Of a stretch of 64,000 nt of DNA, positions 1 through 64,000 are shown piece by piece. The DNA lies in the IMG/VR virus record IMGVR_UViG_2851955134_000009; one strand, 5' to 3'. The first letter of the stretch is position 1. The number at the start of each line of letters is the position of its first letter. Position numbers and translations under genes: made by a program. The DNA comes from a virus. Lineage: Duplodnaviria > Heunggongvirae > Uroviricota > Caudoviricetes. The notes under the pieces are model-generated. The model worked only from the letters and a program-made list of their open reading frames with translations. It did not search any database and had not been told where the DNA came from.

Positions 1-1374
1 CTTACCCGTGAGACGGTAGGTGGATACTTATGTGGTGTTTATAATGATGAGTTGTACAATGCACAACTTTCTTTAAGAGATGTTGAGACCGAACTAACAA
101 AGAAAGTTACTGAATTAAAAAGTATCTTTACTGTATTAGGTAGATCTGGACAGGCTCCAGATTTACAAGGTATTGATGAGAAAATAAAGCATCTAAATAA
201 ATTGAGAGCTATTGAGAATGTAAAACTAACAAATAGAGCTATTATAACTAATGAAGAAGGGGCTGATTCTGAAAAACGAATGGGTACTATCAGGGAGGAA
301 CTCAATGAAGCTAAAAGGAAATTATCTTCCCTAAAAGATAAAATCCAATCTTTGGATTTTGAAATTTCAGATTCTGATATGTTTATATCAGAATTAAATG
401 AGCGGCTAAAAAACTTAGAACAGTCTCGAGAAACGCGTGCTATATTTGATAGTATGAATTTTGATTTTTGCCCTAGTTGTCTTTCCAAAATAGATAAGGC
501 TCATAATGATCATGTTTGTCATCTATGTAAAGTGGAACAATTAGATGATAAAGCTGAAAATCAGTTATTAAGAATGAAAAATGAATTAACTCTTCAAATC
601 AAAGAATCTCTTCAATTAATGGATAGAAGAAAAGAAGAGTTGGTAAGATTAAAGCGAGATGTTCCTTTAGCTGAGAGTGAATTAAAAAGGCTTGAACAGG
701 ATTATTTCAAAGAGTCACACTATTGGTCTTCACCGCAAGAGTTAGCTGTAGGTAAAATATATAGGGAAATTGGACGGCTTGATGAAGAAATAAAAAGAGC
801 TTATGAAGATAAGAAGCTTATTGTTGTTATTAATGAACTTCAAGAGCGTCGCGATGAACTTCAGGCGGAAAAAAATAGACTTGATGATCTTATTGAACTT
901 TATGAAGAAAAAGAGGAAGTTCTTAAAGATAAAATTTATGCTTCAGTGAGCTCAATAGCACAAGAGCTTTTACAAGAAGATTTGCCTTTGCAAAAAGAGT
1001 TTATGTCTCCTGAAAGTGTGGAGTTTAGTTTTACTGATAATAGCGTTTATGTGAATGGTAGTAAGAACTTTTCTGAAAGTTCAGCTGTAGTATTAAGGCA
1101 TATATTCCATTTGGCACTACTTTCAGCAAGTATAGAGAACCACTCAATGCGACTTCCAAGATTTATGATGTTAGATGGGATCGACGATGGTGGAATGGAA
1201 AAAGAACGGAGTCACAATTTACAGGAAATAATAATTGATGAGTGCTCACGTTATGAACATGATTATCAGTTGATATTTGCAACATCTGAAATAAATCCCA
1301 AATACAGTGAGAGTGAATATATTGTTGGTGAGTATTATTCGCCAGATAATTATTCATTGAAAATAATTGAGTAA
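1..1374 (+). CDS. SMC/Rad50-like ABC ATPase, C-terminal part (5' end outside window); candidate defence cargo
   Basis: Frame 1 is open from base 1 with no stop before the listed ATG at 52. Long coiled-coil region, CxxC...CxxC pair (FCPSC...CHLC), then ABC C-lobe-like motifs (FSESS, RFMMLDGIDD, QLIFATSE). Strongly AT-rich compared with adjacent phage genes. Confidence 0.5.
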   Translation, partial: LTRETVGGYLCGVYNDELYNAQLSLRDVETELTKKVTELKSIFTVLGRSGQAPDLQGIDEKIKHLNKLRAIENVKLTNRAIITNEEGADSEKRMGTIREELNEAKRKLSSLKDKIQSLDFEISDSDMFISELNERLKNLEQSRETRAIFDSMNFDFCPSCLSKIDKAHNDHVCHLCKVEQLDDKAENQLLRMKNELTLQIKESLQLMDRRKEELVRLKRDVPLAESELKRLEQDYFKESHYWSSPQELAVGKIYREIGRLDEEIKRAYEDKKLIVVINELQERRDELQAEKNRLDDLIELYEEKEEVLKDKIYASVSSIAQELLQEDLPLQKEFMSPESVEFSFTDNSVYVNGSKNFSESSAVVLRHIFHLALLSASIENHSMRLPRFMMLDGIDDGGMEKERSHNLQEIIIDECSRYEHDYQLIFATSEINPKYSESEYIVGEYYSPDNYSLKIIE

Positions 1375-1377
1375 TTG

Positions 1378-1411
1378 TATATGTGGCTGCTATTTTTGTA
1401 GCCACATATAA
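1378..1411. terminator. hairpin between convergent genes, possible bidirectional terminator
   Basis: Inverted repeat tatatgtggct...agccacatata with an 11-nt loop, lying between the ATPase stop and the portal stop. Confidence 0.35.
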
Positions 1412-1439
1412 ATTACTGTCTGAACTTTATTGTTTTTGT

Positions 1440-2468
1440 TCAAAGTACGTATGGTCTAAACCTAATTATTTCTATTTCAAGCCAGTCGTTTAATTGATCA
1501 AATCTTTTCTGCATGGGCACCAATTCATTGCGCATAAATACCTTACTAGCCTTCTCCACATCCCCAAACCCCCCAACATTATTCGGCAAAATTCCCATCA
1601 TCTGAGGCGGTACGCGGTGTGCAGCCATCATGTCGTCCCGGCTCACGTTCTTGATGTTCAGAAATTCATCTTTCGCTGCGACTTCTGACAACGGGATAAT
1701 CTGAAGTCCGTCCTTTTTGCCGTTAGGCGAGTACATAAACAGATTGCGGAAGTTGCCTGGACCTTTGGCGCTTTTCATCGCGTTGCGGAGGTTGTTCACA
1801 TCCTCCTGATTCTGCGCGGCGTCGGTCATGTACATGATGAAGCCTGCATGACTACCGTTGATGTAATACTTACGGCGGAACAGCGTGGCGGATTCGTTGA
1901 GCAGGGCGGATGGAATGGCAGAAAGATAGCCGGGCAGGCCGTAGATCTCCTGGTTGATGTCCGGTTCCATCAGATGAAAAATGCTGCCTTTCGTGAACTG
2001 ATACGGCTGGGTTGTCATACCGTATTGCACAAACCAGTAGGTATCCAGGTCTAACCCGCGTCGGGTGTATTTTGCCAGCGCAGGCTCAAGGGCGATAACT
2101 TCACCGAATCGGTTCGTGCGTTTCTCCAGGTAGGCGTTACCAAATACCAGATAGTCCTGCACAAAACGCGAAAAAGCCTGTTGGCTGAGCAGCGGATGAG
2201 GGATATAGGTACTGGTCAGAATGTTGCACTTTACTGCAATCGGGGAACTGTGATGCACGGCAGCGCGGAAGGTGCGCGCCAGTCCGTCAAAGCTGACGGG
2301 AGGCTCATACCAGCGATCTGTCTGAACACATTCCACATAGTCCAGCAGTTCGCGGCGGTCAAGTACTGGAACGGGATCACCGAAGCTGAATGCTTCGGCT
2401 GAAGTCTGGTTTTTATGCTGGATCTGATTCGTCGCCGCAGCGCGGTTTTTCTTACTCTTTCCCATCAA
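1440..2468 (-). CDS. Q: phage portal protein (P2 gpQ-like)
   Basis: 342 aa, size and position as P2 Q, divergent from the O-N-M operon and adjacent to terminase P. The last ~15 codons are AT-rich. Confidence 0.85.
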   Translation of the reverse strand: MMGKSKKNRAAATNQIQHKNQTSAEAFSFGDPVPVLDRRELLDYVECVQTDRWYEPPVSFDGLARTFRAAVHHSSPIAVKCNILTSTYIPHPLLSQQAFSRFVQDYLVFGNAYLEKRTNRFGEVIALEPALAKYTRRGLDLDTYWFVQYGMTTQPYQFTKGSIFHLMEPDINQEIYGLPGYLSAIPSALLNESATLFRRKYYINGSHAGFIMYMTDAAQNQEDVNNLRNAMKSAKGPGNFRNLFMYSPNGKKDGLQIIPLSEVAAKDEFLNIKNVSRDDMMAAHRVPPQMMGILPNNVGGFGDVEKASKVFMRNELVPMQKRFDQLNDWLEIEIIRFRPYVL

Positions 2469-4231
2469 AAAATCTCCACAATATTGCTGGTATTGGCGGA
2501 CTCGCCCTGCAGCGGTTCGTTAAACAGTGCGTGCATTGTTGCCCAGGCCAGATCGGCGTGGCTGGCTTCTTCGCTGCGGCTGGCTTCATAGGTTGGGCGG
2601 TTGCCACTGGCGGTGGTGGCACGACGGATTGCCATGAATGACTGCGCAATGTCGGTGTGCCCGGCGTCAAACTCCAGACGGCGGTGGCTGATAATGTCGT
2701 AGGCCTTGAGTACCAGGGCATTTTTAACGTTGGGGTTGTAGACAAACTCCCGGACGGCAGGAAAGAACGCTTTCACGTTCTCGTAAACTCCGTGACCGAC
2801 ACCTGTCGAGTCGATACCGATATAGGTCACGTTGTACTGTTCGGTCAGTTTTTTGATGGCGTCAGCCTGGGCGCGGAAGTCCATCCCGCGCCACTGGTGA
2901 CGCTCAAGAATGCGAAACTTACCGCCTGGCACGGCTGGCGGTGCCACCACCACGCATCCGGCGCTGTCGCCGTTCTGCGTACCTTTTGCCGGGTCATAAC
3001 CGATCCACACTTCTCGCCAGCCAAACGGGCGCAGGGCCAGTGCATGAAAGTCGGTCCAGACTTCCCAACTGTCCACCATGCATGCCTGCAGCTCGCTGAG
3101 CGGAAATACGGACGCGAGATCGTCCACGAATTCACACATCAGCAGGTTCTGGTATTCGTCCGGGCTGTATTCCATGCGCAACTGGTCAAGGTCGAACAGG
3201 TTACAGCCGCCGCGCACCGCATCTTCCACGGTGACTATCTGGCGGTATTGCCCGTCTGCACACAGCAGGCCTGGAGCCAGATTGCTGTGGGACAGGTCGA
3301 TGTCCACCTTGTCGGCTTTATTGCGCCCACGGTTGAATAGCGCACCGGACCAGAACGGATAAGCACTGTGTGTCAGGCTGGATGGCGTGGAAAAATAGGT
3401 TTGTCGCCATTTTTTGTGAATAGCCATACCGGAAGCCACTTTGCGCAGCTCCTGGAATTTCGGTATCCAGAAATATTCATCCAGATACAGGTTGCCGTGG
3501 TAACTCTGGGCCGTGCGGGCATTGGTGCCGAGGAAATACAGTGTGGCCCCGTTGGGAAGCACCATCGGATCGCCTTTCAGCTCCACTTCCACTTCTTTGG
3601 CGAAGTCGATGATGTACTGCTTAAAGACGTGGGCCTGTGCCTTGCTGGCGGAAAGGAAAATCTGGTTACGTCCGGTAAGCAGAGCGTCAATCAGGGCTTC
3701 ACGGGCAAAGTAAAAGGTCGCGCCGATCTGGCGTGACTTCAGCAGGTTGCGGATGCGGTTGGTTTTTCCGGCTTCCCACCAGTGGCGCTGGTAGTTGAAC
3801 ATGGAGGAATGGAAAATTTCTTCCAGCTTCTCAATCTGTTCATCGGTGAAAACATTCTTTTCAGGCTGACGGCGTGGGCCTTTGTTGCGGTTGGCGACGT
3901 TAGGGTTTAAGTCGGCTTCGTTGCCGCCATTGTTAAACTTGCCGATCCGCGCGTGGCGCTCCGACTGGCGCGCCAGCAGGTCAATTTCTTTAAAGTCTTT
4001 CCCTTCTTTGTGCTCCTTCATAATGAGCTGGCAGTAGCGTGCGGCGGTAGTGAGCTGCATCTGATCCAGCGGCCCATAGTCACCCCACTTGTCGCGTTTT
4101 TTCCAGCTGTGAACGGTTGCAACTTTCTCGCCCAGCATTTCAGCAATGCGGGCGACGCGGTATCCCTGAAAGTACAGCAGCATGGCCTGCCGACGGGGAT
4201 CGAGATCTGCGGGTGTCAGTGTGGTGTTCAT
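2465..4231 (-). CDS. P: terminase large (ATPase) subunit (P2 gpP-like)
   Basis: 588 aa, overlaps the Q start by 4 nt, P2-type synteny. Confidence 0.85.
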   Translation of the reverse strand: MNTTLTPADLDPRRQAMLLYFQGYRVARIAEMLGEKVATVHSWKKRDKWGDYGPLDQMQLTTAARYCQLIMKEHKEGKDFKEIDLLARQSERHARIGKFNNGGNEADLNPNVANRNKGPRRQPEKNVFTDEQIEKLEEIFHSSMFNYQRHWWEAGKTNRIRNLLKSRQIGATFYFAREALIDALLTGRNQIFLSASKAQAHVFKQYIIDFAKEVEVELKGDPMVLPNGATLYFLGTNARTAQSYHGNLYLDEYFWIPKFQELRKVASGMAIHKKWRQTYFSTPSSLTHSAYPFWSGALFNRGRNKADKVDIDLSHSNLAPGLLCADGQYRQIVTVEDAVRGGCNLFDLDQLRMEYSPDEYQNLLMCEFVDDLASVFPLSELQACMVDSWEVWTDFHALALRPFGWREVWIGYDPAKGTQNGDSAGCVVVAPPAVPGGKFRILERHQWRGMDFRAQADAIKKLTEQYNVTYIGIDSTGVGHGVYENVKAFFPAVREFVYNPNVKNALVLKAYDIISHRRLEFDAGHTDIAQSFMAIRRATTASGNRPTYEASRSEEASHADLAWATMHALFNEPLQGESANTSNIVEIF

Positions 4232-4373
4232 GGCACAAACCTACAGCCTTGAATGACGGCTTTCCCCGCCTGCGGTTTGTGTGGTTGTCGGTACAAATAC
4301 CGCGCATTGTTTCACTGCCCCCATCACCGCAACCATAAGGCTCCAGTAAGTTTTTTCTAACGGAGCACGGCTC

Positions 4374-5207
4374 ATGACAGTGAAAGCAAAGCGTTTTCGC
4401 ATCGGGGTGGAAGGTGCCACCACCGACGGACGCGAAATCCAGCGTGAATGGCTGGAACAGATGGCAGCCAGCTACAACCCGGCGGTGTATACCGCGCTGA
4501 TTAACCTTGAGCACATCAAGTCTTATCTGCCGGACAGCACCTTTAACCGCTACGGCAAGGTGACGGCGCTGTTTGCTGAAGAAATCACGGAAGGCCCGCT
4601 GGCAGGCAAGATGGCGCTGTATGCCGATGTTGAGCCAACGGAGTCCCTGGTGGAACTGGTGAAAAAAGGCCAGAAATTATTCACCTCTATGGAAGTCAGC
4701 CCGAAGTTCGCTGATACGGGCAAAGCCTACCTGGTTGGCCTGGCTGCCACTGATGACCCTGCCAGTCTGGGTACGGAAATGCTGACATTCAGCGCCAGTG
4801 CAGCCCATAACCCGCTGGCAAACCGCAAGCAGAATCCTGCCAATCTTTTTACCGCTGCAGAGGAAACGGTGATCGAACTGGAAGAAATCCAGGAGGACAA
4901 GCCGTCCCTGTTTACCCGTGTCACGGCGCTGTTCACCAAAAAAGAGCAGTCCGACGATGCCCGGTTCTCTGATGTGCATAAGGCCGTGGAACTGGTCGCC
5001 ACTGAGCAGCAAAACCTGAGTGCGCGCACCGAAAAATCCCTGTCTGAACAGCAAGAACGCCTGTCTGAGCTGGAGACAGCCATGCAGGCACAGCTGACCG
5101 CCTTTAACGAACTGGTGGACAAGCTGAGCCATGAAGACAGCCGCCAGGACTACCGCCAGCGTGCAACAGGCGGTAACGCCCACGCTGACACTCTGACCAA
5201 TTGCTGA
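4374..5207 (+). CDS. O: capsid scaffolding protein (P2 gpO-like)
   Basis: 277 aa, first gene of the rightward head operon, followed by the major capsid gene. Confidence 0.8.
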   Translation: MTVKAKRFRIGVEGATTDGREIQREWLEQMAASYNPAVYTALINLEHIKSYLPDSTFNRYGKVTALFAEEITEGPLAGKMALYADVEPTESLVELVKKGQKLFTSMEVSPKFADTGKAYLVGLAATDDPASLGTEMLTFSASAAHNPLANRKQNPANLFTAAEETVIELEEIQEDKPSLFTRVTALFTKKEQSDDARFSDVHKAVELVATEQQNLSARTEKSLSEQQERLSELETAMQAQLTAFNELVDKLSHEDSRQDYRQRATGGNAHADTLTNC

Positions 5208-5223
5208 TGGAGCACAAAACCTG

Positions 5224-6282
5224 ATGAAGAAGAATACCCGCTTTGCTTTTAACGCTTACCTGCAGCAGCTGGCGCGTCTGAACGGTGTGGCAGTTGAAGA
5301 ACTGTCCAGCAAGTTCACCGTGGAGCCGTCCGTGCAGCAGACGCTGGAAGACCAGATCCAGCAGTCCGCCGCTTTCCTGACGCTGATTAATGTCACCCCG
5401 GTGACTGAACAGTCCGGTCAACTGCTGGGGCTGGGTGTTGGTAGTACCATTGCCGGAACCACTGATACCACCGCGAAAGAGCGTGAACCCGTCGATCCGA
5501 CGCTGATGGTCGATGTGGAATACAAATGCGAGCAGACCAACTTTGACACGGTGCTGACCTACGCGAAGCTGGATCTGTGGGCGAAGTTTCAGGATTTCCA
5601 GGTGCGTATCCGTGACGCCATCGTGAAACGTCAGGCACTGGACCGCATCATGATCGGCTTTAACGGCGTGAAGCGTGCGAAAACCTCCAACCGTAGCGAA
5701 AACCCGCTGCTGCAGGATGTGAATAAAGGTTGGCTGCAGAAAATCCGTGAGGATGCACCGGATCACGTCATGGGCAGCACCACCACGGGCGGTGAAACCA
5801 CACCGGGCGCGGTGAAAGTCGGTAAAGGTGGCGAATATGCCAACCTGGACGCCGTGGTGATGGATGCCGTTAATGAGCTTATCGACGTGGTCTACCAGGA
5901 CGATGACGATCTGGTGGTGATTTGCGGTCGTGAACTGTTGTCTGATAAGTATTTCCCGCTGGTCAACAAAGAGCAGGAAAACAGTGAAAAACTGGCTGCC
6001 GATATGATCATCAGCCAGAAACGCATGGGTGGCCTGCAGGCCGTGCGTGCGCCGTTCTTCCCGCCGAATGCGCTGCTGATCACCCGTCTGGATAACCTGT
6101 CCATCTACTGGCAGGAAGACACCCGCCGCCGTTCAGTTATCGACAACCCGAAACGTGATCGGATTGAAAACTTTGAATCCGTTAACGAAGCCTATGTGGT
6201 TGAGGACTACCGCTGCGCCGCACTGGTGGAAAACATCCAGATTGGCGACTTCAGCGCCGCCGCAGCAGAAGCCGGAGCGTAA
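5224..6282 (+). CDS. N: major capsid protein (P2 gpN-like)
   Basis: 352 aa, position and size as P2 N. Confidence 0.85.
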   Translation: MKKNTRFAFNAYLQQLARLNGVAVEELSSKFTVEPSVQQTLEDQIQQSAAFLTLINVTPVTEQSGQLLGLGVGSTIAGTTDTTAKEREPVDPTLMVDVEYKCEQTNFDTVLTYAKLDLWAKFQDFQVRIRDAIVKRQALDRIMIGFNGVKRAKTSNRSENPLLQDVNKGWLQKIREDAPDHVMGSTTTGGETTPGAVKVGKGGEYANLDAVVMDAVNELIDVVYQDDDDLVVICGRELLSDKYFPLVNKEQENSEKLAADMIISQKRMGGLQAVRAPFFPPNALLITRLDNLSIYWQEDTRRRSVIDNPKRDRIENFESVNEAYVVEDYRCAALVENIQIGDFSAAAAEAGA

Positions 6283-6285
6283 CCT

Positions 6286-6936
6286 ATGAACCTGAGTCCC
6301 GCACGGCAGCATCGCCTGCGCGTTCAGGCTGAACAGGCCGCCCGCGAGGGCGGCAGTGTTCGCCACGCGTCGGGCTATGACCTGATGTTGCTGCAACTGG
6401 CGGAAGATCGCCGCCGTCTCAAGGGCGTTCAGTCCACGGTCAAAAAAGCGGAAATCAAAGTGGAGCTGCTGCCGAAGTACGCCGCCTGGGCGGAGGGTGT
6501 CCTGGCTGCCGGAGGCACTCAACAGGATGACGTGCTGATGTACGTGATGCTGTGGCGCATTGATGCCGGAGATTATGCCGGGGCGCTGGAGATCGGGCGT
6601 CATGCCCTGCGTCATGGCTGGGTGATGCCGCTGGGTAACCGCAACGTGCAGACCGTGCTGGCAGAGGAAATGGCAGACGCAGCGCAGAGCGCAATGCTTG
6701 CCGCCACCGGCTTTGATGCCGATCTGTTACTGCAGACACTGGAACTAACAGACGGTCTGGATATGCCGGACCAGTCACGGGCGCGTCTGCATAAAGCGAT
6801 TGGCGCTGTCCTGAGTGAAAGCAATCCGGCTTCCGCCCTTAATCATCTCAACCATGCGTTACAGCTCGATCCCCGCTGTGGCGTGAAAAAAGACAAACAG
6901 CAGCTGGAGCGCAGACTGCGCAATGACAGCCGCTGA
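6286..6936 (+). CDS. M: terminase small/endonuclease subunit (P2 gpM-like)
   Basis: 216 aa, immediately after N as in P2. Confidence 0.7.
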   Translation: MNLSPARQHRLRVQAEQAAREGGSVRHASGYDLMLLQLAEDRRRLKGVQSTVKKAEIKVELLPKYAAWAEGVLAAGGTQQDDVLMYVMLWRIDAGDYAGALEIGRHALRHGWVMPLGNRNVQTVLAEEMADAAQSAMLAATGFDADLLLQTLELTDGLDMPDQSRARLHKAIGAVLSESNPASALNHLNHALQLDPRCGVKKDKQQLERRLRNDSR

Positions 6937-7031
6937 CAGAACGTGCCCCCGCGCACGGGCGGCACGGGGTGGCGAAAGGCACTGCCACATCAAAACCCCG
7001 TCCACCGCCCTTTATTTCAGGAGAAAGCAGC

Positions 7032-7496
7032 ATGAAGTTTGTTGCGCCAGAACAGGCACCGGAACAGGCGGAAATCATCAGAAATACGCCGTTCTGGCCT
7101 GATGTGGACCTGTCGGAGTTTCGCAGTGTCATGCGCACTGACGGTACGGTGACGCCGCCGCGTTTAAAGCAGGTTGCGCTGTCGGCAATTTCGGAGGTCA
7201 ACGCAGAGCTGTATGAGTTTCGCAGACGTCAGCAGATGCTGGGGTATGTGTCGCTGGCTGAGGTTCCGGCGGAACAGTTGGACGGCAAAAGTGAGCGCAT
7301 TCAGCACTATTTCAACGCGGTTTACTGCTGGGCACGCGCCATGCTCAACGAACGATACCAGGACTATGACGCTACGGCATCCGGTGTGAAGCGAGGCGAG
7401 GAACTGGCGGAATCCTGCGGTGATTTGTGGCGTGACGCCCGCTGGGCCATCAGCCGGGTGCAGGATGCGCCGCACTGCACAGTGGAGCTTATCTGA
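7032..7496 (+). CDS. L: head completion/stabilisation protein (P2 gpL-like)
   Basis: Start moved to ATG 7032 (MKFVAPEQ...), which has a GGAG-type RBS upstream; the longer track ORF from 6969 begins inside the M gene. Confidence 0.7.
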   Translation: MKFVAPEQAPEQAEIIRNTPFWPDVDLSEFRSVMRTDGTVTPPRLKQVALSAISEVNAELYEFRRRQQMLGYVSLAEVPAEQLDGKSERIQHYFNAVYCWARAMLNERYQDYDATASGVKRGEELAESCGDLWRDARWAISRVQDAPHCTVELI

Positions 7497-7699
7497 TGAA
7501 AGTGCGTGCGCATCAGTATGACACGGTGGACGCGCTTTGCTGGCGTCATTACGGGCGCACGCAGGGTGTCACGGAGCAGGTACTGAAGGCAAATCCGGGG
7601 CTTGCCGAATATGGCCCCTTTTTACCTCACGGGCTGCAGGTGGAGCTGCCGGACATTCCGACCACCACCACCGTGCAGACCGTCCAGCTATGGGACTGA
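7496..7699 (+). CDS. X: tail protein X (P2 gpX-like)
   Basis: 67 aa, same size as P2 X, start overlaps the L stop. Confidence 0.7.
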   Translation: MKVRAHQYDTVDALCWRHYGRTQGVTEQVLKANPGLAEYGPFLPHGLQVELPDIPTTTTVQTVQLWD

Positions 7700-7702
7700 A
7701 TT

Positions 7703-7918
7703 ATGACGCTTGAGCGAATCAGCGCCTTTATCACGTATTGCATCGCCGTTGTGCTGGCCTGGCTGGGGGATTTGTCCATCAAGGATGCTTCAACGCTGGG
7801 CGGCCTGATGATCGGTGTGCTGATGCTGGCTATCAACTGGTACTACAAACACAAAGCCTACCAGCTTCTGCGCGACGGGCAGATCTCGCGGGAGGACTAT
7901 GAATCCATCAATCGTTAA
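7703..7918 (+). CDS. putative holin
   Basis: 71-aa protein with two hydrophobic segments, directly upstream of the endolysin. Confidence 0.5.
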   Translation: MTLERISAFITYCIAVVLAWLGDLSIKDASTLGGLMIGVLMLAINWYYKHKAYQLLRDGQISREDYESINR

Positions 7919-8414
7919 ACGCTGCCTTGTCGGGGCTGTGCTGGCTATTGCTGCCACGCTGCCGGGTTTTCAGCAGCTTCACACCTCCGTGGAGGGACTG
8001 AAACTGATCGCCGATTACGAAGGCTGTCGTCTGCAGCCGTATCAGTGCAGCGCGGGTGTCTGGACCGACGGCATTGGTAATACATCGGGCGTCATTCCCG
8101 GCAAAACAATCACGGAACGACAGGCAGCAGAAGGGCTGATCTCCAACGTGCTGCGTGTGGAGCGGGCGCTGGAAAGGTGTGTGAAGCAACAGCCACCGCA
8201 GAAGGTGTATGACGCTACGGTGTCGTTTGCCTTCAACGTGGGGACGGGCAATGCCTGTAGTTCCACGCTGGTGAAATTGCTCAATCAGCGGCGCTGGGCG
8301 GATGCGTGCCGACAGTTGCCGCGCTGGGTGTATGTAAAAGGTGTGTTTAATCAGGGGCTAGATAACCGCCGAGCGCGGGAGATGGCCTGGTGCCTTAAAG
8401 GAGCTGGACTATGA
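7899..8414 (+). CDS. endolysin, lysozyme-like with N-terminal signal-anchor (SAR-type)
   Basis: 171 aa; hydrophobic N-terminus (LVGAVLAIAATL) followed by a lysozyme-like domain; sits inside the lysis cassette. Confidence 0.7.
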   Translation: MNPSIVKRCLVGAVLAIAATLPGFQQLHTSVEGLKLIADYEGCRLQPYQCSAGVWTDGIGNTSGVIPGKTITERQAAEGLISNVLRVERALERCVKQQPPQKVYDATVSFAFNVGTGNACSSTLVKLLNQRRWADACRQLPRWVYVKGVFNQGLDNRRAREMAWCLKGAGL

Positions 8415-8839
8415 TACGTGCGCTGGCGGTAGTGGCGGCGCTGGCACTCGTTGCGCTGGGCTGGCAGTCGTGGCGGCTTAACAGCGCCAGCCATACCATC
8501 GAAACGCAGCGCGCGGCGCTGAAAAGTAAAGCGCACGAACTAACGAAGAAAAATAGCCAGCTGATCAGTCTGTCCATTCTGGCTGAAACCAACAACCGGG
8601 AGCAGGCGCGGCTCTACGCCGAAGCAGAACAGACCAGCGCACAGCTGAGACAACGACAACGCCGGATCGAGGAACTGAAACGTGAGAACGAGGATTTACG
8701 CCACTGGGCTGATACTCCTTTGCCTGCTGACATTATCCGGCTGCGGGAACGTCCGGCACTCACCGGAGGTGCAGCTTACCGTCAGTGGTTGTCCGCGAGT
8801 GACGCCGTGTCGGCTGGAGCAGGCAGCACCGCGCACTAA
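8411..8839 (+). CDS. lysB: i-spanin (Rz/LysB-like)
   Basis: N-terminal TM segment and coiled-coil-rich periplasmic part; a lipoprotein ORF is embedded in the +1 frame. Confidence 0.65.
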   Translation: MIRALAVVAALALVALGWQSWRLNSASHTIETQRAALKSKAHELTKKNSQLISLSILAETNNREQARLYAEAEQTSAQLRQRQRRIEELKRENEDLRHWADTPLPADIIRLRERPALTGGAAYRQWLSASDAVSAGAGSTAH

Positions 8840-8918
8840 CGGTGATCTGAATGCGTTGCTGGATGAAACGGAGGCCGCCTGGGCGGTCTGTGCAGACAAA
8901 GTGGACATGATTATTTGA
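8682..8918 (+). CDS. lysC: o-spanin (Rz1/LysC-like), 3' end truncated by the Mu-like insertion
   Basis: Lipoprotein-like N-terminus (LLTLSGCG). The ORF stops at the TGA supplied by the first three bases of the inserted element. Joining the flanks restores 18 more codons (96 aa total) that overlap the R start. Confidence 0.65.
   Translation: MRTRIYATGLILLCLLTLSGCGNVRHSPEVQLTVSGCPRVTPCRLEQAAPRTNGDLNALLDETEAAWAVCADKVDMII
8910..8915. repeat. ATTATT direct repeat, left copy (putative target-site duplication)
   Basis: Identical hexamer directly abuts both termini of the Mu-like element (8910-8915 and 46511-46516). Confidence 0.6.
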
Positions 8919-8959
8919 TGCGCCGCGCGATAAATGCGCTCTATCTTGTGCGATAAATG
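8916..8959. repeat. Mu-like element terminal repeat, left-hand copy in window coordinates (putative transposase-binding sites)
   Basis: TGATGCGCCGCGCGATAAATG...GTGCGATAAATGG; matches the reverse complement of 46467-46510 at positions 1-4, 7, 9, 12, 14-21, 33-35 and 37-43. Confidence 0.55.
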
Positions 8960-8993
8960 GCATCCACGCGGCGTTTCATTATTTGAAAAAGAA

Positions 8994-9566
8994 TTACATT
9001 TCAGGTTCCGTTATGACAGTCCCAACAGGGTGATAGCGGTAGATCGTTGACAGTCCAATATCATAGATAATTGCCAGCCGCTTTCTGTCATACCCTTTCT
9101 GGAGCAATCTTGCGATCTGCTCATGCTGCTCCTTCGTCAGTTTCGGGCGACGTCCTCCAACTCTCCCTTGTGCTCGCGCAGCAGCCAGTCCTGCCAGCGT
9201 GCGCTCAACTATCAGTTCACGCTCCATTTCTGCCAGTGCACCCATCATATGAAAAAAGAACCTTCCCATCGGAGTGCTGGTATCGATTGAATCCGTCAGA
9301 CTGCGAAAATTGACACCTTTTGCGCGTAGCTCTTCTGTGAGAGCAATGAGGTGTTTCATTCTTCTACCCAACCGATCCAGCTTCCAGACCACCAATGTAT
9401 CCCCTCTTTTAAGGCACTTTAAAGCGCGTTTCAGGCCTGGTCGTTCCGACTTGGTTCCGCTCATTTTGTCCTCAAAAATCTGTTCACATCCTGCGCACAT
9501 TAATGCATTGCGTTGCAAATCTGTGTTTTGGTCATTTGTTGACACACGTATGTAGCCAATCAGCAT
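8994..9566 (-). CDS. serine DNA invertase (Gin/Pin/Hin family)
   Basis: 190 aa from MLIGYIRVSTNDQ...; catalytic-serine N-terminal domain and C-terminal HTH typical of invertases. Start placed at the internal Met because the longer track ORF overlaps the fibre segment. Confidence 0.85.
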   Translation of the reverse strand: MLIGYIRVSTNDQNTDLQRNALMCAGCEQIFEDKMSGTKSERPGLKRALKCLKRGDTLVVWKLDRLGRRMKHLIALTEELRAKGVNFRSLTDSIDTSTPMGRFFFHMMGALAEMERELIVERTLAGLAAARAQGRVGGRRPKLTKEQHEQIARLLQKGYDRKRLAIIYDIGLSTIYRYHPVGTVITEPEM

Positions 9567-9622
9567 TAAAAATACTCCCTTTTGAGTGGTTAAAGTACTG
9601 AGATAATGTGAGGAGGATTTGA

Positions 9623-9648
9623 GAGATAAACGTTGGTTTGGGGGAAGG
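9623..9648. other. invertase crossover site (hix/gix-like), Mu-like cassette, invertase-proximal
   Basis: gagataaacgttggtttgggggaagg; core AAACCAACGTTT is shared with the sites at 11224, 50937 and 52762, and is inverted relative to 11224. Confidence 0.5.
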
Positions 9649-10099
9649 CTCTGCATTGCCTGTTGGTGTACCGGTTCCATGGCCCACCGCCACACCGCCA
9701 GCAGGCTGGTTACAGTGCAACGGAGCTACGTTCACCAAAGAACAATATCCTGTTCTGGCCAGAGTCTACCCGACCCTCCGTCTTCCCGATTTGCGCGGTG
9801 AGTTTATCCGTGGATGGGACGGTGGTCGCAAGGTTGATACCGGGCGTGCGCTACTTTCATTTCAGGAAGGGACTATCGTATCCGGTTTTGATGATAATGA
9901 TACCGGAGATATCAGTTCGCTCGGCTCTACACAATACGGATTTGGTGACGCTTTAACCTCTAATCAACTGGGGGTCATAAATGGCAAAAAGTGGATATTT
10001 GATGCATCCTCTAAAGGTGCACAAAGATATGACTGGTGGGCTTATGTATCAGCTCGCCCCCGCAATATCGCATTTAACTATATCGTGAGGGCGGCGTGA
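9638..10099 (+). CDS. alternative tail-fibre C-terminal (tip) segment, promoterless inverted cassette
   Basis: Begins with GEGSALPVGVPVPWPTATPPAGW, the same junction peptide found inside the fibre gene at 10720-12489; opposite orientation; ends NIAFNYIVRAA. Confidence 0.6.
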   Translation: MGEGSALPVGVPVPWPTATPPAGWLQCNGATFTKEQYPVLARVYPTLRLPDLRGEFIRGWDGGRKVDTGRALLSFQEGTIVSGFDDNDTGDISSLGSTQYGFGDALTSNQLGVINGKKWIFDASSKGAQRYDWWAYVSARPRNIAFNYIVRAA

Positions 10100-10105
10100 T
10101 ACCGT

Positions 10106-10720
10106 TCAGCCGGCAAGCGCCAGTGGCGCTTCCGGCCAGCTGATTTCAGGTGCCTTGCTGATATCCAGTGCGTTCAGCTCGTCGATATAATCCAGCACGG
10201 CGTTCAGTTTTGCCGTTTCTTCTGGTTTCAGACTGCGACCTGCCCGCAGTTTGAGGTTGATGAGGTCGATGGACTTCATCGCCTGATCCACCCGTTCCTG
10301 GCGTTGCAGTCTGGCAACCTCCAGCTCTGCGGCTCGCTGCCGTTCAGTATCGGTTACCCACGCCTCACCGTTCCAGGTATCCCATGGCGTGGCCGGCTGT
10401 TTTGTGGTGGTGTCCGCCGGGTAATCACCCGGCTGGGTAATCTGAACGGGAGTACCGTTCTCCGTGCTGTATACCGTCTCGCCGCGGTGATCAGGCACAT
10501 GTTCCCACCCGTTCAGCGTGGCAGTCCGGCAAACCACGTAACCCGAAATTGCCTCCGGCGGTGCATCGGCGCACGAATGTGCCGGAGTACCCACCCCAAG
10601 GGCGAGATACTCCACAGAGGATGAGGTGTATTCCCGGGTTTCCTCGTCATAGTGATATACAGTGATATCGCCCGCTACAGTGGCGATACCGTTTTCATCC
10701 AGAACTGCAGTGTTACTCAT
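10106..10720 (-). CDS. tail fibre assembly protein (chaperone)
   Basis: 204 aa immediately downstream of the fibre gene; homologous to the 200-aa protein at 51671-52273. Confidence 0.75.
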   Translation of the reverse strand: MSNTAVLDENGIATVAGDITVYHYDEETREYTSSSVEYLALGVGTPAHSCADAPPEAISGYVVCRTATLNGWEHVPDHRGETVYSTENGTPVQITQPGDYPADTTTKQPATPWDTWNGEAWVTDTERQRAAELEVARLQRQERVDQAMKSIDLINLKLRAGRSLKPEETAKLNAVLDYIDELNALDISKAPEISWPEAPLALAG

Positions 10721-12489
10721 TAAACTGCCCTCACAATGTAATTAAGTGCAATGCTACGGGGTCTGACAGTGATACCCTTCGCATACCCGCTTCTGATAGA
10801 GGTCAGAATAGTAGCCTGCATACCATTGTCTGACATTGCCACGACAGGATCGCTGAATGTTGTCCCGTCCGGCATTTTAAAGCTGCCCTCACGAAGGTCT
10901 GTAATGGAATCTTCATTGTTGAATCCCATGCCGACTATCCCCGAGGTTCCCGTAGTGTCCTGGTTATAATAATCCAGCATTGCTGTTCTTAACAGCGTTG
11001 CCCCTTGTGCGGACAGCAACTTACGTCCTGTATCAACTTTGCGCCCGTCGTCCCATCCACGGATAAACTCACCGCGCAAATCGGGAAGACGGAGGGTCGG
11101 GTAGGCTCTGGCCAGAACAGGATATTGTTCTTTTGTAAAGGCGCGCCCGTCGCACTTTAACCAGCCTGCTGGCGGTGTGGCGGTGGGCCACGGAACAGGC
11201 ACACCAACGGGTAGCGCCGAGCCTTCTCCTAAACCAAGGTAATTGAGGACATCTTTTATACTGCCCTTAGCGATAATAGCGCGACCAATAGCTGTAAGGG
11301 TTGCCAGCGCTGCGCGGTCTGCTCCGGTAAAATAAGGCAACCGATCTGCTGCAGTGGCAAGTCCTGCCAGAGCAGTGAGCGTGGCATCTGCCGGTTGTTT
11401 TCCGTTTGCCAGATCGTATGCAGCCTTGACCGCTTTCGGTGTGGCGGCCAGTATTTCAGACGTGCTGTTGATGGCACTGCTCAGTTGTACGGTGCCTTTT
11501 GCCGTCAGCGAGGCCGCAGGCACTCCCGTTATCTGACTCCACGGGTGAGTGTGGCTGGCAGGCGCCTTGCCGGCTGCCAGGTCGTATGCAGCCTTGACCG
11601 CTTTCGGTGTGGCGGCCAGCGTTTCAGACGTGCTGTTGATGGCACTGCTCAGTTGTACGATCCCTTTACGGGTCGTTGTTGCATCCTGGGCTGTGTATTT
11701 TCCCCGGGCCAGATCATACGCGATTTTCACAGCCTTCGGCGTGGCAGCCTCAGTTTCTGATTGACTGTCCGTGGCGCTGCTCAGTTGTACGGTGCCTTTT
11801 GCCGTCAGTGAAGCCGCAGGCACTCCCGTTATCTGACTCCACGGGTGAGTGTGGCTGGCAGGCGCCTTGCCGGCTGCCAGGTCGTATGCAGCCTTGACCG
11901 CTTTCGGTGTGGCGGCCAGCGTTTCAGACGTGCTGTTGATGGCACTGCTCAGTTGTACGATCCCTTTACGGGTCGTTGTTGCATCCTGGGCTGTGTATTT
12001 TCCCCGGGCCAGATCATACGCGATTTTCACAGCCTTCGGCGTGGCAGCCTCAGTTTCTGATTGACTGTCCGTGGCGCTGCTCAGTTGTACGGTGCCTTTT
12101 GCCGTCAGTGAAGCCGCAGGCACTCCCGTTATCTGACTCCACGGGTGAGTGTGGCTGGCAGGCGCCTTGCCGGCTGCCAGGTCGTATGCAGCCTTGACCG
12201 CTTTTGGTGTGGCGGCCAGCGTTTCAGAGGTGCTGTTGGTGGCACTGCTCAGTTGGGTGAACCCCTTAGCTGTCAGTGTCGCGTCCGGGTGGTTACGGGA
12301 ACGTACGTGTTCAGCCAGTGACTGTGCGGCTTCCTCCGTTTTCTTCTTCAGCCATTTCGTCCTGTTTGCCAGTTGCCGGGGGGCTCGATTTGATATCCCG
12401 TCTGCACCACCCAGAACCGGATCTGATGTCTCCAGTTGATAGATATTTTCTTCCCACTTTTCTGTTTCATTCAGGTTTCCCATAATCAA
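10720..12489 (-). CDS. tail fibre protein with internal tandem repeats
   Basis: 589 aa; Ala/Thr-rich repeats of about 100 aa; C-terminal tip segment begins at the crossover junction (LGLGEGSALPVGVPVPWP). Confidence 0.8.
   Translation of the reverse strand: MIMGNLNETEKWEENIYQLETSDPVLGGADGISNRAPRQLANRTKWLKKKTEEAAQSLAEHVRSRNHPDATLTAKGFTQLSSATNSTSETLAATPKAVKAAYDLAAGKAPASHTHPWSQITGVPAASLTAKGTVQLSSATDSQSETEAATPKAVKIAYDLARGKYTAQDATTTRKGIVQLSSAINSTSETLAATPKAVKAAYDLAAGKAPASHTHPWSQITGVPAASLTAKGTVQLSSATDSQSETEAATPKAVKIAYDLARGKYTAQDATTTRKGIVQLSSAINSTSETLAATPKAVKAAYDLAAGKAPASHTHPWSQITGVPAASLTAKGTVQLSSAINSTSEILAATPKAVKAAYDLANGKQPADATLTALAGLATAADRLPYFTGADRAALATLTAIGRAIIAKGSIKDVLNYLGLGEGSALPVGVPVPWPTATPPAGWLKCDGRAFTKEQYPVLARAYPTLRLPDLRGEFIRGWDDGRKVDTGRKLLSAQGATLLRTAMLDYYNQDTTGTSGIVGMGFNNEDSITDLREGSFKMPDGTTFSDPVVAMSDNGMQATILTSIRSGYAKGITVRPRSIALNYIVRAV
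11224..11249. other. invertase crossover site (hix/gix-like) inside the Mu-like fibre gene
   Basis: ttctcctaaaccaaggtaattgagga, at the constant/variable junction of the fibre protein. Confidence 0.5.
11521..12120. repeat. two identical 300-bp tandem copies within the tail-fibre gene (diverged partial copies flank)
   Basis: Sequence from 11521 onward is identical to that from 11821 onward; a third, diverged copy starts at 12121; in frame (100 aa per unit). Confidence 0.8.
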
Positions 12490-13076
12490 CTGCTCCCGTG
12501 GTTATAACTGCCATCATGGATGGCGGTATTGTTATAGCGAATGGCCACAGACTGATACTCCAGGCTGGCCAGATGGCAGCGGGCCGGTGCAAATGCAGCC
12601 AGCGTCTGACGCAGCATCGCGGCCTGATCGTTAGTAATGGGCTGTTTCAGAATAACGCGATAAACTGCCCAGGCGGCTGCATCTCCATGAACAAACAGTC
12701 CGTTATAGCTGCGATTGCCGTCGTAACTGAGACGACCTGTGCCTTCAATCAGATCCACTTCACCAAAGCCAAAACGGCGGATAACTTCCCGGATTGACCA
12801 CGGCGTCCCTTTATACCGGTGCAGTTCGATGGCTGCTTTTATAAGCATGCGGCGAACATCGTCCGATTCCGCCAGCTCCCAGCCATCGCCAGACAGTGAG
12901 AACTGCTCGCCCAGCCATGGCAGCGCGGAACTGTCGACGATATCGACGAGAAAGACCATCAGTACGCTCAGGTCGATGTTATCCAGCCGTCCTGCCAGTC
13001 TTCCCAGCGTCCTGAGACTGATATCACCCTCAAGCGGTGGCGGGAGTTGTAATGGCTCAGTCATCAGACACTCCAC
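12486..13076 (-). CDS. baseplate protein (P2 gpI-like)
   Basis: 196 aa between baseplate J and the tail fibre gene, as in P2-type baseplate modules. Confidence 0.65.
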   Translation of the reverse strand: MECLMTEPLQLPPPLEGDISLRTLGRLAGRLDNIDLSVLMVFLVDIVDSSALPWLGEQFSLSGDGWELAESDDVRRMLIKAAIELHRYKGTPWSIREVIRRFGFGEVDLIEGTGRLSYDGNRSYNGLFVHGDAAAWAVYRVILKQPITNDQAAMLRQTLAAFAPARCHLASLEYQSVAIRYNNTAIHDGSYNHGSS

Positions 13077-14160
13077 TCATGTTAAGAGTGATTGCCGTAC
13101 AGTTTGCCCATTCGTTTTCTGCCACCACCCGCAGTGCCGGTGTCACCAGTTCAACCTGGTACACCCCGGAAACGGACAATGCACTGATAATCTGGCTGGG
13201 GACAATATCACGCCCCAGCGTGGCGGCACGTGATGCCACCCAGTTCTGTATGGCGCTGTTAGCGGCATCTTTTACAGACCTGGCATCCTGATCACGATAG
13301 ATCGTAATCCTGGCTTCAATGGTGTAATCCACCTTCACTGGTGTTTTAGCCCGCACTGTATCAGTGAGTGGCCTGACTTTCTCATCAGAGCAGAAACTCT
13401 CTACCAGCGTGAGAACACCGCCGTCCGGCAGACCGGTACTGAGCAGCGGATACAGATCTACGGTCCCGGGAACCGGGGAAAGCACAGCAACATCGACAAT
13501 GTTGGGATGGGCCTGCATGGCATGAAAGCGGTATGCGCCACGGCTTCCGGCATTGGTGAATGACTCCGGGGCCAGCCTGATACGCTCCCGGAGCCTGTCA
13601 TCGTCTTCCTGTTCTGAACCGCCGGAACTGGCCGTCAGATTGCTCACCAGCAGGTCGACGTTATCAATCTCATCGAGTAACTGACTGACCTGCGCAGGTT
13701 GCCAGCCGTTACCAGCGGTACCGGGTTCGGTACAGGTGGACGTGACATTGACCAGCAGCAATCCGGCCTTCAGTACCACATCTGTATCGGTGGCAAAAAT
13801 AACGCTGTCGGAAGCGCTGACGCGGGTGCCTGCCGGGATCAGCACATCAATGGCCAGTGCCTCATCTACGGAGAACTGGAGCGTGGTGGTGGCAGGCTGC
13901 GCGGCAAGACGGTATACACCGACCAGTTCACCGAGGTAATCAATCATCGGCTCACGGGCAAAGGCGACCAGATTCTGCTTTGCTGCCTCCTGTACCGCAA
14001 CCCTGACCAGCATTTCGCGATAGGCCCACAGATCAATCAGCAGACGTTCTGCCTGTGCCGGGTACAGCGTTTTGCCGGTATCCGCTTCATACTTCGCAAT
14101 CATTTCTGCCGTGATTTTGTCGGCATCGCGTTCAATAAAATCGGGTTCTGTCAGCGCCAT
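13057..14160 (-). CDS. baseplate protein J-like
   Basis: 367 aa, position between gpW-like and gpI-like genes. Confidence 0.75.
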   Translation of the reverse strand: MALTEPDFIERDADKITAEMIAKYEADTGKTLYPAQAERLLIDLWAYREMLVRVAVQEAAKQNLVAFAREPMIDYLGELVGVYRLAAQPATTTLQFSVDEALAIDVLIPAGTRVSASDSVIFATDTDVVLKAGLLLVNVTSTCTEPGTAGNGWQPAQVSQLLDEIDNVDLLVSNLTASSGGSEQEDDDRLRERIRLAPESFTNAGSRGAYRFHAMQAHPNIVDVAVLSPVPGTVDLYPLLSTGLPDGGVLTLVESFCSDEKVRPLTDTVRAKTPVKVDYTIEARITIYRDQDARSVKDAANSAIQNWVASRAATLGRDIVPSQIISALSVSGVYQVELVTPALRVVAENEWANCTAITLNMSGVSDD

Positions 14161-14498
14161 AGCAGCTCCTGAGTCCGGGTCTGTCCGTCTGAGCCTTTCC
14201 AGCTCACCCGGAGCGTAAGATGTTCGCCGTCGACGGCGGGTTTAACTGACATAAGCTGGCAGCGGGGCTCCCAGCGCCGGATGGCATCGACGGATTCGCG
14301 CACCACATGCGGAATGGCCCGGTCTACAGGCCAGTCGATATAAAGATGCAGATTGCTGCCGAACTCCGGGCGATGCGGGTCGCTGCCGCGGGGAGTCCGC
14401 AGGATAATTTGAATCGCCTGCCGGATATCATCCAGCCCCCGGACAATTTCGCCGGGAGCCTGCAGGGCTGGTTGCCAGAATACTGAGGTCGTTTTCAT
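14151..14498 (-). CDS. baseplate wedge protein (gpW/gp25-like)
   Basis: 115 aa, conserved position before J. Confidence 0.7.
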   Translation of the reverse strand: MKTTSVFWQPALQAPGEIVRGLDDIRQAIQIILRTPRGSDPHRPEFGSNLHLYIDWPVDRAIPHVVRESVDAIRRWEPRCQLMSVKPAVDGEHLTLRVSWKGSDGQTRTQELLWR

Positions 14499-14552
14499 GG
14501 GGGCAGTATTGCCCCCGTGCGGGAACGCTGATATTAAAGGCGTTTAAGAAGC

Positions 14553-15149
14553 TCAGTGGGAGTGGTGGCTGGAGTTTTCGCCATCAGACAGCATACTGCC
14601 CGTGGCATGGGCATTCCCTTTAATCTCGATATTGCCATGGATGGTCGCGGTAACACCTTTACCACCAGAACCCGCCATGCCTCCTTCGTAAATCAGCTTT
14701 CCCCTGACACGCAGATCTCCGGTAAGTTCGGTTTCCGGTGCGTCAATCGTGGCTTTCTGTGTTTTCAATACCACATCAGCACCACACTCAATGACAATAT
14801 GCTCAATGCCGCCCCGGATGGTCAGAGTGTGCGTCTTCCGGTTGTAGCTGTACTCTGCACCATCAGCAAACCGGGTTCCCCGGATATTTTTGTCACTGAA
14901 CGGTGGTTTATCGACGTCTGAATACACCGCGCCCAGAATAACACCATCCTCGCCGTTGGCATCGAGCAGCACCTCAACCTGCTCCCCCACGTCAGGGAGC
15001 CAGTAATCTTTGTTATCCTGGGTATTGCGCTGCAGCACGTTAAGCCAGTTTGTGCGCAGGTTATCGCATTCAGGCAGACGAACGCGGGCCTGAACCCTGT
15101 CGGCATCAACGGCACTGACCGTACCGACCTGACGAGTGACACCAGTCAT
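14553..15149 (-). CDS. baseplate assembly/spike protein (gpV-like)
   Basis: 198 aa, position preceding gpW-like gene. Confidence 0.7.
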   Translation of the reverse strand: MTGVTRQVGTVSAVDADRVQARVRLPECDNLRTNWLNVLQRNTQDNKDYWLPDVGEQVEVLLDANGEDGVILGAVYSDVDKPPFSDKNIRGTRFADGAEYSYNRKTHTLTIRGGIEHIVIECGADVVLKTQKATIDAPETELTGDLRVRGKLIYEGGMAGSGGKGVTATIHGNIEIKGNAHATGSMLSDGENSSHHSH

Positions 15150-16300
15150 TTTTTCTTCTCCTTAATCACCGTCGATGTACTGCCATCCGGGTGATAAACC
15201 GTGAGTTTCTGAGTTTTTTGTTTTTTCCCTCTTGTGACTGGCCCCCGTGCCACTTCCAGCTCTGTGGTGTAGCCGCTGTTACGGTCAAACGCATGGCGGG
15301 CAGTGGTTATGAGCCATGGCCCGGATAACTGCCCAAAACCCACCAGTTCAATTTTGTTGCCTGCTGTCAGTTGAGGTGTTCCCGTCAGCGTCAGGGAGCC
15401 GTTCTGCTGGTATTCGTTATGTCTGGCCAGTGCTGAATCCGCTTTAATCCGGGCACTGTCCGGGTCGCTGACGCGGCTGTTAACTTTAAGTGAGTCAGCG
15501 CTGGTAACCTTACCACCTTTGAGCTTTTTGTCGCTTTCACGGGTACCACCATCAGCTTCGTAGACGATCAGTTTTTTACTGCTGCTTTTCTGGTGTTTTA
15601 CCTTTGCAGATTTATAGACCCGGTTGATGGTGTCACGCAGGGAAAAGCGGGCCACATCCTGCGGTTTTAACTGCCTGACCGGCTCCTGACTGCGCAGTGT
15701 GGCCAGATGAGAAAAAATCAGCTGGTCACTGACCACTTTCACTGCATAACCATACTCGCTGGCCAGCCGGCGCAGAAAACCCACGTCGGTTTCAGCATAC
15801 TGGGTCACCCGGTCGATTCTGATGGACTCAATGCTGCCCACCAGTTTCAGTCGGTGCTTTCTGGCAATCCGCCCCGCAACAGCTGCCAGCGTGGTGTTCT
15901 CAAAACCACGACTGGTTTTAGTCCGCAGAGCACTGTTAACCGAGGTGGCCACCCCACGGATAGAAACAACGGAAGCGGGCGAACTCACTTCGATCTCGTC
16001 TATAGAGAACGTACCGCAGGACAGCAGCTTCTCGCCCTGATAGCCCATTTTCAGCGTCAGCGTGTCACCCTTGCCCGGATACCACTTATCCAGCCAGCGG
16101 CCATCGGTGTCGTCCAGCTCCACCTCAATGGTATCGGACTCATTTTTGATGTTATCGCTCCAGGTCACACGGGTGACATAAGGCGCGATATCAGAGGTGA
16201 TGTTTTTCTGCAGATACCACAGAGTGAACACCGGTGTCAGCACATCGCTGACGCTGGTTAACGCTGATGTGACTTGCGCAGTGCTGTTTATCTCAGCCAT
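15146..16300 (-). CDS. tail protein D-like
   Basis: 384 aa following the X-like and U-like genes, as in P2 T-U-D order. Confidence 0.7.
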   Translation of the reverse strand: MAEINSTAQVTSALTSVSDVLTPVFTLWYLQKNITSDIAPYVTRVTWSDNIKNESDTIEVELDDTDGRWLDKWYPGKGDTLTLKMGYQGEKLLSCGTFSIDEIEVSSPASVVSIRGVATSVNSALRTKTSRGFENTTLAAVAGRIARKHRLKLVGSIESIRIDRVTQYAETDVGFLRRLASEYGYAVKVVSDQLIFSHLATLRSQEPVRQLKPQDVARFSLRDTINRVYKSAKVKHQKSSSKKLIVYEADGGTRESDKKLKGGKVTSADSLKVNSRVSDPDSARIKADSALARHNEYQQNGSLTLTGTPQLTAGNKIELVGFGQLSGPWLITTARHAFDRNSGYTTELEVARGPVTRGKKQKTQKLTVYHPDGSTSTVIKEKKK

Positions 16301-16503
16301 GGGGCAATATCCTCTTCTGTACGGGCTTCTTCAGCCTCAATCACCGGGATCAGTAACAACAGCCCGGAGGGCAGCACCGGCGTGATGGCCACGTGCGGAT
16401 TGGCGGCAATAATCCGGGGATAGCCCAGCGGGTCACCGTAGTACTGCCATGCCAGCGAATCCCAGCGCTCTCCGTCACGGGTAACATGTTCAAGAAACAT
16501 CAC
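16288..16503 (-). CDS. tail protein X-like (LysM-like small tail protein)
   Basis: 71 aa between the U-like and D-like genes. Confidence 0.55.
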   Translation of the reverse strand: MMFLEHVTRDGERWDSLAWQYYGDPLGYPRIIAANPHVAITPVLPSGLLLLIPVIEAEEARTEEDIAPWLR

Positions 16504-17384
16504 ACACTCCTCGTCAGTATTCTGGCGGCCATTGCACTTAATCCCGGAGACATGCGGTTGAATGCTGTGCTGGCGGCGTTAAGCTGCCCGGAAACGGTAT
16601 CCAGAGCACCTGCAATATTTCTTTTGTCCACACCACTCAGCGCAGACTGTGCCTGCTGTACATACGTGGCTGCTTCGCTGGCTGTTCTGGCCAGACTGAT
16701 GGCATCGGGCATGGATTCAGAGAGTGCGTTAAACGCCGGAACACTTTTCCCCAGAGCCCCGGAGATATTACCCAGTCCGCTCATCAGCCCCGGCACACGG
16801 GTCAGTGCGACAACGGGGTTATCCTTCATTTTCTGTGTCACCCGAACGGCGCTGATAGTGGTCTGGAGTACAGACTGCGCCTGTTTCGCATAGTTGACGC
16901 CGTTGCGGATGAACTGCGCCACCCCTGAAGGTGAAGGAATGGCACCGGAGACCGCCCCGACACCCGGGAGCTTCGTGCGTATTGCCGGTGGTTGCAGAGG
17001 ATTTTTCGGATCACCGGTGTATTCCCGGAGAGACACGGTGGCACTGACAGCCAGCACGTTACCGGTGCTGTCTGTCTGCTCGCTGGTTGCGGTCACATCG
17101 GTAATCACGAACCAGCCACGATAGTCACCGTTGCCGAAGACCAGCGCCAGTGCCTGATGGGCTTTCATGGTTGTTCGCAGTCTCGCCAGCTCCACATCGG
17201 GTGCACAATAATGCTGATGGAAGACCAGACTTATCTGGATTTCGTCCAGCCTGTCGCCGACGAACTGCAGGCCAGGCTTACCCCCGATGCGGGCATGCTC
17301 CGCATAATCGACGCCGAACGTGGCCTCGAAGCCGTCCCAGTAGGTAATCAGATCAAACTCAATATCACCCAGTACGGCAAACAT
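16500..17384 (-). CDS. tail protein with gpU-like N-terminal domain and Ala/Ser-rich extension
   Basis: N-terminus MFAVLGDIEFDL resembles the P2-like U protein in this window (MMMVLGLYVFML); follows the tape measure gene. Confidence 0.55.
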   Translation of the reverse strand: MFAVLGDIEFDLITYWDGFEATFGVDYAEHARIGGKPGLQFVGDRLDEIQISLVFHQHYCAPDVELARLRTTMKAHQALALVFGNGDYRGWFVITDVTATSEQTDSTGNVLAVSATVSLREYTGDPKNPLQPPAIRTKLPGVGAVSGAIPSPSGVAQFIRNGVNYAKQAQSVLQTTISAVRVTQKMKDNPVVALTRVPGLMSGLGNISGALGKSVPAFNALSESMPDAISLARTASEAATYVQQAQSALSGVDKRNIAGALDTVSGQLNAASTAFNRMSPGLSAMAARILTRSV

Positions 17385-20335
17385 CAGCGGTACTCCTTAC
17401 GTTGTTTCTGAGCCAGCAGACGCTCCAGCATTTTTTCCAGCTCATGCAGACTCATATTCAGGGCACCAGTCAGTCCTGCAGGCGCTGTGGTTTCCCTGCC
17501 ATTGAGGAAAAACTGAGGATTAAAGCTGACCTGGATACCACCAGACGTTCCACCGCCGGTTGCAGCTGCACCACGGCCTGAATATCCGGCAGCCAGGATT
17601 TCAGGCGAGGGGATACGGGGAACATCCGGTGTCATCTCATTTGCCAGACGTTGACCTGGTAAAGTCGATGCCCGGGTGGAGATCGGAATAGCGGGCATGG
17701 AAGACAAACTATTGATTACGGATCCGATCGCATTTTTAGCAGACGACATAAACCCGTTGATATCGGGCAACGGCATACTGAAGCGAACACCTGAAGTGTT
17801 ATCCCGTATTTCTGGCCCCTGAATGCTCACGGGCATTCTGGGGAGCAGTTCACTGGCCATTCGCTGCCCGGCCAGAGCTGCAATCGGAGTGCTCCGCTGC
17901 AGGCCAATGGCGGCCCCCTGCGCGATATTGTCACCAAAGCCCATAAACACGCGGCTCGGCGAATGAATACCCAGCTTTTCACTGAACCAGCCACTGATGC
18001 TGTCACCCATTCCGGTTACACTGGATTTGAGCGACTCCCATTTGTTTTTGATACCGTTAATCAGACCGTCGACAAGATGGCCACCGAAGTCGGTGAACTT
18101 TGCCGGCAGATCAACACCAAGATATTTCAGCGCAGCTGCAAAGGCTTTATAGAGCAGACCTGCCGGCGACCAGTTAATCAGCAGCTTACCAGTTCCCGCG
18201 ATACCGCCGTTAAAGGCCTCCTGAATGTCAGACCAGCACTGTTTAAACCAGCTACTGATGCTGTCACCCATTCCGGTTACACTGGATTTGAGCGACCCCC
18301 ATTTGTTTTTGATACCGTTAATCAGACCGTCGACAAGATGGCCACCGAAGTCGGTGAACTTTGCCGGCAGAGCAACGCCGAAATATTTCAGCGCAGCCGC
18401 AAAGGCTTTATAGAGCAGCCCTGCCGGCGACCAGTTAATCAGCAGCTTACCAGTTCCCGCGATACCGCCGTTAAAGGCTTCCTGAATGTCAGCCCAGCGC
18501 TGTTTAAACCAGCCACTGACTGTCCCCCAGTTGCGGTAGATAAGGTAAGCTGCTGCCGCGACAGCGGTGATAACGAGACCGATGGGATTCATCATCAGCG
18601 CTCGCCCAATCCAGAGAACGGCACGTGCAGCGCTCATAAAACCGCGAACGAGGCTGCCCGCCAGAACTTTGCTGAGTTTCAGTCCTCCGCTGGTCAGTCG
18701 GCTAAATCCAGTGACAAGCCAGCGTAATTTGCCACCTTCTCCTAGTGCGGTAGTCAGTCGATGCCAGTTGGTCCGGAGTAAAACAGCAGTTTTCCAGACG
18801 TTCACAAAGGGGGAAATAAGGAGATTCAGCCCCAGTTTGAGACCAACAGTCGCTATCTTAATCGCAAGGAGCGCACTGATGAGCTTAAAAGCCCCACTGA
18901 CAAATTGCGGGTGAGTCGCCACCCAGTGTTTTGCCCCCTGAATGAGTGGGATCAGCTCCTGAGTCAGAGAAATAAAAGAGGGGGCGAGCTGATCGCCCAG
19001 CGTAATAGCCAGATCGCGACTGCTGACCATAAGCGCTTTAGTGGCTTCAAGGGGAGATTTCAGCCGCTGATCGTAAGCACTGGCAAGCAAATCGTTATCC
19101 GCAGCCCTGAGAGCACCGGCACGGATCTCGCGATATCTGTCCATGTTGGCCAGCATCGGGCGGATAAATGCCATGACCTGCATATCCGCGAACATATCGC
19201 CCAGACCAAAGTTTTTCGCCAGAGCCTGAAGTGCCTCATCTCTTGCCGTATCATTCTTTATTTTCATGGCGGATTTGAAGCCGGCCAGCGCTTCGGGGCT
19301 TTTGGCATTGAGGTAACGTTCTATAACACTCAACATCCCTTCAATCGGAGAGATCCCCGCAGCCTTATAACTCGCAACAGAACCCTGCAAATCAATACCC
19401 AGATCAGCAAACTGTTTCTGAGTATCGCGGGCAAAAATTTTGGTAAGAAAGTTTTTAAAATTATTGGCTGCTTCGTCGGTGGAGCCCGCACCGATTTTTG
19501 CTATCTGGAGACTGGCCCCGATTTCAGCAACAGCCTCTTTTCCACTGGCAATACCCGCCATCATTGGGGCCAGGGACTGCATCCACTTGACCTGATCCGG
19601 GATTTCAAATGACCCCTGGTCACCGGCATAAGCCATAATATTCTGGACGGCACTAAAATCTCTGGCCGCACCTTTCAGGGAGTTTTGCCAGACTGCGGCC
19701 ACTTTTGCCCAGTCCTGAGATGACGTGCGTGTTGCCGTTGCCGCGCGGGCAATATCCGGCATCAGAAAACCGATATCTGACAAGTTATCAATATTGTCGC
19801 TGATGAGCGAACCCACCGCCTCCTGCAGTTCATCCTGATACTGATTGTATTTTTGCGCCCAGCCTTTTATCTGTCCGGCAAGTGCATCCCGCGTTTTATT
19901 GTCATATTTTGCGGTGATCGACATATCAATCATTTTGTCCTGAAAAGACATGGACTGCTGAACGGCAGGGGAAACCGTATGATAAACAGTCTGTGCCATG
20001 CCATACGCTTCAATCCCCTGACCATACAGCGCCATGCGGTTAGCTTTCAGCGCATCACTGGTGGCTGATGCCGCTGACAGACGGCGCTGCTGGCGCTCAA
20101 TTTGCTCCATGGTGCGGCTTACCCGCAGCAGCTCGCTGTTGAGATGCTGCATCCGGGAAGAGCCCAGTTGACCATAACGTTCTGTTGCACGGGTTAAAGC
20201 GTTCTGACGTTCCTGCAGGCGGCGTGAGGTATCGCTCAGGGAATCAAGCGCACGGCGGGTACCGCTCATTGCAGAACGGAATGTGCTGCCAATCATCCCG
20301 CCGATAACAACGCCGACTGAAAACTGTCCCGACAT
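17384..20335 (-). CDS. tail tape measure protein
   Basis: 983 aa, largest tail gene, located after the chaperone pair; contains an internal tandem duplication. Confidence 0.8.
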   Translation of the reverse strand: MSGQFSVGVVIGGMIGSTFRSAMSGTRRALDSLSDTSRRLQERQNALTRATERYGQLGSSRMQHLNSELLRVSRTMEQIERQQRRLSAASATSDALKANRMALYGQGIEAYGMAQTVYHTVSPAVQQSMSFQDKMIDMSITAKYDNKTRDALAGQIKGWAQKYNQYQDELQEAVGSLISDNIDNLSDIGFLMPDIARAATATRTSSQDWAKVAAVWQNSLKGAARDFSAVQNIMAYAGDQGSFEIPDQVKWMQSLAPMMAGIASGKEAVAEIGASLQIAKIGAGSTDEAANNFKNFLTKIFARDTQKQFADLGIDLQGSVASYKAAGISPIEGMLSVIERYLNAKSPEALAGFKSAMKIKNDTARDEALQALAKNFGLGDMFADMQVMAFIRPMLANMDRYREIRAGALRAADNDLLASAYDQRLKSPLEATKALMVSSRDLAITLGDQLAPSFISLTQELIPLIQGAKHWVATHPQFVSGAFKLISALLAIKIATVGLKLGLNLLISPFVNVWKTAVLLRTNWHRLTTALGEGGKLRWLVTGFSRLTSGGLKLSKVLAGSLVRGFMSAARAVLWIGRALMMNPIGLVITAVAAAAYLIYRNWGTVSGWFKQRWADIQEAFNGGIAGTGKLLINWSPAGLLYKAFAAALKYFGVALPAKFTDFGGHLVDGLINGIKNKWGSLKSSVTGMGDSISSWFKQCWSDIQEAFNGGIAGTGKLLINWSPAGLLYKAFAAALKYLGVDLPAKFTDFGGHLVDGLINGIKNKWESLKSSVTGMGDSISGWFSEKLGIHSPSRVFMGFGDNIAQGAAIGLQRSTPIAALAGQRMASELLPRMPVSIQGPEIRDNTSGVRFSMPLPDINGFMSSAKNAIGSVINSLSSMPAIPISTRASTLPGQRLANEMTPDVPRIPSPEILAAGYSGRGAAATGGGTSGGIQVSFNPQFFLNGRETTAPAGLTGALNMSLHELEKMLERLLAQKQRKEYR
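17985..18506. repeat. tandem duplication of about 261 bp inside the tape measure gene
   Basis: ctgatgctgtcacccattccggttacactggatttgagcga... occurs at 17994 and again at 18255; the encoded 87-aa units are near-identical. Confidence 0.6.
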
Positions 20336-20492
20336 AGTGGTTAACCTCCGGGGAAGGTGAAAAGACGTGAGGGGATAACGCAGAACAGCCGCTACTGGCG
20401 GCTGTCTGTACTATGATTTGTCGCCGTACTCGCTTTTTATTTGCTCTTCAGCCTGCTCCAGCCACATCTCCAGATCGTCAGTATCGAGGGCA

Positions 20493-20828
20493 TCAATCTC
20501 CCCCGGCTGAAACCGGAACCATCTCGCCAGCAGCCCCTGCGCCTGCGTCAGCGCCTTTGTCGCTCTCACCCATCCCCGTGATGAGCTGAAATCGTTTCTG
20601 TAACTGCAGGTAATCAGCCAGATCCATATTGTCGAGATCTTCCGGGAGAAGACCAGTACTGCGGGCAATCAGCGGTTCGTCCCAGTCTGCCGGGTTTTTG
20701 CTGATTTTGCGCACCTGCTTCAGGTCTTTTACCGTCAGGCGTTTCAGTTCAACCAGCTCAATTCTGGTGCCTGCAGCAGTGGTGAAGGGATAAGACAATT
20801 TAAAAGTATCGGATGGGGTCTGTGACAT
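20493..20828 (-). CDS. tail assembly chaperone (gpE-like)
   Basis: 111 aa directly upstream of the tape measure gene; an overlapping ORF (20411-20668) in another frame could be the frameshift extension. Confidence 0.55.
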   Translation of the reverse strand: MSQTPSDTFKLSYPFTTAAGTRIELVELKRLTVKDLKQVRKISKNPADWDEPLIARSTGLLPEDLDNMDLADYLQLQKRFQLITGMGESDKGADAGAGAAGEMVPVSAGGD

Positions 20829-20925
20829 GATTGTGCTCCTGTGTAAGTTCAGGGCAGTATGTCGGGAGAAGCGCGTGACGGATATTAAAGGAGATTAAGA
20901 AGAAGGGGCCGGAGCCCCTGTGATG

Positions 20926-21207
20926 TCAGCAAGTGCGAAACCCCTTGCAGTTACGCAGGAAAGCGATGAGAAGCGTCTTTCCCTCAGATTTGCCGGTGCC
21001 GGAGAACCAGTGGTCGGGAGGCTCCCATGCTTCAATCAAATCCGCCAGTCTGCGGGCCTTTGAACGTGTGCAGTCAATCGGGTCATTGGTTTTACGGGTA
21101 TTAAAAAGGGTTTCCACCCCCGGAATATCAAGGAGGGTAAACCACGTACCATTTGACATGCCCAGTGCCGCACATCGTCCTCCTTTATCCGTCAGTTCAA
21201 CACTCAC
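20926..21207 (-). CDS. hypothetical protein
   Basis: 93-aa ORF between tail tube and chaperone genes; no recognisable motif. Confidence 0.3.
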   Translation of the reverse strand: MSVELTDKGGRCAALGMSNGTWFTLLDIPGVETLFNTRKTNDPIDCTRSKARRLADLIEAWEPPDHWFSGTGKSEGKTLLIAFLRNCKGFRTC

Positions 21208-21209
21208 CG

Positions 21210-21731
21210 TCAGCCCCCGATATTGATACGGTAGTCAGTCAGTTGATCAACACCGCCGACCCGGAAGATGTTGGCCAGATAGTCCAGTTGCAGCAGCTCT
21301 TCACCATCCAGTACCTGTCTGATATACGTGCATGTGAAGCTACTGGAGAACTCGGCGTTCTCGTGCTGTTTGAACGTCCCCAGCGGGTTCTTCTTGAACA
21401 TAATCGTCAGGAAGGTGACCAGCGGGATTTCGTCAATCAGCCCCTGCGAGCTGTAGCGCTGGACGCTGGAACGACACTGCAGTGCCAGCGACCTGTACGG
21501 GTTCGCGGCAGACAGCATCGCATCGCGGTAAAAGCTGTTCCATTTGATTTCGCCTTCCAGTTTGTCAAAACCAGCCGGGAGTTCCACCTTACCCACCATC
21601 CCCAGCGCCTTGTGTTCCTGCATAATCATGGAGACATCGGGGAGTTTAACTTCCTCAGCCCGTCCCAGCAGGTTAGTACCATCCAGATAGATGTTGGCAT
21701 TCGTGATGCGGTTTATCTCAATCTTTGACAT
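21210..21731 (-). CDS. tail tube protein
   Basis: 173 aa immediately after the sheath gene. Confidence 0.8.
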   Translation of the reverse strand: MSKIEINRITNANIYLDGTNLLGRAEEVKLPDVSMIMQEHKALGMVGKVELPAGFDKLEGEIKWNSFYRDAMLSAANPYRSLALQCRSSVQRYSSQGLIDEIPLVTFLTIMFKKNPLGTFKQHENAEFSSSFTCTYIRQVLDGEELLQLDYLANIFRVGGVDQLTDYRINIGG

Positions 21732-23158
21732 CAGTTGCCCCCTTTCAGGGTTAACAGGTATTCCGAGGTGATCTCAGTCTCAAACGTCAGTCGCTCCAGC
21801 GGCGGTGGTGGCGTATATTTGTAGCTCAGCAACAGGTGCCCGGCGGCCAGCTCCGTCTCCGGATTGCGGGCCGGATCAAACCAGCAACGGAAGCCCAGTA
21901 CCGCACCATCACCAGTCATTTTGCGACCGTAGGCGTTGACCGACTCCGTCAGTGCATCAATCAGCGCCTGAGTAATCGGCATGTCGATGTACTGCTGGCT
22001 GAAATAACGAATGGACTCGTTGATCACATCACCGGTGCGGCGAACGTTCTCAAAGTTACGCATATGGGTGACCGTTGGCCATGCTGCCGTCCGGTTACCC
22101 CACAGACGAAGGCCGCTGCCGTAACTGCTGAATACCGTGGTGATCCCCTGTTCGTTAAGCAGGTTCACCTCACTCTGCGGGTCATCAATCATCGCGGACA
22201 GCTGGCGCTCCACGCCGGTGATCCCCAGAATCTCCTGATTGGAGGATGACCACCAGTAGCCCTTGTCCAGATCGACTCTGGCACGCAGACCTGCTGCACG
22301 CTGGCTGAGCGGCTCCAGACGCTCCGTGTTTGTCACCGGGTCATATACCTTCACATGCGGATAGCACAGACGGACGCGGTCGGAGCTGGTATTGAAGTTA
22401 ATGGTGCCTTCCGGGCCACGACCTGCCAGAGCCTGTGCAAAGGTGGTACCGACAGGCGCATCAATGTAGGTTACCGCGCCCAGCTTCTCTGTCATGGCGA
22501 TAAGCTCAACTGCTACACTCTTCTGGGTGCAGAACACCGGCGCAATCAGAATTTTGGCAAAATAGCCGTACAGGTTGAAGCTGTCGTTAAGCAGCTTCAT
22601 GCCGGTTCGGTTTCCGGCGCTGTTCACCCCGCCGATGATGTCCGCCGCAGTCACCTTCGACGGGTCCGCGTACTCATAGCTCACCTTCACGCTGCCACCG
22701 GCCTCAATAGCCTTGCCCAGGTTCGTGAGCACACCCGCCTGCGCATCAACACGGTAGTCCGTGTTCGCCGTGTGGGTGGTGCTGCCTTCACTGTTTTTCA
22801 CCACCACATTAGCGACAACCGGATGCGCAAGTCTGGCCTGCCCTGTCGATTTGTCAAAGGTAACCACTTCACCCTGGATCGCCGTTTTATGTTTCGCCGG
22901 GTCGAGGACGTTAATGACCAGAACGGTGCCTGCACCATGGTCATAAATCGCATCCAGCGCCTGCGGAATGGTAAAGCCGGTGAACTGGCTGCCAAATGCC
23001 GCTGCGTCTTTCTCAGACAGGCACTGTACCAGCGTATTGACGTCCCCCATCGGGGCGGTACCAATCAGGCCAATAACGGCAGATTTCACCGTTTTAACCG
23101 GGCGGGCACCGTTTTCCACCTCAATGGTTTCGGGACCATGCAGATAGTTAGCTGCCAT
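21731..23158 (-). CDS. contractile tail sheath protein
   Basis: 475 aa, followed by the tube gene; typical sheath size. Confidence 0.85.
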   Translation of the reverse strand: MAANYLHGPETIEVENGARPVKTVKSAVIGLIGTAPMGDVNTLVQCLSEKDAAAFGSQFTGFTIPQALDAIYDHGAGTVLVINVLDPAKHKTAIQGEVVTFDKSTGQARLAHPVVANVVVKNSEGSTTHTANTDYRVDAQAGVLTNLGKAIEAGGSVKVSYEYADPSKVTAADIIGGVNSAGNRTGMKLLNDSFNLYGYFAKILIAPVFCTQKSVAVELIAMTEKLGAVTYIDAPVGTTFAQALAGRGPEGTINFNTSSDRVRLCYPHVKVYDPVTNTERLEPLSQRAAGLRARVDLDKGYWWSSSNQEILGITGVERQLSAMIDDPQSEVNLLNEQGITTVFSSYGSGLRLWGNRTAAWPTVTHMRNFENVRRTGDVINESIRYFSQQYIDMPITQALIDALTESVNAYGRKMTGDGAVLGFRCWFDPARNPETELAAGHLLLSYKYTPPPPLERLTFETEITSEYLLTLKGGN

Positions 23159-23402
23159 GGGTGTCCTCCGTTTTCACTTCGCTGTCACTGCTGCTTCTGC
23201 GCTTTGGTGACTGCACAGCCGGTGTGCCGGCGAGTTTAGTCTCTTCAGGTACCGGCGTCAGATGTTTCAGCGCCACCAGTACCTTCACGTAGTCATGCTC
23301 CTCCGGCAGGGAAAACGTCTTCCCCGGCCAGAGCAGGATTTCGGTTCCGTCCGACAGCGTGACGCCGCTGGCCGGGCCGGAATAGCGGTATGCTTTCATC
23401 AC
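23148..23402 (-). CDS. hypothetical virion protein
   Basis: 84-aa ORF between head-completion genes and the sheath gene. Confidence 0.35.
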   Translation of the reverse strand: MMKAYRYSGPASGVTLSDGTEILLWPGKTFSLPEEHDYVKVLVALKHLTPVPEETKLAGTPAVQSPKRRSSSDSEVKTEDTHGS

Positions 23403-23863
23403 TCGCTTTCCTCATAGTTCACTTCGGTTAACAGCGGGCCGGACGGTAAATCGCTGTCTTCGATAAAGACGCTTTCAGTCGCGAAGTCGAGGGCGTATTG
23501 CCACAGCCCCCTGACTTCACCGATAAACACCTCGCGGGTCAGCCAGATACGACGGCGGCAGCCGGGCGGGGTGTAGCCACCGAGAATGCGGCGGACAGCA
23601 TCCAGGACATTAATCGCCCCTTTTTTACCGTTGAGCTGGCGGAAGACCACCGTGACGCAGAGCTGGATAGTCTGAGGCTGGATCACCGCACCGGTATCAT
23701 CCGGCCTGTCAAAGCGCGAACCGGCATAGCTCAGCAGCAACGCGCCAACCGGATGGTTCAGGCGATATTCAGCCGGTTTCTCCGGGAAGTACTCCACCTG
23801 CAGTTGCGGCAGGTTCTCGCGTAACCGGGCCAGTACCGCATCAAGGACGGGCAGAACGTTCAT
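23399..23863 (-). CDS. Mu-like virion morphogenesis/tail-completion protein
   Basis: 154 aa; position between head and tail modules. Confidence 0.4.
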   Translation of the reverse strand: MNVLPVLDAVLARLRENLPQLQVEYFPEKPAEYRLNHPVGALLLSYAGSRFDRPDDTGAVIQPQTIQLCVTVVFRQLNGKKGAINVLDAVRRILGGYTPPGCRRRIWLTREVFIGEVRGLWQYALDFATESVFIEDSDLPSGPLLTEVNYEESE

Positions 23864-24309
23864 CAGTATTTCTCCAGTAAACCGTCACGACCGCCGAAAG
23901 TGGCCGGGCGACTGCGTACACGAAACTCTCCTGGCTCAGGCACATCTTTCTGAGTGGACGGCAGCCCCAGCGTGAGCCTGTTATCACGTAACTCCCTGAG
24001 TTGCCGCAGCGCTTCTTTGTGGTCATCCTTCACCGTATCCGGGAGGTCACCTTCCGGGCGGCGGGCGTAGAGCCGGTAACGGACCAGCGTGATGGCAATG
24101 TCCCGCAGAACGGTCGGTATCTCCGCCAGCGGCAGGATATAGCGTCCGCGCAGATGGGCATCAATCAGCTCGTCGGCATAGCGGATACAGCTGTCCACCA
24201 CACGGGTATTCACTGTTGCAGGCGAGTCGAAGTCCATATCTTCACTGGTGAGCTCGATCAGCGTTCGTTCCGGCACCTGCGCAAGCAAATCCTCCAGGGT
24301 GCAGTACAT
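23863..24309 (-). CDS. Mu-like head-tail joining protein
   Basis: Start placed at the internal Met (MYCTLEDLL) to avoid a 160-bp overlap with the upstream gene. Confidence 0.4.
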   Translation of the reverse strand: MYCTLEDLLAQVPERTLIELTSEDMDFDSPATVNTRVVDSCIRYADELIDAHLRGRYILPLAEIPTVLRDIAITLVRYRLYARRPEGDLPDTVKDDHKEALRQLRELRDNRLTLGLPSTQKDVPEPGEFRVRSRPATFGGRDGLLEKY

Positions 24310-24310
24310 C

Positions 24311-24646
24311 TCACACCCCGCGCAGGATACGGATGATGTCGCCTTCGGCCTTTGCCTCATCCAGTGCAATGCCACAGGATTTACCACTGTCAGCCTGAGG
24401 AACAGCCCTTGATTTGGCATCAGACTGTACCAGTGCCCCTCTGGAAACTGCCGCTCCCGTTTCAACTGCAAGGATCCCGGTCACACTCACCGGGGTCAGA
24501 TCACCTGCACGGGCATCCACCTGGGCGACACCGACGGCAACGGCACCCTGCTTACATGCGCCGTTATCTGCTCCCACAAACCTCTGCTGAGTAAGTGCAG
24601 TACTGGCTGTGACTGTCATGGTCAGAGTGACCTGCTGTGTAGTCAT
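24311..24646 (-). CDS. small head-associated protein
   Basis: 111 aa, Ala/Val/Gly-rich, immediately after the major capsid gene. Confidence 0.4.
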   Translation of the reverse strand: MTTQQVTLTMTVTASTALTQQRFVGADNGACKQGAVAVGVAQVDARAGDLTPVSVTGILAVETGAAVSRGALVQSDAKSRAVPQADSGKSCGIALDEAKAEGDIIRILRGV

Positions 24647-24656
24647 AGACTTCTCC

Positions 24657-25610
24657 TTACTTCACTATATTTGTAACGAGATAACCGGCATCCCCGCCCA
24701 CGACCGCCACCTTATAGATGTCGGTATAACGGCAGTACTTCACCTTTCCGCCCACTCCATCGTATTTATCTGCCACCGGCATCCCCTTACGTCGCAGGGT
24801 ATACCCGAACGATGGTTCATTTTCGTCGGCACTTTCGGCACCTTCTCGCGGTGGAGTGACATAGAAGAGCATGAGATTATCTCCCCAGATGTCCACCGGA
24901 TATTTGTTCCGGTTGCCTGCATCAGTCATGGATGCCATGGAAACAGGCTCACCCACAATGACCTTGTCCAGACCAAAAAGCTCCCTGAGGATTTGCGGGG
25001 TGATCCGTTTTCTCTCATTAAGTCCCAGAGCAGTGGTGATGGCTGGATGATATCTCAGCAGGGGCATCACACTGGCTCCCATGACCATCAGATTGGGTCT
25101 GACCCCGATCTTACTTCGCACAGCTTCAATGCCTCCCTCAATGACCTCAACAGGATCACCATGGCCTCCTTCCCAGCGTTCAACAGACGTCATCGTCTTT
25201 ACCGAAGATGCCGGGTACACTTTTTTGTCCTGCGCAAGACGGGCAGCAATAAGCTCACGGCGAAGATGAATGCCATTTGTCACCCGCCGGATTGCCTTGG
25301 CCTCTTCGTTGAACATTGACTCCGTCTGTTCACGGTAGTCCACAGGTGCAGCAAGATCGTGCTCATGCAACACCAGATCCAGCGTACTGCTCTTTTCCCT
25401 GATCAGAACATTACTGTCTGCCCCCACAGCACGGACGGTATCAACTTCCACAAACGCTGATCTCCCGAAAACGGGGACCGTTACCGCTTCTCTGTCCGTA
25501 TACACAACCGGAAATATATGTTCTCCGATGAAGGCTGCATTCCTGTAGCCACGCGCGATGCTGGTCATAACAGGATCAACAACGCGTTTATTTTTTAAGT
25601 AATCAGACAT
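24657..25610 (-). CDS. major capsid protein (Mu gpT-like)
   Basis: 317 aa following the protease/scaffold gene, Mu-type head gene order. Confidence 0.7.
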   Translation of the reverse strand: MSDYLKNKRVVDPVMTSIARGYRNAAFIGEHIFPVVYTDREAVTVPVFGRSAFVEVDTVRAVGADSNVLIREKSSTLDLVLHEHDLAAPVDYREQTESMFNEEAKAIRRVTNGIHLRRELIAARLAQDKKVYPASSVKTMTSVERWEGGHGDPVEVIEGGIEAVRSKIGVRPNLMVMGASVMPLLRYHPAITTALGLNERKRITPQILRELFGLDKVIVGEPVSMASMTDAGNRNKYPVDIWGDNLMLFYVTPPREGAESADENEPSFGYTLRRKGMPVADKYDGVGGKVKYCRYTDIYKVAVVGGDAGYLVTNIVK

Positions 25611-25619
25611 GCTTTCTCC

Positions 25620-26735
25620 TTACAGGCAGCGTGTGACAGCAGCCTCATAGCTGATGCCTTCTTTTTTCGACAGTTCCACAGCCTTCTGGTGCAGTGCCAG
25701 ACGGTCAGGGTCGGCTTCTGCAAACTCCGTCACATCCACTTTCACCGTGTCGCCGACACGCTCCTTCGTGGCCTGTTCGGCGAAGTTCATCACCGGCTCC
25801 CCGTCGGAGAGCAGCGAACGGAAGGCGGTGGCCAGCGGTGTGCGGCTTTCCCCCTCAGCAAACTCCACCGGCTTGTCGCCACCGGCGACGGCATCCAGCA
25901 GGGCAACCACCACGGAGGAGGCGCGGGGAGCCAGACGGCCCTCTGCGACCAGTTTTTCTGCAAAGGCCACATTGTCCTTATGCAGTTGCTCCTGTCTGAC
26001 CTGTGCATCACGCGCATCGCGATCAGCAGCCTGCTGCTTCAGGCGGCGGTTCTCCGCCTGAAGGGCTTCAATCTCTTCTTTTGTCATCGATGATTCCTCG
26101 TTACTTGCGGAAGACGGCACCTGGCCTGTCTCACTGAATTGCGCACCTGCTGCATCCTGCGACGGTGTGTCGCGGTACGCCTCTTCGCGCAGACTGTTGA
26201 GCTGCCATTCCGGCAGAACTTTTTCTGCTTCGTCCAGACTGAAGCGGGCGATCAGAAAATCGCGCAGCTTTCCCCACAGTGAGGCATTCGTGATGGCCTG
26301 CCAGTCGGCGAACTCCACCACACCTTCTTCCTGCTCACTGAAGGACACCTGTTTCAGTCCTTTGACGGAAGGTGGCTGTGCCCCAAGAAAGCCCACATGG
26401 CGCAGGTAGAGCACGCCGGGCTTCGGATTGGACGGTGAATCCGGGAGGTAGAAAGAGGCAGACACTTTTTTGAATCGTCCGTCGGTGACCATCTCAGCAA
26501 ACTGCGGGTCCAGCTGGGCAGGCTCTGCCATCAGATCGACGCCGCTGAGCGACAGGGCTTTCACCCAGCCCCACGCCGGGTCTTCCGTTCTGGGATGACC
26601 AATCACGAGTGGTGCTTCATGGACGGACGGGTCATAGGCTTTCACGCAGGCGGCAAGATCGTCTGGCGTGAACGGCAGTTTTTTGCCGTGCATATCGGTA
26701 TGAGTACCGGCTTTAAAAATGTGAATGGCTGACAT
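25620..26735 (-). CDS. head maturation protease/scaffold (Mu gpI-like)
   Basis: 371 aa with an acidic, coiled C-terminal half; position before the capsid gene. Confidence 0.6.
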   Translation of the reverse strand: MSAIHIFKAGTHTDMHGKKLPFTPDDLAACVKAYDPSVHEAPLVIGHPRTEDPAWGWVKALSLSGVDLMAEPAQLDPQFAEMVTDGRFKKVSASFYLPDSPSNPKPGVLYLRHVGFLGAQPPSVKGLKQVSFSEQEEGVVEFADWQAITNASLWGKLRDFLIARFSLDEAEKVLPEWQLNSLREEAYRDTPSQDAAGAQFSETGQVPSSASNEESSMTKEEIEALQAENRRLKQQAADRDARDAQVRQEQLHKDNVAFAEKLVAEGRLAPRASSVVVALLDAVAGGDKPVEFAEGESRTPLATAFRSLLSDGEPVMNFAEQATKERVGDTVKVDVTEFAEADPDRLALHQKAVELSKKEGISYEAAVTRCL

Positions 26736-26949
26736 TTTGCTGTCCCGCGTTATGTTGTCGGAGACAGTTTGTGAGAAATGCGGGCCCGGCGATTTTAATC
26801 TGCTTTAGAAAACATCAGGGGAGAAGGACAGGGAAAGCAATGTGGTGAACCGGAGGCAGTTATAAAACAGAGGCTGTAAAGCCTTTATAAAGGTAATACA
26901 GCCCCTCATTCGCTGGCAATGATAAATCACCCGCCTGAAGAGAGAAAAC

Positions 26950-27408
26950 TCAGCGACGGGCCGCTGCTTCAAGATGGCGGACAATGGTATCGAGGATGGG
27001 GACTACCACTTCAGGCTGTAGCTCTCCATCCTCCGTCACCGGCAGGAACGGGCGGGCCGGAAGTTCAACAGACTCATTACGCCCCGTTTTACCCCCGAAC
27101 TGGTGAATGGCACCGTAAACAACGTTGGTCCCCACAACAGCCTGCCGGTCGTCATGCTCGGTTGATACTGACCCCATCAGACGCCCGGTATCCTGCAGTG
27201 TCTGTCCGTTACGTTCTTCCGCTGCCAGCGAGGGCATCCACCCCGGACGCCCCTCATCAAGAAAGTTAAACTGTGTTTCCGCCAGCAGGGTTCCGGCGAT
27301 TTTGCGCATCGCAGGCTCCATGTCTGTGGCAGCCAGATCCAGCGCACGGAGGCTCCGGCGCAGGGATTTATCATTAATGGTGACACTGACCAGGTTATCG
27401 GAAGCCAT
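26950..27408 (-). CDS. virion morphogenesis protein (Mu gpG-like)
   Basis: 152 aa after the F-like gene. Confidence 0.55.
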   Translation of the reverse strand: MASDNLVSVTINDKSLRRSLRALDLAATDMEPAMRKIAGTLLAETQFNFLDEGRPGWMPSLAAEERNGQTLQDTGRLMGSVSTEHDDRQAVVGTNVVYGAIHQFGGKTGRNESVELPARPFLPVTEDGELQPEVVVPILDTIVRHLEAAARR

Positions 27409-27410
27409 TG

Positions 27411-28259
27411 TTATCCTCTCAGTTCCTGTTGTGCCAGTGGCTGAAGCGTACCCTGATAGCGGGCCAGGTCGGGACGGTATGCTGCCCCCGGTGCATAAGA
27501 CCAGCCGACGTCGGTGGTCACCTTCGTGGTGCCGGTATTAAAGGTGGCCACGTTCCACATTTCGCCGGTTTTCTCTGAGACCAGTTTCAGTTCCTGGCCC
27601 ATGGCAGAGCCGGAGCTGATAACCTTCAGGCCACGGGCACGTACATCCGCCGCACTCAGGGCAATCACACTACAGCGGCAGCGCCAGCCGTTCGGCGGGT
27701 AAAATGCCTGCCAGAACGGGTCATCCCAGCGCAGCACCAGACCATGCAGCGCCAGATGGCTCCTGCGGGTATGGCTGTCGTTGATGCCGGTATACATCCA
27801 GTACGGCCTGTCGTCGACGTTTTCCATCTGCTCCGCCCAACGACCGGCGCTGTAGAGTACGGACATATTGGTGCGAAAGATGGTATCGAGCCGCCACGGA
27901 CTGCCCTGCTGAATGGTGACCGGCTCACCCGTTACCGGGTCAGTCGTGTCACGCGGTCCCCACCATCCCCTGCGCTTCAGCGCCGGCTCCAGCTCCTGCC
28001 GGAACCAGCGATCGGTTTTTCCTTCATCAACAGCCTGCTGCAGTGTCCCGCGAATATCTTCCAGAATATCCAGGCGGGTCACTTTAGCGACGGTAAAGGC
28101 GCGGGCATGGGCGTCCTGCCACATTTCTTCCTGGTCCCAGGTAATCTGATACCCTTTGGACTTCAGGTAGCTGACTGCCCGCTTCGGGGGAAGCGTCATG
28201 CAGTACGCCAGTTCAGCCGTTGTCACGCTCATGCAGCTGCCCCCAGATATTTGCCACAA
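27411..28259 (-). CDS. minor head protein (Mu gpF-like)
   Basis: 282 aa directly after the portal gene. Confidence 0.65.
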   Translation of the reverse strand: MWQISGGSCMSVTTAELAYCMTLPPKRAVSYLKSKGYQITWDQEEMWQDAHARAFTVAKVTRLDILEDIRGTLQQAVDEGKTDRWFRQELEPALKRRGWWGPRDTTDPVTGEPVTIQQGSPWRLDTIFRTNMSVLYSAGRWAEQMENVDDRPYWMYTGINDSHTRRSHLALHGLVLRWDDPFWQAFYPPNGWRCRCSVIALSAADVRARGLKVISSGSAMGQELKLVSEKTGEMWNVATFNTGTTKVTTDVGWSYAPGAAYRPDLARYQGTLQPLAQQELRG

Positions 28260-29709
28260 AGAGAATACGGGCCAGCCGCTCCTGCAGATCGTCCGTGTTC
28301 ATCTGAGGGTAGAGCTCCGCCAGTTCGCCCAGCAGCTCAGTCGGGTTAACCCCGTTTTCGACCCGTCTGAACAGAGGTGCCAGGACGGGTTCCAGCGTGC
28401 CATTTAACACACCTCCGTTCATCAGAATGTCCAGCGCGTCGTCAAGCTGCTGCTGAGCCTGAATATCGGCATCAATCGCCTCGGCAAATGACAGCGGCAG
28501 CATGTTCTTCTCGCATTCTGACGGTGGTGTCTCGTCAATATCGCCGTCCTGCAGCTGGTACTCACGCTTGAAGTATTGCGGGGTCAGACGCAGACCCGCC
28601 CGGGTGAGTTTTTCATCGCGGGTGGCACGGGTGTCATCAATGGCCTCCTGTTCCCACATGGCCCAGACCGGACACGGCACATCGCCGAAGTTCAGGGTGA
28701 CCACCGTTCTTATGACCTGATTCACTGCCGCCTGAATGATGTCCGCATCCGCATCGCGGATATCAGCCGTCACCTCCAGCCCGGCCTGTGCAGAGGCCTT
28801 GTTACTGTTCGCTTCCGTGGTCTGATTCTGACCGAGTAATGCAATGGAGATCTCACTGCGTGACAGTGTGATCAGCTCGCGGAATACCTCGCTGCTGTCC
28901 GCCTTGCCATCCGCTGCTTTGAGTTCGATGCTGCTGTCATCAGGGATGGCGGCCACCGCGTCCTCCACCATCTGCTCCATGGAGTCCAGCAGTTTTTCAA
29001 TCTCTGCATCATTTGCACCCCTCGGGTGCTTACCGATGACCCAGGGGGAGCCAAACTTTTCGGCAAAGCGGAGCCAGAATTTCATCCCGCCTTTCTTGAA
29101 GGCGACCGGCCAGAAGCACATGGACAGGTCCGGGAAACCGTAAGGATTGTCATACGAGGCATCCTGTGCCGGCACCACGAATTTTGACGGTGACAGCAGC
29201 TCACCCTCCACACCCGCATCACGAGCCCGGAAGCGCAGGCAGTTGTCCGTATCAAACTGAAACCACTCAGGCGGTTTGCCGACAATATCCGTCACCGCCC
29301 ACGCCCTGACCGAACGGCCCCACATGATTTCACAGGGCTGATACCCGTAGAGCACGGCATCGCTCATCTCACCGATGATGCGGGACAGATCCAGATCGTC
29401 GAGCATGTCGCGGATGAAACGGAAGACCCGGGCAGAAGCGTGACCGCGCTCCAGTCCACGTTCCAGCGATTTGACCGCTGCTTTACGTCTGCGGATACAG
29501 CCCCCGACCAGCGGGTCGGTGCGCAGTTCGCGGTAGATACGGATATCCCGTCCCTGAGCCTTGAGAATGGGATCAGGGTTGGGCAGGTACATTCCCAGAG
29601 CGTAAAAGTCGATGGCGCGGCTGCGGGAGGCAATCTGCGCGGTCAGTGACTTTTTGGGTTCGGCAAACGCCACGAACTCATCGGGTGAAACCCAGATACC
29701 TTTTGCCAT
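28213..29709 (-). CDS. portal protein (Mu gp29-like)
   Basis: 498 aa immediately after the terminase large subunit gene. Confidence 0.7.
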   Translation of the reverse strand: MAKGIWVSPDEFVAFAEPKKSLTAQIASRSRAIDFYALGMYLPNPDPILKAQGRDIRIYRELRTDPLVGGCIRRRKAAVKSLERGLERGHASARVFRFIRDMLDDLDLSRIIGEMSDAVLYGYQPCEIMWGRSVRAWAVTDIVGKPPEWFQFDTDNCLRFRARDAGVEGELLSPSKFVVPAQDASYDNPYGFPDLSMCFWPVAFKKGGMKFWLRFAEKFGSPWVIGKHPRGANDAEIEKLLDSMEQMVEDAVAAIPDDSSIELKAADGKADSSEVFRELITLSRSEISIALLGQNQTTEANSNKASAQAGLEVTADIRDADADIIQAAVNQVIRTVVTLNFGDVPCPVWAMWEQEAIDDTRATRDEKLTRAGLRLTPQYFKREYQLQDGDIDETPPSECEKNMLPLSFAEAIDADIQAQQQLDDALDILMNGGVLNGTLEPVLAPLFRRVENGVNPTELLGELAELYPQMNTDDLQERLARILFVANIWGQLHERDNG

Positions 29710-31232
29710 CAGAATCCCTCCAGCATACGGGCCGCCTGACGACGACGTCGTGAGCTTGCCTTCACCGGCCCTTTGTTAATTTCACGGCTGGCGAAATACG
29801 CCAGCGCCAGTGCGATGGCTGAATCCCCGTGGCGTTTACCACCATCAGCCTTTGCTTTTGAGCGTTGTTCCGGCACGCGGGGGACACCGTTCACCACCTG
29901 AACGGCCCGCAGGTCATCCAGTGTGTCTTCATCTTTTGGTAAGTCCAGCAGGTTACCGTCTTCCAGTGCAGCTTTGACCGGAGGCATATGCTCCCGGTAC
30001 CAGCCTTCGGTTGGCATCACCTGCTGAACCCGGCTGGAGCCGTAGCGCTGCATGGCGTATTCAGCCAGATAGGCACCATTACCACGGGCATCAAATGCTG
30101 CACCCAGCAGACCGGGCAGGCCATCCATCAGATACCAGGTGATTTGCTCCTGCTGTCTGAACGGCACGTTACGCAGCTCCAGTACGAATGGCACGCGTCG
30201 TACCAGGTTCTTCTCCTGCAGCAGGGGATAGTCCACCGACAAATCACCGCTGCGACCAAAGTCGCGCCCCAGGAAAGAGCGGGCATCAGTGGGGAGTGCC
30301 TCCAGCAAGGGTTTCAGATGCTCATCAAGCCAGTCCTGTGTCTCGTGGAAGCGAACCTCATCAGACAGCAGTTCATAACCTTCCTTGCAGGTCAGACGCA
30401 ATACTGGCGTATCAGCGGACATTCGGGACTCTATCAGGGCACGGGACAGCCAGGCACCGCCACCGTTGGCCGGAATACAGTCAAGCTCTTCGGATGCGCC
30501 GGCACCGTAGAATTTGTACACCGACGCCATCCAGGCCAGCTCGGATGCCTCCGACCATTCCTTCCCGGTGCGCAGACAAACGCGCTGGAACAGCCCCTCA
30601 GATACGGCTTCCCGGAAAGTGATGCGATGTACGCTGCCTCCCTGACGTCCGGCACGGATATCTCCGATAAGCGTACTGAATGGATTGTCGTCACCGTCAT
30701 GGGTGGAGATAACGCGTACCTTGCCCCCCCAGATAAGCATCGCCAGCGCCGCTTTCAGCAGTTCGTCCAGTTGCTCATGGAACGCCGCTTCGTCGATAAC
30801 AATAATACCCTGACGGCCACGCAGGTTAGACGGGCGGCTGGAGAGCGCGACAATGCGAAAGCCGGAGTCAGGAAATTTGATGGTGTAAGTCCTGATGTGT
30901 TTGTCGTCGTCGTCCTCTTCCCAGAATCCTTCTTCAATTTCACTGGCCGCATAGTTGAATGCCCGTGCCCACATCGCACACGCCTGAATGTATTCGACGG
31001 TCATGTCCTGGTTATAAGCGATGTAATACACATTCATCCCGCCTGCTGGCGCAGAAGAGGCGGCGGTCAGTACGTTATCGGATGCCTCAGCCCATGTAAT
31101 ACCGGTACGACGGCTCTTTTCTATCACCTTAAGCGGAGAGGCATCTGCCACCCAGCGCTGCTGGTAGGGCAACAGAACGGGAGGGGCATCATAACCGGAA
31201 GTGTCTGGTATTACCGGCGTGAACTGGCTCAT
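29709..31232 (-). CDS. terminase large subunit
   Basis: 507 aa; Walker A-like region near the N-terminus; followed by the portal gene. Confidence 0.75.
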   Translation of the reverse strand: MSQFTPVIPDTSGYDAPPVLLPYQQRWVADASPLKVIEKSRRTGITWAEASDNVLTAASSAPAGGMNVYYIAYNQDMTVEYIQACAMWARAFNYAASEIEEGFWEEDDDDKHIRTYTIKFPDSGFRIVALSSRPSNLRGRQGIIVIDEAAFHEQLDELLKAALAMLIWGGKVRVISTHDGDDNPFSTLIGDIRAGRQGGSVHRITFREAVSEGLFQRVCLRTGKEWSEASELAWMASVYKFYGAGASEELDCIPANGGGAWLSRALIESRMSADTPVLRLTCKEGYELLSDEVRFHETQDWLDEHLKPLLEALPTDARSFLGRDFGRSGDLSVDYPLLQEKNLVRRVPFVLELRNVPFRQQEQITWYLMDGLPGLLGAAFDARGNGAYLAEYAMQRYGSSRVQQVMPTEGWYREHMPPVKAALEDGNLLDLPKDEDTLDDLRAVQVVNGVPRVPEQRSKAKADGGKRHGDSAIALALAYFASREINKGPVKASSRRRRQAARMLEGF

Positions 31233-31777
31233 GTGGCAATCCCCAGAATCTCGCGACGAAGTGCCTGTACTGCGTCGCTTGACAATCCGCCCTTACGGGC
31301 AATTTTCTCGGCCGCATTCGCTGCAAGTTCTGCTTTTTCCTTGACCTCACTCTGAAAACGCTTGAGATTGACAGAGGCGCGGGTCAGGGTCGCAATATTG
31401 CGGGAAGCGGTGGCCAGCAATTTCGCCCGATCAGTCGGATCATTCTCGTCACTGACTTGTTGCAGACGCATCAGGATGTCGATCATCTCCGTCTGGATCA
31501 ACGTCATCAGTCCCGCAGAACGGTCATCCGCATCATCCCCCGCTTCACGAGCCATCAGCCTGGCTGCTTCAGTTGCCGCACGAACACGGGCCAGTTGCTG
31601 CTCCATTTTGTAGCCGAACCGCTGCAGGGAGGAGCGGGTTATCACATATCCCCTCTCTTTTAACAAACTTTCAAGTTCAGCATAGCCGGTGAAATTATTC
31701 TCCGTCAGCGCCCGCTCCAGCCAGCGGCGGACATCCGTCGGCAGAGAATCAATGCTGCTGCGACGTCCCATAATCAC
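31229..31777 (-). CDS. putative terminase small subunit
   Basis: 182 aa directly upstream of the large subunit with a 4-nt overlap. Confidence 0.5.
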   Translation of the reverse strand: MIMGRRSSIDSLPTDVRRWLERALTENNFTGYAELESLLKERGYVITRSSLQRFGYKMEQQLARVRAATEAARLMAREAGDDADDRSAGLMTLIQTEMIDILMRLQQVSDENDPTDRAKLLATASRNIATLTRASVNLKRFQSEVKEKAELAANAAEKIARKGGLSSDAVQALRREILGIAT

Positions 31778-32085
31778 TCACTCCAGTATTTTTCCGGTCG
31801 GGCAATACCCGGGCCGCATTCCACGGTGTATTCCACAATATCCACACCAAGGCGACTCAGATCGGCAAACCAGTCACCGGACGGTCTCTTCTCCAGCTCC
31901 ACCATTTTGCGATCTGCCAGATAATCAAGCTCCCGGCGCAGCTCCAGTTGCGTGGTGTCCGGGTAGATGGCGCGGGACACGTCCAGCAGCAGCGTCTCGC
32001 TGGCGGTGTAAGGGCGGGTTTTGTTCAGGGCAACCAGCAGACTCCAGCGCAGGGATTCACGGCGTACCCGGGTAATATCGACCAT
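31774..32085 (-). CDS. hypothetical protein
   Basis: 103-aa ORF in the late operon between lysis and terminase genes. Confidence 0.35.
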   Translation of the reverse strand: MVDITRVRRESLRWSLLVALNKTRPYTASETLLLDVSRAIYPDTTQLELRRELDYLADRKMVELEKRPSGDWFADLSRLGVDIVEYTVECGPGIARPEKYWSE

Positions 32086-32411
32086 TATTGACCTCCGGTA
32101 TTGCGGTACTGCTGTACCACTTCCAGTTTGTTGTAAAGCGCGTCCAGTTTGGCCTCGATGACTGTCTGGCCACGGATATAATCCTCGCGACGGACATAAT
32201 TCAGCGGTAAATCCGCTTTAAATCGCATAAATTCTTTTTCCAGCTCGCCCCAGTTGGATGCAGACTGTTGCAGGGCCTGTTCAAGAGAGGCGAATCGTGC
32301 CGCCTGGCGTTCTTCTGTTTTACTGAACAACCATTTGGCGAGCCCTCCCACAAACCCCATGAAGGTGAGCAAAAAACTCACCACCGTCCAGAATTCAACC
32401 TGCAGTGTCAT
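32085..32411 (-). CDS. small membrane protein
   Basis: 108 aa with an N-terminal TM segment (VVSFLLTFMGFVGGLA). Confidence 0.35.
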   Translation of the reverse strand: MTLQVEFWTVVSFLLTFMGFVGGLAKWLFSKTEERQAARFASLEQALQQSASNWGELEKEFMRFKADLPLNYVRREDYIRGQTVIEAKLDALYNKLEVVQQYRNTGGQ

Positions 32412-33058
32412 TTCTGTAATCCTTCCCGTTCATCCAGTAGCGCGTTTATCTGGTTCCGCCAGCGACGACATTGCCCTGCGTTGTCGATGATGTTGGCGAG
32501 AACGTCACGCTGGGAGACGCCTGAGTCGCGTAGCCAGGCGTCAGCGGTTTCAGGTTGCCCGGTCGCTGTGCCAGAGCGGGTGCCAGTGGCGGCAACTGAG
32601 TCTGAATGACCGCTGTCGACGGATGCGTTGTCATATCCGAGTGCGGCGTTGTACTGGCGCACGAAACCGCGAGTAAACACGCACTCAATGGGATGGCTCT
32701 TACCTTTTTCATCAATCCAGCGCTGTGTGACATCGTTAATTTGCCCCTGTAGTTGTTTATTCCGGCTCTCCAGTTGAGCAATCTGCTCAAGGTAACTGGC
32801 TTCAGCCTGCTGCCCGGCGGCCACCTGCTCCTGATACCGTTTTGCCCAGGCCCGCAACGCAGCGTTCTCAAGCGTTGCCTGCTCCGTTTTGTATTTGTCG
32901 AATGCTGACTGCAACTGACTGAGCGCGGTATTACCGTCACGCTTTGCAGAGTCATGACCACTGCTGTATCCCATGGCATACAGGCCGACCAGAAAGGCAT
33001 TGATAAGAATGGCCAGCAGAATGCCGCGCCACGGCAGCTTTTTAACCAGATGCCACAC
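32408..33058 (-). CDS. putative i-spanin
   Basis: Proposed GTG start at 33058 with a GAGG RBS; N-terminal TM segment followed by a coiled-coil-rich region; a lipoprotein ORF is embedded in another frame. Confidence 0.45.
   Translation of the reverse strand: MWHLVKKLPWRGILLAILINAFLVGLYAMGYSSGHDSAKRDGNTALSQLQSAFDKYKTEQATLENAALRAWAKRYQEQVAAGQQAEASYLEQIAQLESRNKQLQGQINDVTQRWIDEKGKSHPIECVFTRGFVRQYNAALGYDNASVDSGHSDSVAATGTRSGTATGQPETADAWLRDSGVSQRDVLANIIDNAGQCRRWRNQINALLDEREGLQK
32446..32712 (-). CDS. putative o-spanin (embedded lipoprotein)
   Basis: MKKVRAIPLSACLLAVSCAS signal/lipobox-like N-terminus, Pro-rich, fully embedded in the i-spanin gene. Confidence 0.4.
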   Translation of the reverse strand: MKKVRAIPLSACLLAVSCASTTPHSDMTTHPSTAVIQTQLPPLAPALAQRPGNLKPLTPGYATQASPSVTFSPTSSTTQGNVVAGGTR

Positions 33059-33782
33059 AACTGCTGCCTCCCCATGTGAGATATCGCGGTGCCAGCTCGC
33101 GCAGGATGCGTTGTGGATAATGGCGGTTCTCCCGCCAGCTGGCAGCATTGCGTCCGGCATTCACCGTGGCGACATGTCCGAACCAGCGCTGACTGTCCAG
33201 CCCCAGATATGCGGCGAGCCGCTGGTCACGGCGCACCCAGCCCGGGCCACCGTTATAGCCCGACAGTGTCATGGCCATACGCTCGCAGTCGCTGGCGGCA
33301 CTGATGCGCTGCCACAGCCAGCGGTCATAACTGACCAGCGCCCGGATAGCCCATGCCGGATTAAACGGCTCTCGACTGCTCAGCGCCGGCATCAACTGGC
33401 TTATCCAGTCGGCAGTGGCAGGCATAAACTGCGCCAGTCCCTGAGCCCCCACCGGCGAGATCGCATCAGGTCGCCAGCCGCTTTCCTGATGCAGTTGCGC
33501 AGCGAAATCAGCCACCGGCGCAGACAGTCCCCATTCAAGCCGGGCATTACGGATCACATCATCGCGATACTGCAGGGCAGCCCGCGGGGGCTGTGCTGCG
33601 GATGCCTGACTGAAAAAGCCACCACACCAGAGCAACATTGCGACAAAGAATACCCATGCCATATGAACCAGAAAGGTCCCGGCGCGGACTGACAGGCGTT
33701 CGGTTCTGATGAAGACCCGAAAGGCTTCGAAAGCCAGTTTCAGGGACATGCATACAATCCAGGTGATCTGCGGCCAGTTCAT
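33042..33782 (-). CDS. endolysin, lytic transglycosylase-like with N-terminal membrane anchor
   Basis: 246 aa with a hydrophobic N-terminus; sits between holin-like and spanin genes at the start of the late operon. Confidence 0.55.
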   Translation of the reverse strand: MNWPQITWIVCMSLKLAFEAFRVFIRTERLSVRAGTFLVHMAWVFFVAMLLWCGGFFSQASAAQPPRAALQYRDDVIRNARLEWGLSAPVADFAAQLHQESGWRPDAISPVGAQGLAQFMPATADWISQLMPALSSREPFNPAWAIRALVSYDRWLWQRISAASDCERMAMTLSGYNGGPGWVRRDQRLAAYLGLDSQRWFGHVATVNAGRNAASWRENRHYPQRILRELAPRYLTWGGSSCVASG

Positions 33783-33784
33783 GA

Positions 33785-34135
33785 TTAAAGCCCCATCGCA
33801 ACAGCCAGACAGACAGCTGCAACAATCAGTGCACGACGAAGCAGGGCGGCAGCAAACACCAGATGAAGCCCGGTCTGTACGGGCCAGCGCCCCTCAGCCA
33901 TGAGGCGCTCGTCATGCTTCAGGTACTGCCCCGGGCGGGCCTTCGGGAAGAGCGAGCGGTCCAGCCAGTAGCCGAGAACGGAGGCGAGGGAGATGAGAGA
34001 GAGCTTGTACACCACCACCGGCAGCTGCTGGGGCGAGACCAGCGCGATGATGAGGAGCAGCAGTACGGCGGCAACAAGCCAGCCACGCAGGCGGGTTTTT
34101 TGTACGTCTGCGATAAGGGAGGTGAGTTTTTTCAT
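33785..34135 (-). CDS. putative holin/membrane protein
   Basis: 116 aa with two to three TM segments; first gene of the leftward late operon. Confidence 0.45.
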   Translation of the reverse strand: MKKLTSLIADVQKTRLRGWLVAAVLLLLIIALVSPQQLPVVVYKLSLISLASVLGYWLDRSLFPKARPGQYLKHDERLMAEGRWPVQTGLHLVFAAALLRRALIVAAVCLAVAMGL

Positions 34136-34267
34136 AAAGATGTCTCCTTGTGTAGTGGAGACAGCATCACAAATACGGGGCGCGAAGGATTTTAAAGCGC
34201 GTTAAGAGAGCCGGGGATACGGGATGCGCAGAATAAACGATGAATTATTCACAGAGGAGAATACGAT

Positions 34268-35011
34268 ATGACGCACACACTGAATCCGGTCATCACTGTC
34301 ACTGTGTCCGGTCCTGTGGGCAGCGGTAAAAGTTACGTACTGGCGCGGATAGAAGAGATGGTGAAACAGGAACTCGGAAACAGCGTCATTGTCGATGCTG
34401 CTGACGTGGAGAATGAGCGCCGTATGAGTGGCGATGATCTGACGACCTGGCAGAAGCCACGGGCTGGCACAGTGATCAGGCTGGAGGAATACACGGGACA
34501 GGGCCTGTTGTCATACGGCGAGGAGCGTATCTGTCGGACGAATGAGCTGCTGGATGTTATATGCCCCGCGGGCCGGCAACCCTGGATACTGCCCGATGCA
34601 CTGCATGCCACCATTGCGGCACTGATGACAGTTTACGATCAGGAACTGCTCATGAAGGAGTTACGTAAACTCACCGGTCAGCCAACAGAATGTTTTTCGG
34701 CCCCGAAGTACGGGAAGCAGGAACACATCCCGGTGAACACAATCCCCGTTAACCAGCCTCCCCGGTTCTTCGACGAATACATTCTGACACCGGAAAATAA
34801 AGCTGAGCATGAAGAGATCAAAGAGGCGTTGTTCCGGGAAATCAGGAAGATTGCTGAAATGCAACTGGGGGGCGGGCTGGACAGAGTGATGGCGAGAGGA
34901 GAATGGGAGTCGCTGTTTGAAAGAGTTTCCCCGGAATTACTGCCCCTCGCACTGGCTATCGGGATTATGCAGACAGCAGATAAACCTCACTTACGTTCAT
35001 CAAACACGTAG
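34268..35011 (+). CDS. P-loop NTPase/kinase-like protein of unknown function
   Basis: Walker A motif GPVGSGKS near the N-terminus, followed by VIVDAAD; no further recognisable domain. Confidence 0.4.
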   Translation: MTHTLNPVITVTVSGPVGSGKSYVLARIEEMVKQELGNSVIVDAADVENERRMSGDDLTTWQKPRAGTVIRLEEYTGQGLLSYGEERICRTNELLDVICPAGRQPWILPDALHATIAALMTVYDQELLMKELRKLTGQPTECFSAPKYGKQEHIPVNTIPVNQPPRFFDEYILTPENKAEHEEIKEALFREIRKIAEMQLGGGLDRVMARGEWESLFERVSPELLPLALAIGIMQTADKPHLRSSNT

Positions 35012-35064
35012 CGCAGAATATTTTGCCGGTGAGTACATAAAAATCATCATTTAAGGAGTGCATC

Positions 35065-35280
35065 ATGAATCCCCGATTAACGTTAACAGAACATCAGCGC
35101 CGTGCTGAAGCAGTGAACAATGTTCTGGAAGATATTATCCGGTTACATCGCGGAGAACTGAGTGTCTGTCGTGCCGCTTTTCATTTTCAGGGAATACAAA
35201 AGCAGTTTGATACTTCTGTTTTTGCAGAAGGTATTACTTATGCCCTGGACCGGATAAGGTCAGAAAATCGCCCCGGATAA
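35065..35280 (+). CDS. hypothetical small protein
   Basis: 71-aa ORF with an RBS-like AAGGAG upstream, between the P-loop gene and the methyltransferase. Confidence 0.3.
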   Translation: MNPRLTLTEHQRRAEAVNNVLEDIIRLHRGELSVCRAAFHFQGIQKQFDTSVFAEGITYALDRIRSENRPG

Positions 35281-35471
35281 TCCCTAAACCACATTAACAG
35301 AAATCCCACTATCCCTGCCGCATCATGAAAGAACGACCAGCCCGGTGCTTCGGACCCACCGGGCTGGCCATCGTCCCACAGAAGTGGCTGTGAGCCGACC
35401 GAGGTTCAGTCAGTCTCGCGAGACCAGACTAGCCTGCCATATTTTTAATAATTGTAAAAGGCTTACAGATT

Positions 35472-36236
35472 ATGAAAATGCAGACATTACCCATCGTTCC
35501 ATGGATTGGTGGCAAACGCCGCCTTGCAAAACACATTCTGCCGCTGTTTCCGGCGCATGAATGTTATGTGGAGCCGTTTTGTGGGGCAGCAGCGCTCTAT
35601 TTTCTTAAGACACCCGGCAAGATCGAAGTCATCAATGATATCAACGGTGAACTGGTGAATCTGTACCGGGTGGTAAAGCATCACCTGGAAGAATTTGTCC
35701 GCCAGTTCAAATGGGCGCTGGTCAGCCGTCAGATCTACAAATGGCTGCAGATCACCCCGGAAGAAACACTGACGGATATCCAGCGTGCGGCACGGTTCTA
35801 CTACCTTCAGAAGCAGGCGTTTGGCGGCAAGGTGGCAGAGCACAGCTTCGGTACCTCCACCACATCCCCGCCACGCTTCAACCTGCTGCGTATTGAAGAA
35901 GAACTGTCAGCGGCACACCTGCGGCTTTCCAGAACAGTCATAGAACACATGGACTGGCAACAGTGCATTGAGCGTTATGATCGTCCGCACACGCTGTTCT
36001 ACTGCGACCCACCGTACCTGGGTACGGAAGGCTATGGTGTGGATTTTCCTGAAGGGAACTACTCGCGGCTGGCAGAGCTGGCCCGGTGCATCAGAGGAAA
36101 AATGATAATTTCGGTGAACGACATCCCGCAGATGCGCGAGGTGTTCACTGGACTGAACATACAGACAGTGAATATCAACTACAGTCTGGCGGGTAAATCC
36201 ACGCCGCGCCGTGAACTGCTAATCTGCAACTTCTGA
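35472..36236 (+). CDS. DNA N6-adenine methyltransferase (Dam/D12 class)
   Basis: AdoMet-binding motif EPFCGAAALYF near the N-terminus and catalytic DPPY motif; 254 aa. Confidence 0.8.
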   Translation: MKMQTLPIVPWIGGKRRLAKHILPLFPAHECYVEPFCGAAALYFLKTPGKIEVINDINGELVNLYRVVKHHLEEFVRQFKWALVSRQIYKWLQITPEETLTDIQRAARFYYLQKQAFGGKVAEHSFGTSTTSPPRFNLLRIEEELSAAHLRLSRTVIEHMDWQQCIERYDRPHTLFYCDPPYLGTEGYGVDFPEGNYSRLAELARCIRGKMIISVNDIPQMREVFTGLNIQTVNINYSLAGKSTPRRELLICNF

Positions 36237-36247
36237 AACAAAACCGG

Positions 36248-36270
36248 AAAGCACAATGCTTTCCGGTAAA
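36248..36270. terminator. hairpin downstream of the methyltransferase gene
   Basis: ccggaaagc/gctttccgg inverted repeat, located between convergent genes. Confidence 0.35.
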
Positions 36271-36352
36271 CCAAACAACTTCCACTATGTCACTGGCGAT
36301 GTTTTCTGAAATCATCCAGATCAACCACCTGTCTTTTGTGTCCGGGTCAGTA

Positions 36353-36700
36353 TCAGCCTGCGATTTTTCCTGGTTTTGGCTGAGTATAGAAGCGCCCAAC
36401 CTCAAGAAATGAGCGTCGTTGCTCCGGAGTCATTTCATCAAATGCGTCCATTAATTTCTGTTTGTCTGGTGACATTTTTGGGATAGCGTTGGTAGTTGCA
36501 TCCCCTCTCTGTCCCGTAACAACGTAAAGCACGTCAAGCCCCAAAGTAGCCCAAATTGCCAAAGCATCTGCTCCGGGAGCGGATTCATCCTTTTCCCACC
36601 GCAATTGGCTTTTATAGGATGCCCCCACCAATTCAGCAAACTCAGACTGACTAAATCCTAGGCGGTTTCGTTCTTCTTTTAATCGTGAACCAAGTGACAT
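36353..36700 (-). CDS. HTH (XRE-type) repressor, Mu c-like position
   Basis: N-terminal HTH (LKEERNRLGFSQSEFAELVG); divergently transcribed from the Ner-like gene. Confidence 0.6.
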   Translation of the reverse strand: MSLGSRLKEERNRLGFSQSEFAELVGASYKSQLRWEKDESAPGADALAIWATLGLDVLYVVTGQRGDATTNAIPKMSPDKQKLMDAFDEMTPEQRRSFLEVGRFYTQPKPGKIAG

Positions 36701-36793
36701 TTTTGTCCCAATATCTATTTACATATCCCATTATTGGGATAATAATCTAACAAATATAAAGCAAACATCATTGCACTAAACAAGGAGACAACA
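36701..36793. promoter_or_regulatory. divergent early control region with operator-like inverted repeat
   Basis: Intergenic region between repressor and Ner-like genes; contains atccca-ttat-tgggat (36725-36740) plus a related half-site upstream. Confidence 0.3.
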
Positions 36794-36982
36794 ATGACTG
36801 CAGACCAGGTCAAAGCTCATTTCCGTCGCAATGGGATCACTTTTACCCAGTGGGCAAAACAGAACAACTACACCAGAGCGGAGGTTTACCGCGTACTGAA
36901 TGGCCAGGTAAAAGCGAACTACGGCAAAGCCCATGAAATCGCTGTCAAGCTGGGATTAAAAACCATCACTGACGCCGCTTAA
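36794..36982 (+). CDS. Ner-like DNA-binding protein
   Basis: 62 aa; the segment GKAHEIAVKLGL resembles the Ner/Nlp family; first gene of the rightward early operon. Confidence 0.6.
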   Translation: MTADQVKAHFRRNGITFTQWAKQNNYTRAEVYRVLNGQVKANYGKAHEIAVKLGLKTITDAA

Positions 36983-37035
36983 AAAGATACAGCATACGAA
37001 AAAGATTATCACATATTGAAAAAAGAGGTGTGCAG

Positions 37036-37344
37036 ATGAGTAAGACGAATGTTTCAAGCTCCGGCAGTCGCATCCTCCGGGTACTAAAAGCGCTGCGTGG
37101 TCATGCTCTGAACGGTATTTCCAACGGTGAACTGGCAGCAGCACTGCACGAGTCACCGGCGAACATCAACCGGGCACTCAACACCCTCATTGAAGAAGGG
37201 CTGGCTCTGAAACTGGAGAACGGACGTTTCGCACCGGGCATTCAGTTGCTGCAGATCGCCATGGCCCACAGTAACGAGATGGCACGTGCACAGGATCGTA
37301 TTAACGAAATTAACCAACGTGTTATTTCAGGAAGTCGTTTGTAA
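37036..37344 (+). CDS. putative winged-helix transcriptional regulator
   Basis: About 100 aa; HTH-like segment (ISNGELAAALHESPANINRALNTLIEEGL). Confidence 0.35.
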   Translation: MSKTNVSSSGSRILRVLKALRGHALNGISNGELAAALHESPANINRALNTLIEEGLALKLENGRFAPGIQLLQIAMAHSNEMARAQDRINEINQRVISGSRL

Positions 37345-37354
37345 GGAGTAATCA

Positions 37355-38272
37355 ATGGGACGCACCAAATCACCGGTTAGCACTGAACTGAACGTCGAGG
37401 TACCGCTGTCGGATGATCTCAATGTCAGTCTGAACGCCATGACACAGCATCGCATGGAAATCATGCAACAGTTCGGCGATGGTCTGCCCTATGAGCGCGA
37501 TCGTGTTGTCCATGAGGCACGCTTTTATATGGCACAGAGCGCTGAGGCCATGCTGGAGGCAGGTAAACGGCTAATAATCCTTAAGGAAAATGAACCACAC
37601 GGGGAGTTTATAAAGATTCTTGAAAGTGAGTTGGGGCTGGCATACCGGACATCTGTGAGAATGATGCAGGCATCGACAAAATACTTATCCCCGGCGCTGA
37701 AACCAAATGTGCCAACGTTGGCACATTTGGGAAAAGCCAAACTTTTCGAATTAATGACAGAAGACGACGAAGAGCTTGCCGAACTGGCCGACGGCGGTAC
37801 GGTTGCCGGCCTGACGCTTGACGATGTTGATCGCATGTCAGTACGTGAACTTCGTCAGGCCCTGCGCGAAGCGCGCGAAACCAATGCAGCACAACAGCGT
37901 GTTCTAGCCGACAAAAATGAAAAAATCGACTCACTCTCCACCAGGCTGGAGAAAAAATCCCGTATTCAACCGCCTGAGCCTGATGAAGAGGTGAAGAAGC
38001 TGCGGGCGGAAGTGACCGCATTAGCGGTTGAGGCGGAATCTGCCATCGCCGTCCGGCTCTCCGGTGCCTTTGAAACCCTGTGTGAATACTGCAGTAAAAA
38101 CATGATTGATACCCCCAGAGATTTCATGGCCGGTCTGGTCTGCCAGATTGAACGCAGTGTTCATGCATTGCGTGAGACGTTCGACCTTGATGCCGCACCA
38201 TCGGGTAACGATGTCCCCGCATGGCTGACCGAACCGGAGCCTGAAATCAACCGACCGGAGGGCATGCGTTAA
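37355..38272 (+). CDS. hypothetical protein (early region)
   Basis: 305-aa ORF with a coiled-coil central region, between Ner-like and transposase genes. Confidence 0.35.
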   Translation: MGRTKSPVSTELNVEVPLSDDLNVSLNAMTQHRMEIMQQFGDGLPYERDRVVHEARFYMAQSAEAMLEAGKRLIILKENEPHGEFIKILESELGLAYRTSVRMMQASTKYLSPALKPNVPTLAHLGKAKLFELMTEDDEELAELADGGTVAGLTLDDVDRMSVRELRQALREARETNAAQQRVLADKNEKIDSLSTRLEKKSRIQPPEPDEEVKKLRAEVTALAVEAESAIAVRLSGAFETLCEYCSKNMIDTPRDFMAGLVCQIERSVHALRETFDLDAAPSGNDVPAWLTEPEPEINRPEGMR

Positions 38273-38589
38273 TGAACACGAATAATACACAAAATATCCT
38301 GATGGACAGCCCGGAAGCACTGGGGCACGCACTGTGTAATCTGCTGCCGGAGATGGTGCAGGGTTTCCGCGTGGTGACACCTTCCGGTGAAATCTGCGTA
38401 CCCGCACAGGAGGCGCATCCGTTTGTACTGACGATGGAAGTGATGCTGATGCAGCAGATAAGACGTCTGCAGCATCAGTCAGCATTGCGCCCGGCAGTTG
38501 CGCCGCAACCGGTAAATAACGTGGTGAAAACCTGCGATGGCGAAACCCTGCGCGACCGTGCCAGAAAAATTGCCGCCAGAATCGGATAA
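38272..38589 (+). CDS. hypothetical protein
   Basis: 105-aa ORF whose start overlaps the upstream stop. Confidence 0.3.
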   Translation: MNTNNTQNILMDSPEALGHALCNLLPEMVQGFRVVTPSGEICVPAQEAHPFVLTMEVMLMQQIRRLQHQSALRPAVAPQPVNNVVKTCDGETLRDRARKIAARIG

Positions 38590-38604
38590 CAGGGAAGACA
38601 AGCT

Positions 38605-40374
38605 ATGACCCCGGCACTGACTGAAAAACTTGTTGAAACAGCCCGCGCGGCACGTAATGCGGGGCATGGTAAACGCGGTGCAATATACGACGCTGCCTGT
38701 GCTGAACTTGGCATGTCCCGCGCCACTCTGCTGCGCAGGCTGAAGGAGGTCTCTGTGACTGATAAACGCAAAAAACGCGCCGATGCCGGACGCAGCACCC
38801 TGACCCGCGACGAAGCCGCGCTGATATCTGCCACACTACGTGAGGCCACCCGCAAGAACGGTAAGCGTCTCTATTCCATCGCGGATGCAGTGGAAACCCT
38901 GCGGGCTAACGGCTTTATCTCCGCAGGCAGAACAGATGAAACCACCGGTGAGTTTTTCCCGTTGTCCGAAGATGCCATCAGTCGTGCCCTGCGTAACTAT
39001 GGCCTGCACCCGGAACAACTGGATGCCCCTGCACCGCATACCGAAGTGGCCAGTCTGCACCCCAATCATGTCTGGCAGATTGACGCCTCACTCTGCACGC
39101 TTTACTACCTGAGCAATGGACATAAAGGGCTGCAGGTGATGGACAGCGCGAAATTCTACAAAAACAAGCCCGCTAACCTTGCCCGTATCGCCAGTGACCG
39201 CGTGTGGAGTTACGAGATTACCGACCATGCCAGCGGCTGGATTTACGTTGAGTATGTGACGGGTGCGGAATCCGGTGAGAACCTGTGTTCTGTGCTTATC
39301 AACGCCATGCAGGAGCGTGGCGGCGCAGACGTGCTGCACGGCGTGCCAAAAATACTCTATCTCGACCCCGGCTCGGCAAACACCGCGGGTATGACGAAAA
39401 ACATGTGCCGCTCACTGGGCATCGACCTGATAGCGCACAAGCCGCATAACGCCCGCGCCACCGGACAGGTGGAAAAGGCGCGTGACATTATCGAACGCAA
39501 GCTGGAGCCGGGTCTGAAGTTCCGGCCGGTTCACAGTCTGGAAGAACTCAACGCGCTGGCCGCGAAATGGCGCAGCCACTTTAACGCCACGGCTGTTCAC
39601 AGCCGCCACGGTAAAACCCGCACGGATATCTGGCTGAAGATTACTGCTGAGCAGCTGAAAAAAGCGCCTTCCGTTGAGGTATGTCGTGAACTGGCTGTGG
39701 CGGCACCAGAACTCCGCAAAGTCACGCCAAAACTTCGTGTCTCGTTCCGGGGCACTGAATTTGACGTATCAACGGTACCGGGCGTACTGGTCGGTGAAAA
39801 ACTGATGATTACCCGTAACCCGTGGCGCAGCGATGTGGCACAGGTGGTTCTGACCGGTGAGGACGGCCACGAGACGTTCTTCCTGGTCGAAGAGGTCAGA
39901 AAGAACGAGTTTGGCTTTGCTGAAGGCGCGGCGGTATTTGGCGAAAGTTACAAAGCCCTGCCGGAAACCCCGGCGCAGATGGCGGCAAAAGAAACCGAAG
40001 CGCTGGTCACCGGTACAGACAACGCCGCAGATGCAGCTGCCGCACGCAAGGCGAAGGCGCTGCCGTTCGGCGGGCGGCTTGACCCGTATAAACATATTGA
40101 TGACGCCACACTTCCGGCCTGTATACCGAAGCGTGGTCAGGCCTCTGACGTACGCGGACCGCGCACTGAACAGCGTCCCATGACTCATGTGGAGGCCGCG
40201 AAAGCCCTGCGCGGGAAGTTTAGCGCAAACGGCCTGACCTGGACGCCGGAACATTACCGCCAGTTAACAGCACAGTACCCGGACGGCGTACCGGAAGCCG
40301 CACTGGATGAAGTCATGGCCACGCTGACCACGCCGGCCCGCAGCAGCGTTATCAGCATTGTTAACGGCAACTGA
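38605..40374 (+). CDS. DDE transposase (MuA-like)
   Basis: 589 aa; rve-type catalytic core with candidate DDE residues (WQIDAS, YLDPGSANT, downstream E); followed by a MuB-like ATPase. Confidence 0.75.
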   Translation: MTPALTEKLVETARAARNAGHGKRGAIYDAACAELGMSRATLLRRLKEVSVTDKRKKRADAGRSTLTRDEAALISATLREATRKNGKRLYSIADAVETLRANGFISAGRTDETTGEFFPLSEDAISRALRNYGLHPEQLDAPAPHTEVASLHPNHVWQIDASLCTLYYLSNGHKGLQVMDSAKFYKNKPANLARIASDRVWSYEITDHASGWIYVEYVTGAESGENLCSVLINAMQERGGADVLHGVPKILYLDPGSANTAGMTKNMCRSLGIDLIAHKPHNARATGQVEKARDIIERKLEPGLKFRPVHSLEELNALAAKWRSHFNATAVHSRHGKTRTDIWLKITAEQLKKAPSVEVCRELAVAAPELRKVTPKLRVSFRGTEFDVSTVPGVLVGEKLMITRNPWRSDVAQVVLTGEDGHETFFLVEEVRKNEFGFAEGAAVFGESYKALPETPAQMAAKETEALVTGTDNAADAAAARKAKALPFGGRLDPYKHIDDATLPACIPKRGQASDVRGPRTEQRPMTHVEAAKALRGKFSANGLTWTPEHYRQLTAQYPDGVPEAALDEVMATLTTPARSSVISIVNGN

Positions 40375-40384
40375 GGAGGGAAAC

Positions 40385-41551
40385 ATGCTGGTACTGAAGC
40401 AGCAACTGAAAGAGGCCCGTATTCCACAGGCGGTGGCGGCGAGAGCTGTCGATGTTTCTGAGGCCACGCTGGCCCAGATTGTGAATCATAACGCGTGGCC
40501 CCGCACCAGCCCCGGAGAAGTGCGCCGGCGTCTTGCGTCCTGGCTGGAAAGTCAGGGGATTGATACAACGAAGAGTTTTGATGCTGTACAGGGCGCGGCC
40601 ACGCCCCGTACAGCGGGTACCACAGATAAAACGAGCCTCAGTGAGGAAGAGAATATGTTACTCAAAAAACAGGTGTTATTTCCAGCAACCAAAAAAGCGT
40701 TTGGTCTTTTCCGTGACCCGTTCGCCGATGAAGCCATGCAGGGTTCTGATGATGTGTTCACCACCCCGGACATTCGCTACGTGCGTGAGGCGCTGTACCA
40801 GACAGCCCGTCATGGTGGGTTTATGGCCGTCATCGGTGAGTCCGGTGCGGGTAAATCCACGCTGCGCCGCGACCTGACTGAACGTATTAACCGCGAGAAT
40901 GCGCCGGTAATTGTTATCGAGCCATACATCATCGCTATGGAAGACAACGATGTGAAAGGGAAAACCCTGAAGGCAGCAGCTATTGCCGAAGCCATTATCA
41001 GTACCATCGCACCACTGGAAAGCATCAGACGCAGTCAGGACGCCCGCTTTCGCCAGTTGCATCGCGTCCTGAAAGACAGCAGCCAGGCGGGGTTCAGCCA
41101 CGTTCTGGTGATTGAGGAGGCCCACAGTCTGCCCATTCCGACACTGAAACACCTCAAACGCTTTTTTGAGCTGGAGTCCGGTTTCAAAAAACTGCTGTCC
41201 ATCGTGCTGATTGGCCAGCCGGAACTGGCGACAAAACTGTCTGAACGCAATATGGAAGTCCGTGAAGTCGTTCAGCGCTGTGAGGTGGTCGAACTTCTGC
41301 CTCTGGACAATAACCTTGAAGAATTTCTGACGTTCAAACTGCAACGGGCCGGTAAACAACTGACGGACATTATGGACGCCAGCGCAGTGGATGCCATACG
41401 TGCCCGCCTGAGCAATCCGGGAAGTCATCGTAAAAATATGGTCAGCCTGCTGTATCCGCTGGCCGTCAGTAACCTGGTAATAGCCGCCATGAATCTGGCC
41501 GCTGAAATCGGGGTTCCACAGGTCAACGCTGACGTTGTCAAAGGAGTTTAA
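40385..41551 (+). CDS. transposition ATPase (MuB/TniB-like AAA+)
   Basis: Walker A GESGAGKST, Walker B-like HVLVIEEAH; immediately downstream of the transposase. Confidence 0.65.
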   Translation: MLVLKQQLKEARIPQAVAARAVDVSEATLAQIVNHNAWPRTSPGEVRRRLASWLESQGIDTTKSFDAVQGAATPRTAGTTDKTSLSEEENMLLKKQVLFPATKKAFGLFRDPFADEAMQGSDDVFTTPDIRYVREALYQTARHGGFMAVIGESGAGKSTLRRDLTERINRENAPVIVIEPYIIAMEDNDVKGKTLKAAAIAEAIISTIAPLESIRRSQDARFRQLHRVLKDSSQAGFSHVLVIEEAHSLPIPTLKHLKRFFELESGFKKLLSIVLIGQPELATKLSERNMEVREVVQRCEVVELLPLDNNLEEFLTFKLQRAGKQLTDIMDASAVDAIRARLSNPGSHRKNMVSLLYPLAVSNLVIAAMNLAAEIGVPQVNADVVKGV

Positions 41552-41553
41552 TA

Positions 41554-41823
41554 ATGAAATCCACCACAGGTATCAACCAGCAAATCAGCAAAGTGCAGTC
41601 AGCCATTATGGCGCTTAAGGCGACGAACACGGATGTACAAAGCATCACCATCAGGGGTAACAAACCTGTCATCCGCGTTTCCCGGAGTGCGCATTGCATG
41701 CGCATGCTTGAGCAGGGAAAGGCCTGTTATCTGTATACCGGACATGACCACAGGGGATATTTCCGTCAGGGCGTTTTCGAACTGCACGGCTGTCGCGTCG
41801 TGTGGCCGGAATCTTTGTGGTAA
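41554..41823 (+). CDS. hypothetical protein
   Basis: 89-aa ORF directly after the ATPase gene. Confidence 0.3.
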   Translation: MKSTTGINQQISKVQSAIMALKATNTDVQSITIRGNKPVIRVSRSAHCMRMLEQGKACYLYTGHDHRGYFRQGVFELHGCRVVWPESLW

Positions 41824-41850
41824 TCAGCACAACCGGAGAAATCATAAAAT

Positions 41851-42381
41851 ATGGCAAAAAGTACAAAAGGGGCAAAACGTATCAAGGCCGCAGCGGCACT
41901 CTGGGTACCAGGGACACGCGAAGAGGTCATTGAGGGAATCAGACTACTCGGTGACGCACAACGTGAACTGGTCAGGGCTGAAACAGAAATGAATGACGCC
42001 ATTGGCGATATCACCGCACGTTATGCCCCGCTCACCGAGAGCCTGAAAAAACGCATGGCCGAACTGCAGTCCGGTATCCAGACATGGTGTGAGGCGCACC
42101 GTGATGAACTGACCGGCAACGGGAAGGTGAAGTTCGCTAACCTTACCACCGGCGAGGTGCAGTGGCGAAACCGTCCGCCATCAGTCAGTATCCGTGGGGC
42201 GGATAATGTTATTGAATTACTGAGACGTCTGGGGCTTGAGCGCTTTATTCGTGTAAAAGAGGAAATAAATAAAGACGCTATCCTGAATGAAAAAGAGGCC
42301 GTGAAAAATATTCCCGGTATTTCCATTAAAAGCGACATTGAGGATTTTTCAATAATTCCTTTTGAGCAGGATGTGCAGTAA
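41851..42381 (+). CDS. Gam-like host-nuclease inhibitor protein
   Basis: 176 aa; position after the B-like gene as in Mu. Confidence 0.5.
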   Translation: MAKSTKGAKRIKAAAALWVPGTREEVIEGIRLLGDAQRELVRAETEMNDAIGDITARYAPLTESLKKRMAELQSGIQTWCEAHRDELTGNGKVKFANLTTGEVQWRNRPPSVSIRGADNVIELLRRLGLERFIRVKEEINKDAILNEKEAVKNIPGISIKSDIEDFSIIPFEQDVQ

Positions 42382-42478
42382 ACACACCACGTTAATTATT
42401 TAATAAAAACATTTTCTTTTTTATTCCGGCGTCAGCGCCGCGGGCTTCTGCACGCCGGAAACAGAGGAGAATTAAATC

Positions 42479-42673
42479 ATGATATTTAAATGTATTCAGT
42501 GCGAGAGGGATATAACAGCCCTGCGTTTTCACAGCGCCATCGCCGTGATGTCCGGTAAATACCACATCCCTGCGGTACGCGTCACCCTGGTCTGCCCGTA
42601 CTGCAGCCAGCATTTTTCGGCGGACGTGCCCGTCATGGAATTCTCCCGCCCTGACAGGGAGGACGCGCAATGA
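42479..42673 (+). CDS. zinc-ribbon small protein
   Basis: 64 aa with CIQC...CPYC. Confidence 0.3.
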   Translation: MIFKCIQCERDITALRFHSAIAVMSGKYHIPAVRVTLVCPYCSQHFSADVPVMEFSRPDREDAQ

Positions 42674-42942
42674 TTACCCCACAGGAAGCACGACAGCGCA
42701 CCCGAACCCTTGTTGAACACTATGTCAACGAGTGTGAATGCCGCAACCTCACCGATGTGAAGCACGTCCTGACGGCACTAATCAGTATGGCCGCTCAGGC
42801 CATTGTGGCAACCAACGGAAAGGCGGCTGCCCTGCAGGTACTGGTGAACACACTCACCCACACGGCAGAGCATGAGGTGCCGTACCGGATGGAAACCACT
42901 GCAGAAGGCGGCCTGCACATCACCGTCAGCCGGAAGCACTGA
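42670..42942 (+). CDS. hypothetical protein
   Basis: 90-aa ORF in an operon-like run with overlapping start/stop codons. Confidence 0.3.
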   Translation: MITPQEARQRTRTLVEHYVNECECRNLTDVKHVLTALISMAAQAIVATNGKAAALQVLVNTLTHTAEHEVPYRMETTAEGGLHITVSRKH

Positions 42943-42951
42943 GGGCGCGGC

Positions 42952-43248
42952 ATGACACGGAACACCATACTCACCCGCACCGCCCTCTACCGTCTGGCCC
43001 TGCAGCGTTTCGGGCCGGACGCACAGGCCCTGAAACTGACAGAAGAGGCCGCTGAACTGGCGGCCAGTGCTGCCCGCAATCTGAACGGACAGGGCAGCGA
43101 AAGTGACCTCGCGGCAGAGCTGGCAGACGTGGAAATCATGACAGAGCAATTGCGCCTTCAGGGAATGGACCGGCTGATTGACTTCCACAAACAGAAAAAA
43201 CTGGAACGTCTGGCTGCACGACTGGGCGTGATTTACACGAACGAGTAA
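42952..43248 (+). CDS. hypothetical protein
   Basis: 98-aa ORF, early region. Confidence 0.3.
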   Translation: MTRNTILTRTALYRLALQRFGPDAQALKLTEEAAELAASAARNLNGQGSESDLAAELADVEIMTEQLRLQGMDRLIDFHKQKKLERLAARLGVIYTNE

Positions 43249-43262
43249 CCGGGAGGCATTCA

Positions 43263-43478
43263 ATGGCTGACATACTCAGGGAAATCACCGCATGGACACT
43301 GATTCTTACTGGCCTGGCGACATGCCTCAGTGCGGGAGCAGCCCTGGCTGCCCTGCTGATGCACATAACAACACAGTGGTTATGGGAAAAGCTTAAAGCA
43401 GCATACAGCCTGAAAGAGCTGTCCGACGCTGTCCGGGCATGGAAACGGCAGAAAAATACCGGAGATACAGAACAATGA
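43263..43478 (+). CDS. small membrane protein
   Basis: 71 aa with one TM segment (ITAWTLILTGLATCLSAGAALAALLM). Confidence 0.3.
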   Translation: MADILREITAWTLILTGLATCLSAGAALAALLMHITTQWLWEKLKAAYSLKELSDAVRAWKRQKNTGDTEQ

Positions 43479-44158
43479 CAGACCAGAATAAACACATTGA
43501 GAAACTGAAAAAGTTGCTGGCGCTGGCCGCATCCGGCAACCCGCACGAGGCCGCTCTGGCACTGCGCCGAGCCCGTAAACTGATGGATGTTCACGGCATC
43601 ACACATTCCGACATTGCTATGAGTGATATTGATGAAACCATCAGTCATTACTGGCCGACAGGCAGTCTCCGTCCACCGCGCTACATGCTGGGCCTGATGA
43701 ACATCATCCGCGAGGCATTTGGTGTTAACTCCATCATTCACCCCGGCACGCATCCGTCTGTGGGGTTCTACGGTAACCGGGAACGAGCGGCACTGGCTGC
43801 GTACACCTGGGAAGTGCTGGTCCGCCAACTGAAAAAGGCGCGTCAGCAGTATATCAGCGCACAGAACAAAAGAATAAAAAACGCCACCCGTACCAGCCGT
43901 GGAGACCAGTTTGCTGAAGGCTGGGTACTGGCCGTTATCAGTGAAATACAGTCCTTTGCCCTGACCGATGATGAGCGTGAACTGATGCAACAGTGGCTGG
44001 AACATAAATACCCGCAAACGCAAACCACCAGGGCGCGTAAACCGGGAAGAAGCCGCAATGGCGACGTCTCGCGCTATGCGGGGTTTCGTGAAGGGCAGAA
44101 CGTCAGACTGCACCGCCCGGTCAGTGGGCAGGAACAGCAGAAACTGGAGGCCAGATGA
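43476..44158 (+). CDS. hypothetical protein
   Basis: Start placed at MTDQNKHIEKL; about 227 aa. Confidence 0.35.
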
Positions 44159-44375
44159 TTACGTTATCAGGTAACAGCCGGAAATTAAAAGCCTGCCGAA
44201 TATCTCCCAGATACCTTTTTGCCCGCGCCTTTTTTAAGAACGTCAGGCCGGGGATCACAATTGGTGTTATTGCCGGACGCGAACAGGTTGAAAAATACAT
44301 GTCAGGTGCATGGTGGAATAAAGACCCTGTCATTGCTGCCCGTAATATTCATATCAGTTGGGGGGATATTCAGAA

Positions 44376-44590
44376 TGACTGCTGAATCTGTTGTATGTGC
44401 CCTGTTCTGGTATTGTTTTGTCGGTTGGTGTACTGCTGAACTGCACCGCCGTTCAGGGTTTTATTCACGTTACAGTGGTGCCGGTTACTGGATTAGCTGG
44501 TCGGTGATGTTCCTGTGCTGGCCTGTGGCATTTCCTTTATATGTCTATTATATCAGTGATGCAGGCAGAAGGAGCAACGATGATGACTAA
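44376..44590 (+). CDS. small membrane protein
   Basis: About 70 aa with two hydrophobic segments; overlaps the longer track ORF 44219-44590. Confidence 0.3.
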
Positions 44591-45032
44591 ACAACGTCTT
44601 ATCCAGCTTATCCATATTGCCCGTAATGAACTGGGTATGGATGAAGACACCTACCGCCAGATGTTACAGGGGCTGACCGGTAAAGCCTCAACCAAAGGAA
44701 TGGATACCACACAACTAAACTGCGTGCTGGAATCCATGAAAAAGAAAGGCTTTCGCGTTAAACCAGCCAGAAAAGCCAGCTCCGGTTTACCGCTGGATAA
44801 CCATCCGCAGTCCAGGAAAATTCGTGCGCTATGGCTTGAAATGGCTGCTGCCGGCATTGTTCGTGACCGTTCAGAAAATGCATTAGCGAGGTGGATCAAG
44901 CGGGAAACGGGCATCAGCGCCCTGCGCTGGCTCAGTACTGAACAGGCAGGCAGTGTTATTGAGAAACTGAAGAAGTGGCAGCACAGAGCTGCGGGAGTAA
45001 AACATGAGCGACCTGAATCAGTTTCGAAGTAA
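44580..45032 (+). CDS. GemA-like regulatory protein
   Basis: Start placed at MMTKQRLIQLIHIARNELGMDEDTYRQ; position immediately upstream of the Mor-like gene as in Mu. Confidence 0.55.
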   Translation: MMTKQRLIQLIHIARNELGMDEDTYRQMLQGLTGKASTKGMDTTQLNCVLESMKKKGFRVKPARKASSGLPLDNHPQSRKIRALWLEMAAAGIVRDRSENALARWIKRETGISALRWLSTEQAGSVIEKLKKWQHRAAGVKHERPESVSK

Positions 45033-45402
45033 AGGGCCGGAACTCCTGGTGGAACTGGCACAGCATACCTCTGAGACCGTTCGCGAGATTATTGATATTG
45101 AGCCCGCAATTGCCGACCAGATTGGTCAGGCCGTCGCGAACCGCATGATGCAGGTCTGGGGCGGGCAAAACGTTTATTTCCCGATGGGCATGGTATGGAA
45201 GGTCAGTCAGCGCGACCGGGAAATCTTCAGGGAGTTTAACGGACGTAACCACCATGAACTGGCCCGCAAATTTGGTGTTTCGCTTCAGTGGGTCTACAGC
45301 GTGGTTAAGCGGGTAAGAAAAGAAGAACTGGATCGGATGCAGGGCAGGTTGTTTGATGAAGATCTGCCAGAGGAGACGAAAGACGTTAACAAATCCAGAT
45401 AA
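45004..45402 (+). CDS. Mor/C-family transcriptional activator
   Basis: 132 aa; C-terminal HTH (HELARKFGVSLQWVYSVVKR) typical of Mor/C. Confidence 0.65.
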   Translation: MSDLNQFRSKGPELLVELAQHTSETVREIIDIEPAIADQIGQAVANRMMQVWGGQNVYFPMGMVWKVSQRDREIFREFNGRNHHELARKFGVSLQWVYSVVKRVRKEELDRMQGRLFDEDLPEETKDVNKSR

Positions 45403-45447
45403 TTCCTGCTTGTTAAAGTCCTTTCAAAAATCTCCTTATTGTATAAA

Positions 45448-45479
45448 AGCACGGTAGACCCCTTACCGTGCTTTTTTTA
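45448..45479 (+). terminator. rho-independent terminator after the Mor-like gene
   Basis: Stem agcacggta/taccgtgct with a 7-nt loop followed by a T7 run. Confidence 0.6.
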
Positions 45480-45516
45480 TGCTCTCTCTTTAGTATTCAG
45501 GATGCAGGGAGAAAAT

Positions 45517-46149
45517 ATGTTTGACGTTTCGTTGTTAAATCTGCCATGGGCAACACTGGTGACCCTGACCAGTGGCTATATTGGGTATTTTATTGCGAAT
45601 GTGGGACTGAAGGATCACCACAAGCCCATTGAGGTGACTTTTTCTTCGCTGATTTTTGGCCTGACAGCAATGATGGCTTACCAGGCTGTTATGTGGGCAG
45701 GTCTGAATGCCTGGCTGGCAACACCACCAGCACTTCTGTGTGCCGTTACATGCGGTGCGTGGTGGCGCAGGTACGGTCGCAAATGGATGTACAGATTACT
45801 GTGGAATAATGATATTTCATGGTCTGACGATACCAGCTCAGCATGGCAGGCAATGTTTGATCAAACAGGCTTCAGCGTTACCGAGGTCAGAGTGATTCTT
45901 CGCGATGGTTCCGGTATGATGTCACGGCTGCCAGGGAACTTTGAAGAGTGGCCTAACGGTCCGTTTACCCTGGGGAATAAAGGCGATATGGTTCTTTACG
46001 TCACGCACAGCAGCCCTTCAGGCAGTAACGAATGGGAAGAGTATAAAGGCGTGGTTGATAAGTACTGGGGAGCTCTGGCAACCTATATTCCAGCAGATCA
46101 GATTGCCAGAGTGGAGATCAGGCGCGTTCGTGCAACGAACGATGAATGA
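45517..46149 (+). CDS. membrane protein of unknown function at the element terminus
   Basis: Start placed at MFDVSLLNL; three to four N-terminal TM segments and a C-terminal soluble domain; isolated between a terminator and the element end. Confidence 0.4.
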   Translation: MFDVSLLNLPWATLVTLTSGYIGYFIANVGLKDHHKPIEVTFSSLIFGLTAMMAYQAVMWAGLNAWLATPPALLCAVTCGAWWRRYGRKWMYRLLWNNDISWSDDTSSAWQAMFDQTGFSVTEVRVILRDGSGMMSRLPGNFEEWPNGPFTLGNKGDMVLYVTHSSPSGSNEWEEYKGVVDKYWGALATYIPADQIARVEIRRVRATNDE

Positions 46150-46466
46150 TGTTTATTTTTTCCCTGGGGCAGGGGCTGCCGGCATAGTGGTTTTATTGGC
46201 AGAGGAAGACGATTCTCCTTTTCTACCGGAATCGCGCTCGAACGTCACGATGTGCTTGCTTTTGGGCTTTTCTGAGTAATCCAGGCTATCATGCTTATTG
46301 TTTTGAGTAGTCATTGGAATCATCCTTTTTGTTGCGGGTCATGTTTCAGCAAACTCGATTCTAAGTTGCCAGGAAGGATGATTTCAATGCCCGACTTATC
46401 TATCGTATAGCGGAAAAGAATTTCAGTTCTGTTCACCAGAACCCATGTTAACCCACTCCAATTCGT

Positions 46467-46510
46467 TATTTATCTCACGGATCCCCCTTCATTTATCTCA
46501 TGTCTGATCA
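46467..46510. repeat. Mu-like element terminal repeat, right-hand copy in window coordinates (putative transposase-binding sites)
   Basis: Reverse complement reads TGATCAGACATGAGATAAATG...GTGAGATAAATAA, matching the end at 8916. Confidence 0.55.
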
Positions 46511-46516
46511 ATTATT
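46511..46516. repeat. ATTATT direct repeat, right copy (putative target-site duplication)
   Basis: Identical to 8910-8915. Confidence 0.6.
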
Positions 46517-46535
46517 GCGTGTCAGGAGCGAAACA

Positions 46536-46967
46536 GTGAACAAACCACAATCCCTGCGCCACGCCCTCAATAAAGCGGTGCCTTATGTCCGCAATAACCC
46601 GGACAAACTGCATCTGTTTGTGGATAACGGTTCGCTGGTTGCCACGGGGGCCAGCTCCATGTCATGGGAGTACCGCTACACCCTGAACGTGGTGATTGAG
46701 GATTTCAGCGGCGACCAGAATCTGCTGATGGCCCCGGTTTTGCTGTGGCTGCGTGATAACCAGCCCGATGCCATCAATAACCCGGCGTTACGGGAAAAGC
46801 TATTCACCTTTGAGGTGGATATTCTGCGCAACGATGTCTGTGATATCAGCCTCAACCTGCAACTGACGGAGCGTGTGCTGGTCAGCACTGACGGCAGTGT
46901 GTCGAGCGTTGAAGCTATAGCGGAACCTGATGAACCTGAAGAAATGTGGACGGTGAAACGTGGCTGA
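46536..46967 (+). CDS. R: tail completion protein (P2 gpR-like)
   Basis: GTG start at 46536 with an AGGAG RBS; the upstream ATG of the track ORF (46500) lies inside the Mu-like terminus. Confidence 0.65.
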   Translation: MNKPQSLRHALNKAVPYVRNNPDKLHLFVDNGSLVATGASSMSWEYRYTLNVVIEDFSGDQNLLMAPVLLWLRDNQPDAINNPALREKLFTFEVDILRNDVCDISLNLQLTERVLVSTDGSVSSVEAIAEPDEPEEMWTVKRG

Positions 46968-47406
46968 ACTGCAGAAAGTGGACGACTGGCTGAGTGCCTT
47001 GCTGGCGAATCTGGAGCCAGCCGCAAGAAGCCGCATGATGCGCCAGCTGGCGCAGGAACTACGCCGGACACAGCAGCAAAATATCAGAATGCAGCGCAAT
47101 CCAGATGGCAGCAGTTATGAACCGCGACGGGTAACAGCACGCAGTAAAAAAGGCCGTATCAAACGTCAGATGTTTGCAAAGCTGCGCACCACAAAATACC
47201 TGAAAACTTCCGCCAGCGCCGACTCTGCCAGCGTGCAGTTTGAAGGCAAGGTGCAGCGCATTGCCCGCGTTCACCATTACGGCCTGCGAGATCGCGTCAG
47301 TCGTAAGGGACCGGAGGTGCGTTACGCAGAGCGTCGCCTTCTGGGTGTAAATGATGATGTTGAGGCAATGACCCGCGACATGATTCTGCAATGGCTGGCG
47401 GGGTGA
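46960..47406 (+). CDS. S: tail completion protein (P2 gpS-like)
   Basis: 148 aa overlapping the R stop, as in P2. Confidence 0.7.
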   Translation: MAELQKVDDWLSALLANLEPAARSRMMRQLAQELRRTQQQNIRMQRNPDGSSYEPRRVTARSKKGRIKRQMFAKLRTTKYLKTSASADSASVQFEGKVQRIARVHHYGLRDRVSRKGPEVRYAERRLLGVNDDVEAMTRDMILQWLAG

Positions 47407-47474
47407 TCTTTGTATCAGCACTGATACAAGTTGCAGCACTGCCGCCTTTCTTCCCCTGATGGCAACCTTTCCCT

Positions 47475-48053
47475 ATGAACGCACAATTAACCGAAATCAT
47501 GCGCCTTATCACCAACCTGATCCGCACAGGGGTAGTCACCGAAGTGGACAGGGAAAACTGGCTTTGCCGGGTGAAAACGGGCGAGCTTGAAACCAACTGG
47601 ATCAGCTGGCTGACGCTGCGTGCCGGGAATGCCCGTACATGGTGGCGACCATCGGAAGGTGAGCAGGTGGTGCTGCTGAGTCTGGGCGGCAATCTGGAAA
47701 CCGCCTTTGCGCTGCCCGCTGTCTATTCGAATCAGTTCGCACCACCGTCGACGTCGGCGGACGCCTGCGTGACAGAACATCCTGACGGTGGCTGGTTTGA
47801 ATACGAACCCGCCACCGGGCGCTGGTATGTCAGGGGCATCAAATCAATGGTCATTGAGGCTGCTGACAACATCACCATGAAAACCAGTGAGTTTGTACTG
47901 GAGGCTGACCGCACGCGCATTAACAGCGAAGTGGTGATCAATGGTGGCGTTACCCAGGGCGGCGGAGCGATGAGTTCTAACGGGATCGTGGTTGATGCGC
48001 ATCAGCATACTGGCGTCCTGAAAGGCGGCGATACAACCGGAGGCCCGGTATGA
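47475..48053 (+). CDS. V: baseplate assembly/spike protein (P2 gpV-like)
   Basis: 192 aa, first gene of the V-W-J-I-H-G cluster. Confidence 0.8.
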   Translation: MNAQLTEIMRLITNLIRTGVVTEVDRENWLCRVKTGELETNWISWLTLRAGNARTWWRPSEGEQVVLLSLGGNLETAFALPAVYSNQFAPPSTSADACVTEHPDGGWFEYEPATGRWYVRGIKSMVIEAADNITMKTSEFVLEADRTRINSEVVINGGVTQGGGAMSSNGIVVDAHQHTGVLKGGDTTGGPV

Positions 48054-48409
48054 CGCTTTATAGCGGGATGAACAATACCAGCGGCAAAGTCATTACTGAT
48101 ATTGATCATCTGCGCCAGTCGGTGCGGGACATTCTGCTGACACCGCAGGGTAGCCGTATTGCCCGCCGGGAATATGGTTCCCTGCTGTCGGCACTGATAG
48201 ATCAGCCACAAAATCCGGCATTACGCCTGCAGGTCATGTCGGCAGTGTATGTGGCGCTGAGTCGCTGGGAGCCACGGTTGACGCTGGATTCCATCACCAT
48301 CAACAGCAATTTTGACGGTTCAATGGTGGTGGAGCTGACCGGGCGGCGGAATAACGGTGTGCCTGTGTCCCTTTCCGTATCAACAGGAGCAGAGAATGGC
48401 AGTGATTGA
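48050..48409 (+). CDS. W: baseplate wedge protein (P2 gpW-like)
   Basis: 119 aa. Confidence 0.8.
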   Translation: MTLYSGMNNTSGKVITDIDHLRQSVRDILLTPQGSRIARREYGSLLSALIDQPQNPALRLQVMSAVYVALSRWEPRLTLDSITINSNFDGSMVVELTGRRNNGVPVSLSVSTGAENGSD

Positions 48410-49304
48410 CCTTTCGCAGTTGCCTGCACCGCAGATTGTGGATGTGCCGGACTTTGAGACGCTGCTTGCCGAACGCAAGGCAGAATTTGTGGCGCTTCAT
48501 CCGAAAGATGAGCAGGAAGCAGTGATCCGCACGCTGGAACTGGAATCTGAACCCGCCACTAAATTGTTGCAGGAGAACGCTTACCGTGAGTTGCTTCTGC
48601 GCCAGCGCATTAACGAAGCCGCGCAGGCGGTGATGGTGGCTTACGCGATGGGCGGCGATCTTGACCAGCTCGCTGCCAACTACAACGTGACACGCCTGAC
48701 GGTGACGCCTGCTGATAATGATGCTGTGCCGCCCGTTGCAGCTGTGATGGAAAGCGATGAAGCGTTGCGCCTGCGTGTGCCTGCAGCCTTTGAAGGGCTT
48801 TCTGTTGCGGGGCCAACTGCAGCTTATGAATTTCATGCCCGAAGCGCCGACGGTCGGGTGGCGGATGCCAGTGCAACCAGCCCGGCACCTGCAGAGGTGG
48901 TGCTGACTGTCCTTAGCCGCGAAGGCGATGGAACTGCAGAAAAAGACCTGCTGGACGTGGTGGAAAAAGCTCTGAACAGTGAGAACGTCCGCCCGGTGGC
49001 TGACCGTCTTACGGTTCGCAGCGCAGAAATCATCCCGTATCGCGTGGAAGCCACCATTTTTCTCTATCCTGGACCGGAAGCAGAGCCGGTAATGGCAGCG
49101 GCAAAAGCCAGCCTGCAGAAGTACATCGCCAGTCAGACGCGTCTTGGTCGGGATATTCGCCGTAGCGCCATCTTTGCCGCCCTGCATGTTGAGGGGGTGC
49201 AGCGTGTGGAGCTGGCTTCTCCTCTGGCGGATGTGGTCCTGAACAAAACACAGGCGGCATCATGTACGCAGTGGAGCGTAACCAACGGAGGAACGGATGA
49301 ATAG
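48396..49304 (+). CDS. J: baseplate protein (P2 gpJ-like)
   Basis: Start at MAVIDL (48396), overlapping the W stop. Confidence 0.8.
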   Translation: MAVIDLSQLPAPQIVDVPDFETLLAERKAEFVALHPKDEQEAVIRTLELESEPATKLLQENAYRELLLRQRINEAAQAVMVAYAMGGDLDQLAANYNVTRLTVTPADNDAVPPVAAVMESDEALRLRVPAAFEGLSVAGPTAAYEFHARSADGRVADASATSPAPAEVVLTVLSREGDGTAEKDLLDVVEKALNSENVRPVADRLTVRSAEIIPYRVEATIFLYPGPEAEPVMAAAKASLQKYIASQTRLGRDIRRSAIFAALHVEGVQRVELASPLADVVLNKTQAASCTQWSVTNGGTDE

Positions 49305-49902
49305 TCTGCTGCCACCGGGTTCAACACCACTGGAGCGCCGACTGGCGCAAACCTGCAGCGGGATTTCTGATCTGCAGGTGCCGCTTCGTGATTTGTGGAA
49401 TCCGGCAACCTGTCCGGTCAGTTTCCTGCCTTATCTCGCCTGGGCGTTCTCTGTGGATCGCTGGGACGAGGGCTGGACAGAAAGCGTCAAGCGCCAGGTG
49501 GTGAAGGATGCTTTTTATATTCATCAGCATAAAGGGACCACCAGTGCCGTGCGGCGGGTGGTGGAGCCGTTCGGATTCCTGATCCGCATTATTGAGTGGT
49601 GGCAGACCGGAGAAACACCGGGCACGTTTCGCCTGGATATCGGCGTGCAGGACCAGGGCATCACTGAAGATACCTATCTGGAACTTGAGCGACTGATAAG
49701 CGATGCCAAACCATGTAGCCGCCACATGATCGGCATGTCCATCAATCTGCAGACCAGCGGCCCGCATTGGGTGGGAGCCGCCAGCTATCTTGGCGAAGAA
49801 ATCACGATCTATCCGTATATCAACGAAACGATTATTTCCGGTGGCACCGCGCATGAAGGCGGGGCGGTCCATGTTATTGACACAATGAGAGTGAATCCAT
49901 GA
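49297..49902 (+). CDS. I: baseplate protein (P2 gpI-like)
   Basis: 201 aa. Confidence 0.75.
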   Translation: MNSLLPPGSTPLERRLAQTCSGISDLQVPLRDLWNPATCPVSFLPYLAWAFSVDRWDEGWTESVKRQVVKDAFYIHQHKGTTSAVRRVVEPFGFLIRIIEWWQTGETPGTFRLDIGVQDQGITEDTYLELERLISDAKPCSRHMIGMSINLQTSGPHWVGAASYLGEEITIYPYINETIISGGTAHEGGAVHVIDTMRVNP

Positions 49903-51257
49903 GCACAAAATTTTATACCCTGCTGACGGATATTGGCGCGGCGAAACTTGCCAGCGCCGCCGCGCTCGGTGTGCCGCTAAAAATTACCCATATGGCGGTG
50001 GGCGATGGCGGTGGAGTATTGCCAACGCCGGACGCAAAGCAGACGGCACTGGTAAATGAGAAACGCCGGGCTGCGCTGAATATGCTTTATATCGACCCGC
50101 AGAACAGCAGCCAGATTATTGCCGAACAGGTGATCCCTGAAAACGAGGGCGGTTGGTGGATACGTGAAGTGGGCCTGTTTGATGAGTCAGGGGCATTGAT
50201 TGCCGTGGGCAACTGCCCGGAAAGCTATAAGCCGCAACTGGCTGAAGGTAGCGGGCGCACTCAGACCGTGCGCATGGTGCTGATTACCAGCAGCACGGAC
50301 AATATCACCCTGAAAATCGACCCTGCTGTAGTGCTGGCAACCCGCAAGTATGTGGATGACAAGGCACTGGAGCTGAAGGTGTACGCGGATGATCAGATGG
50401 CAAAACATCTTGCCGCACCGGACCCGCATTCACAGTACGCGCCAAAAGCCAGCCCGACATTTACCGGAACCCCCAAAGCGCCAACGCCAGCGGCGGGGAA
50501 TAATACCACGCAGGTTGCGACCACTGCGTTTGTACAGGCGGCACTGACGGCCCTTATTAATGGTGCGCCAGCCACGCTGGACACGCTGAAAGAAATAGCC
50601 GCAGCCATTAACAATGATCCGAATTTCAGTACCACCATTAACAATGCGCTGGCACTAAAAGCACCGTTGTCGAGTCCGGCACTCACCGGAACGCCAACAG
50701 CCCCCACGGCGGCGCAGTCGGTCAACAATACACAGATTGCCACTACGGCTTTTGTGAAATCGGCGATTGCAGGAATGGTGGGTTCTGCACCTGCTGCACT
50801 GGATACACTGAACGAACTGGCGGCGGCACTGGGGAATGATCCGAACTTTGCCACGACAATGCTTAATGCGCTGGCAGGTAAACAACCGCTGGACAATACG
50901 CTTACCAATTTGAGTGGAAAGGATGTAGCTGGTCTTCTCACATACCTTGGTTTAAGAGCAAGCGGGCAGTACACCGATAATTTGTTATTTACAGGTCCTG
51001 ATGGTCTTAAGATTCAGGTGTTTCGCCGGACGCTCGCAAATTTGACTACTGTCGGTGTAGTAAATTCTGTGCCAGTGACTTTCCCTGTCCCGTTCCCTGT
51101 TAATTGCTGGGGCGTTTTTTCTACCAAATTAACATGGGTTCAGATAACTAACTCATGCGAGTGGGTAAGCAATACAGGATTTACCGCTCAGGTCATGATG
51201 AATATTGCTGTAAATACAAACACCTCAGACGCTATGTTTTTAGCTATAGGATATTAA
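49899..51257 (+). CDS. H: tail fibre protein (P2 gpH-like)
   Basis: 452 aa; N-terminal part conserved with the Mu-like fibre, C-terminal tip differs beyond the junction peptide (LLTYLGL). Confidence 0.8.
   Translation: MSTKFYTLLTDIGAAKLASAAALGVPLKITHMAVGDGGGVLPTPDAKQTALVNEKRRAALNMLYIDPQNSSQIIAEQVIPENEGGWWIREVGLFDESGALIAVGNCPESYKPQLAEGSGRTQTVRMVLITSSTDNITLKIDPAVVLATRKYVDDKALELKVYADDQMAKHLAAPDPHSQYAPKASPTFTGTPKAPTPAAGNNTTQVATTAFVQAALTALINGAPATLDTLKEIAAAINNDPNFSTTINNALALKAPLSSPALTGTPTAPTAAQSVNNTQIATTAFVKSAIAGMVGSAPAALDTLNELAAALGNDPNFATTMLNALAGKQPLDNTLTNLSGKDVAGLLTYLGLRASGQYTDNLLFTGPDGLKIQVFRRTLANLTTVGVVNSVPVTFPVPFPVNCWGVFSTKLTWVQITNSCEWVSNTGFTAQVMMNIAVNTNTSDAMFLAIGY
50937..50962. other. candidate invertase crossover site inside P2-like H (diverged)
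   Basis: Reverse complement cttgctcttaaaccaaggtatgtgag shares the AAACCAAGG core with the other three sites but is less conserved. Confidence 0.35.
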
Positions 51258-51258
51258 T

Positions 51259-51699
51259 ATGAATCGTTTTGTGTTCAGTCCATCTGAGTCCCGTTTTTAT
51301 GCCATCGAGTGGCAGGCTGATTATGTTGATAATAATTGTTGGCCACATGATGCCATTAACGTTAGTGACAGCATTTATTATGAGTTTTCCGGCACTCCCC
51401 CTACAGGTAAGCAACTTATAACTTTAAATAACATGCCAGCATGGGGTGATATTCCTCCACCTACACGAGAAGAATTAATTGTCGCTGCTGATGTGGAGAA
51501 GCAAAAAAGAATAGATTTAGCCAATGATTACATGAACGGTAAGCAATGGCCTGGTAAAGCAGCTATTGGTCGTCTGAAAGGTGAGGAACTGGCACAATAT
51601 AATTTGTGGCTGGATTATCTGGACGCACTGGAGCTGGTCGATACCGCCAGTGCGCCAGATATTGAATGGCCTACGCCTCCGGCAGTTCAGGCCAGATGA
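51259..51699 (+). CDS. G: tail fibre assembly protein (P2 gpG-like)
   Basis: 146 aa immediately downstream of H. Confidence 0.7.
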   Translation: MNRFVFSPSESRFYAIEWQADYVDNNCWPHDAINVSDSIYYEFSGTPPTGKQLITLNNMPAWGDIPPPTREELIVAADVEKQKRIDLANDYMNGKQWPGKAAIGRLKGEELAQYNLWLDYLDALELVDTASAPDIEWPTPPAVQAR

Positions 51700-52273
51700 C
51701 ATCTGGCGCGGTGCTGGTATCAGTTGCCGTCACCGCGTCAATGTAATCCAGTACAGCGTTAAGGCTGGTTGTTTCTGCCTGCGTCAGTTTACGTCCGGCC
51801 TGCAATTTCAGCTGAATCAGACTGATTGAAGCCATTGCAGTATCAATCAGTGACTGGCGCTGTGCTTCTGCTGCATCTACTGCGGCGCTATGCTGTGCTT
51901 CGGTATCCGTCACCCATTTCTCACCATCCCATTTATCGTATGGCGTTAACGGGGCGATAGTGGTTGTATTATCAGGGTAATCACCCGGAGCTGTGATTTC
52001 TTTTGATTCTCCTGTTTCGGTGCTAAAGACGATTTCACCGCGATGGTCTGGCACATATTCCCATGAGTTAAAATCTACAGATCGGCAGATTGCATAACCA
52101 GCTTTGTATGTGCCAGGGGCATCTAAACAGGAATATGCAGGGATACCGACACCAACGGCAAGATATTCAGTTGATGTGGAAATATATTCCCGTGTTTCGC
52201 CATCATAGTTATAGACGGTAATATTCCCCGCCTTTGTAGCAATAAACTCGCTATTTAATACAGCGTTATCCAT
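51671..52273 (-). CDS. alternative tail fibre assembly protein (inverted cassette)
   Basis: 200 aa, convergent with G; roughly half of its residues match the Mu-like chaperone at 10106-10720 by visual alignment. Confidence 0.7.
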   Translation of the reverse strand: MDNAVLNSEFIATKAGNITVYNYDGETREYISTSTEYLAVGVGIPAYSCLDAPGTYKAGYAICRSVDFNSWEYVPDHRGEIVFSTETGESKEITAPGDYPDNTTTIAPLTPYDKWDGEKWVTDTEAQHSAAVDAAEAQRQSLIDTAMASISLIQLKLQAGRKLTQAETTSLNAVLDYIDAVTATDTSTAPDVIWPELPEA

Positions 52274-52815
52274 TATGCAGCCCTCACGATATAGTTAAAT
52301 GCAATATTCCGTGGACGGGTTTCATTTATCCCATATGCTGTTGTTCTCTGATTCCCGACAAAATATCCATTTGGATTAGAAGATACAGAATAATCATCAA
52401 AATCAAGTGGGCTATCAGCACCCGGCGTCAGGCTTGCAATATATCCTCTTCCCATAACTTCTGATGCTGGTATTTCTTTTGTACGATAATCACTAACTCT
52501 GAAGAGCTGCCCTTGGTGGGTGTGTGATTCCACTCCTCCATTCTGAAGACTTAGCAAGGCACGTACAGCATCAATACCACGCCCGTCATCCCAGCCACGA
52601 ATAAACTCACCACGTAAATCAGGCAATTTATTTGTCGGATAAGCCTTTGCCAGTTCCGGGTATTCTTCAGCAGAAAAAGCGGCACCGTTGCATTTCAGCC
52701 AGCCTGTTGGCGGAGTGGCTGAAGGCCACGGAACAGGCACCCCAACCGGTAATGCAGAGCCTTCTCCCAAACCAACGTTTATGAAAATGCAGAGATAACG
52801 GCTAACTGGCATCAT
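52273..52815 (-). CDS. alternative tail-fibre C-terminal (tip) segment, promoterless in current orientation
   Basis: Contains GLGEGSALPVGVPVPWPSATPPTGW junction peptide and NIAFNYIVRAA C-terminus; homologous to the Mu-like fibre tips. Confidence 0.6.
   Translation of the reverse strand: MMPVSRYLCIFINVGLGEGSALPVGVPVPWPSATPPTGWLKCNGAAFSAEEYPELAKAYPTNKLPDLRGEFIRGWDDGRGIDAVRALLSLQNGGVESHTHQGQLFRVSDYRTKEIPASEVMGRGYIASLTPGADSPLDFDDYSVSSNPNGYFVGNQRTTAYGINETRPRNIAFNYIVRAA
52762..52787. other. invertase crossover site (hix/gix-like) adjacent to the P2-like invertase
   Basis: ttctcccaaaccaacgtttatgaaaa, 26-bp imperfect dyad. Confidence 0.5.
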
Positions 52816-52836
52816 CCCCGGTTTTTATTCAGGGGA

Positions 52837-53409
52837 TTGATCATGCTTATTGGCTATGTACGCGTGTCAACAAATGACCAGAACACCGATTTGCAACGTA
52901 ATGCACTGAACTGCGCGGGATGTGAGCGGATTTTTGAGGACAAAATCAGTGGCACTAAGTCCGACAGACCGGGGCTGAAAAAACTACTCAGGACACTATC
53001 GGCAGGAGACACGCTGGTTGTCTGGAAGCTGGACAGGTTGGGGCGCAGTATGCGGCATCTTGTTACGCTGATAGAAGAGTTGCGCCAGCGTGGTGTGAAT
53101 TTCAGAAGCCTGACTGACAGTATTGATACCAGTACCCCAATGGGCCGTTTCTTTTTTCATGTCATGGGTGCCCTGGCTGAAATGGAACGCGAACTGATAG
53201 TTGAACGTACCAGGGCAGGGCTGGCTGCAGCTCGTGCCAAAGGCAGAGTAGGTGGACGCCGTCCTAAGTTGACCACCGAACAGTGGGCACAGATTGGGCG
53301 TTTACTCGAGGCCGGAGAATCAAGACAGCGTATTGCACTGATTTTTGATGTAGGCGTTTCTACCATTTATAGAAAATTTCCGGCAAATAAGATCAATGAA
53401 TCCCCCTGA
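52837..53409 (+). CDS. serine DNA invertase (Gin/Pin/Hin family)
   Basis: 190 aa, MIMLIGYVRVSTNDQ...; most residues match the Mu-like invertase at 8994-9566 by visual alignment. Confidence 0.85.
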   Translation: MIMLIGYVRVSTNDQNTDLQRNALNCAGCERIFEDKISGTKSDRPGLKKLLRTLSAGDTLVVWKLDRLGRSMRHLVTLIEELRQRGVNFRSLTDSIDTSTPMGRFFFHVMGALAEMERELIVERTRAGLAAARAKGRVGGRRPKLTTEQWAQIGRLLEAGESRQRIALIFDVGVSTIYRKFPANKINESP

Positions 53410-53551
53410 ATCAGCATTATGTTGATTATCCCTGCAAGCAGACAAATACCGTTATTTTGTGTGAATAACGACACAACTGCGCTTAGCTGTTTGTCAGGCA
53501 CAATCACTTCAACATAGGGCGAAGCCTAATCCAATCAGGAGGTTCGCCACT

Positions 53552-54724
53552 ATGGCTCAGGATTACCACCACGGGGTGCGCGTTGTTGAAGTCAACGAAG
53601 GCACCCGATCTATTACCACGGTGAGCACCGCCATCGTGGGTATGGTCTGCACGGGCGATGATGCCGATGCAAAAATGTTTCCTCTTAATAAACCCGTGCT
53701 GATCACTGATGTGCTGACTGCCAGCGGTAAAGCGGGTGAGTCAGGTACTCTGGCCCGTTCGCTGGATGCCATCGCTGACCAGGCAAAACCCGTGACCATT
53801 GTTGTGCGTGTGCCGCAGGGTGAAACGGAAGACGAAACCACGACCAATATCATCGGCGCAGTGACCGCTGAAGGTAAAAAAACAGGTATGAAAGCCCTGT
53901 TATCTGCCCAGTCACAGCTCGGCGTTAAACCGCGCATTCTCGGCGTGCCAGGCCACGACACCAAGGCGGTAGCTACTGAGTTGCTGAGCGTGGCGCAAAG
54001 CCTGCGTGGATTTGCTTACCTGTCAGCGTATGGCTGCAAGACAGTGCAGGAGGCGATCACTTACCGCGAAAACTTCAGCCAGCGCGAAGGGATGCTGATC
54101 TGGCCTGACTTTACTGGCTGGGACACGGTGCTGAATGCCGAAGCAACGGCATATGCCACCGCCCGTGCGCTTGGTCTGCGCGCCAAAATTGACGAGCAGA
54201 CCGGATGGCACAAAAGCCTGTCCAACGTGGGCGTGAACGGTGTCACCGGAATTTCTGCAGATGTGTTCTGGGATCTGCAGGACCCGGCAACCGATGCAGG
54301 TCTGCTGAACCAGAACGACGTCACCACGCTTGTGCGTAAAGACGGTTTCCGCTTCTGGGGTTCCCGCTGCCTGAGTGATGACCCGCTCTTTGCCTTCGAA
54401 AACTACACCCGCACGGCGCAGGTGCTGATGGACACGATGGCAGAAGCACACATGTGGGCGGTGGATAAACCGCTTAACCCGTCGCTGGCCCGCGACATTA
54501 TCGAAGGTATCCGCGCCAAAATGCGCAGCCTGGTCAGTCAGGGCTATCTCATTGGTGGTGATTGCTGGCTGGATGAGTCGGTGAACGACAAAGACACGCT
54601 GAAAGCCGGAAAACTCACCATCGACTACGACTACACGCCAGTGCCGCCACTTGAAAACCTGATGCTGCGTCAGCGCATCACCGATCAGTACCTGGTGAAT
54701 TTCGCCAGCCAGGTCAGCGCGTAA
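53552..54724 (+). CDS. FI: contractile tail sheath protein (P2 gpFI-like)
   Basis: 390 aa followed by the tube gene. Confidence 0.85.
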
Positions 54725-54733
54725 GGGGACAAC

Positions 54734-55249
54734 ATGGCTTTACCACGCAAATTAAAACACCTGAACCTGTTTAACGACGGGAACAACTGGCAGGGGATCG
54801 TTGAGTCGCTGACGCTGCCGAAATTTACCCGCAAATATGAGAAGTATCGCGGCGGCGGAATGCCGGGTGCGGTGGATGTGGATCTGGGGCTTGATGACAG
54901 TGCGCTGGACACAGAATTTTCCATTGGTGGTACTGAATTGCTGCTGTTTAAACAGATGGGTAAAGCCACGGTGGATGGCATCCAGCTGCGCTTTACCGGC
55001 TCTATTCAGCGTGACGATACCGGGGAAGTGCAGGCCGTGGAGCTTGTCGTGCGTGGACGTCACAAAGAAGTGGATTCCGGCGAGTGGAAGACGGGCGAAA
55101 GCAACACGACCAAAGTGACCAGTACCAACAGCTACGCGAAGCTGACCATCAATGGTGAGGTGCTCTATGAAGTGGACCTTATCAACATGGTGGAAATTGT
55201 GGACGGTGTGGACCTGATGGAAGCGCACCGCAACGCCCTCGGCCTCTGA
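54734..55249 (+). CDS. FII: tail tube protein (P2 gpFII-like)
   Basis: 171 aa. Confidence 0.85.
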   Translation: MALPRKLKHLNLFNDGNNWQGIVESLTLPKFTRKYEKYRGGGMPGAVDVDLGLDDSALDTEFSIGGTELLLFKQMGKATVDGIQLRFTGSIQRDDTGEVQAVELVVRGRHKEVDSGEWKTGESNTTKVTSTNSYAKLTINGEVLYEVDLINMVEIVDGVDLMEAHRNALGL

Positions 55250-55303
55250 TATATCTGAACGGCGCGGGATACCGCGCCAGAACCCAATTGACAGGACAGT
55301 AAA

Positions 55304-55606
55304 ATGAGCGATAAGCAGACTGAAAAGACCATTCAACTGGATACCCCCATCAAGCGCGGTAAAACAGAAATCACCGAAATTGTGCTGCGTAAACCGCAGT
55401 CTGGTGCGCTACGCGGTACACGCCTGCAGGCCATTATGGATATGGATGTGAACGCGATGATGACCGTGATCCCCCGCATCTCCAGCCCGGCACTGACTGC
55501 ACAGGAAATTGCAGAGATGGACCCGGCAGATCTCACTGCCATGTCGGTTGAGGTTGTCACTTTTTTGTTGAAGAAGTCGGTGCTTGCCGGTTTACCGACA
55601 GCCTGA
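55304..55606 (+). CDS. E: tail assembly chaperone (P2 gpE-like)
   Basis: 100 aa; contains the slippery heptamer TTTTTTG at 55561-55567. Confidence 0.7.
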   Translation: MSDKQTEKTIQLDTPIKRGKTEITEIVLRKPQSGALRGTRLQAIMDMDVNAMMTVIPRISSPALTAQEIAEMDPADLTAMSVEVVTFLLKKSVLAGLPTA

Positions 55607-55741
55607 CGGTTGACGATCTGGTGGCAGATATCGCCACCATTTTTCACTGGCCGCCATCCGTTACTGACGTTATGCCGCTGACCGAAGTGCTGGAATGGCG
55701 GTATAAAGCGATTCAGAGAAGCGGGGCCAACGATGAGTGAT
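55304..55741 (+). CDS. tail assembly chaperone E+E' (predicted -1 frameshift product)
   Basis: A -1 shift at TTTTTTG (55561-55567) extends translation to the TGA at 55739-55741, overlapping the tape measure start, as in P2. Confidence 0.55.
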
Positions 55742-58700
55742 AACAACCTGCGTCTGCAGGTCATTCTTAATGCGGTTGACAAACTCACCCGCCCATTCCG
55801 TGCTGCACAGGCCAGTTCGAAAGAGCTGGCTGGCGCAATTCAGAATACCAGAAACAGCCTCAAAGAACTGAATAAGCAGGCTGGCAGAATTGATGAGTTT
55901 CGCAAGACGCGCTCGCAACTAGCCATAACAGCCAACAACCTGAACGCAGCCCGCGAAGAGGCGGCAAAACTCGCCACACAATTTGCTGCCACTAACAGGC
56001 CAACCGCCGCGCAGGCAAAGTTATTCAGTCAGGCCAAAACACGAGTACAGGAACTTCAGCAGACCTATAACGGCTTGGTGGGGGCGGTCCAGAGACAACG
56101 TCAGGCACTTAAAGAATCAGGGATTGATACCAGGCAACTCAGTAGTGCCCAGCGAGAACTTAAGAAAAATGCTGAAGAAACAAGGCAGGCACTGGAGGGC
56201 CAGCAAAAAGCACTTAAACGTCTGGGTGAGCAACAGGCACGGATGAACGCTGCCAGAGAACAATACTCAAGACGGCTTGAAGTGCGCGATCGCATCGCAG
56301 GAGCCGGAGCCACTACCACGGCTGCAGGGCTGGCAATGGGTGCGCCAGTGATGGCGGCAGTAAAAAGCTATACCAGCATGGAAGATGCCATGAAAGGTGT
56401 GGCAAAGCAGGTCAATGGTCTGCGTGACGATAATGGCAACCGCACTGCACGTTTTTATGAAATGCAGGATGCCATCAAGGCTGCCAGCGAACAGTTGCCG
56501 ATGGAAAACGGTGCGGTGGACTTCGCTGCACTGGTTGAAGGTGGTGCGCGCATGAACGTCGCAAACCCTGACGACAGCTGGGAAGACCAGAAACGTGACC
56601 TGCTGGCCTTCGCCAGTACGGCAGCAAAGGCGGCAACAGCCTTTGAGCTGCCAGCGGATGAACTGTCAGAAAGTCTGGGGAAAATCGCCCAGCTCTACAA
56701 AATACCTACCCGCAATATTGAACAGCTCGGCGATGCGCTGAACTATCTGGATGATAACGCCATGTCGAAAGGGGCGGACATCATTGATGTGATGCAACGT
56801 CTGGGCGGTGTGGCTGACCGTCTGGATTATCGTAAAGCGGCGGCACTGGGTTCCACCTTTCTGACACTGGGTGCTGCGCCGGAGGTTGCAGCCAGTGCAG
56901 CAAACGCGATGGTGCGTGAATTGTCCATTGCCACCATGCAAAGCAAGAGTTTCTTTGAAGGGATGAATCTGCTGAAACTCAATCCTGAAGTGATTGAAAA
57001 GCAGATGACGAAGGATGCGATGGGAACTATCCAGCGTGTGCTGGAGAAGGTGAACGCACTGCCGCAGGACAAGCGTCTGTCTGCCATGACCATGTTGTTT
57101 GGTAAAGAGTTTGGTGATGATGCAGCGAAACTGGCAAACAACCTTCCGGAACTGCAGCGCCAGCTAAAACTGACAGCGGGCAATGATGCGCTCGGTTCCA
57201 TGCAGAAAGAATCCGACATCAACAAAGACTCACTTTCCGCTCAGTGGTTGCTGGTCAAAACCGGAGCGCAGAACACCTTCAGCAGCCTGGGCGAAACGCT
57301 GCGCCAGCCGCTGATGGATATTCTGTACACGGTGAAAAGCATTACGGGGGCGTTGCGCCGCTGGGTGGAAGCTAACCCGGAACTGACAGGCACACTGATG
57401 AAAGTAGCGGCTGTTGTGGCTGCGGTTACCGTAGGCCTCGGCACCTTAGCGGTGGCGCTGGCTGCAGTGCTGGGGCCGCTGGCAGTGATCCGTCTGGGAT
57501 TCTCTGTGCTGGGTATCAAAACGTTACCTTCCGTTACGGCAGCAGTAACTCGAACCAGCAACGCGTTGTCCTGGCTGGCTGGCGCTCCACTGGCACTGCT
57601 GCGACGCGGGCTTGCTTCATCGGGCAACGCCGCAGGTTTACTTACTGCGCCGTTGTCGTCTTTGCGCCGCACGGCATCACTGACGGGAAATGTCCTGAAA
57701 ACTGTAGCAGGTGCGCCAGTTGCACTTTTGCGGTCTGGATTATCCGGTTTACGTGCTGTTGCTGTGATGTTTATGAATCCTCTGGCGGTACTGCGCGGTG
57801 GACTGGCAGCCGCAGGTGCGGTGCTGCGAGTGCTTGCATCTGGTCCGCTGGCGATGCTGCGCGTTGCCCTGTATGCCATATCTGGTCTGTTAGGTGCTCT
57901 GCTCAGTCCGATAGGTCTTGTGGTTACTGCACTGGCGGGCGTGGCGCTGGTTGTCTGGAAATACTGGCAACCCATTACCGCATTTCTCGGTGGCGTGGTG
58001 GAAGGATTCAAAGCGGCGGCAGGTCCCATCAGTGCAGCGTTTGAACCACTTAAGCCCGTGTTCCAGTGGATTGGCGACAAAGTGCAGGCGCTGTGGGGCT
58101 GGTTTACTGATCTGCTGACGCCTGTTAAGTCGACCTCTGCCGAACTGCAGAGCGCAGCGGCAATGGGGCGACGATTCGGGGAGGCACTGGCGGAAGGGCT
58201 GAATATGGTCATGCATCCGCTGGACTCCCTGAAATCCGGTGTTTCCTGGTTGCTGGATAAACTCGGCATTGTCAGTAAAGAGGCTGCAAAGGCGAAACTG
58301 CCGGAAAGCGTGACGCGTCAGCAACCTGCGACGGTGAATGCAGACGGTAAAGTGATGATGCCATCGGGTGGTTTTCCGTCATGGGGATATGGCTTTGCGG
58401 GGATGTATGACAGCGGCGGCTATATCCCGCGCGGGCAGTTTGGCATCGTCGGTGAAAACGGGCCGGAAATTGTCAACGGCCCGGCAAACGTGACCAGCCG
58501 GAGAAATACCGCTGCACTGGCTGCGGTTGTTGCCGGAATGATGGGCGTTGCTGCCGCGCCTGCAGAGCTTCCACCGTTACATCCTTTGGCACTTCCCGCG
58601 AAAGGCGGCGAAGCGATGGTGAGTCGTGCAGCCACTGTGCCGCCCGTTCAACAGCTTGAGGCACCGACGCAGATCATCATTCAGACGCAGCCAGGACAAA

Positions 58701-58810
58701 GTGCGCAGGATATTGCGCGGGAGGTTGCACGCCAGCTTGATGAACGTGAACGCAGGCTGAAGGCAAAAGCCAGGAGTAACTACAGCGATCAGGGGGGATA
58801 CGAAGCATGA
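55733..58810 (+). CDS. T: tail tape measure protein (P2 gpT-like)
   Basis: 1025 aa, coiled-coil-rich N-terminal half and hydrophobic segments. Confidence 0.85.
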   Translation: MSDNNLRLQVILNAVDKLTRPFRAAQASSKELAGAIQNTRNSLKELNKQAGRIDEFRKTRSQLAITANNLNAAREEAAKLATQFAATNRPTAAQAKLFSQAKTRVQELQQTYNGLVGAVQRQRQALKESGIDTRQLSSAQRELKKNAEETRQALEGQQKALKRLGEQQARMNAAREQYSRRLEVRDRIAGAGATTTAAGLAMGAPVMAAVKSYTSMEDAMKGVAKQVNGLRDDNGNRTARFYEMQDAIKAASEQLPMENGAVDFAALVEGGARMNVANPDDSWEDQKRDLLAFASTAAKAATAFELPADELSESLGKIAQLYKIPTRNIEQLGDALNYLDDNAMSKGADIIDVMQRLGGVADRLDYRKAAALGSTFLTLGAAPEVAASAANAMVRELSIATMQSKSFFEGMNLLKLNPEVIEKQMTKDAMGTIQRVLEKVNALPQDKRLSAMTMLFGKEFGDDAAKLANNLPELQRQLKLTAGNDALGSMQKESDINKDSLSAQWLLVKTGAQNTFSSLGETLRQPLMDILYTVKSITGALRRWVEANPELTGTLMKVAAVVAAVTVGLGTLAVALAAVLGPLAVIRLGFSVLGIKTLPSVTAAVTRTSNALSWLAGAPLALLRRGLASSGNAAGLLTAPLSSLRRTASLTGNVLKTVAGAPVALLRSGLSGLRAVAVMFMNPLAVLRGGLAAAGAVLRVLASGPLAMLRVALYAISGLLGALLSPIGLVVTALAGVALVVWKYWQPITAFLGGVVEGFKAAAGPISAAFEPLKPVFQWIGDKVQALWGWFTDLLTPVKSTSAELQSAAAMGRRFGEALAEGLNMVMHPLDSLKSGVSWLLDKLGIVSKEAAKAKLPESVTRQQPATVNADGKVMMPSGGFPSWGYGFAGMYDSGGYIPRGQFGIVGENGPEIVNGPANVTSRRNTAALAAVVAGMMGVAAAPAELPPLHPLALPAKGGEAMVSRAATVPPVQQLEAPTQIIIQTQPGQSAQDIAREVARQLDERERRLKAKARSNYSDQGGYEA

Positions 58811-59292
58811 TGATGGTGCTGGGATTGTACGTGTTTATGCTGCGCACCGTGCCGTATCAGGAGCTGCAGTATCAACGCAGCTGGCGACATGCGGCAAACA
58901 GCCGGGTAAACCGACGTCCGTCCACGCAGTTTCTGGGACCGGACAACGACATGCTGACGCTTTCCGGTGTTCTTATGCCGGAGATAACAGGTGGCAGGCT
59001 GTCGTTGCTGGCACTGGAGCAGATGGCAGAACAGGGGAAAGCATGGCCCCTGATTGAAGGCAGCGGCACGATTTATGGCATGTATGTGATTGAGGGACTG
59101 AATCAGACTAAAACGGAGTTTTTCCGCGACGGTATGCCGCGCCGGATTGAGTTCACCCTGTCGCTCAAAAGGGTGGATGAATCATTGTCCGATATGTTCG
59201 GTGATCTCAGTGCGCAACTGAATAATCTGCAGGACACGGCAACGTCTGCCTTAAGCGATATCAGTAAAACGGTGGGAGGGCTGCTGTCGTGA
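58807..59292 (+). CDS. U: tail protein (P2 gpU-like)
   Basis: 161 aa. Confidence 0.8.
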   Translation: MMMVLGLYVFMLRTVPYQELQYQRSWRHAANSRVNRRPSTQFLGPDNDMLTLSGVLMPEITGGRLSLLALEQMAEQGKAWPLIEGSGTIYGMYVIEGLNQTKTEFFRDGMPRRIEFTLSLKRVDESLSDMFGDLSAQLNNLQDTATSALSDISKTVGGLLS

Positions 59293-60389
59293 ATTTCAGC
59301 TCTGAACTGCTTAACAAAGGCAACAAAACTCCCGCATTCAGCATCAGTATTGAGGGCAGGGATATCACCACTGTGCTGGATAACCGCCTGATGAGTCTGA
59401 CGCTGACGGATAACCGGGGCTTTGAAGCGGACCAGCTTGATCTGGAGCTGGACGACGCCGATGGAAAAATAGCGCTGCCGCGCCGTGGTGCGGTCATTAC
59501 GCTGGCGCTGGGCTGGAAGGGGCAGCCGCTTTTCCCGAAAGGGGCATTCACGGTGGACGAGATTGAACACACTGGCGCACCGGACCGCCTGACTATCCGG
59601 GCGCGAAGTGCTGATTTTCGGGAAACGCTGAATACCCGCCGTGAAAAGTCGTGGCACAAGACCACTGTCGGGGAAGTGGTGAAGGAAATAGCTGTGCGGC
59701 ACAAACTGAAGATGGCACTGGGTAAAGACCTGTCAGATAAACCCGTGGAACATATAGACCAGACTAATGAGAGTGACGGCAGTTTTCTGATGCGGCTGGC
59801 GCGCCAGTACGGTGCTATTGCGTCGGTGAAAAATGGCAATCTGTTATTCATCCGGCAGGGACAGGGTAAAAGCGCCAGCGGTAAACCACTACCGGTTATC
59901 ACTATCACACGTAAGGACGGCGACAGTCACCGCTTTACCCTGGCAGATCGCGGAGCCTACACGGGCGTAATTGCCAGCTGGTTGCATACCCGCGAACCCG
60001 CGAAGAAAGAAAGCACCACGGTGAAGCGTAAGCGCAGGACTAAGAAGCAGAAGAAAGAGCCGGAAGCGAAGCAGGGCGATTACCTGGTGGGTTCAGATGA
60101 AAACGTGCTGGTACTTAATCGCACTTATGCCAACCGGAGCAACGCTGAACGGGCTGCGAAAATGCAGTGGGAACGCCTGCAACGCGGCGTTGCGTCATTC
60201 TCGCTACAACTGGCGGAAGGGCGGGCAGAACTCTATACGGAAATGCCAGTGAAAGTCAGTGGCTTTAAACAGCCGATAGATGATGCGGAATGGACCATTA
60301 CGACTCTGACACATACCGTCAGCCCGGATAATGGTTTTACGACCAGTCTGGAGCTTGAAGTGAGGATTGATGATTTCAAAATGGAATGA
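59289..60389 (+). CDS. D: tail protein (P2 gpD-like)
   Basis: 366 aa. Confidence 0.85.
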   Translation: MNFSSELLNKGNKTPAFSISIEGRDITTVLDNRLMSLTLTDNRGFEADQLDLELDDADGKIALPRRGAVITLALGWKGQPLFPKGAFTVDEIEHTGAPDRLTIRARSADFRETLNTRREKSWHKTTVGEVVKEIAVRHKLKMALGKDLSDKPVEHIDQTNESDGSFLMRLARQYGAIASVKNGNLLFIRQGQGKSASGKPLPVITITRKDGDSHRFTLADRGAYTGVIASWLHTREPAKKESTTVKRKRRTKKQKKEPEAKQGDYLVGSDENVLVLNRTYANRSNAERAAKMQWERLQRGVASFSLQLAEGRAELYTEMPVKVSGFKQPIDDAEWTITTLTHTVSPDNGFTTSLELEVRIDDFKME

Positions 60390-60479
60390 TTCTTCGCAAT
60401 GGAGAACTTTTAAGTTTGCAAAATGGAATAATGCGGTATCATTATTGTGAATTTAGCAAAAATGGGGAGAACTCGAAAA

Positions 60480-60698
60480 ATGATGATTTGCCCACTGTGT
60501 GGAAGTGCCGCCCATACTCGCAGCAGTTTTCAGGTATCTTCATTGACCAAAGAGCGTTACAACCAGTGCCAGAACATTAACTGCAGCCATACTTTTGTTA
60601 CCCATGAAACTTTTGTTCGTTCGATTGCAACGCCAAAAGAGTCAAATCCGGTTCAGCCGCATCCAATGAAATCAGGACAGGTGGCGCTCTCTCTTTGA
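60480..60698 (+). CDS. ogr: Ogr/Delta-type zinc-finger late-gene activator
   Basis: Start at MMICPLCG; CxxC...C...C zinc-finger pattern (CPLCGSAAH...CQNINCSH); last phage gene before the host flank. Confidence 0.8.
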   Translation: MMICPLCGSAAHTRSSFQVSSLTKERYNQCQNINCSHTFVTHETFVRSIATPKESNPVQPHPMKSGQVALSL

Positions 60699-60774
60699 CT
60701 CTGCCGCCAATTTGTCGCCATCGTTAAAAAGCACTGCTTCTAACATCATGATTTTAAAAGGCATAAATTTTAGG

Positions 60775-60811
60775 CAACAAAAAACCCATCAACCTTGAAC
60801 CGAAATGGCGG
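60775..60811 (-). terminator. hairpin with T-run on the minus strand, probable ybjL terminator
   Basis: cccatcaacc...ggttgatggg stem; the A-run upstream on the plus strand is a T-run after the stem on the minus strand; the loop is long (17 nt). Confidence 0.35.
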
Positions 60812-60933
60812 GGTTGATGGGCTCCACAAAATGGGGACATCAAAGAAAAGCAGTGGCACTAATTAAGACTGATGCCCTGCGGAAAAGTTCTGCGGTTGTG
60901 CAAAAAAATTTCATTTTCAGGGCAACTTCAGTT

Positions 60934-62619
60934 TTATCCTAATCCTGGCCATACCATGACGATGATTGTCCCTGCCAGCGTCAGCAGGACGTTGGCGATT
61001 GCATAGGTGCCCGCATAGCCCAGCGCCGGGATGTTACTGCGAGCTGTATCACTGATGATCTCCATTGCCGGCGCGCAGGTACGTGCGCCCATCATTGCGC
61101 CGAACAACAGCGCGCGGTTCATTCGCAATACATAAGCACCGAACAAGAAACAGATAACCACGGGCACCAGACTGACAATCAATCCGGCAATCAACATCTG
61201 ACCGCCAATCGCGCCCAGGCCGTTATTAATACCGCTACCGGCGCTCAGACCAACGCCTGCCATAAACACCATCAAGCCGAACTCTTTCACCATGCTTAAT
61301 GCACCCTGCGGAATGTAACCGAAGGTCGGGTGGTTAGCACGCATAAAGCCCAGCATAATTCCGGCGAATAACAACCCGGCAGCGTTCCCCATGCCGAAAC
61401 TGAATGTGCTGAACTGGAAGGTGATCATCCCGATCATCAGCCCAATAACAAAGAAGGCGCAGAATGCCAGCAGGTCAGTGACCTGGCTGTGAATCGAGAT
61501 AAAGCCGATGCGATCGGCGATGGTTTTTACGCGGCGGGCATCGCCGCTGACTTGTAAAACGTCACCTTTGTTAAGCACGACGTTGTCATCTATCGGCATC
61601 TCAATCTGGCTACGAATGACGCGGTTAAGGAAGCAACCGTGATCGGTCAACTTCAGTTGTGCGAGACGTTTACCTACAGCGTTATGGTTTTTAACGACCA
61701 CTTCTTCAGTGACGATACGCATGTCGAGAAGGTCACGATCGAAAACTTCTTTACCGTTACGGAAGCTGGGATCGAGTCGGGCATGGGCGTCGGGATAGCC
61801 TACCAACGCTATTTCATCGCCCATTTGTAGCACGGCATCACCGTCTGGATTTGCCAGAATCCCGTTACGTCGAATACGTTCAATGTAGCAGCCGGTTTGT
61901 CGATAAATACCCAGTTCACGCAGATTTTTGCCGTCGGTCCAGGCCACCAGTTCCGGGCCGACGCGATAGGCGCGGATCACCGGTAAATAAACCTTACGGT
62001 TGGCATCAGTGTCCAGGCCACGTTCGCGGGCGATTTGCTGGGCGCTGGTCTGTAAGTCCTGATGCTGCAATTTCGGCAAGTAACGCGCACCAACAATCAA
62101 ACTCACCAGACCGATTAAATAGGTTAAGGCATACCCGAGGCTCAGATTATCCAGTGCCAGTGAGAGCTGCCTGCTTTCCATGCCGGAATGACGCAGTGTA
62201 TCGCCAGCACCGACCAGAACCGGTGTCGACGTCATAGAGCCTGCTAACATACCGGCCGTCAGGCCAATATCCCAGCCAAACAGCTTACCTAACCCTAAGG
62301 CGATCACCAGCGCACTGCCAACCATCACCAGTGCTAACATTAGGTAATTTTTCCCATCGCGAAAAAAAATGGAAAAAAAGTTCGGTCCGGCTTCGACCCC
62401 GACGCAGAAAATAAACAGCATAAAGCCAAGATTAAGCGCATCGGTGTTAATGCTGAAATGTTGTTGGCCTAATAACAGCGATACGACTAAAACGCCAATG
62501 GAATTACCCAGTTGGATCGAACCAAGTCGTAACTTTCCGAGACATAGCCCAAGCGCGAGGACCACAAATAATAACAGAATGTAATTCCCATTTAACAATT
62601 CGGCGACGTTTATATTCAC
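60934..62619 (-). CDS. ybjL: putative transport protein YbjL (AAE-family transporter)
   Basis: 561 aa polytopic membrane protein; recognised as E. coli YbjL from sequence and from the ybjL-ybjM-grxA-ybjC gene order. Confidence 0.85.
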
Positions 62620-62888
62620 GGAGGCTAACTTCTTGTTTACTAGTAAGCTGTTGAAAGAAATGGTAATTTACGATAATGTTTTTTACCAGAATTCAGGGCG
62701 CAGATTCATTCAGCGCACCTAAACGATAGTAAAGTAACAATATATTTTACTAGTGTAATCACATTAGGTATCAACGGCTATATGAATTGCGTTGGCCTAT
62801 ATTAGCATGGAATGCGAAGCGGCTTTATCTTACTGAACGCCACACTGGCGAAAAATGTGTTCGATAGACGCAGTGTCAGGAGGAACGA

Positions 62889-63266
62889 GTGAAACATAAA
62901 CAACGTTGGGCGGGGGCAATCTGCTGTTTTGTCCTCTTCATTGTGGTGTGCCTTTTTCTGGCGACGCACATGAAAGGCGCTTTTCGGGCTGCCGGGCATC
63001 CTGAAATCGGCTTGCTATTTTTCATTCTTCCTGGAGCAGTCGCCAGCTTCTTTTCACAGCGTAGAGAAGTCCTGAAACCTCTGTTTGGCGCAATGCTGGC
63101 GGCACCCTGTTCGATGCTCATTATGCGGCTGTTTTTTTCACCGACGCGCTCATTCTGGCAAGAGCTGGCATGGTTACTAAGCGCGGTGTTCTGGTGTGCG
63201 CTGGGGGCACTGTGTTTCTTATTTATCAGTAGTTTGTTTAAACCACAGCACAGAAAAAATCAGTAA
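62889..63266 (+). CDS. ybjM: inner membrane protein YbjM
   Basis: 125-aa hydrophobic protein at the expected position between ybjL and grxA. Confidence 0.7.
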   Translation: MKHKQRWAGAICCFVLFIVVCLFLATHMKGAFRAAGHPEIGLLFFILPGAVASFFSQRREVLKPLFGAMLAAPCSMLIMRLFFSPTRSFWQELAWLLSAVFWCALGALCFLFISSLFKPQHRKNQ

Positions 63267-63295
63267 AGCCCTCAACGCGAGGGCTTGTCAGACGA

Positions 63296-63553
63296 TCAGG
63301 CGTCCAGATTTTCTTTCACCCATGCAGCAAAATCGGTATAGCCGCCGATATGTTGCTGATCGACAAAAATCTGCGGCACGGTTTCTACGGGTTTACCTGC
63401 CTTTTGTTGTAGATCTTCTTTAGTGATCCCTTCCGCACGAATATCTACATACTGATACTGAAAATCATCGCGTTCATTGCTCAATTTCTCAGCCAGATCT
63501 TTTGCACGCACACAGTAAGGGCAACCCGAACGACCAAAAATAACGGTTTGCAT
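63296..63553 (-). CDS. grxA: glutaredoxin 1
   Basis: Start at MQTVIFGRSGCPYC (CPYC active site), 85 aa; the track ORF has a short upstream extension. Confidence 0.9.
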   Translation of the reverse strand: MQTVIFGRSGCPYCVRAKDLAEKLSNERDDFQYQYVDIRAEGITKEDLQQKAGKPVETVPQIFVDQQHIGGYTDFAAWVKENLDA

Positions 63554-63712
63554 TATTTCTCTCCTCATAGATTTATGCCTGTAATGATCACGCTAAAATG
63601 TATTCGCTGAAAGTAGGTTTAACCTGTTGCATTAATTGCTAAAAGCTATAACTGTTAAACACAATACAGTGAAAAGTTTTAGACTGAAGGCTCACTTTGC
63701 AGAGGGAAGCGT

Positions 63713-64000
63713 ATGCGCGCGATCGGTAAATTGCCTAAAGGCGTGTTGATACTGGAATTTATCGGAATGATGCTACTGGCGGTGGCGCTGCTGTCGGTAA
63801 GCGACTCCCTGTCGCTGCCTGAGCCATTTTCTCGGCCAGAAGTGCAGATTCTGATGATTTTTCTCGGTGTTTTGCTCATGCTTCCCGCTGCGGTGGTGGT
63901 TATTCTTCAGGTGGCAAAACGTCTTGCCCCACAGCTGATGAACCGTCCACCGCAATATTCACGTTCAGAAAGAGAAAAAGATAATGACGCCAACCATTGA
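63713..64000 (+). CDS. ybjC: inner membrane protein YbjC
   Basis: 95 aa with the stop codon at the last three bases of the window; expected position after grxA. Confidence 0.7.
   Translation: MRAIGKLPKGVLILEFIGMMLLAVALLSVSDSLSLPEPFSRPEVQILMIFLGVLLMLPAAVVVILQVAKRLAPQLMNRPPQYSRSEREKDNDANH

Follow-up and report, generated by a model that had tools for sequence, protein, structure and literature searches.

Why should a P2-like prophage carry, just downstream of its tail-fibre genes, a second fibre tip and a second chaperone that face the other way, together with an invertase of its own, and is this arrangement still a working device? Tail-fibre inversion switches govern the range of bacteria open to attack by a temperate phage or by a tailocin descended from one. 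For the locus considered here, which lies in a 64,000-nucleotide stretch of viral DNA (the window, throughout) from Escherichia coli strain AR_0085, our answer, held at a probability of about 0.9, is that it is a functional DNA-inversion switch of the Gin/Pin family, of the type of the e14 P segment, which a P2-like (Peduoviridae) prophage carries within its tail-fibre operon. Tail-fibre tip inversion switches of the Gin/Pin type in P2-like prophages are already known, so the locus teaches nothing new in principle and is a well-preserved case of a module present in about one-eighth of complete E. coli genomes.

The setting is a P2-like tail module in the order R S V W J I H G, followed by FI FII E E' T U D ogr; this order, made up of P2-family proteins, comes from comparing the RefSeq annotation of the window with the P2 record. 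Judged against the same reference record, the cassette occupies the position of fun(Z) in P2, between G and the pF promoter/FI. A TGT-N12-ACA dyad upstream of FI (53458–53475, plus strand), read directly from the sequence, has a matching “activator binding site” in the P2 record; with the F operon starting here, the dyad bounds the Z/fun slot on the right. The earlier note had placed an alternative chaperone, an alternative tip and a Gin/Pin-like invertase in this slot, and there they are, every gene present within a P2-like tail module.

On the plus strand, the tail-fibre gene H (49899–51257; an ORF that RefSeq calls “phage tail protein”) begins with a constant N-terminal part of 350 codons (49899–50948) that ends at a crossover core and whose residues 1–150 are a Phage_tail_fib domain (PF12571). 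It closes with the tip in current expression, 102 aa of the Gp53-like_C type (50949–51257; PF21882), and is followed by G (51259–51699, plus), the TfaP-like tail fibre assembly protein that serves as chaperone of this tip. Convergent with G is the alternative chaperone (51671–52273, minus), TfaE-like and named tfaE by RefSeq; the two chaperones share a Caudo_TAP domain (PF02413), and their genes overlap at the 3' ends by 29 bp. Behind the alternative chaperone, the ORF list has a frame at 52273–52815 (minus), within which the alternative tip proper, 166 aa with a Collar domain (PF07484), spans 52273–52773. Annotated as a “tail fiber protein,” this frame lacks a promoter and is no gene in its own right; it supplies H with another 3' end and is joined to the constant part only once the segment is inverted. 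Last comes the serine invertase, 188 aa (52843–53409, plus; PF00239 and PF02796); its ORF does open at 52837, where the earlier note began the gene, and both RefSeq and the alignment with Gin put the start at the ATG at 52843. A scan of 50800–53600 for sigma-70 promoters and terminators returned about as many hits as expected from shuffling and yielded no informative signal.

Where, then, would such an enzyme act? Two 26-bp crossover sites bound the segment, one inside H at 50935–50960 (TTCTCACATACC TT GGTTTAAGAGCA, core TT at 50947–50948) and one next to the invertase at 52762–52787 (TTCTCCCAAACC AA CGTTTATGAAAA, core at 52774–52775); they face in opposite directions and have the central dinucleotide TT in common. 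That a site lies within H had been proposed before, at 50937–50962, a placement off by 2 bp. Against the consensus of invertase sites, the H site scores 16/18, equal to the gix sites of Mu, and its partner scores 17/18; the latter has counterparts identical at 26/26 positions in e14, beside pinE, and in the P2-like phage pro483. At 16/18 or better, the window holds two sites, both in the cassette, and 40 simulated sequences hold none; at 15/18 or better, it holds three, against a simulated mean of 0.025. With observed counts so far above the simulated ones, the cassette sites are not chance matches (the same scan, as a control, recovered the annotated boundaries of the Mu G segment).

Inverting the segment in silico joins the alternative Collar tip, in frame, to the end of the H constant part, giving an intact ORF of 516 aa, and the same fused gene, 1551 bp long, is annotated in ZH49, CE10 and FDAARGOS_1287. 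In these three genomes, the predicted flipped junction is found exactly, at 800 of 800 bp; at a coverage of at least 80%, 14 genomes carry the flipped junction and 8 the unflipped one. The cleanest comparisons come from near relatives: the 7.8-kb loci of the sister isolates ZH48 and ZH49 differ solely by an exact reverse complement of 1815 bp, and SW07163 and SW071611 differ, over 9 kb, solely by an exact inversion of 1845 bp. That is, both orientations are present in near-identical prophages, with the exchange falling inside the sites. In its flipped state, ZH49 also has an annotated stand-alone Gp53-like ORF of 115 aa. Elsewhere, an inversion of ~1.8 kb in P2-like prophages of EPEC was demonstrated by sequencing and PCR (PMC4272514), and a qPCR study measured how far the e14 P segment inverts (PMC12529663). 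AR_0085 is represented by a single assembly, and the evidence for both orientations comes from the near-identical prophages of other strains; we infer from these sequences that the switch is active in AR_0085 itself. One practical corollary is that assemblies of a single strain may legitimately differ at the cassette.

Might the cassette instead be a partly fixed relic, with a decayed site in H, the Gp53-like tip locked in place, and the other tip, chaperone and invertase left as remnants? The earlier note leaned this way, and there is something to it: the right, variable-side half of the H site (GGTTTAAGAGCA) mismatches its partner at 3 positions, and the pair matches at 19/26 positions, compared with 21/26 for the pairs of e14 and pro483, a weaker match that, to judge from the sequences, might lower the rate of inversion. 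However, a site scoring 16/18 does as well as those of Mu, all cassette ORFs in the window are intact, and the very same sites occur in both orientations in sister isolates without other differences: both sites of the window are 26/26 identical to those of ZH48, which are also those of ZH49, and the invertases of the window and ZH48 are one residue apart (I184S). Partial fixation is already contradicted by these observations, and we give it very little credence.

From the observed genes, sites, in-frame fusion and pair of orientations, the working of a functional switch can be proposed as follows. Transcription of the late V operon would pass through the constant part of H into the ~1.83-kb invertible segment, so that, in the present orientation, H would end with the 102-aa Gp53-like tip, and the TfaP-like chaperone G would follow. 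The serine invertase, whose gene lies immediately beyond the segment, would pair the sites at 50935–50960 and 52762–52787, probably with the help of an enhancer that binds Fis and lies within the 5' portion of the invertase gene; the enzyme would cut at the central TT and, by strand rotation, invert the segment, after which H would end with the 166-aa Collar-domain tip, followed by the TfaE-like chaperone. Because inversion gives H two endings, a population of lysogens would be expected to yield virions with either of two alternative receptor-binding tips, and the change of tip would presumably change the host range.

The enzyme looks equal to this task. It has a catalytic Ser9 within GYVRVSTNDQ, a C-terminal helix-turn-helix, and Resolvase and HTH_7 domains in Pfam; against the Gin structures 3UJ3 and 4M6F, it gives E 1e-92, and an alignment with Gin 4M6F spans residues 1–184 with Ser9 conserved (E 3e-91). 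On these alignments, it is a full-length Gin homologue, 86.7% identical to PinE, 74.6% to Gin and 76.6% to the invertase (8994–9566) of the Mu-like prophage that shares the window. (NCBIfam, searched with five proteins, returned no specific family, only sub-threshold serine-recombinase matches.) Switches of this family depend on Fis, on negatively supercoiled DNA and on a cis-acting enhancer with two Fis sites inside the invertase gene, and the same may hold here. A candidate Fis-dependent recombinational enhancer can be placed, by position alone, at 52888–52950, which aligns with positions 46–108 of Mu gin; the aligned region is conserved, but coding constraint confounds that conservation. 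Mu gin 46–108 holds two G-N13-C 15-mers, separated by 48 bp and roughly 120 bp distant from the site; the two candidate 15-mers of the window, found in a scan of five invertase genes with a simple Fis motif, end in T rather than C, so that G-N13-C is satisfied on one side of each. The geometry of the candidate agrees with that of the Hin enhancer, which lies ~100 bp from its crossover site (PMC3798978).

Among known systems, the closest is the P segment of e14 in E. coli K-12 (stfP-tfaP/tfaE-stfE/pinE), with which the window shares an identical gene order—constant part, Gp53-like tip, TfaP, convergent TfaE, Collar tip, pin—and nearly identical gene lengths. Both set a Gp53-like tip and a TfaP-type chaperone opposite a Collar tip and a TfaE-type chaperone; tfaP and tfaE overlap in e14 by 29 bp, as the chaperone genes do in the window, and the segments measure 1797 bp and about 1825 bp, respectively. 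Identities to e14 reach 90.5% for TfaE, 86.7% for PinE and 55% for TfaP (that is, G). The two differ in context and in the parts that matter for binding: the window has an entire P2-type tail module (V W J I H ... FI FII E T U D ogr) around its cassette, whereas e14 is a degraded element, and the receptor-binding C-terminal parts of both tips are unlike those of e14, with StfE 58.5% identical overall and no BLAST match between the Gp53-like tip of the window and the StfP tip.

Nor is the slot peculiar to this prophage. Phage pro483 has the same architecture in the same slot, an annotated “DNA invertase” beside the tail sheath, and a G protein 60.5% identical; “DNA invertase/tail sheath” is likewise annotated between G and FI in Fels-2 (an example that rests on its database record), 500465-1, Cartapus, SEN8 and ENT90. 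The earlier note had pointed to P2-like phages with a fibre cassette in place of Z/fun as a comparison worth making, and they are found both among many deposited phages and in E. coli, where 673 of 5426 complete genomes contain the invertase-sheath junction; the invertase cassette has been noted to fill the Z/fun hotspot frequently (bioRxiv 10.1101/2024.10.15.618418). These P2-like relatives differ from the window by alleles only, that is, by which pair of tips they carry. A prophage of EPEC E2348/69 goes further, with three sites and four variants against the two sites and two variants of the window.

Other systems are more distant. As in the window, the 26-bp sites of the Mu G segment fall where the constant part of the fibre gene gives way to the variable part, an alternative tip and chaperone lie on the opposite strand, and the invertase is encoded immediately outside the segment. 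However, the variable parts of Mu are ~1 kb each, its gix core is GA/TC rather than TT/AA, the gene order of its tail module is unlike that of the window, and the tips and chaperones of the window have no BLAST match to Mu S, S', U or U' at E <1e-3; we rejected membership in the Mu G segment, as the invertase alone is homologous to Mu. An R64-type or other multi-site shufflon, with an Rci tyrosine recombinase and multiple sfx repeats, was set aside because the enzyme here is a serine recombinase and the cassette has two sites only. P2 itself shares the operon order, and its H is 53% identical to the N-terminal part of the window H over ~330 aa; at its constant/variable boundary, P2 H even retains a relic gix-like sequence (TTATCGAATATCTCGGTTTACAGGAA, 14/18). 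Yet P2 lacks an invertase and an alternative cassette and has fun(Z) in the slot, and its tip and G, which are of different types, have no BLAST match to the tips and chaperones of the window. The assumption that canonical P2 H has a Collar-type tip was dropped, the P2 tip being different and the P2 site only a relic.

From where did the second tip come? The earlier note observed that the alternative tip and chaperone resemble the genes of the co-resident Mu-like prophage far more than they resemble H and G, and the pairwise alignments agree: each Mu-like tip shares 50% identity with the alternative tip (E 1e-49 to 1e-52), and the alternative and Mu-like chaperones share 59%, whereas the expressed H tip has no similarity to the Mu-like Collar-type tips and G aligns with the chaperones only in part, at 31–36%. 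With the invertases 77% identical and the junction DNA almost identical, one could imagine that the pair was recently taken from, or exchanged with, the Mu-like prophage. The special kinship that the note saw did not survive wider comparison, however, for e14 and pro483 are far closer (chaperone 90.5% and invertase 86.7% identical to those of e14, tip 58–63% identical to the counterparts in both). The tip family embraces 1161 phage records at 50–62% identity, and unrelated phages, such as HK97 (stf, 56.8%; compare pro483, 61%), are as near as the Mu-like tips or nearer; the junction peptide GLGEGSALPVG is generic; and in 5426 genomes searched in both directions, no chimeric junction, whether of the H constant part with a Mu-like tip or of the Mu-like constant part with an H tip, occurs at a coverage of at least 80%. 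At the present level of divergence, recent exchange is already contradicted, and we regard it as the least credible of the readings considered; on these alignments, the resemblance to the Mu-like genes is one of family only.

A different doubt concerns not whether the switch works but what it is for. The Mu-like prophage is a 37.6-kb insertion, with target duplication, in lysC, just upstream of R, and it splits the P2-like prophage of AR_0085, which is probably no longer viable as a phage; the switch may therefore lack consequence for any phage in this strain. Could it be biochemically sound and yet have an output other than phage host range, either neutral or co-opted by the host? Were it co-opted, a free tip protein might block the adsorption of other phages, by analogy with StfE2 of e14, for which such a block has been reported and whose segment was recently linked to host defence against phage T2 (PMC12529663). 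The disruption through lysC fits this idea, as does the 115-aa ORF of flipped ZH49, a counterpart of StfE2. Against it, the lack of detectable BLAST similarity between the Gp53-like tip and the StfP tip means that an anti-T2 role cannot be carried over to this tip on grounds of homology. We consider an output of this kind unlikely, if by no means fanciful, and prefer the functional switch of phage fibre tips.

Two fibre-inversion systems in one window invite a last question. All four of their sites have the core TT in reading direction, and the Mu-like S site (about 11224–11249, minus) is inverted relative to the H site of the P2-like prophage (plus), so that an invertase could occasionally recombine the two; if it did, ~39.7 kb would be inverted, and tips and chaperones would be swapped between the Mu-like and P2-like fibres. 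It is tempting, and at this stage rather speculative, to suppose that invertase sites serve as portable hotspots at which co-resident prophages recombine, reshuffling their receptor-binding modules and the order of the chromosome.

Recombination of this kind between prophages does occur, as E. coli FDAARGOS_1287 shows. There, a P2-like prophage with the same cassette and an e14-like prophage beside it have recombined with each other, the exchange lying exactly at the 26-bp sites. Our initial placement of the reciprocal junction ~330 kb away, which assumed the ybjL and icd attachment sites, was wrong; the prophages are neighbours, and the junction is 45 kb away. The outcome is a 45-kb inversion with two new loci, one in which two fibre constant parts face each other across a single invertible segment that they have in common, and the other with two invertases and no constant part.

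The fibre cassette of the P2-like prophage is a real inversion system, and it is one that was already known. All of the open reading frames listed in the earlier note are found in the window: the tail-fibre gene H (49899-51257, plus strand; Phage_tail_fib and Gp53-like_C in Pfam), its chaperone gene G (51259-51699, plus; Caudo_TAP), a convergent, alternative chaperone gene (51671-52273, minus; Caudo_TAP), an alternative tip (52273-52815, minus; Collar) and an invertase gene (Resolvase and HTH_7), which starts at TTG 52837 in a mechanical ORF call and at ATG 52843 by RefSeq and by alignment to Gin. The claim that they sit where P2 carries Z/fun also holds, in that fun(Z) follows G and precedes the pF promoter/FI in the P2 reference record; in the window, a TGT-N12-ACA dyad (53458-53475) marks where the F operon begins. 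The P2-like phage pro483 has these five genes in the same arrangement, one of them annotated "DNA invertase," and the invertase-sheath junction recurs in Fels-2, SEN8, Cartapus, 500465-1, KP12, ENT90 and others, as well as in 673 of 5426 complete Escherichia coli genomes. Goldberg et al. (2014; PMC4272514) showed inversions of ~1.8 kb by sequencing and PCR in two EPEC P2-like prophages and, by the same means, inversion in an EPEC Mu prophage; Egorov and Atkinson (bioRxiv 10.1101/2024.10.15.618418) noted that a DNA invertase, together with inversion of the neighbouring genes, is often seen in the P2 Z/fun hotspot.

Where, then, would the cassette cross over? We scanned the 64-kb window with the consensus TTNTCNNAAACC-NN-GGTTTNNGANAA, scored out of 18, which recovers both annotated boundaries of the Mu G segment and two sites in the E. 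coli K-12 element e14. The site inside H (50935-50960) scores 16/18 and the invertase-proximal site (52762-52787) scores 17/18, set against a mean of 0.025 sites at 15/18 or better, and none at 16/18 or better, in 40 simulated sequences. The two are mutually inverted and have the core TT in common, and exchange at this core would, in silico, join H codon 350 in frame to the alternative tip (...LLTYL|GLGEGSALPVG...), giving a predicted intact protein of 516 amino acids. Canonical P2 H keeps a relic gix-like sequence, TTATCGAATATCTCGGTTTACAGGAA (14/18; positions 1358-1383 of our P2 locus, L012), which falls at the constant/variable boundary (EYLGLQ) of a phage that has no invertase.

Both orientations exist in nature. 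A flipped-junction query built from the prediction (400 bp from the H constant part joined to 400 bp from the alternative tip, reverse-complemented) was matched at 800 of 800 positions in CE10, FDAARGOS_1287 and ZH49, and at 80% coverage or more, the flipped junction occurs in 14 genomes vs. 8 for the unflipped one. Over 7.8 kb, the only difference between the pig isolates ZH48 and ZH49 is an exact reverse complement of 1815 bp, with zero mismatches, equivalent to window 50954-52768; an exact 1845-bp inversion is likewise all that separates SW07163 from SW071611 over 9 kb. It had been suggested that the site in H is too diverged and the cassette partly fixed. For this allele, we reject that reading, because these exact inversions occur in near-identical prophages and both window sites are the same as those of ZH48 at 26 of 26 positions, the invertases being one C-terminal residue apart (I184S). 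AR_0085 itself is represented by a single assembly, and the evidence of inversion comes from the near-identical prophages of other strains.

The invertase is a full-length homologue of Gin (74.6% identity, Ser9 present; E 1e-92 against structures 3UJ3 and 4M6F). By homology with Gin, Hin and Pin (PMC3798978), its dimers would bind both 26-bp sites, synapse with a Fis-bound enhancer and make double-strand cuts at the central dinucleotide, after which the subunits would rotate by 180 degrees. We infer a candidate enhancer within the invertase gene: a segment some 120 bp from the site, corresponding in the alignment to Mu gin positions 46-108, is conserved, but it matches a simple Fis motif only by half.

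To what is the alternative tip related? The earlier note likened it and its chaperone to the genes of the Mu-like prophage, and in substance this is correct: in pairwise BLAST, identity is 50% between the tip and each of the two Mu-like tips (E 1e-49 to 1e-52), 59% between the chaperone and its Mu-like counterpart, and 77% between the two invertases, whereas the same search found no similarity between the current H tip and the Mu-like tips and only a partial match (31-36%) of G to the chaperones. The likeness is one of family only. At 50-62% identity, the Collar-type tip has counterparts in 1161 phage records, including pro483, the lambdoid phages HK97 and HK106, and P1-like and Klebsiella phages. 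The closest relatives are e14 (TfaE 90.5%, PinE 86.7% and StfE 58.5% identical to their counterparts) and pro483 (chaperone 90.5%, tip 63%), both with an invertase-proximal site identical to that of the cassette at 26 of 26 positions. e14 shares the layout of the cassette, even to the 29 bp by which the convergent chaperone genes overlap, and its StfP tip is likewise Gp53-like, ending in AIGY; inversion of its P segment has been quantified and linked to defence against phage T2 (Kirigo et al. 2025; PMC12529663). Of the two findings named beforehand as telling against the proposal, one stands, the junction being generic and the two prophages no closer kin, but the other, a nonfunctional site in H, does not.

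Recombination between prophages does occur. FDAARGOS_1287 (NZ_CP070071.1, about 85.0-130.3 kb) carries the window cassette flipped, at 99.95% identity, and what comes after it is not invertase and sheath but the reversed stfP constant part, ymfQ and J of an e14-like prophage, through a precise hybrid site, CTCTCGAAAACC-TT-GGTTTAAGAGCA. The reciprocal joint, 45 kb off, places the reversed P2-like ogr-to-invertase arm beside a second tip segment and pinE. This is a 45-kb site-specific inversion between two neighbouring prophages (28202-30054 of locus L016 and 26309-28259 of locus L017, both from this genome), in which the P2-like invertase-proximal site recombined with the StfP-internal site of the e14-like neighbour; it left one locus with two facing fibre constant parts and one invertible segment in common, and another whose segment, flanked by two invertases, has no constant part. 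In five other E. coli genomes (H1827/12, GPEC1035, GPEC1209, GPEC1210 and Z1323PEC0011; our matches H175-H179), an e14-like StfP constant part is joined, at 97.5-97.9% identity, to the Gp53-like tip and G chaperone of the window type, and therefore, the module moves between e14-like and P2-like phages. Among the 5426 genomes, none was found to join the Mu-like cassette of the window to its P2-like one.

The window matches E. coli AR_0085 (NZ_CP029741.1, 4175441-4239440) at 100% identity; there, a Mu-like transposable prophage (about 8916-46510) splits the P2-like prophage into portal to lysB (1440-8839) and R, S, V, W, J, I, H, G ... FI, FII, E, T, U, D and ogr (46500-60700, adjoining ybjL). 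The insertion lies in lysC, directly upstream of R; against the uninterrupted ZH48 prophage, it shows a target duplication of 5-6 bp, ATTAT(T), and termini TGAT...ATCA with GATAAATG motifs repeated at both ends. The late genes of the Mu-like prophage are read from the minus strand; the plus strand carries the early ones (DDE transposase, Gam, gp16/GemA-like, Mor). The P2-like prophage of AR_0085 is probably no longer packageable. A gene of low GC (0.33; 1-1374) with the annotation "ATP-binding protein" immediately precedes the portal gene, at the P2 old/tin hotspot, and is possibly a defence gene.

The Mu-like fibre region (8994-12489) has an invertase (8994-9566, minus), an alternative Collar tip (9638-10099, plus), a single chaperone (10106-10720, minus) and a fibre gene (10720-12483, minus). 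There is no second chaperone in this region, and the alternative tip, if it can be assembled, may use one supplied in trans. The S site (11224-11249) scores 15/18, and the outer half of the invertase-proximal site (about 9621-9646) is a poor match to the consensus. The four window sites (9621-9646, 11224-11249, 50935-50960 and 52762-52787) all have the core TT, read from constant part to tip. The Mu S site is inverted with respect to the P2 H site, and the two invertase-proximal sites are inverted with respect to each other; since each pair has the same core, inversions of 39.7 and 43.1 kb between the window's prophages are formally possible; none was seen in databases. Within the Mu-like fibre gene (10720-12489), a unit of about 300 bp (about 100 amino acids) recurs in near-perfect tandem, seen as six Phage_fiber_2 repeats.
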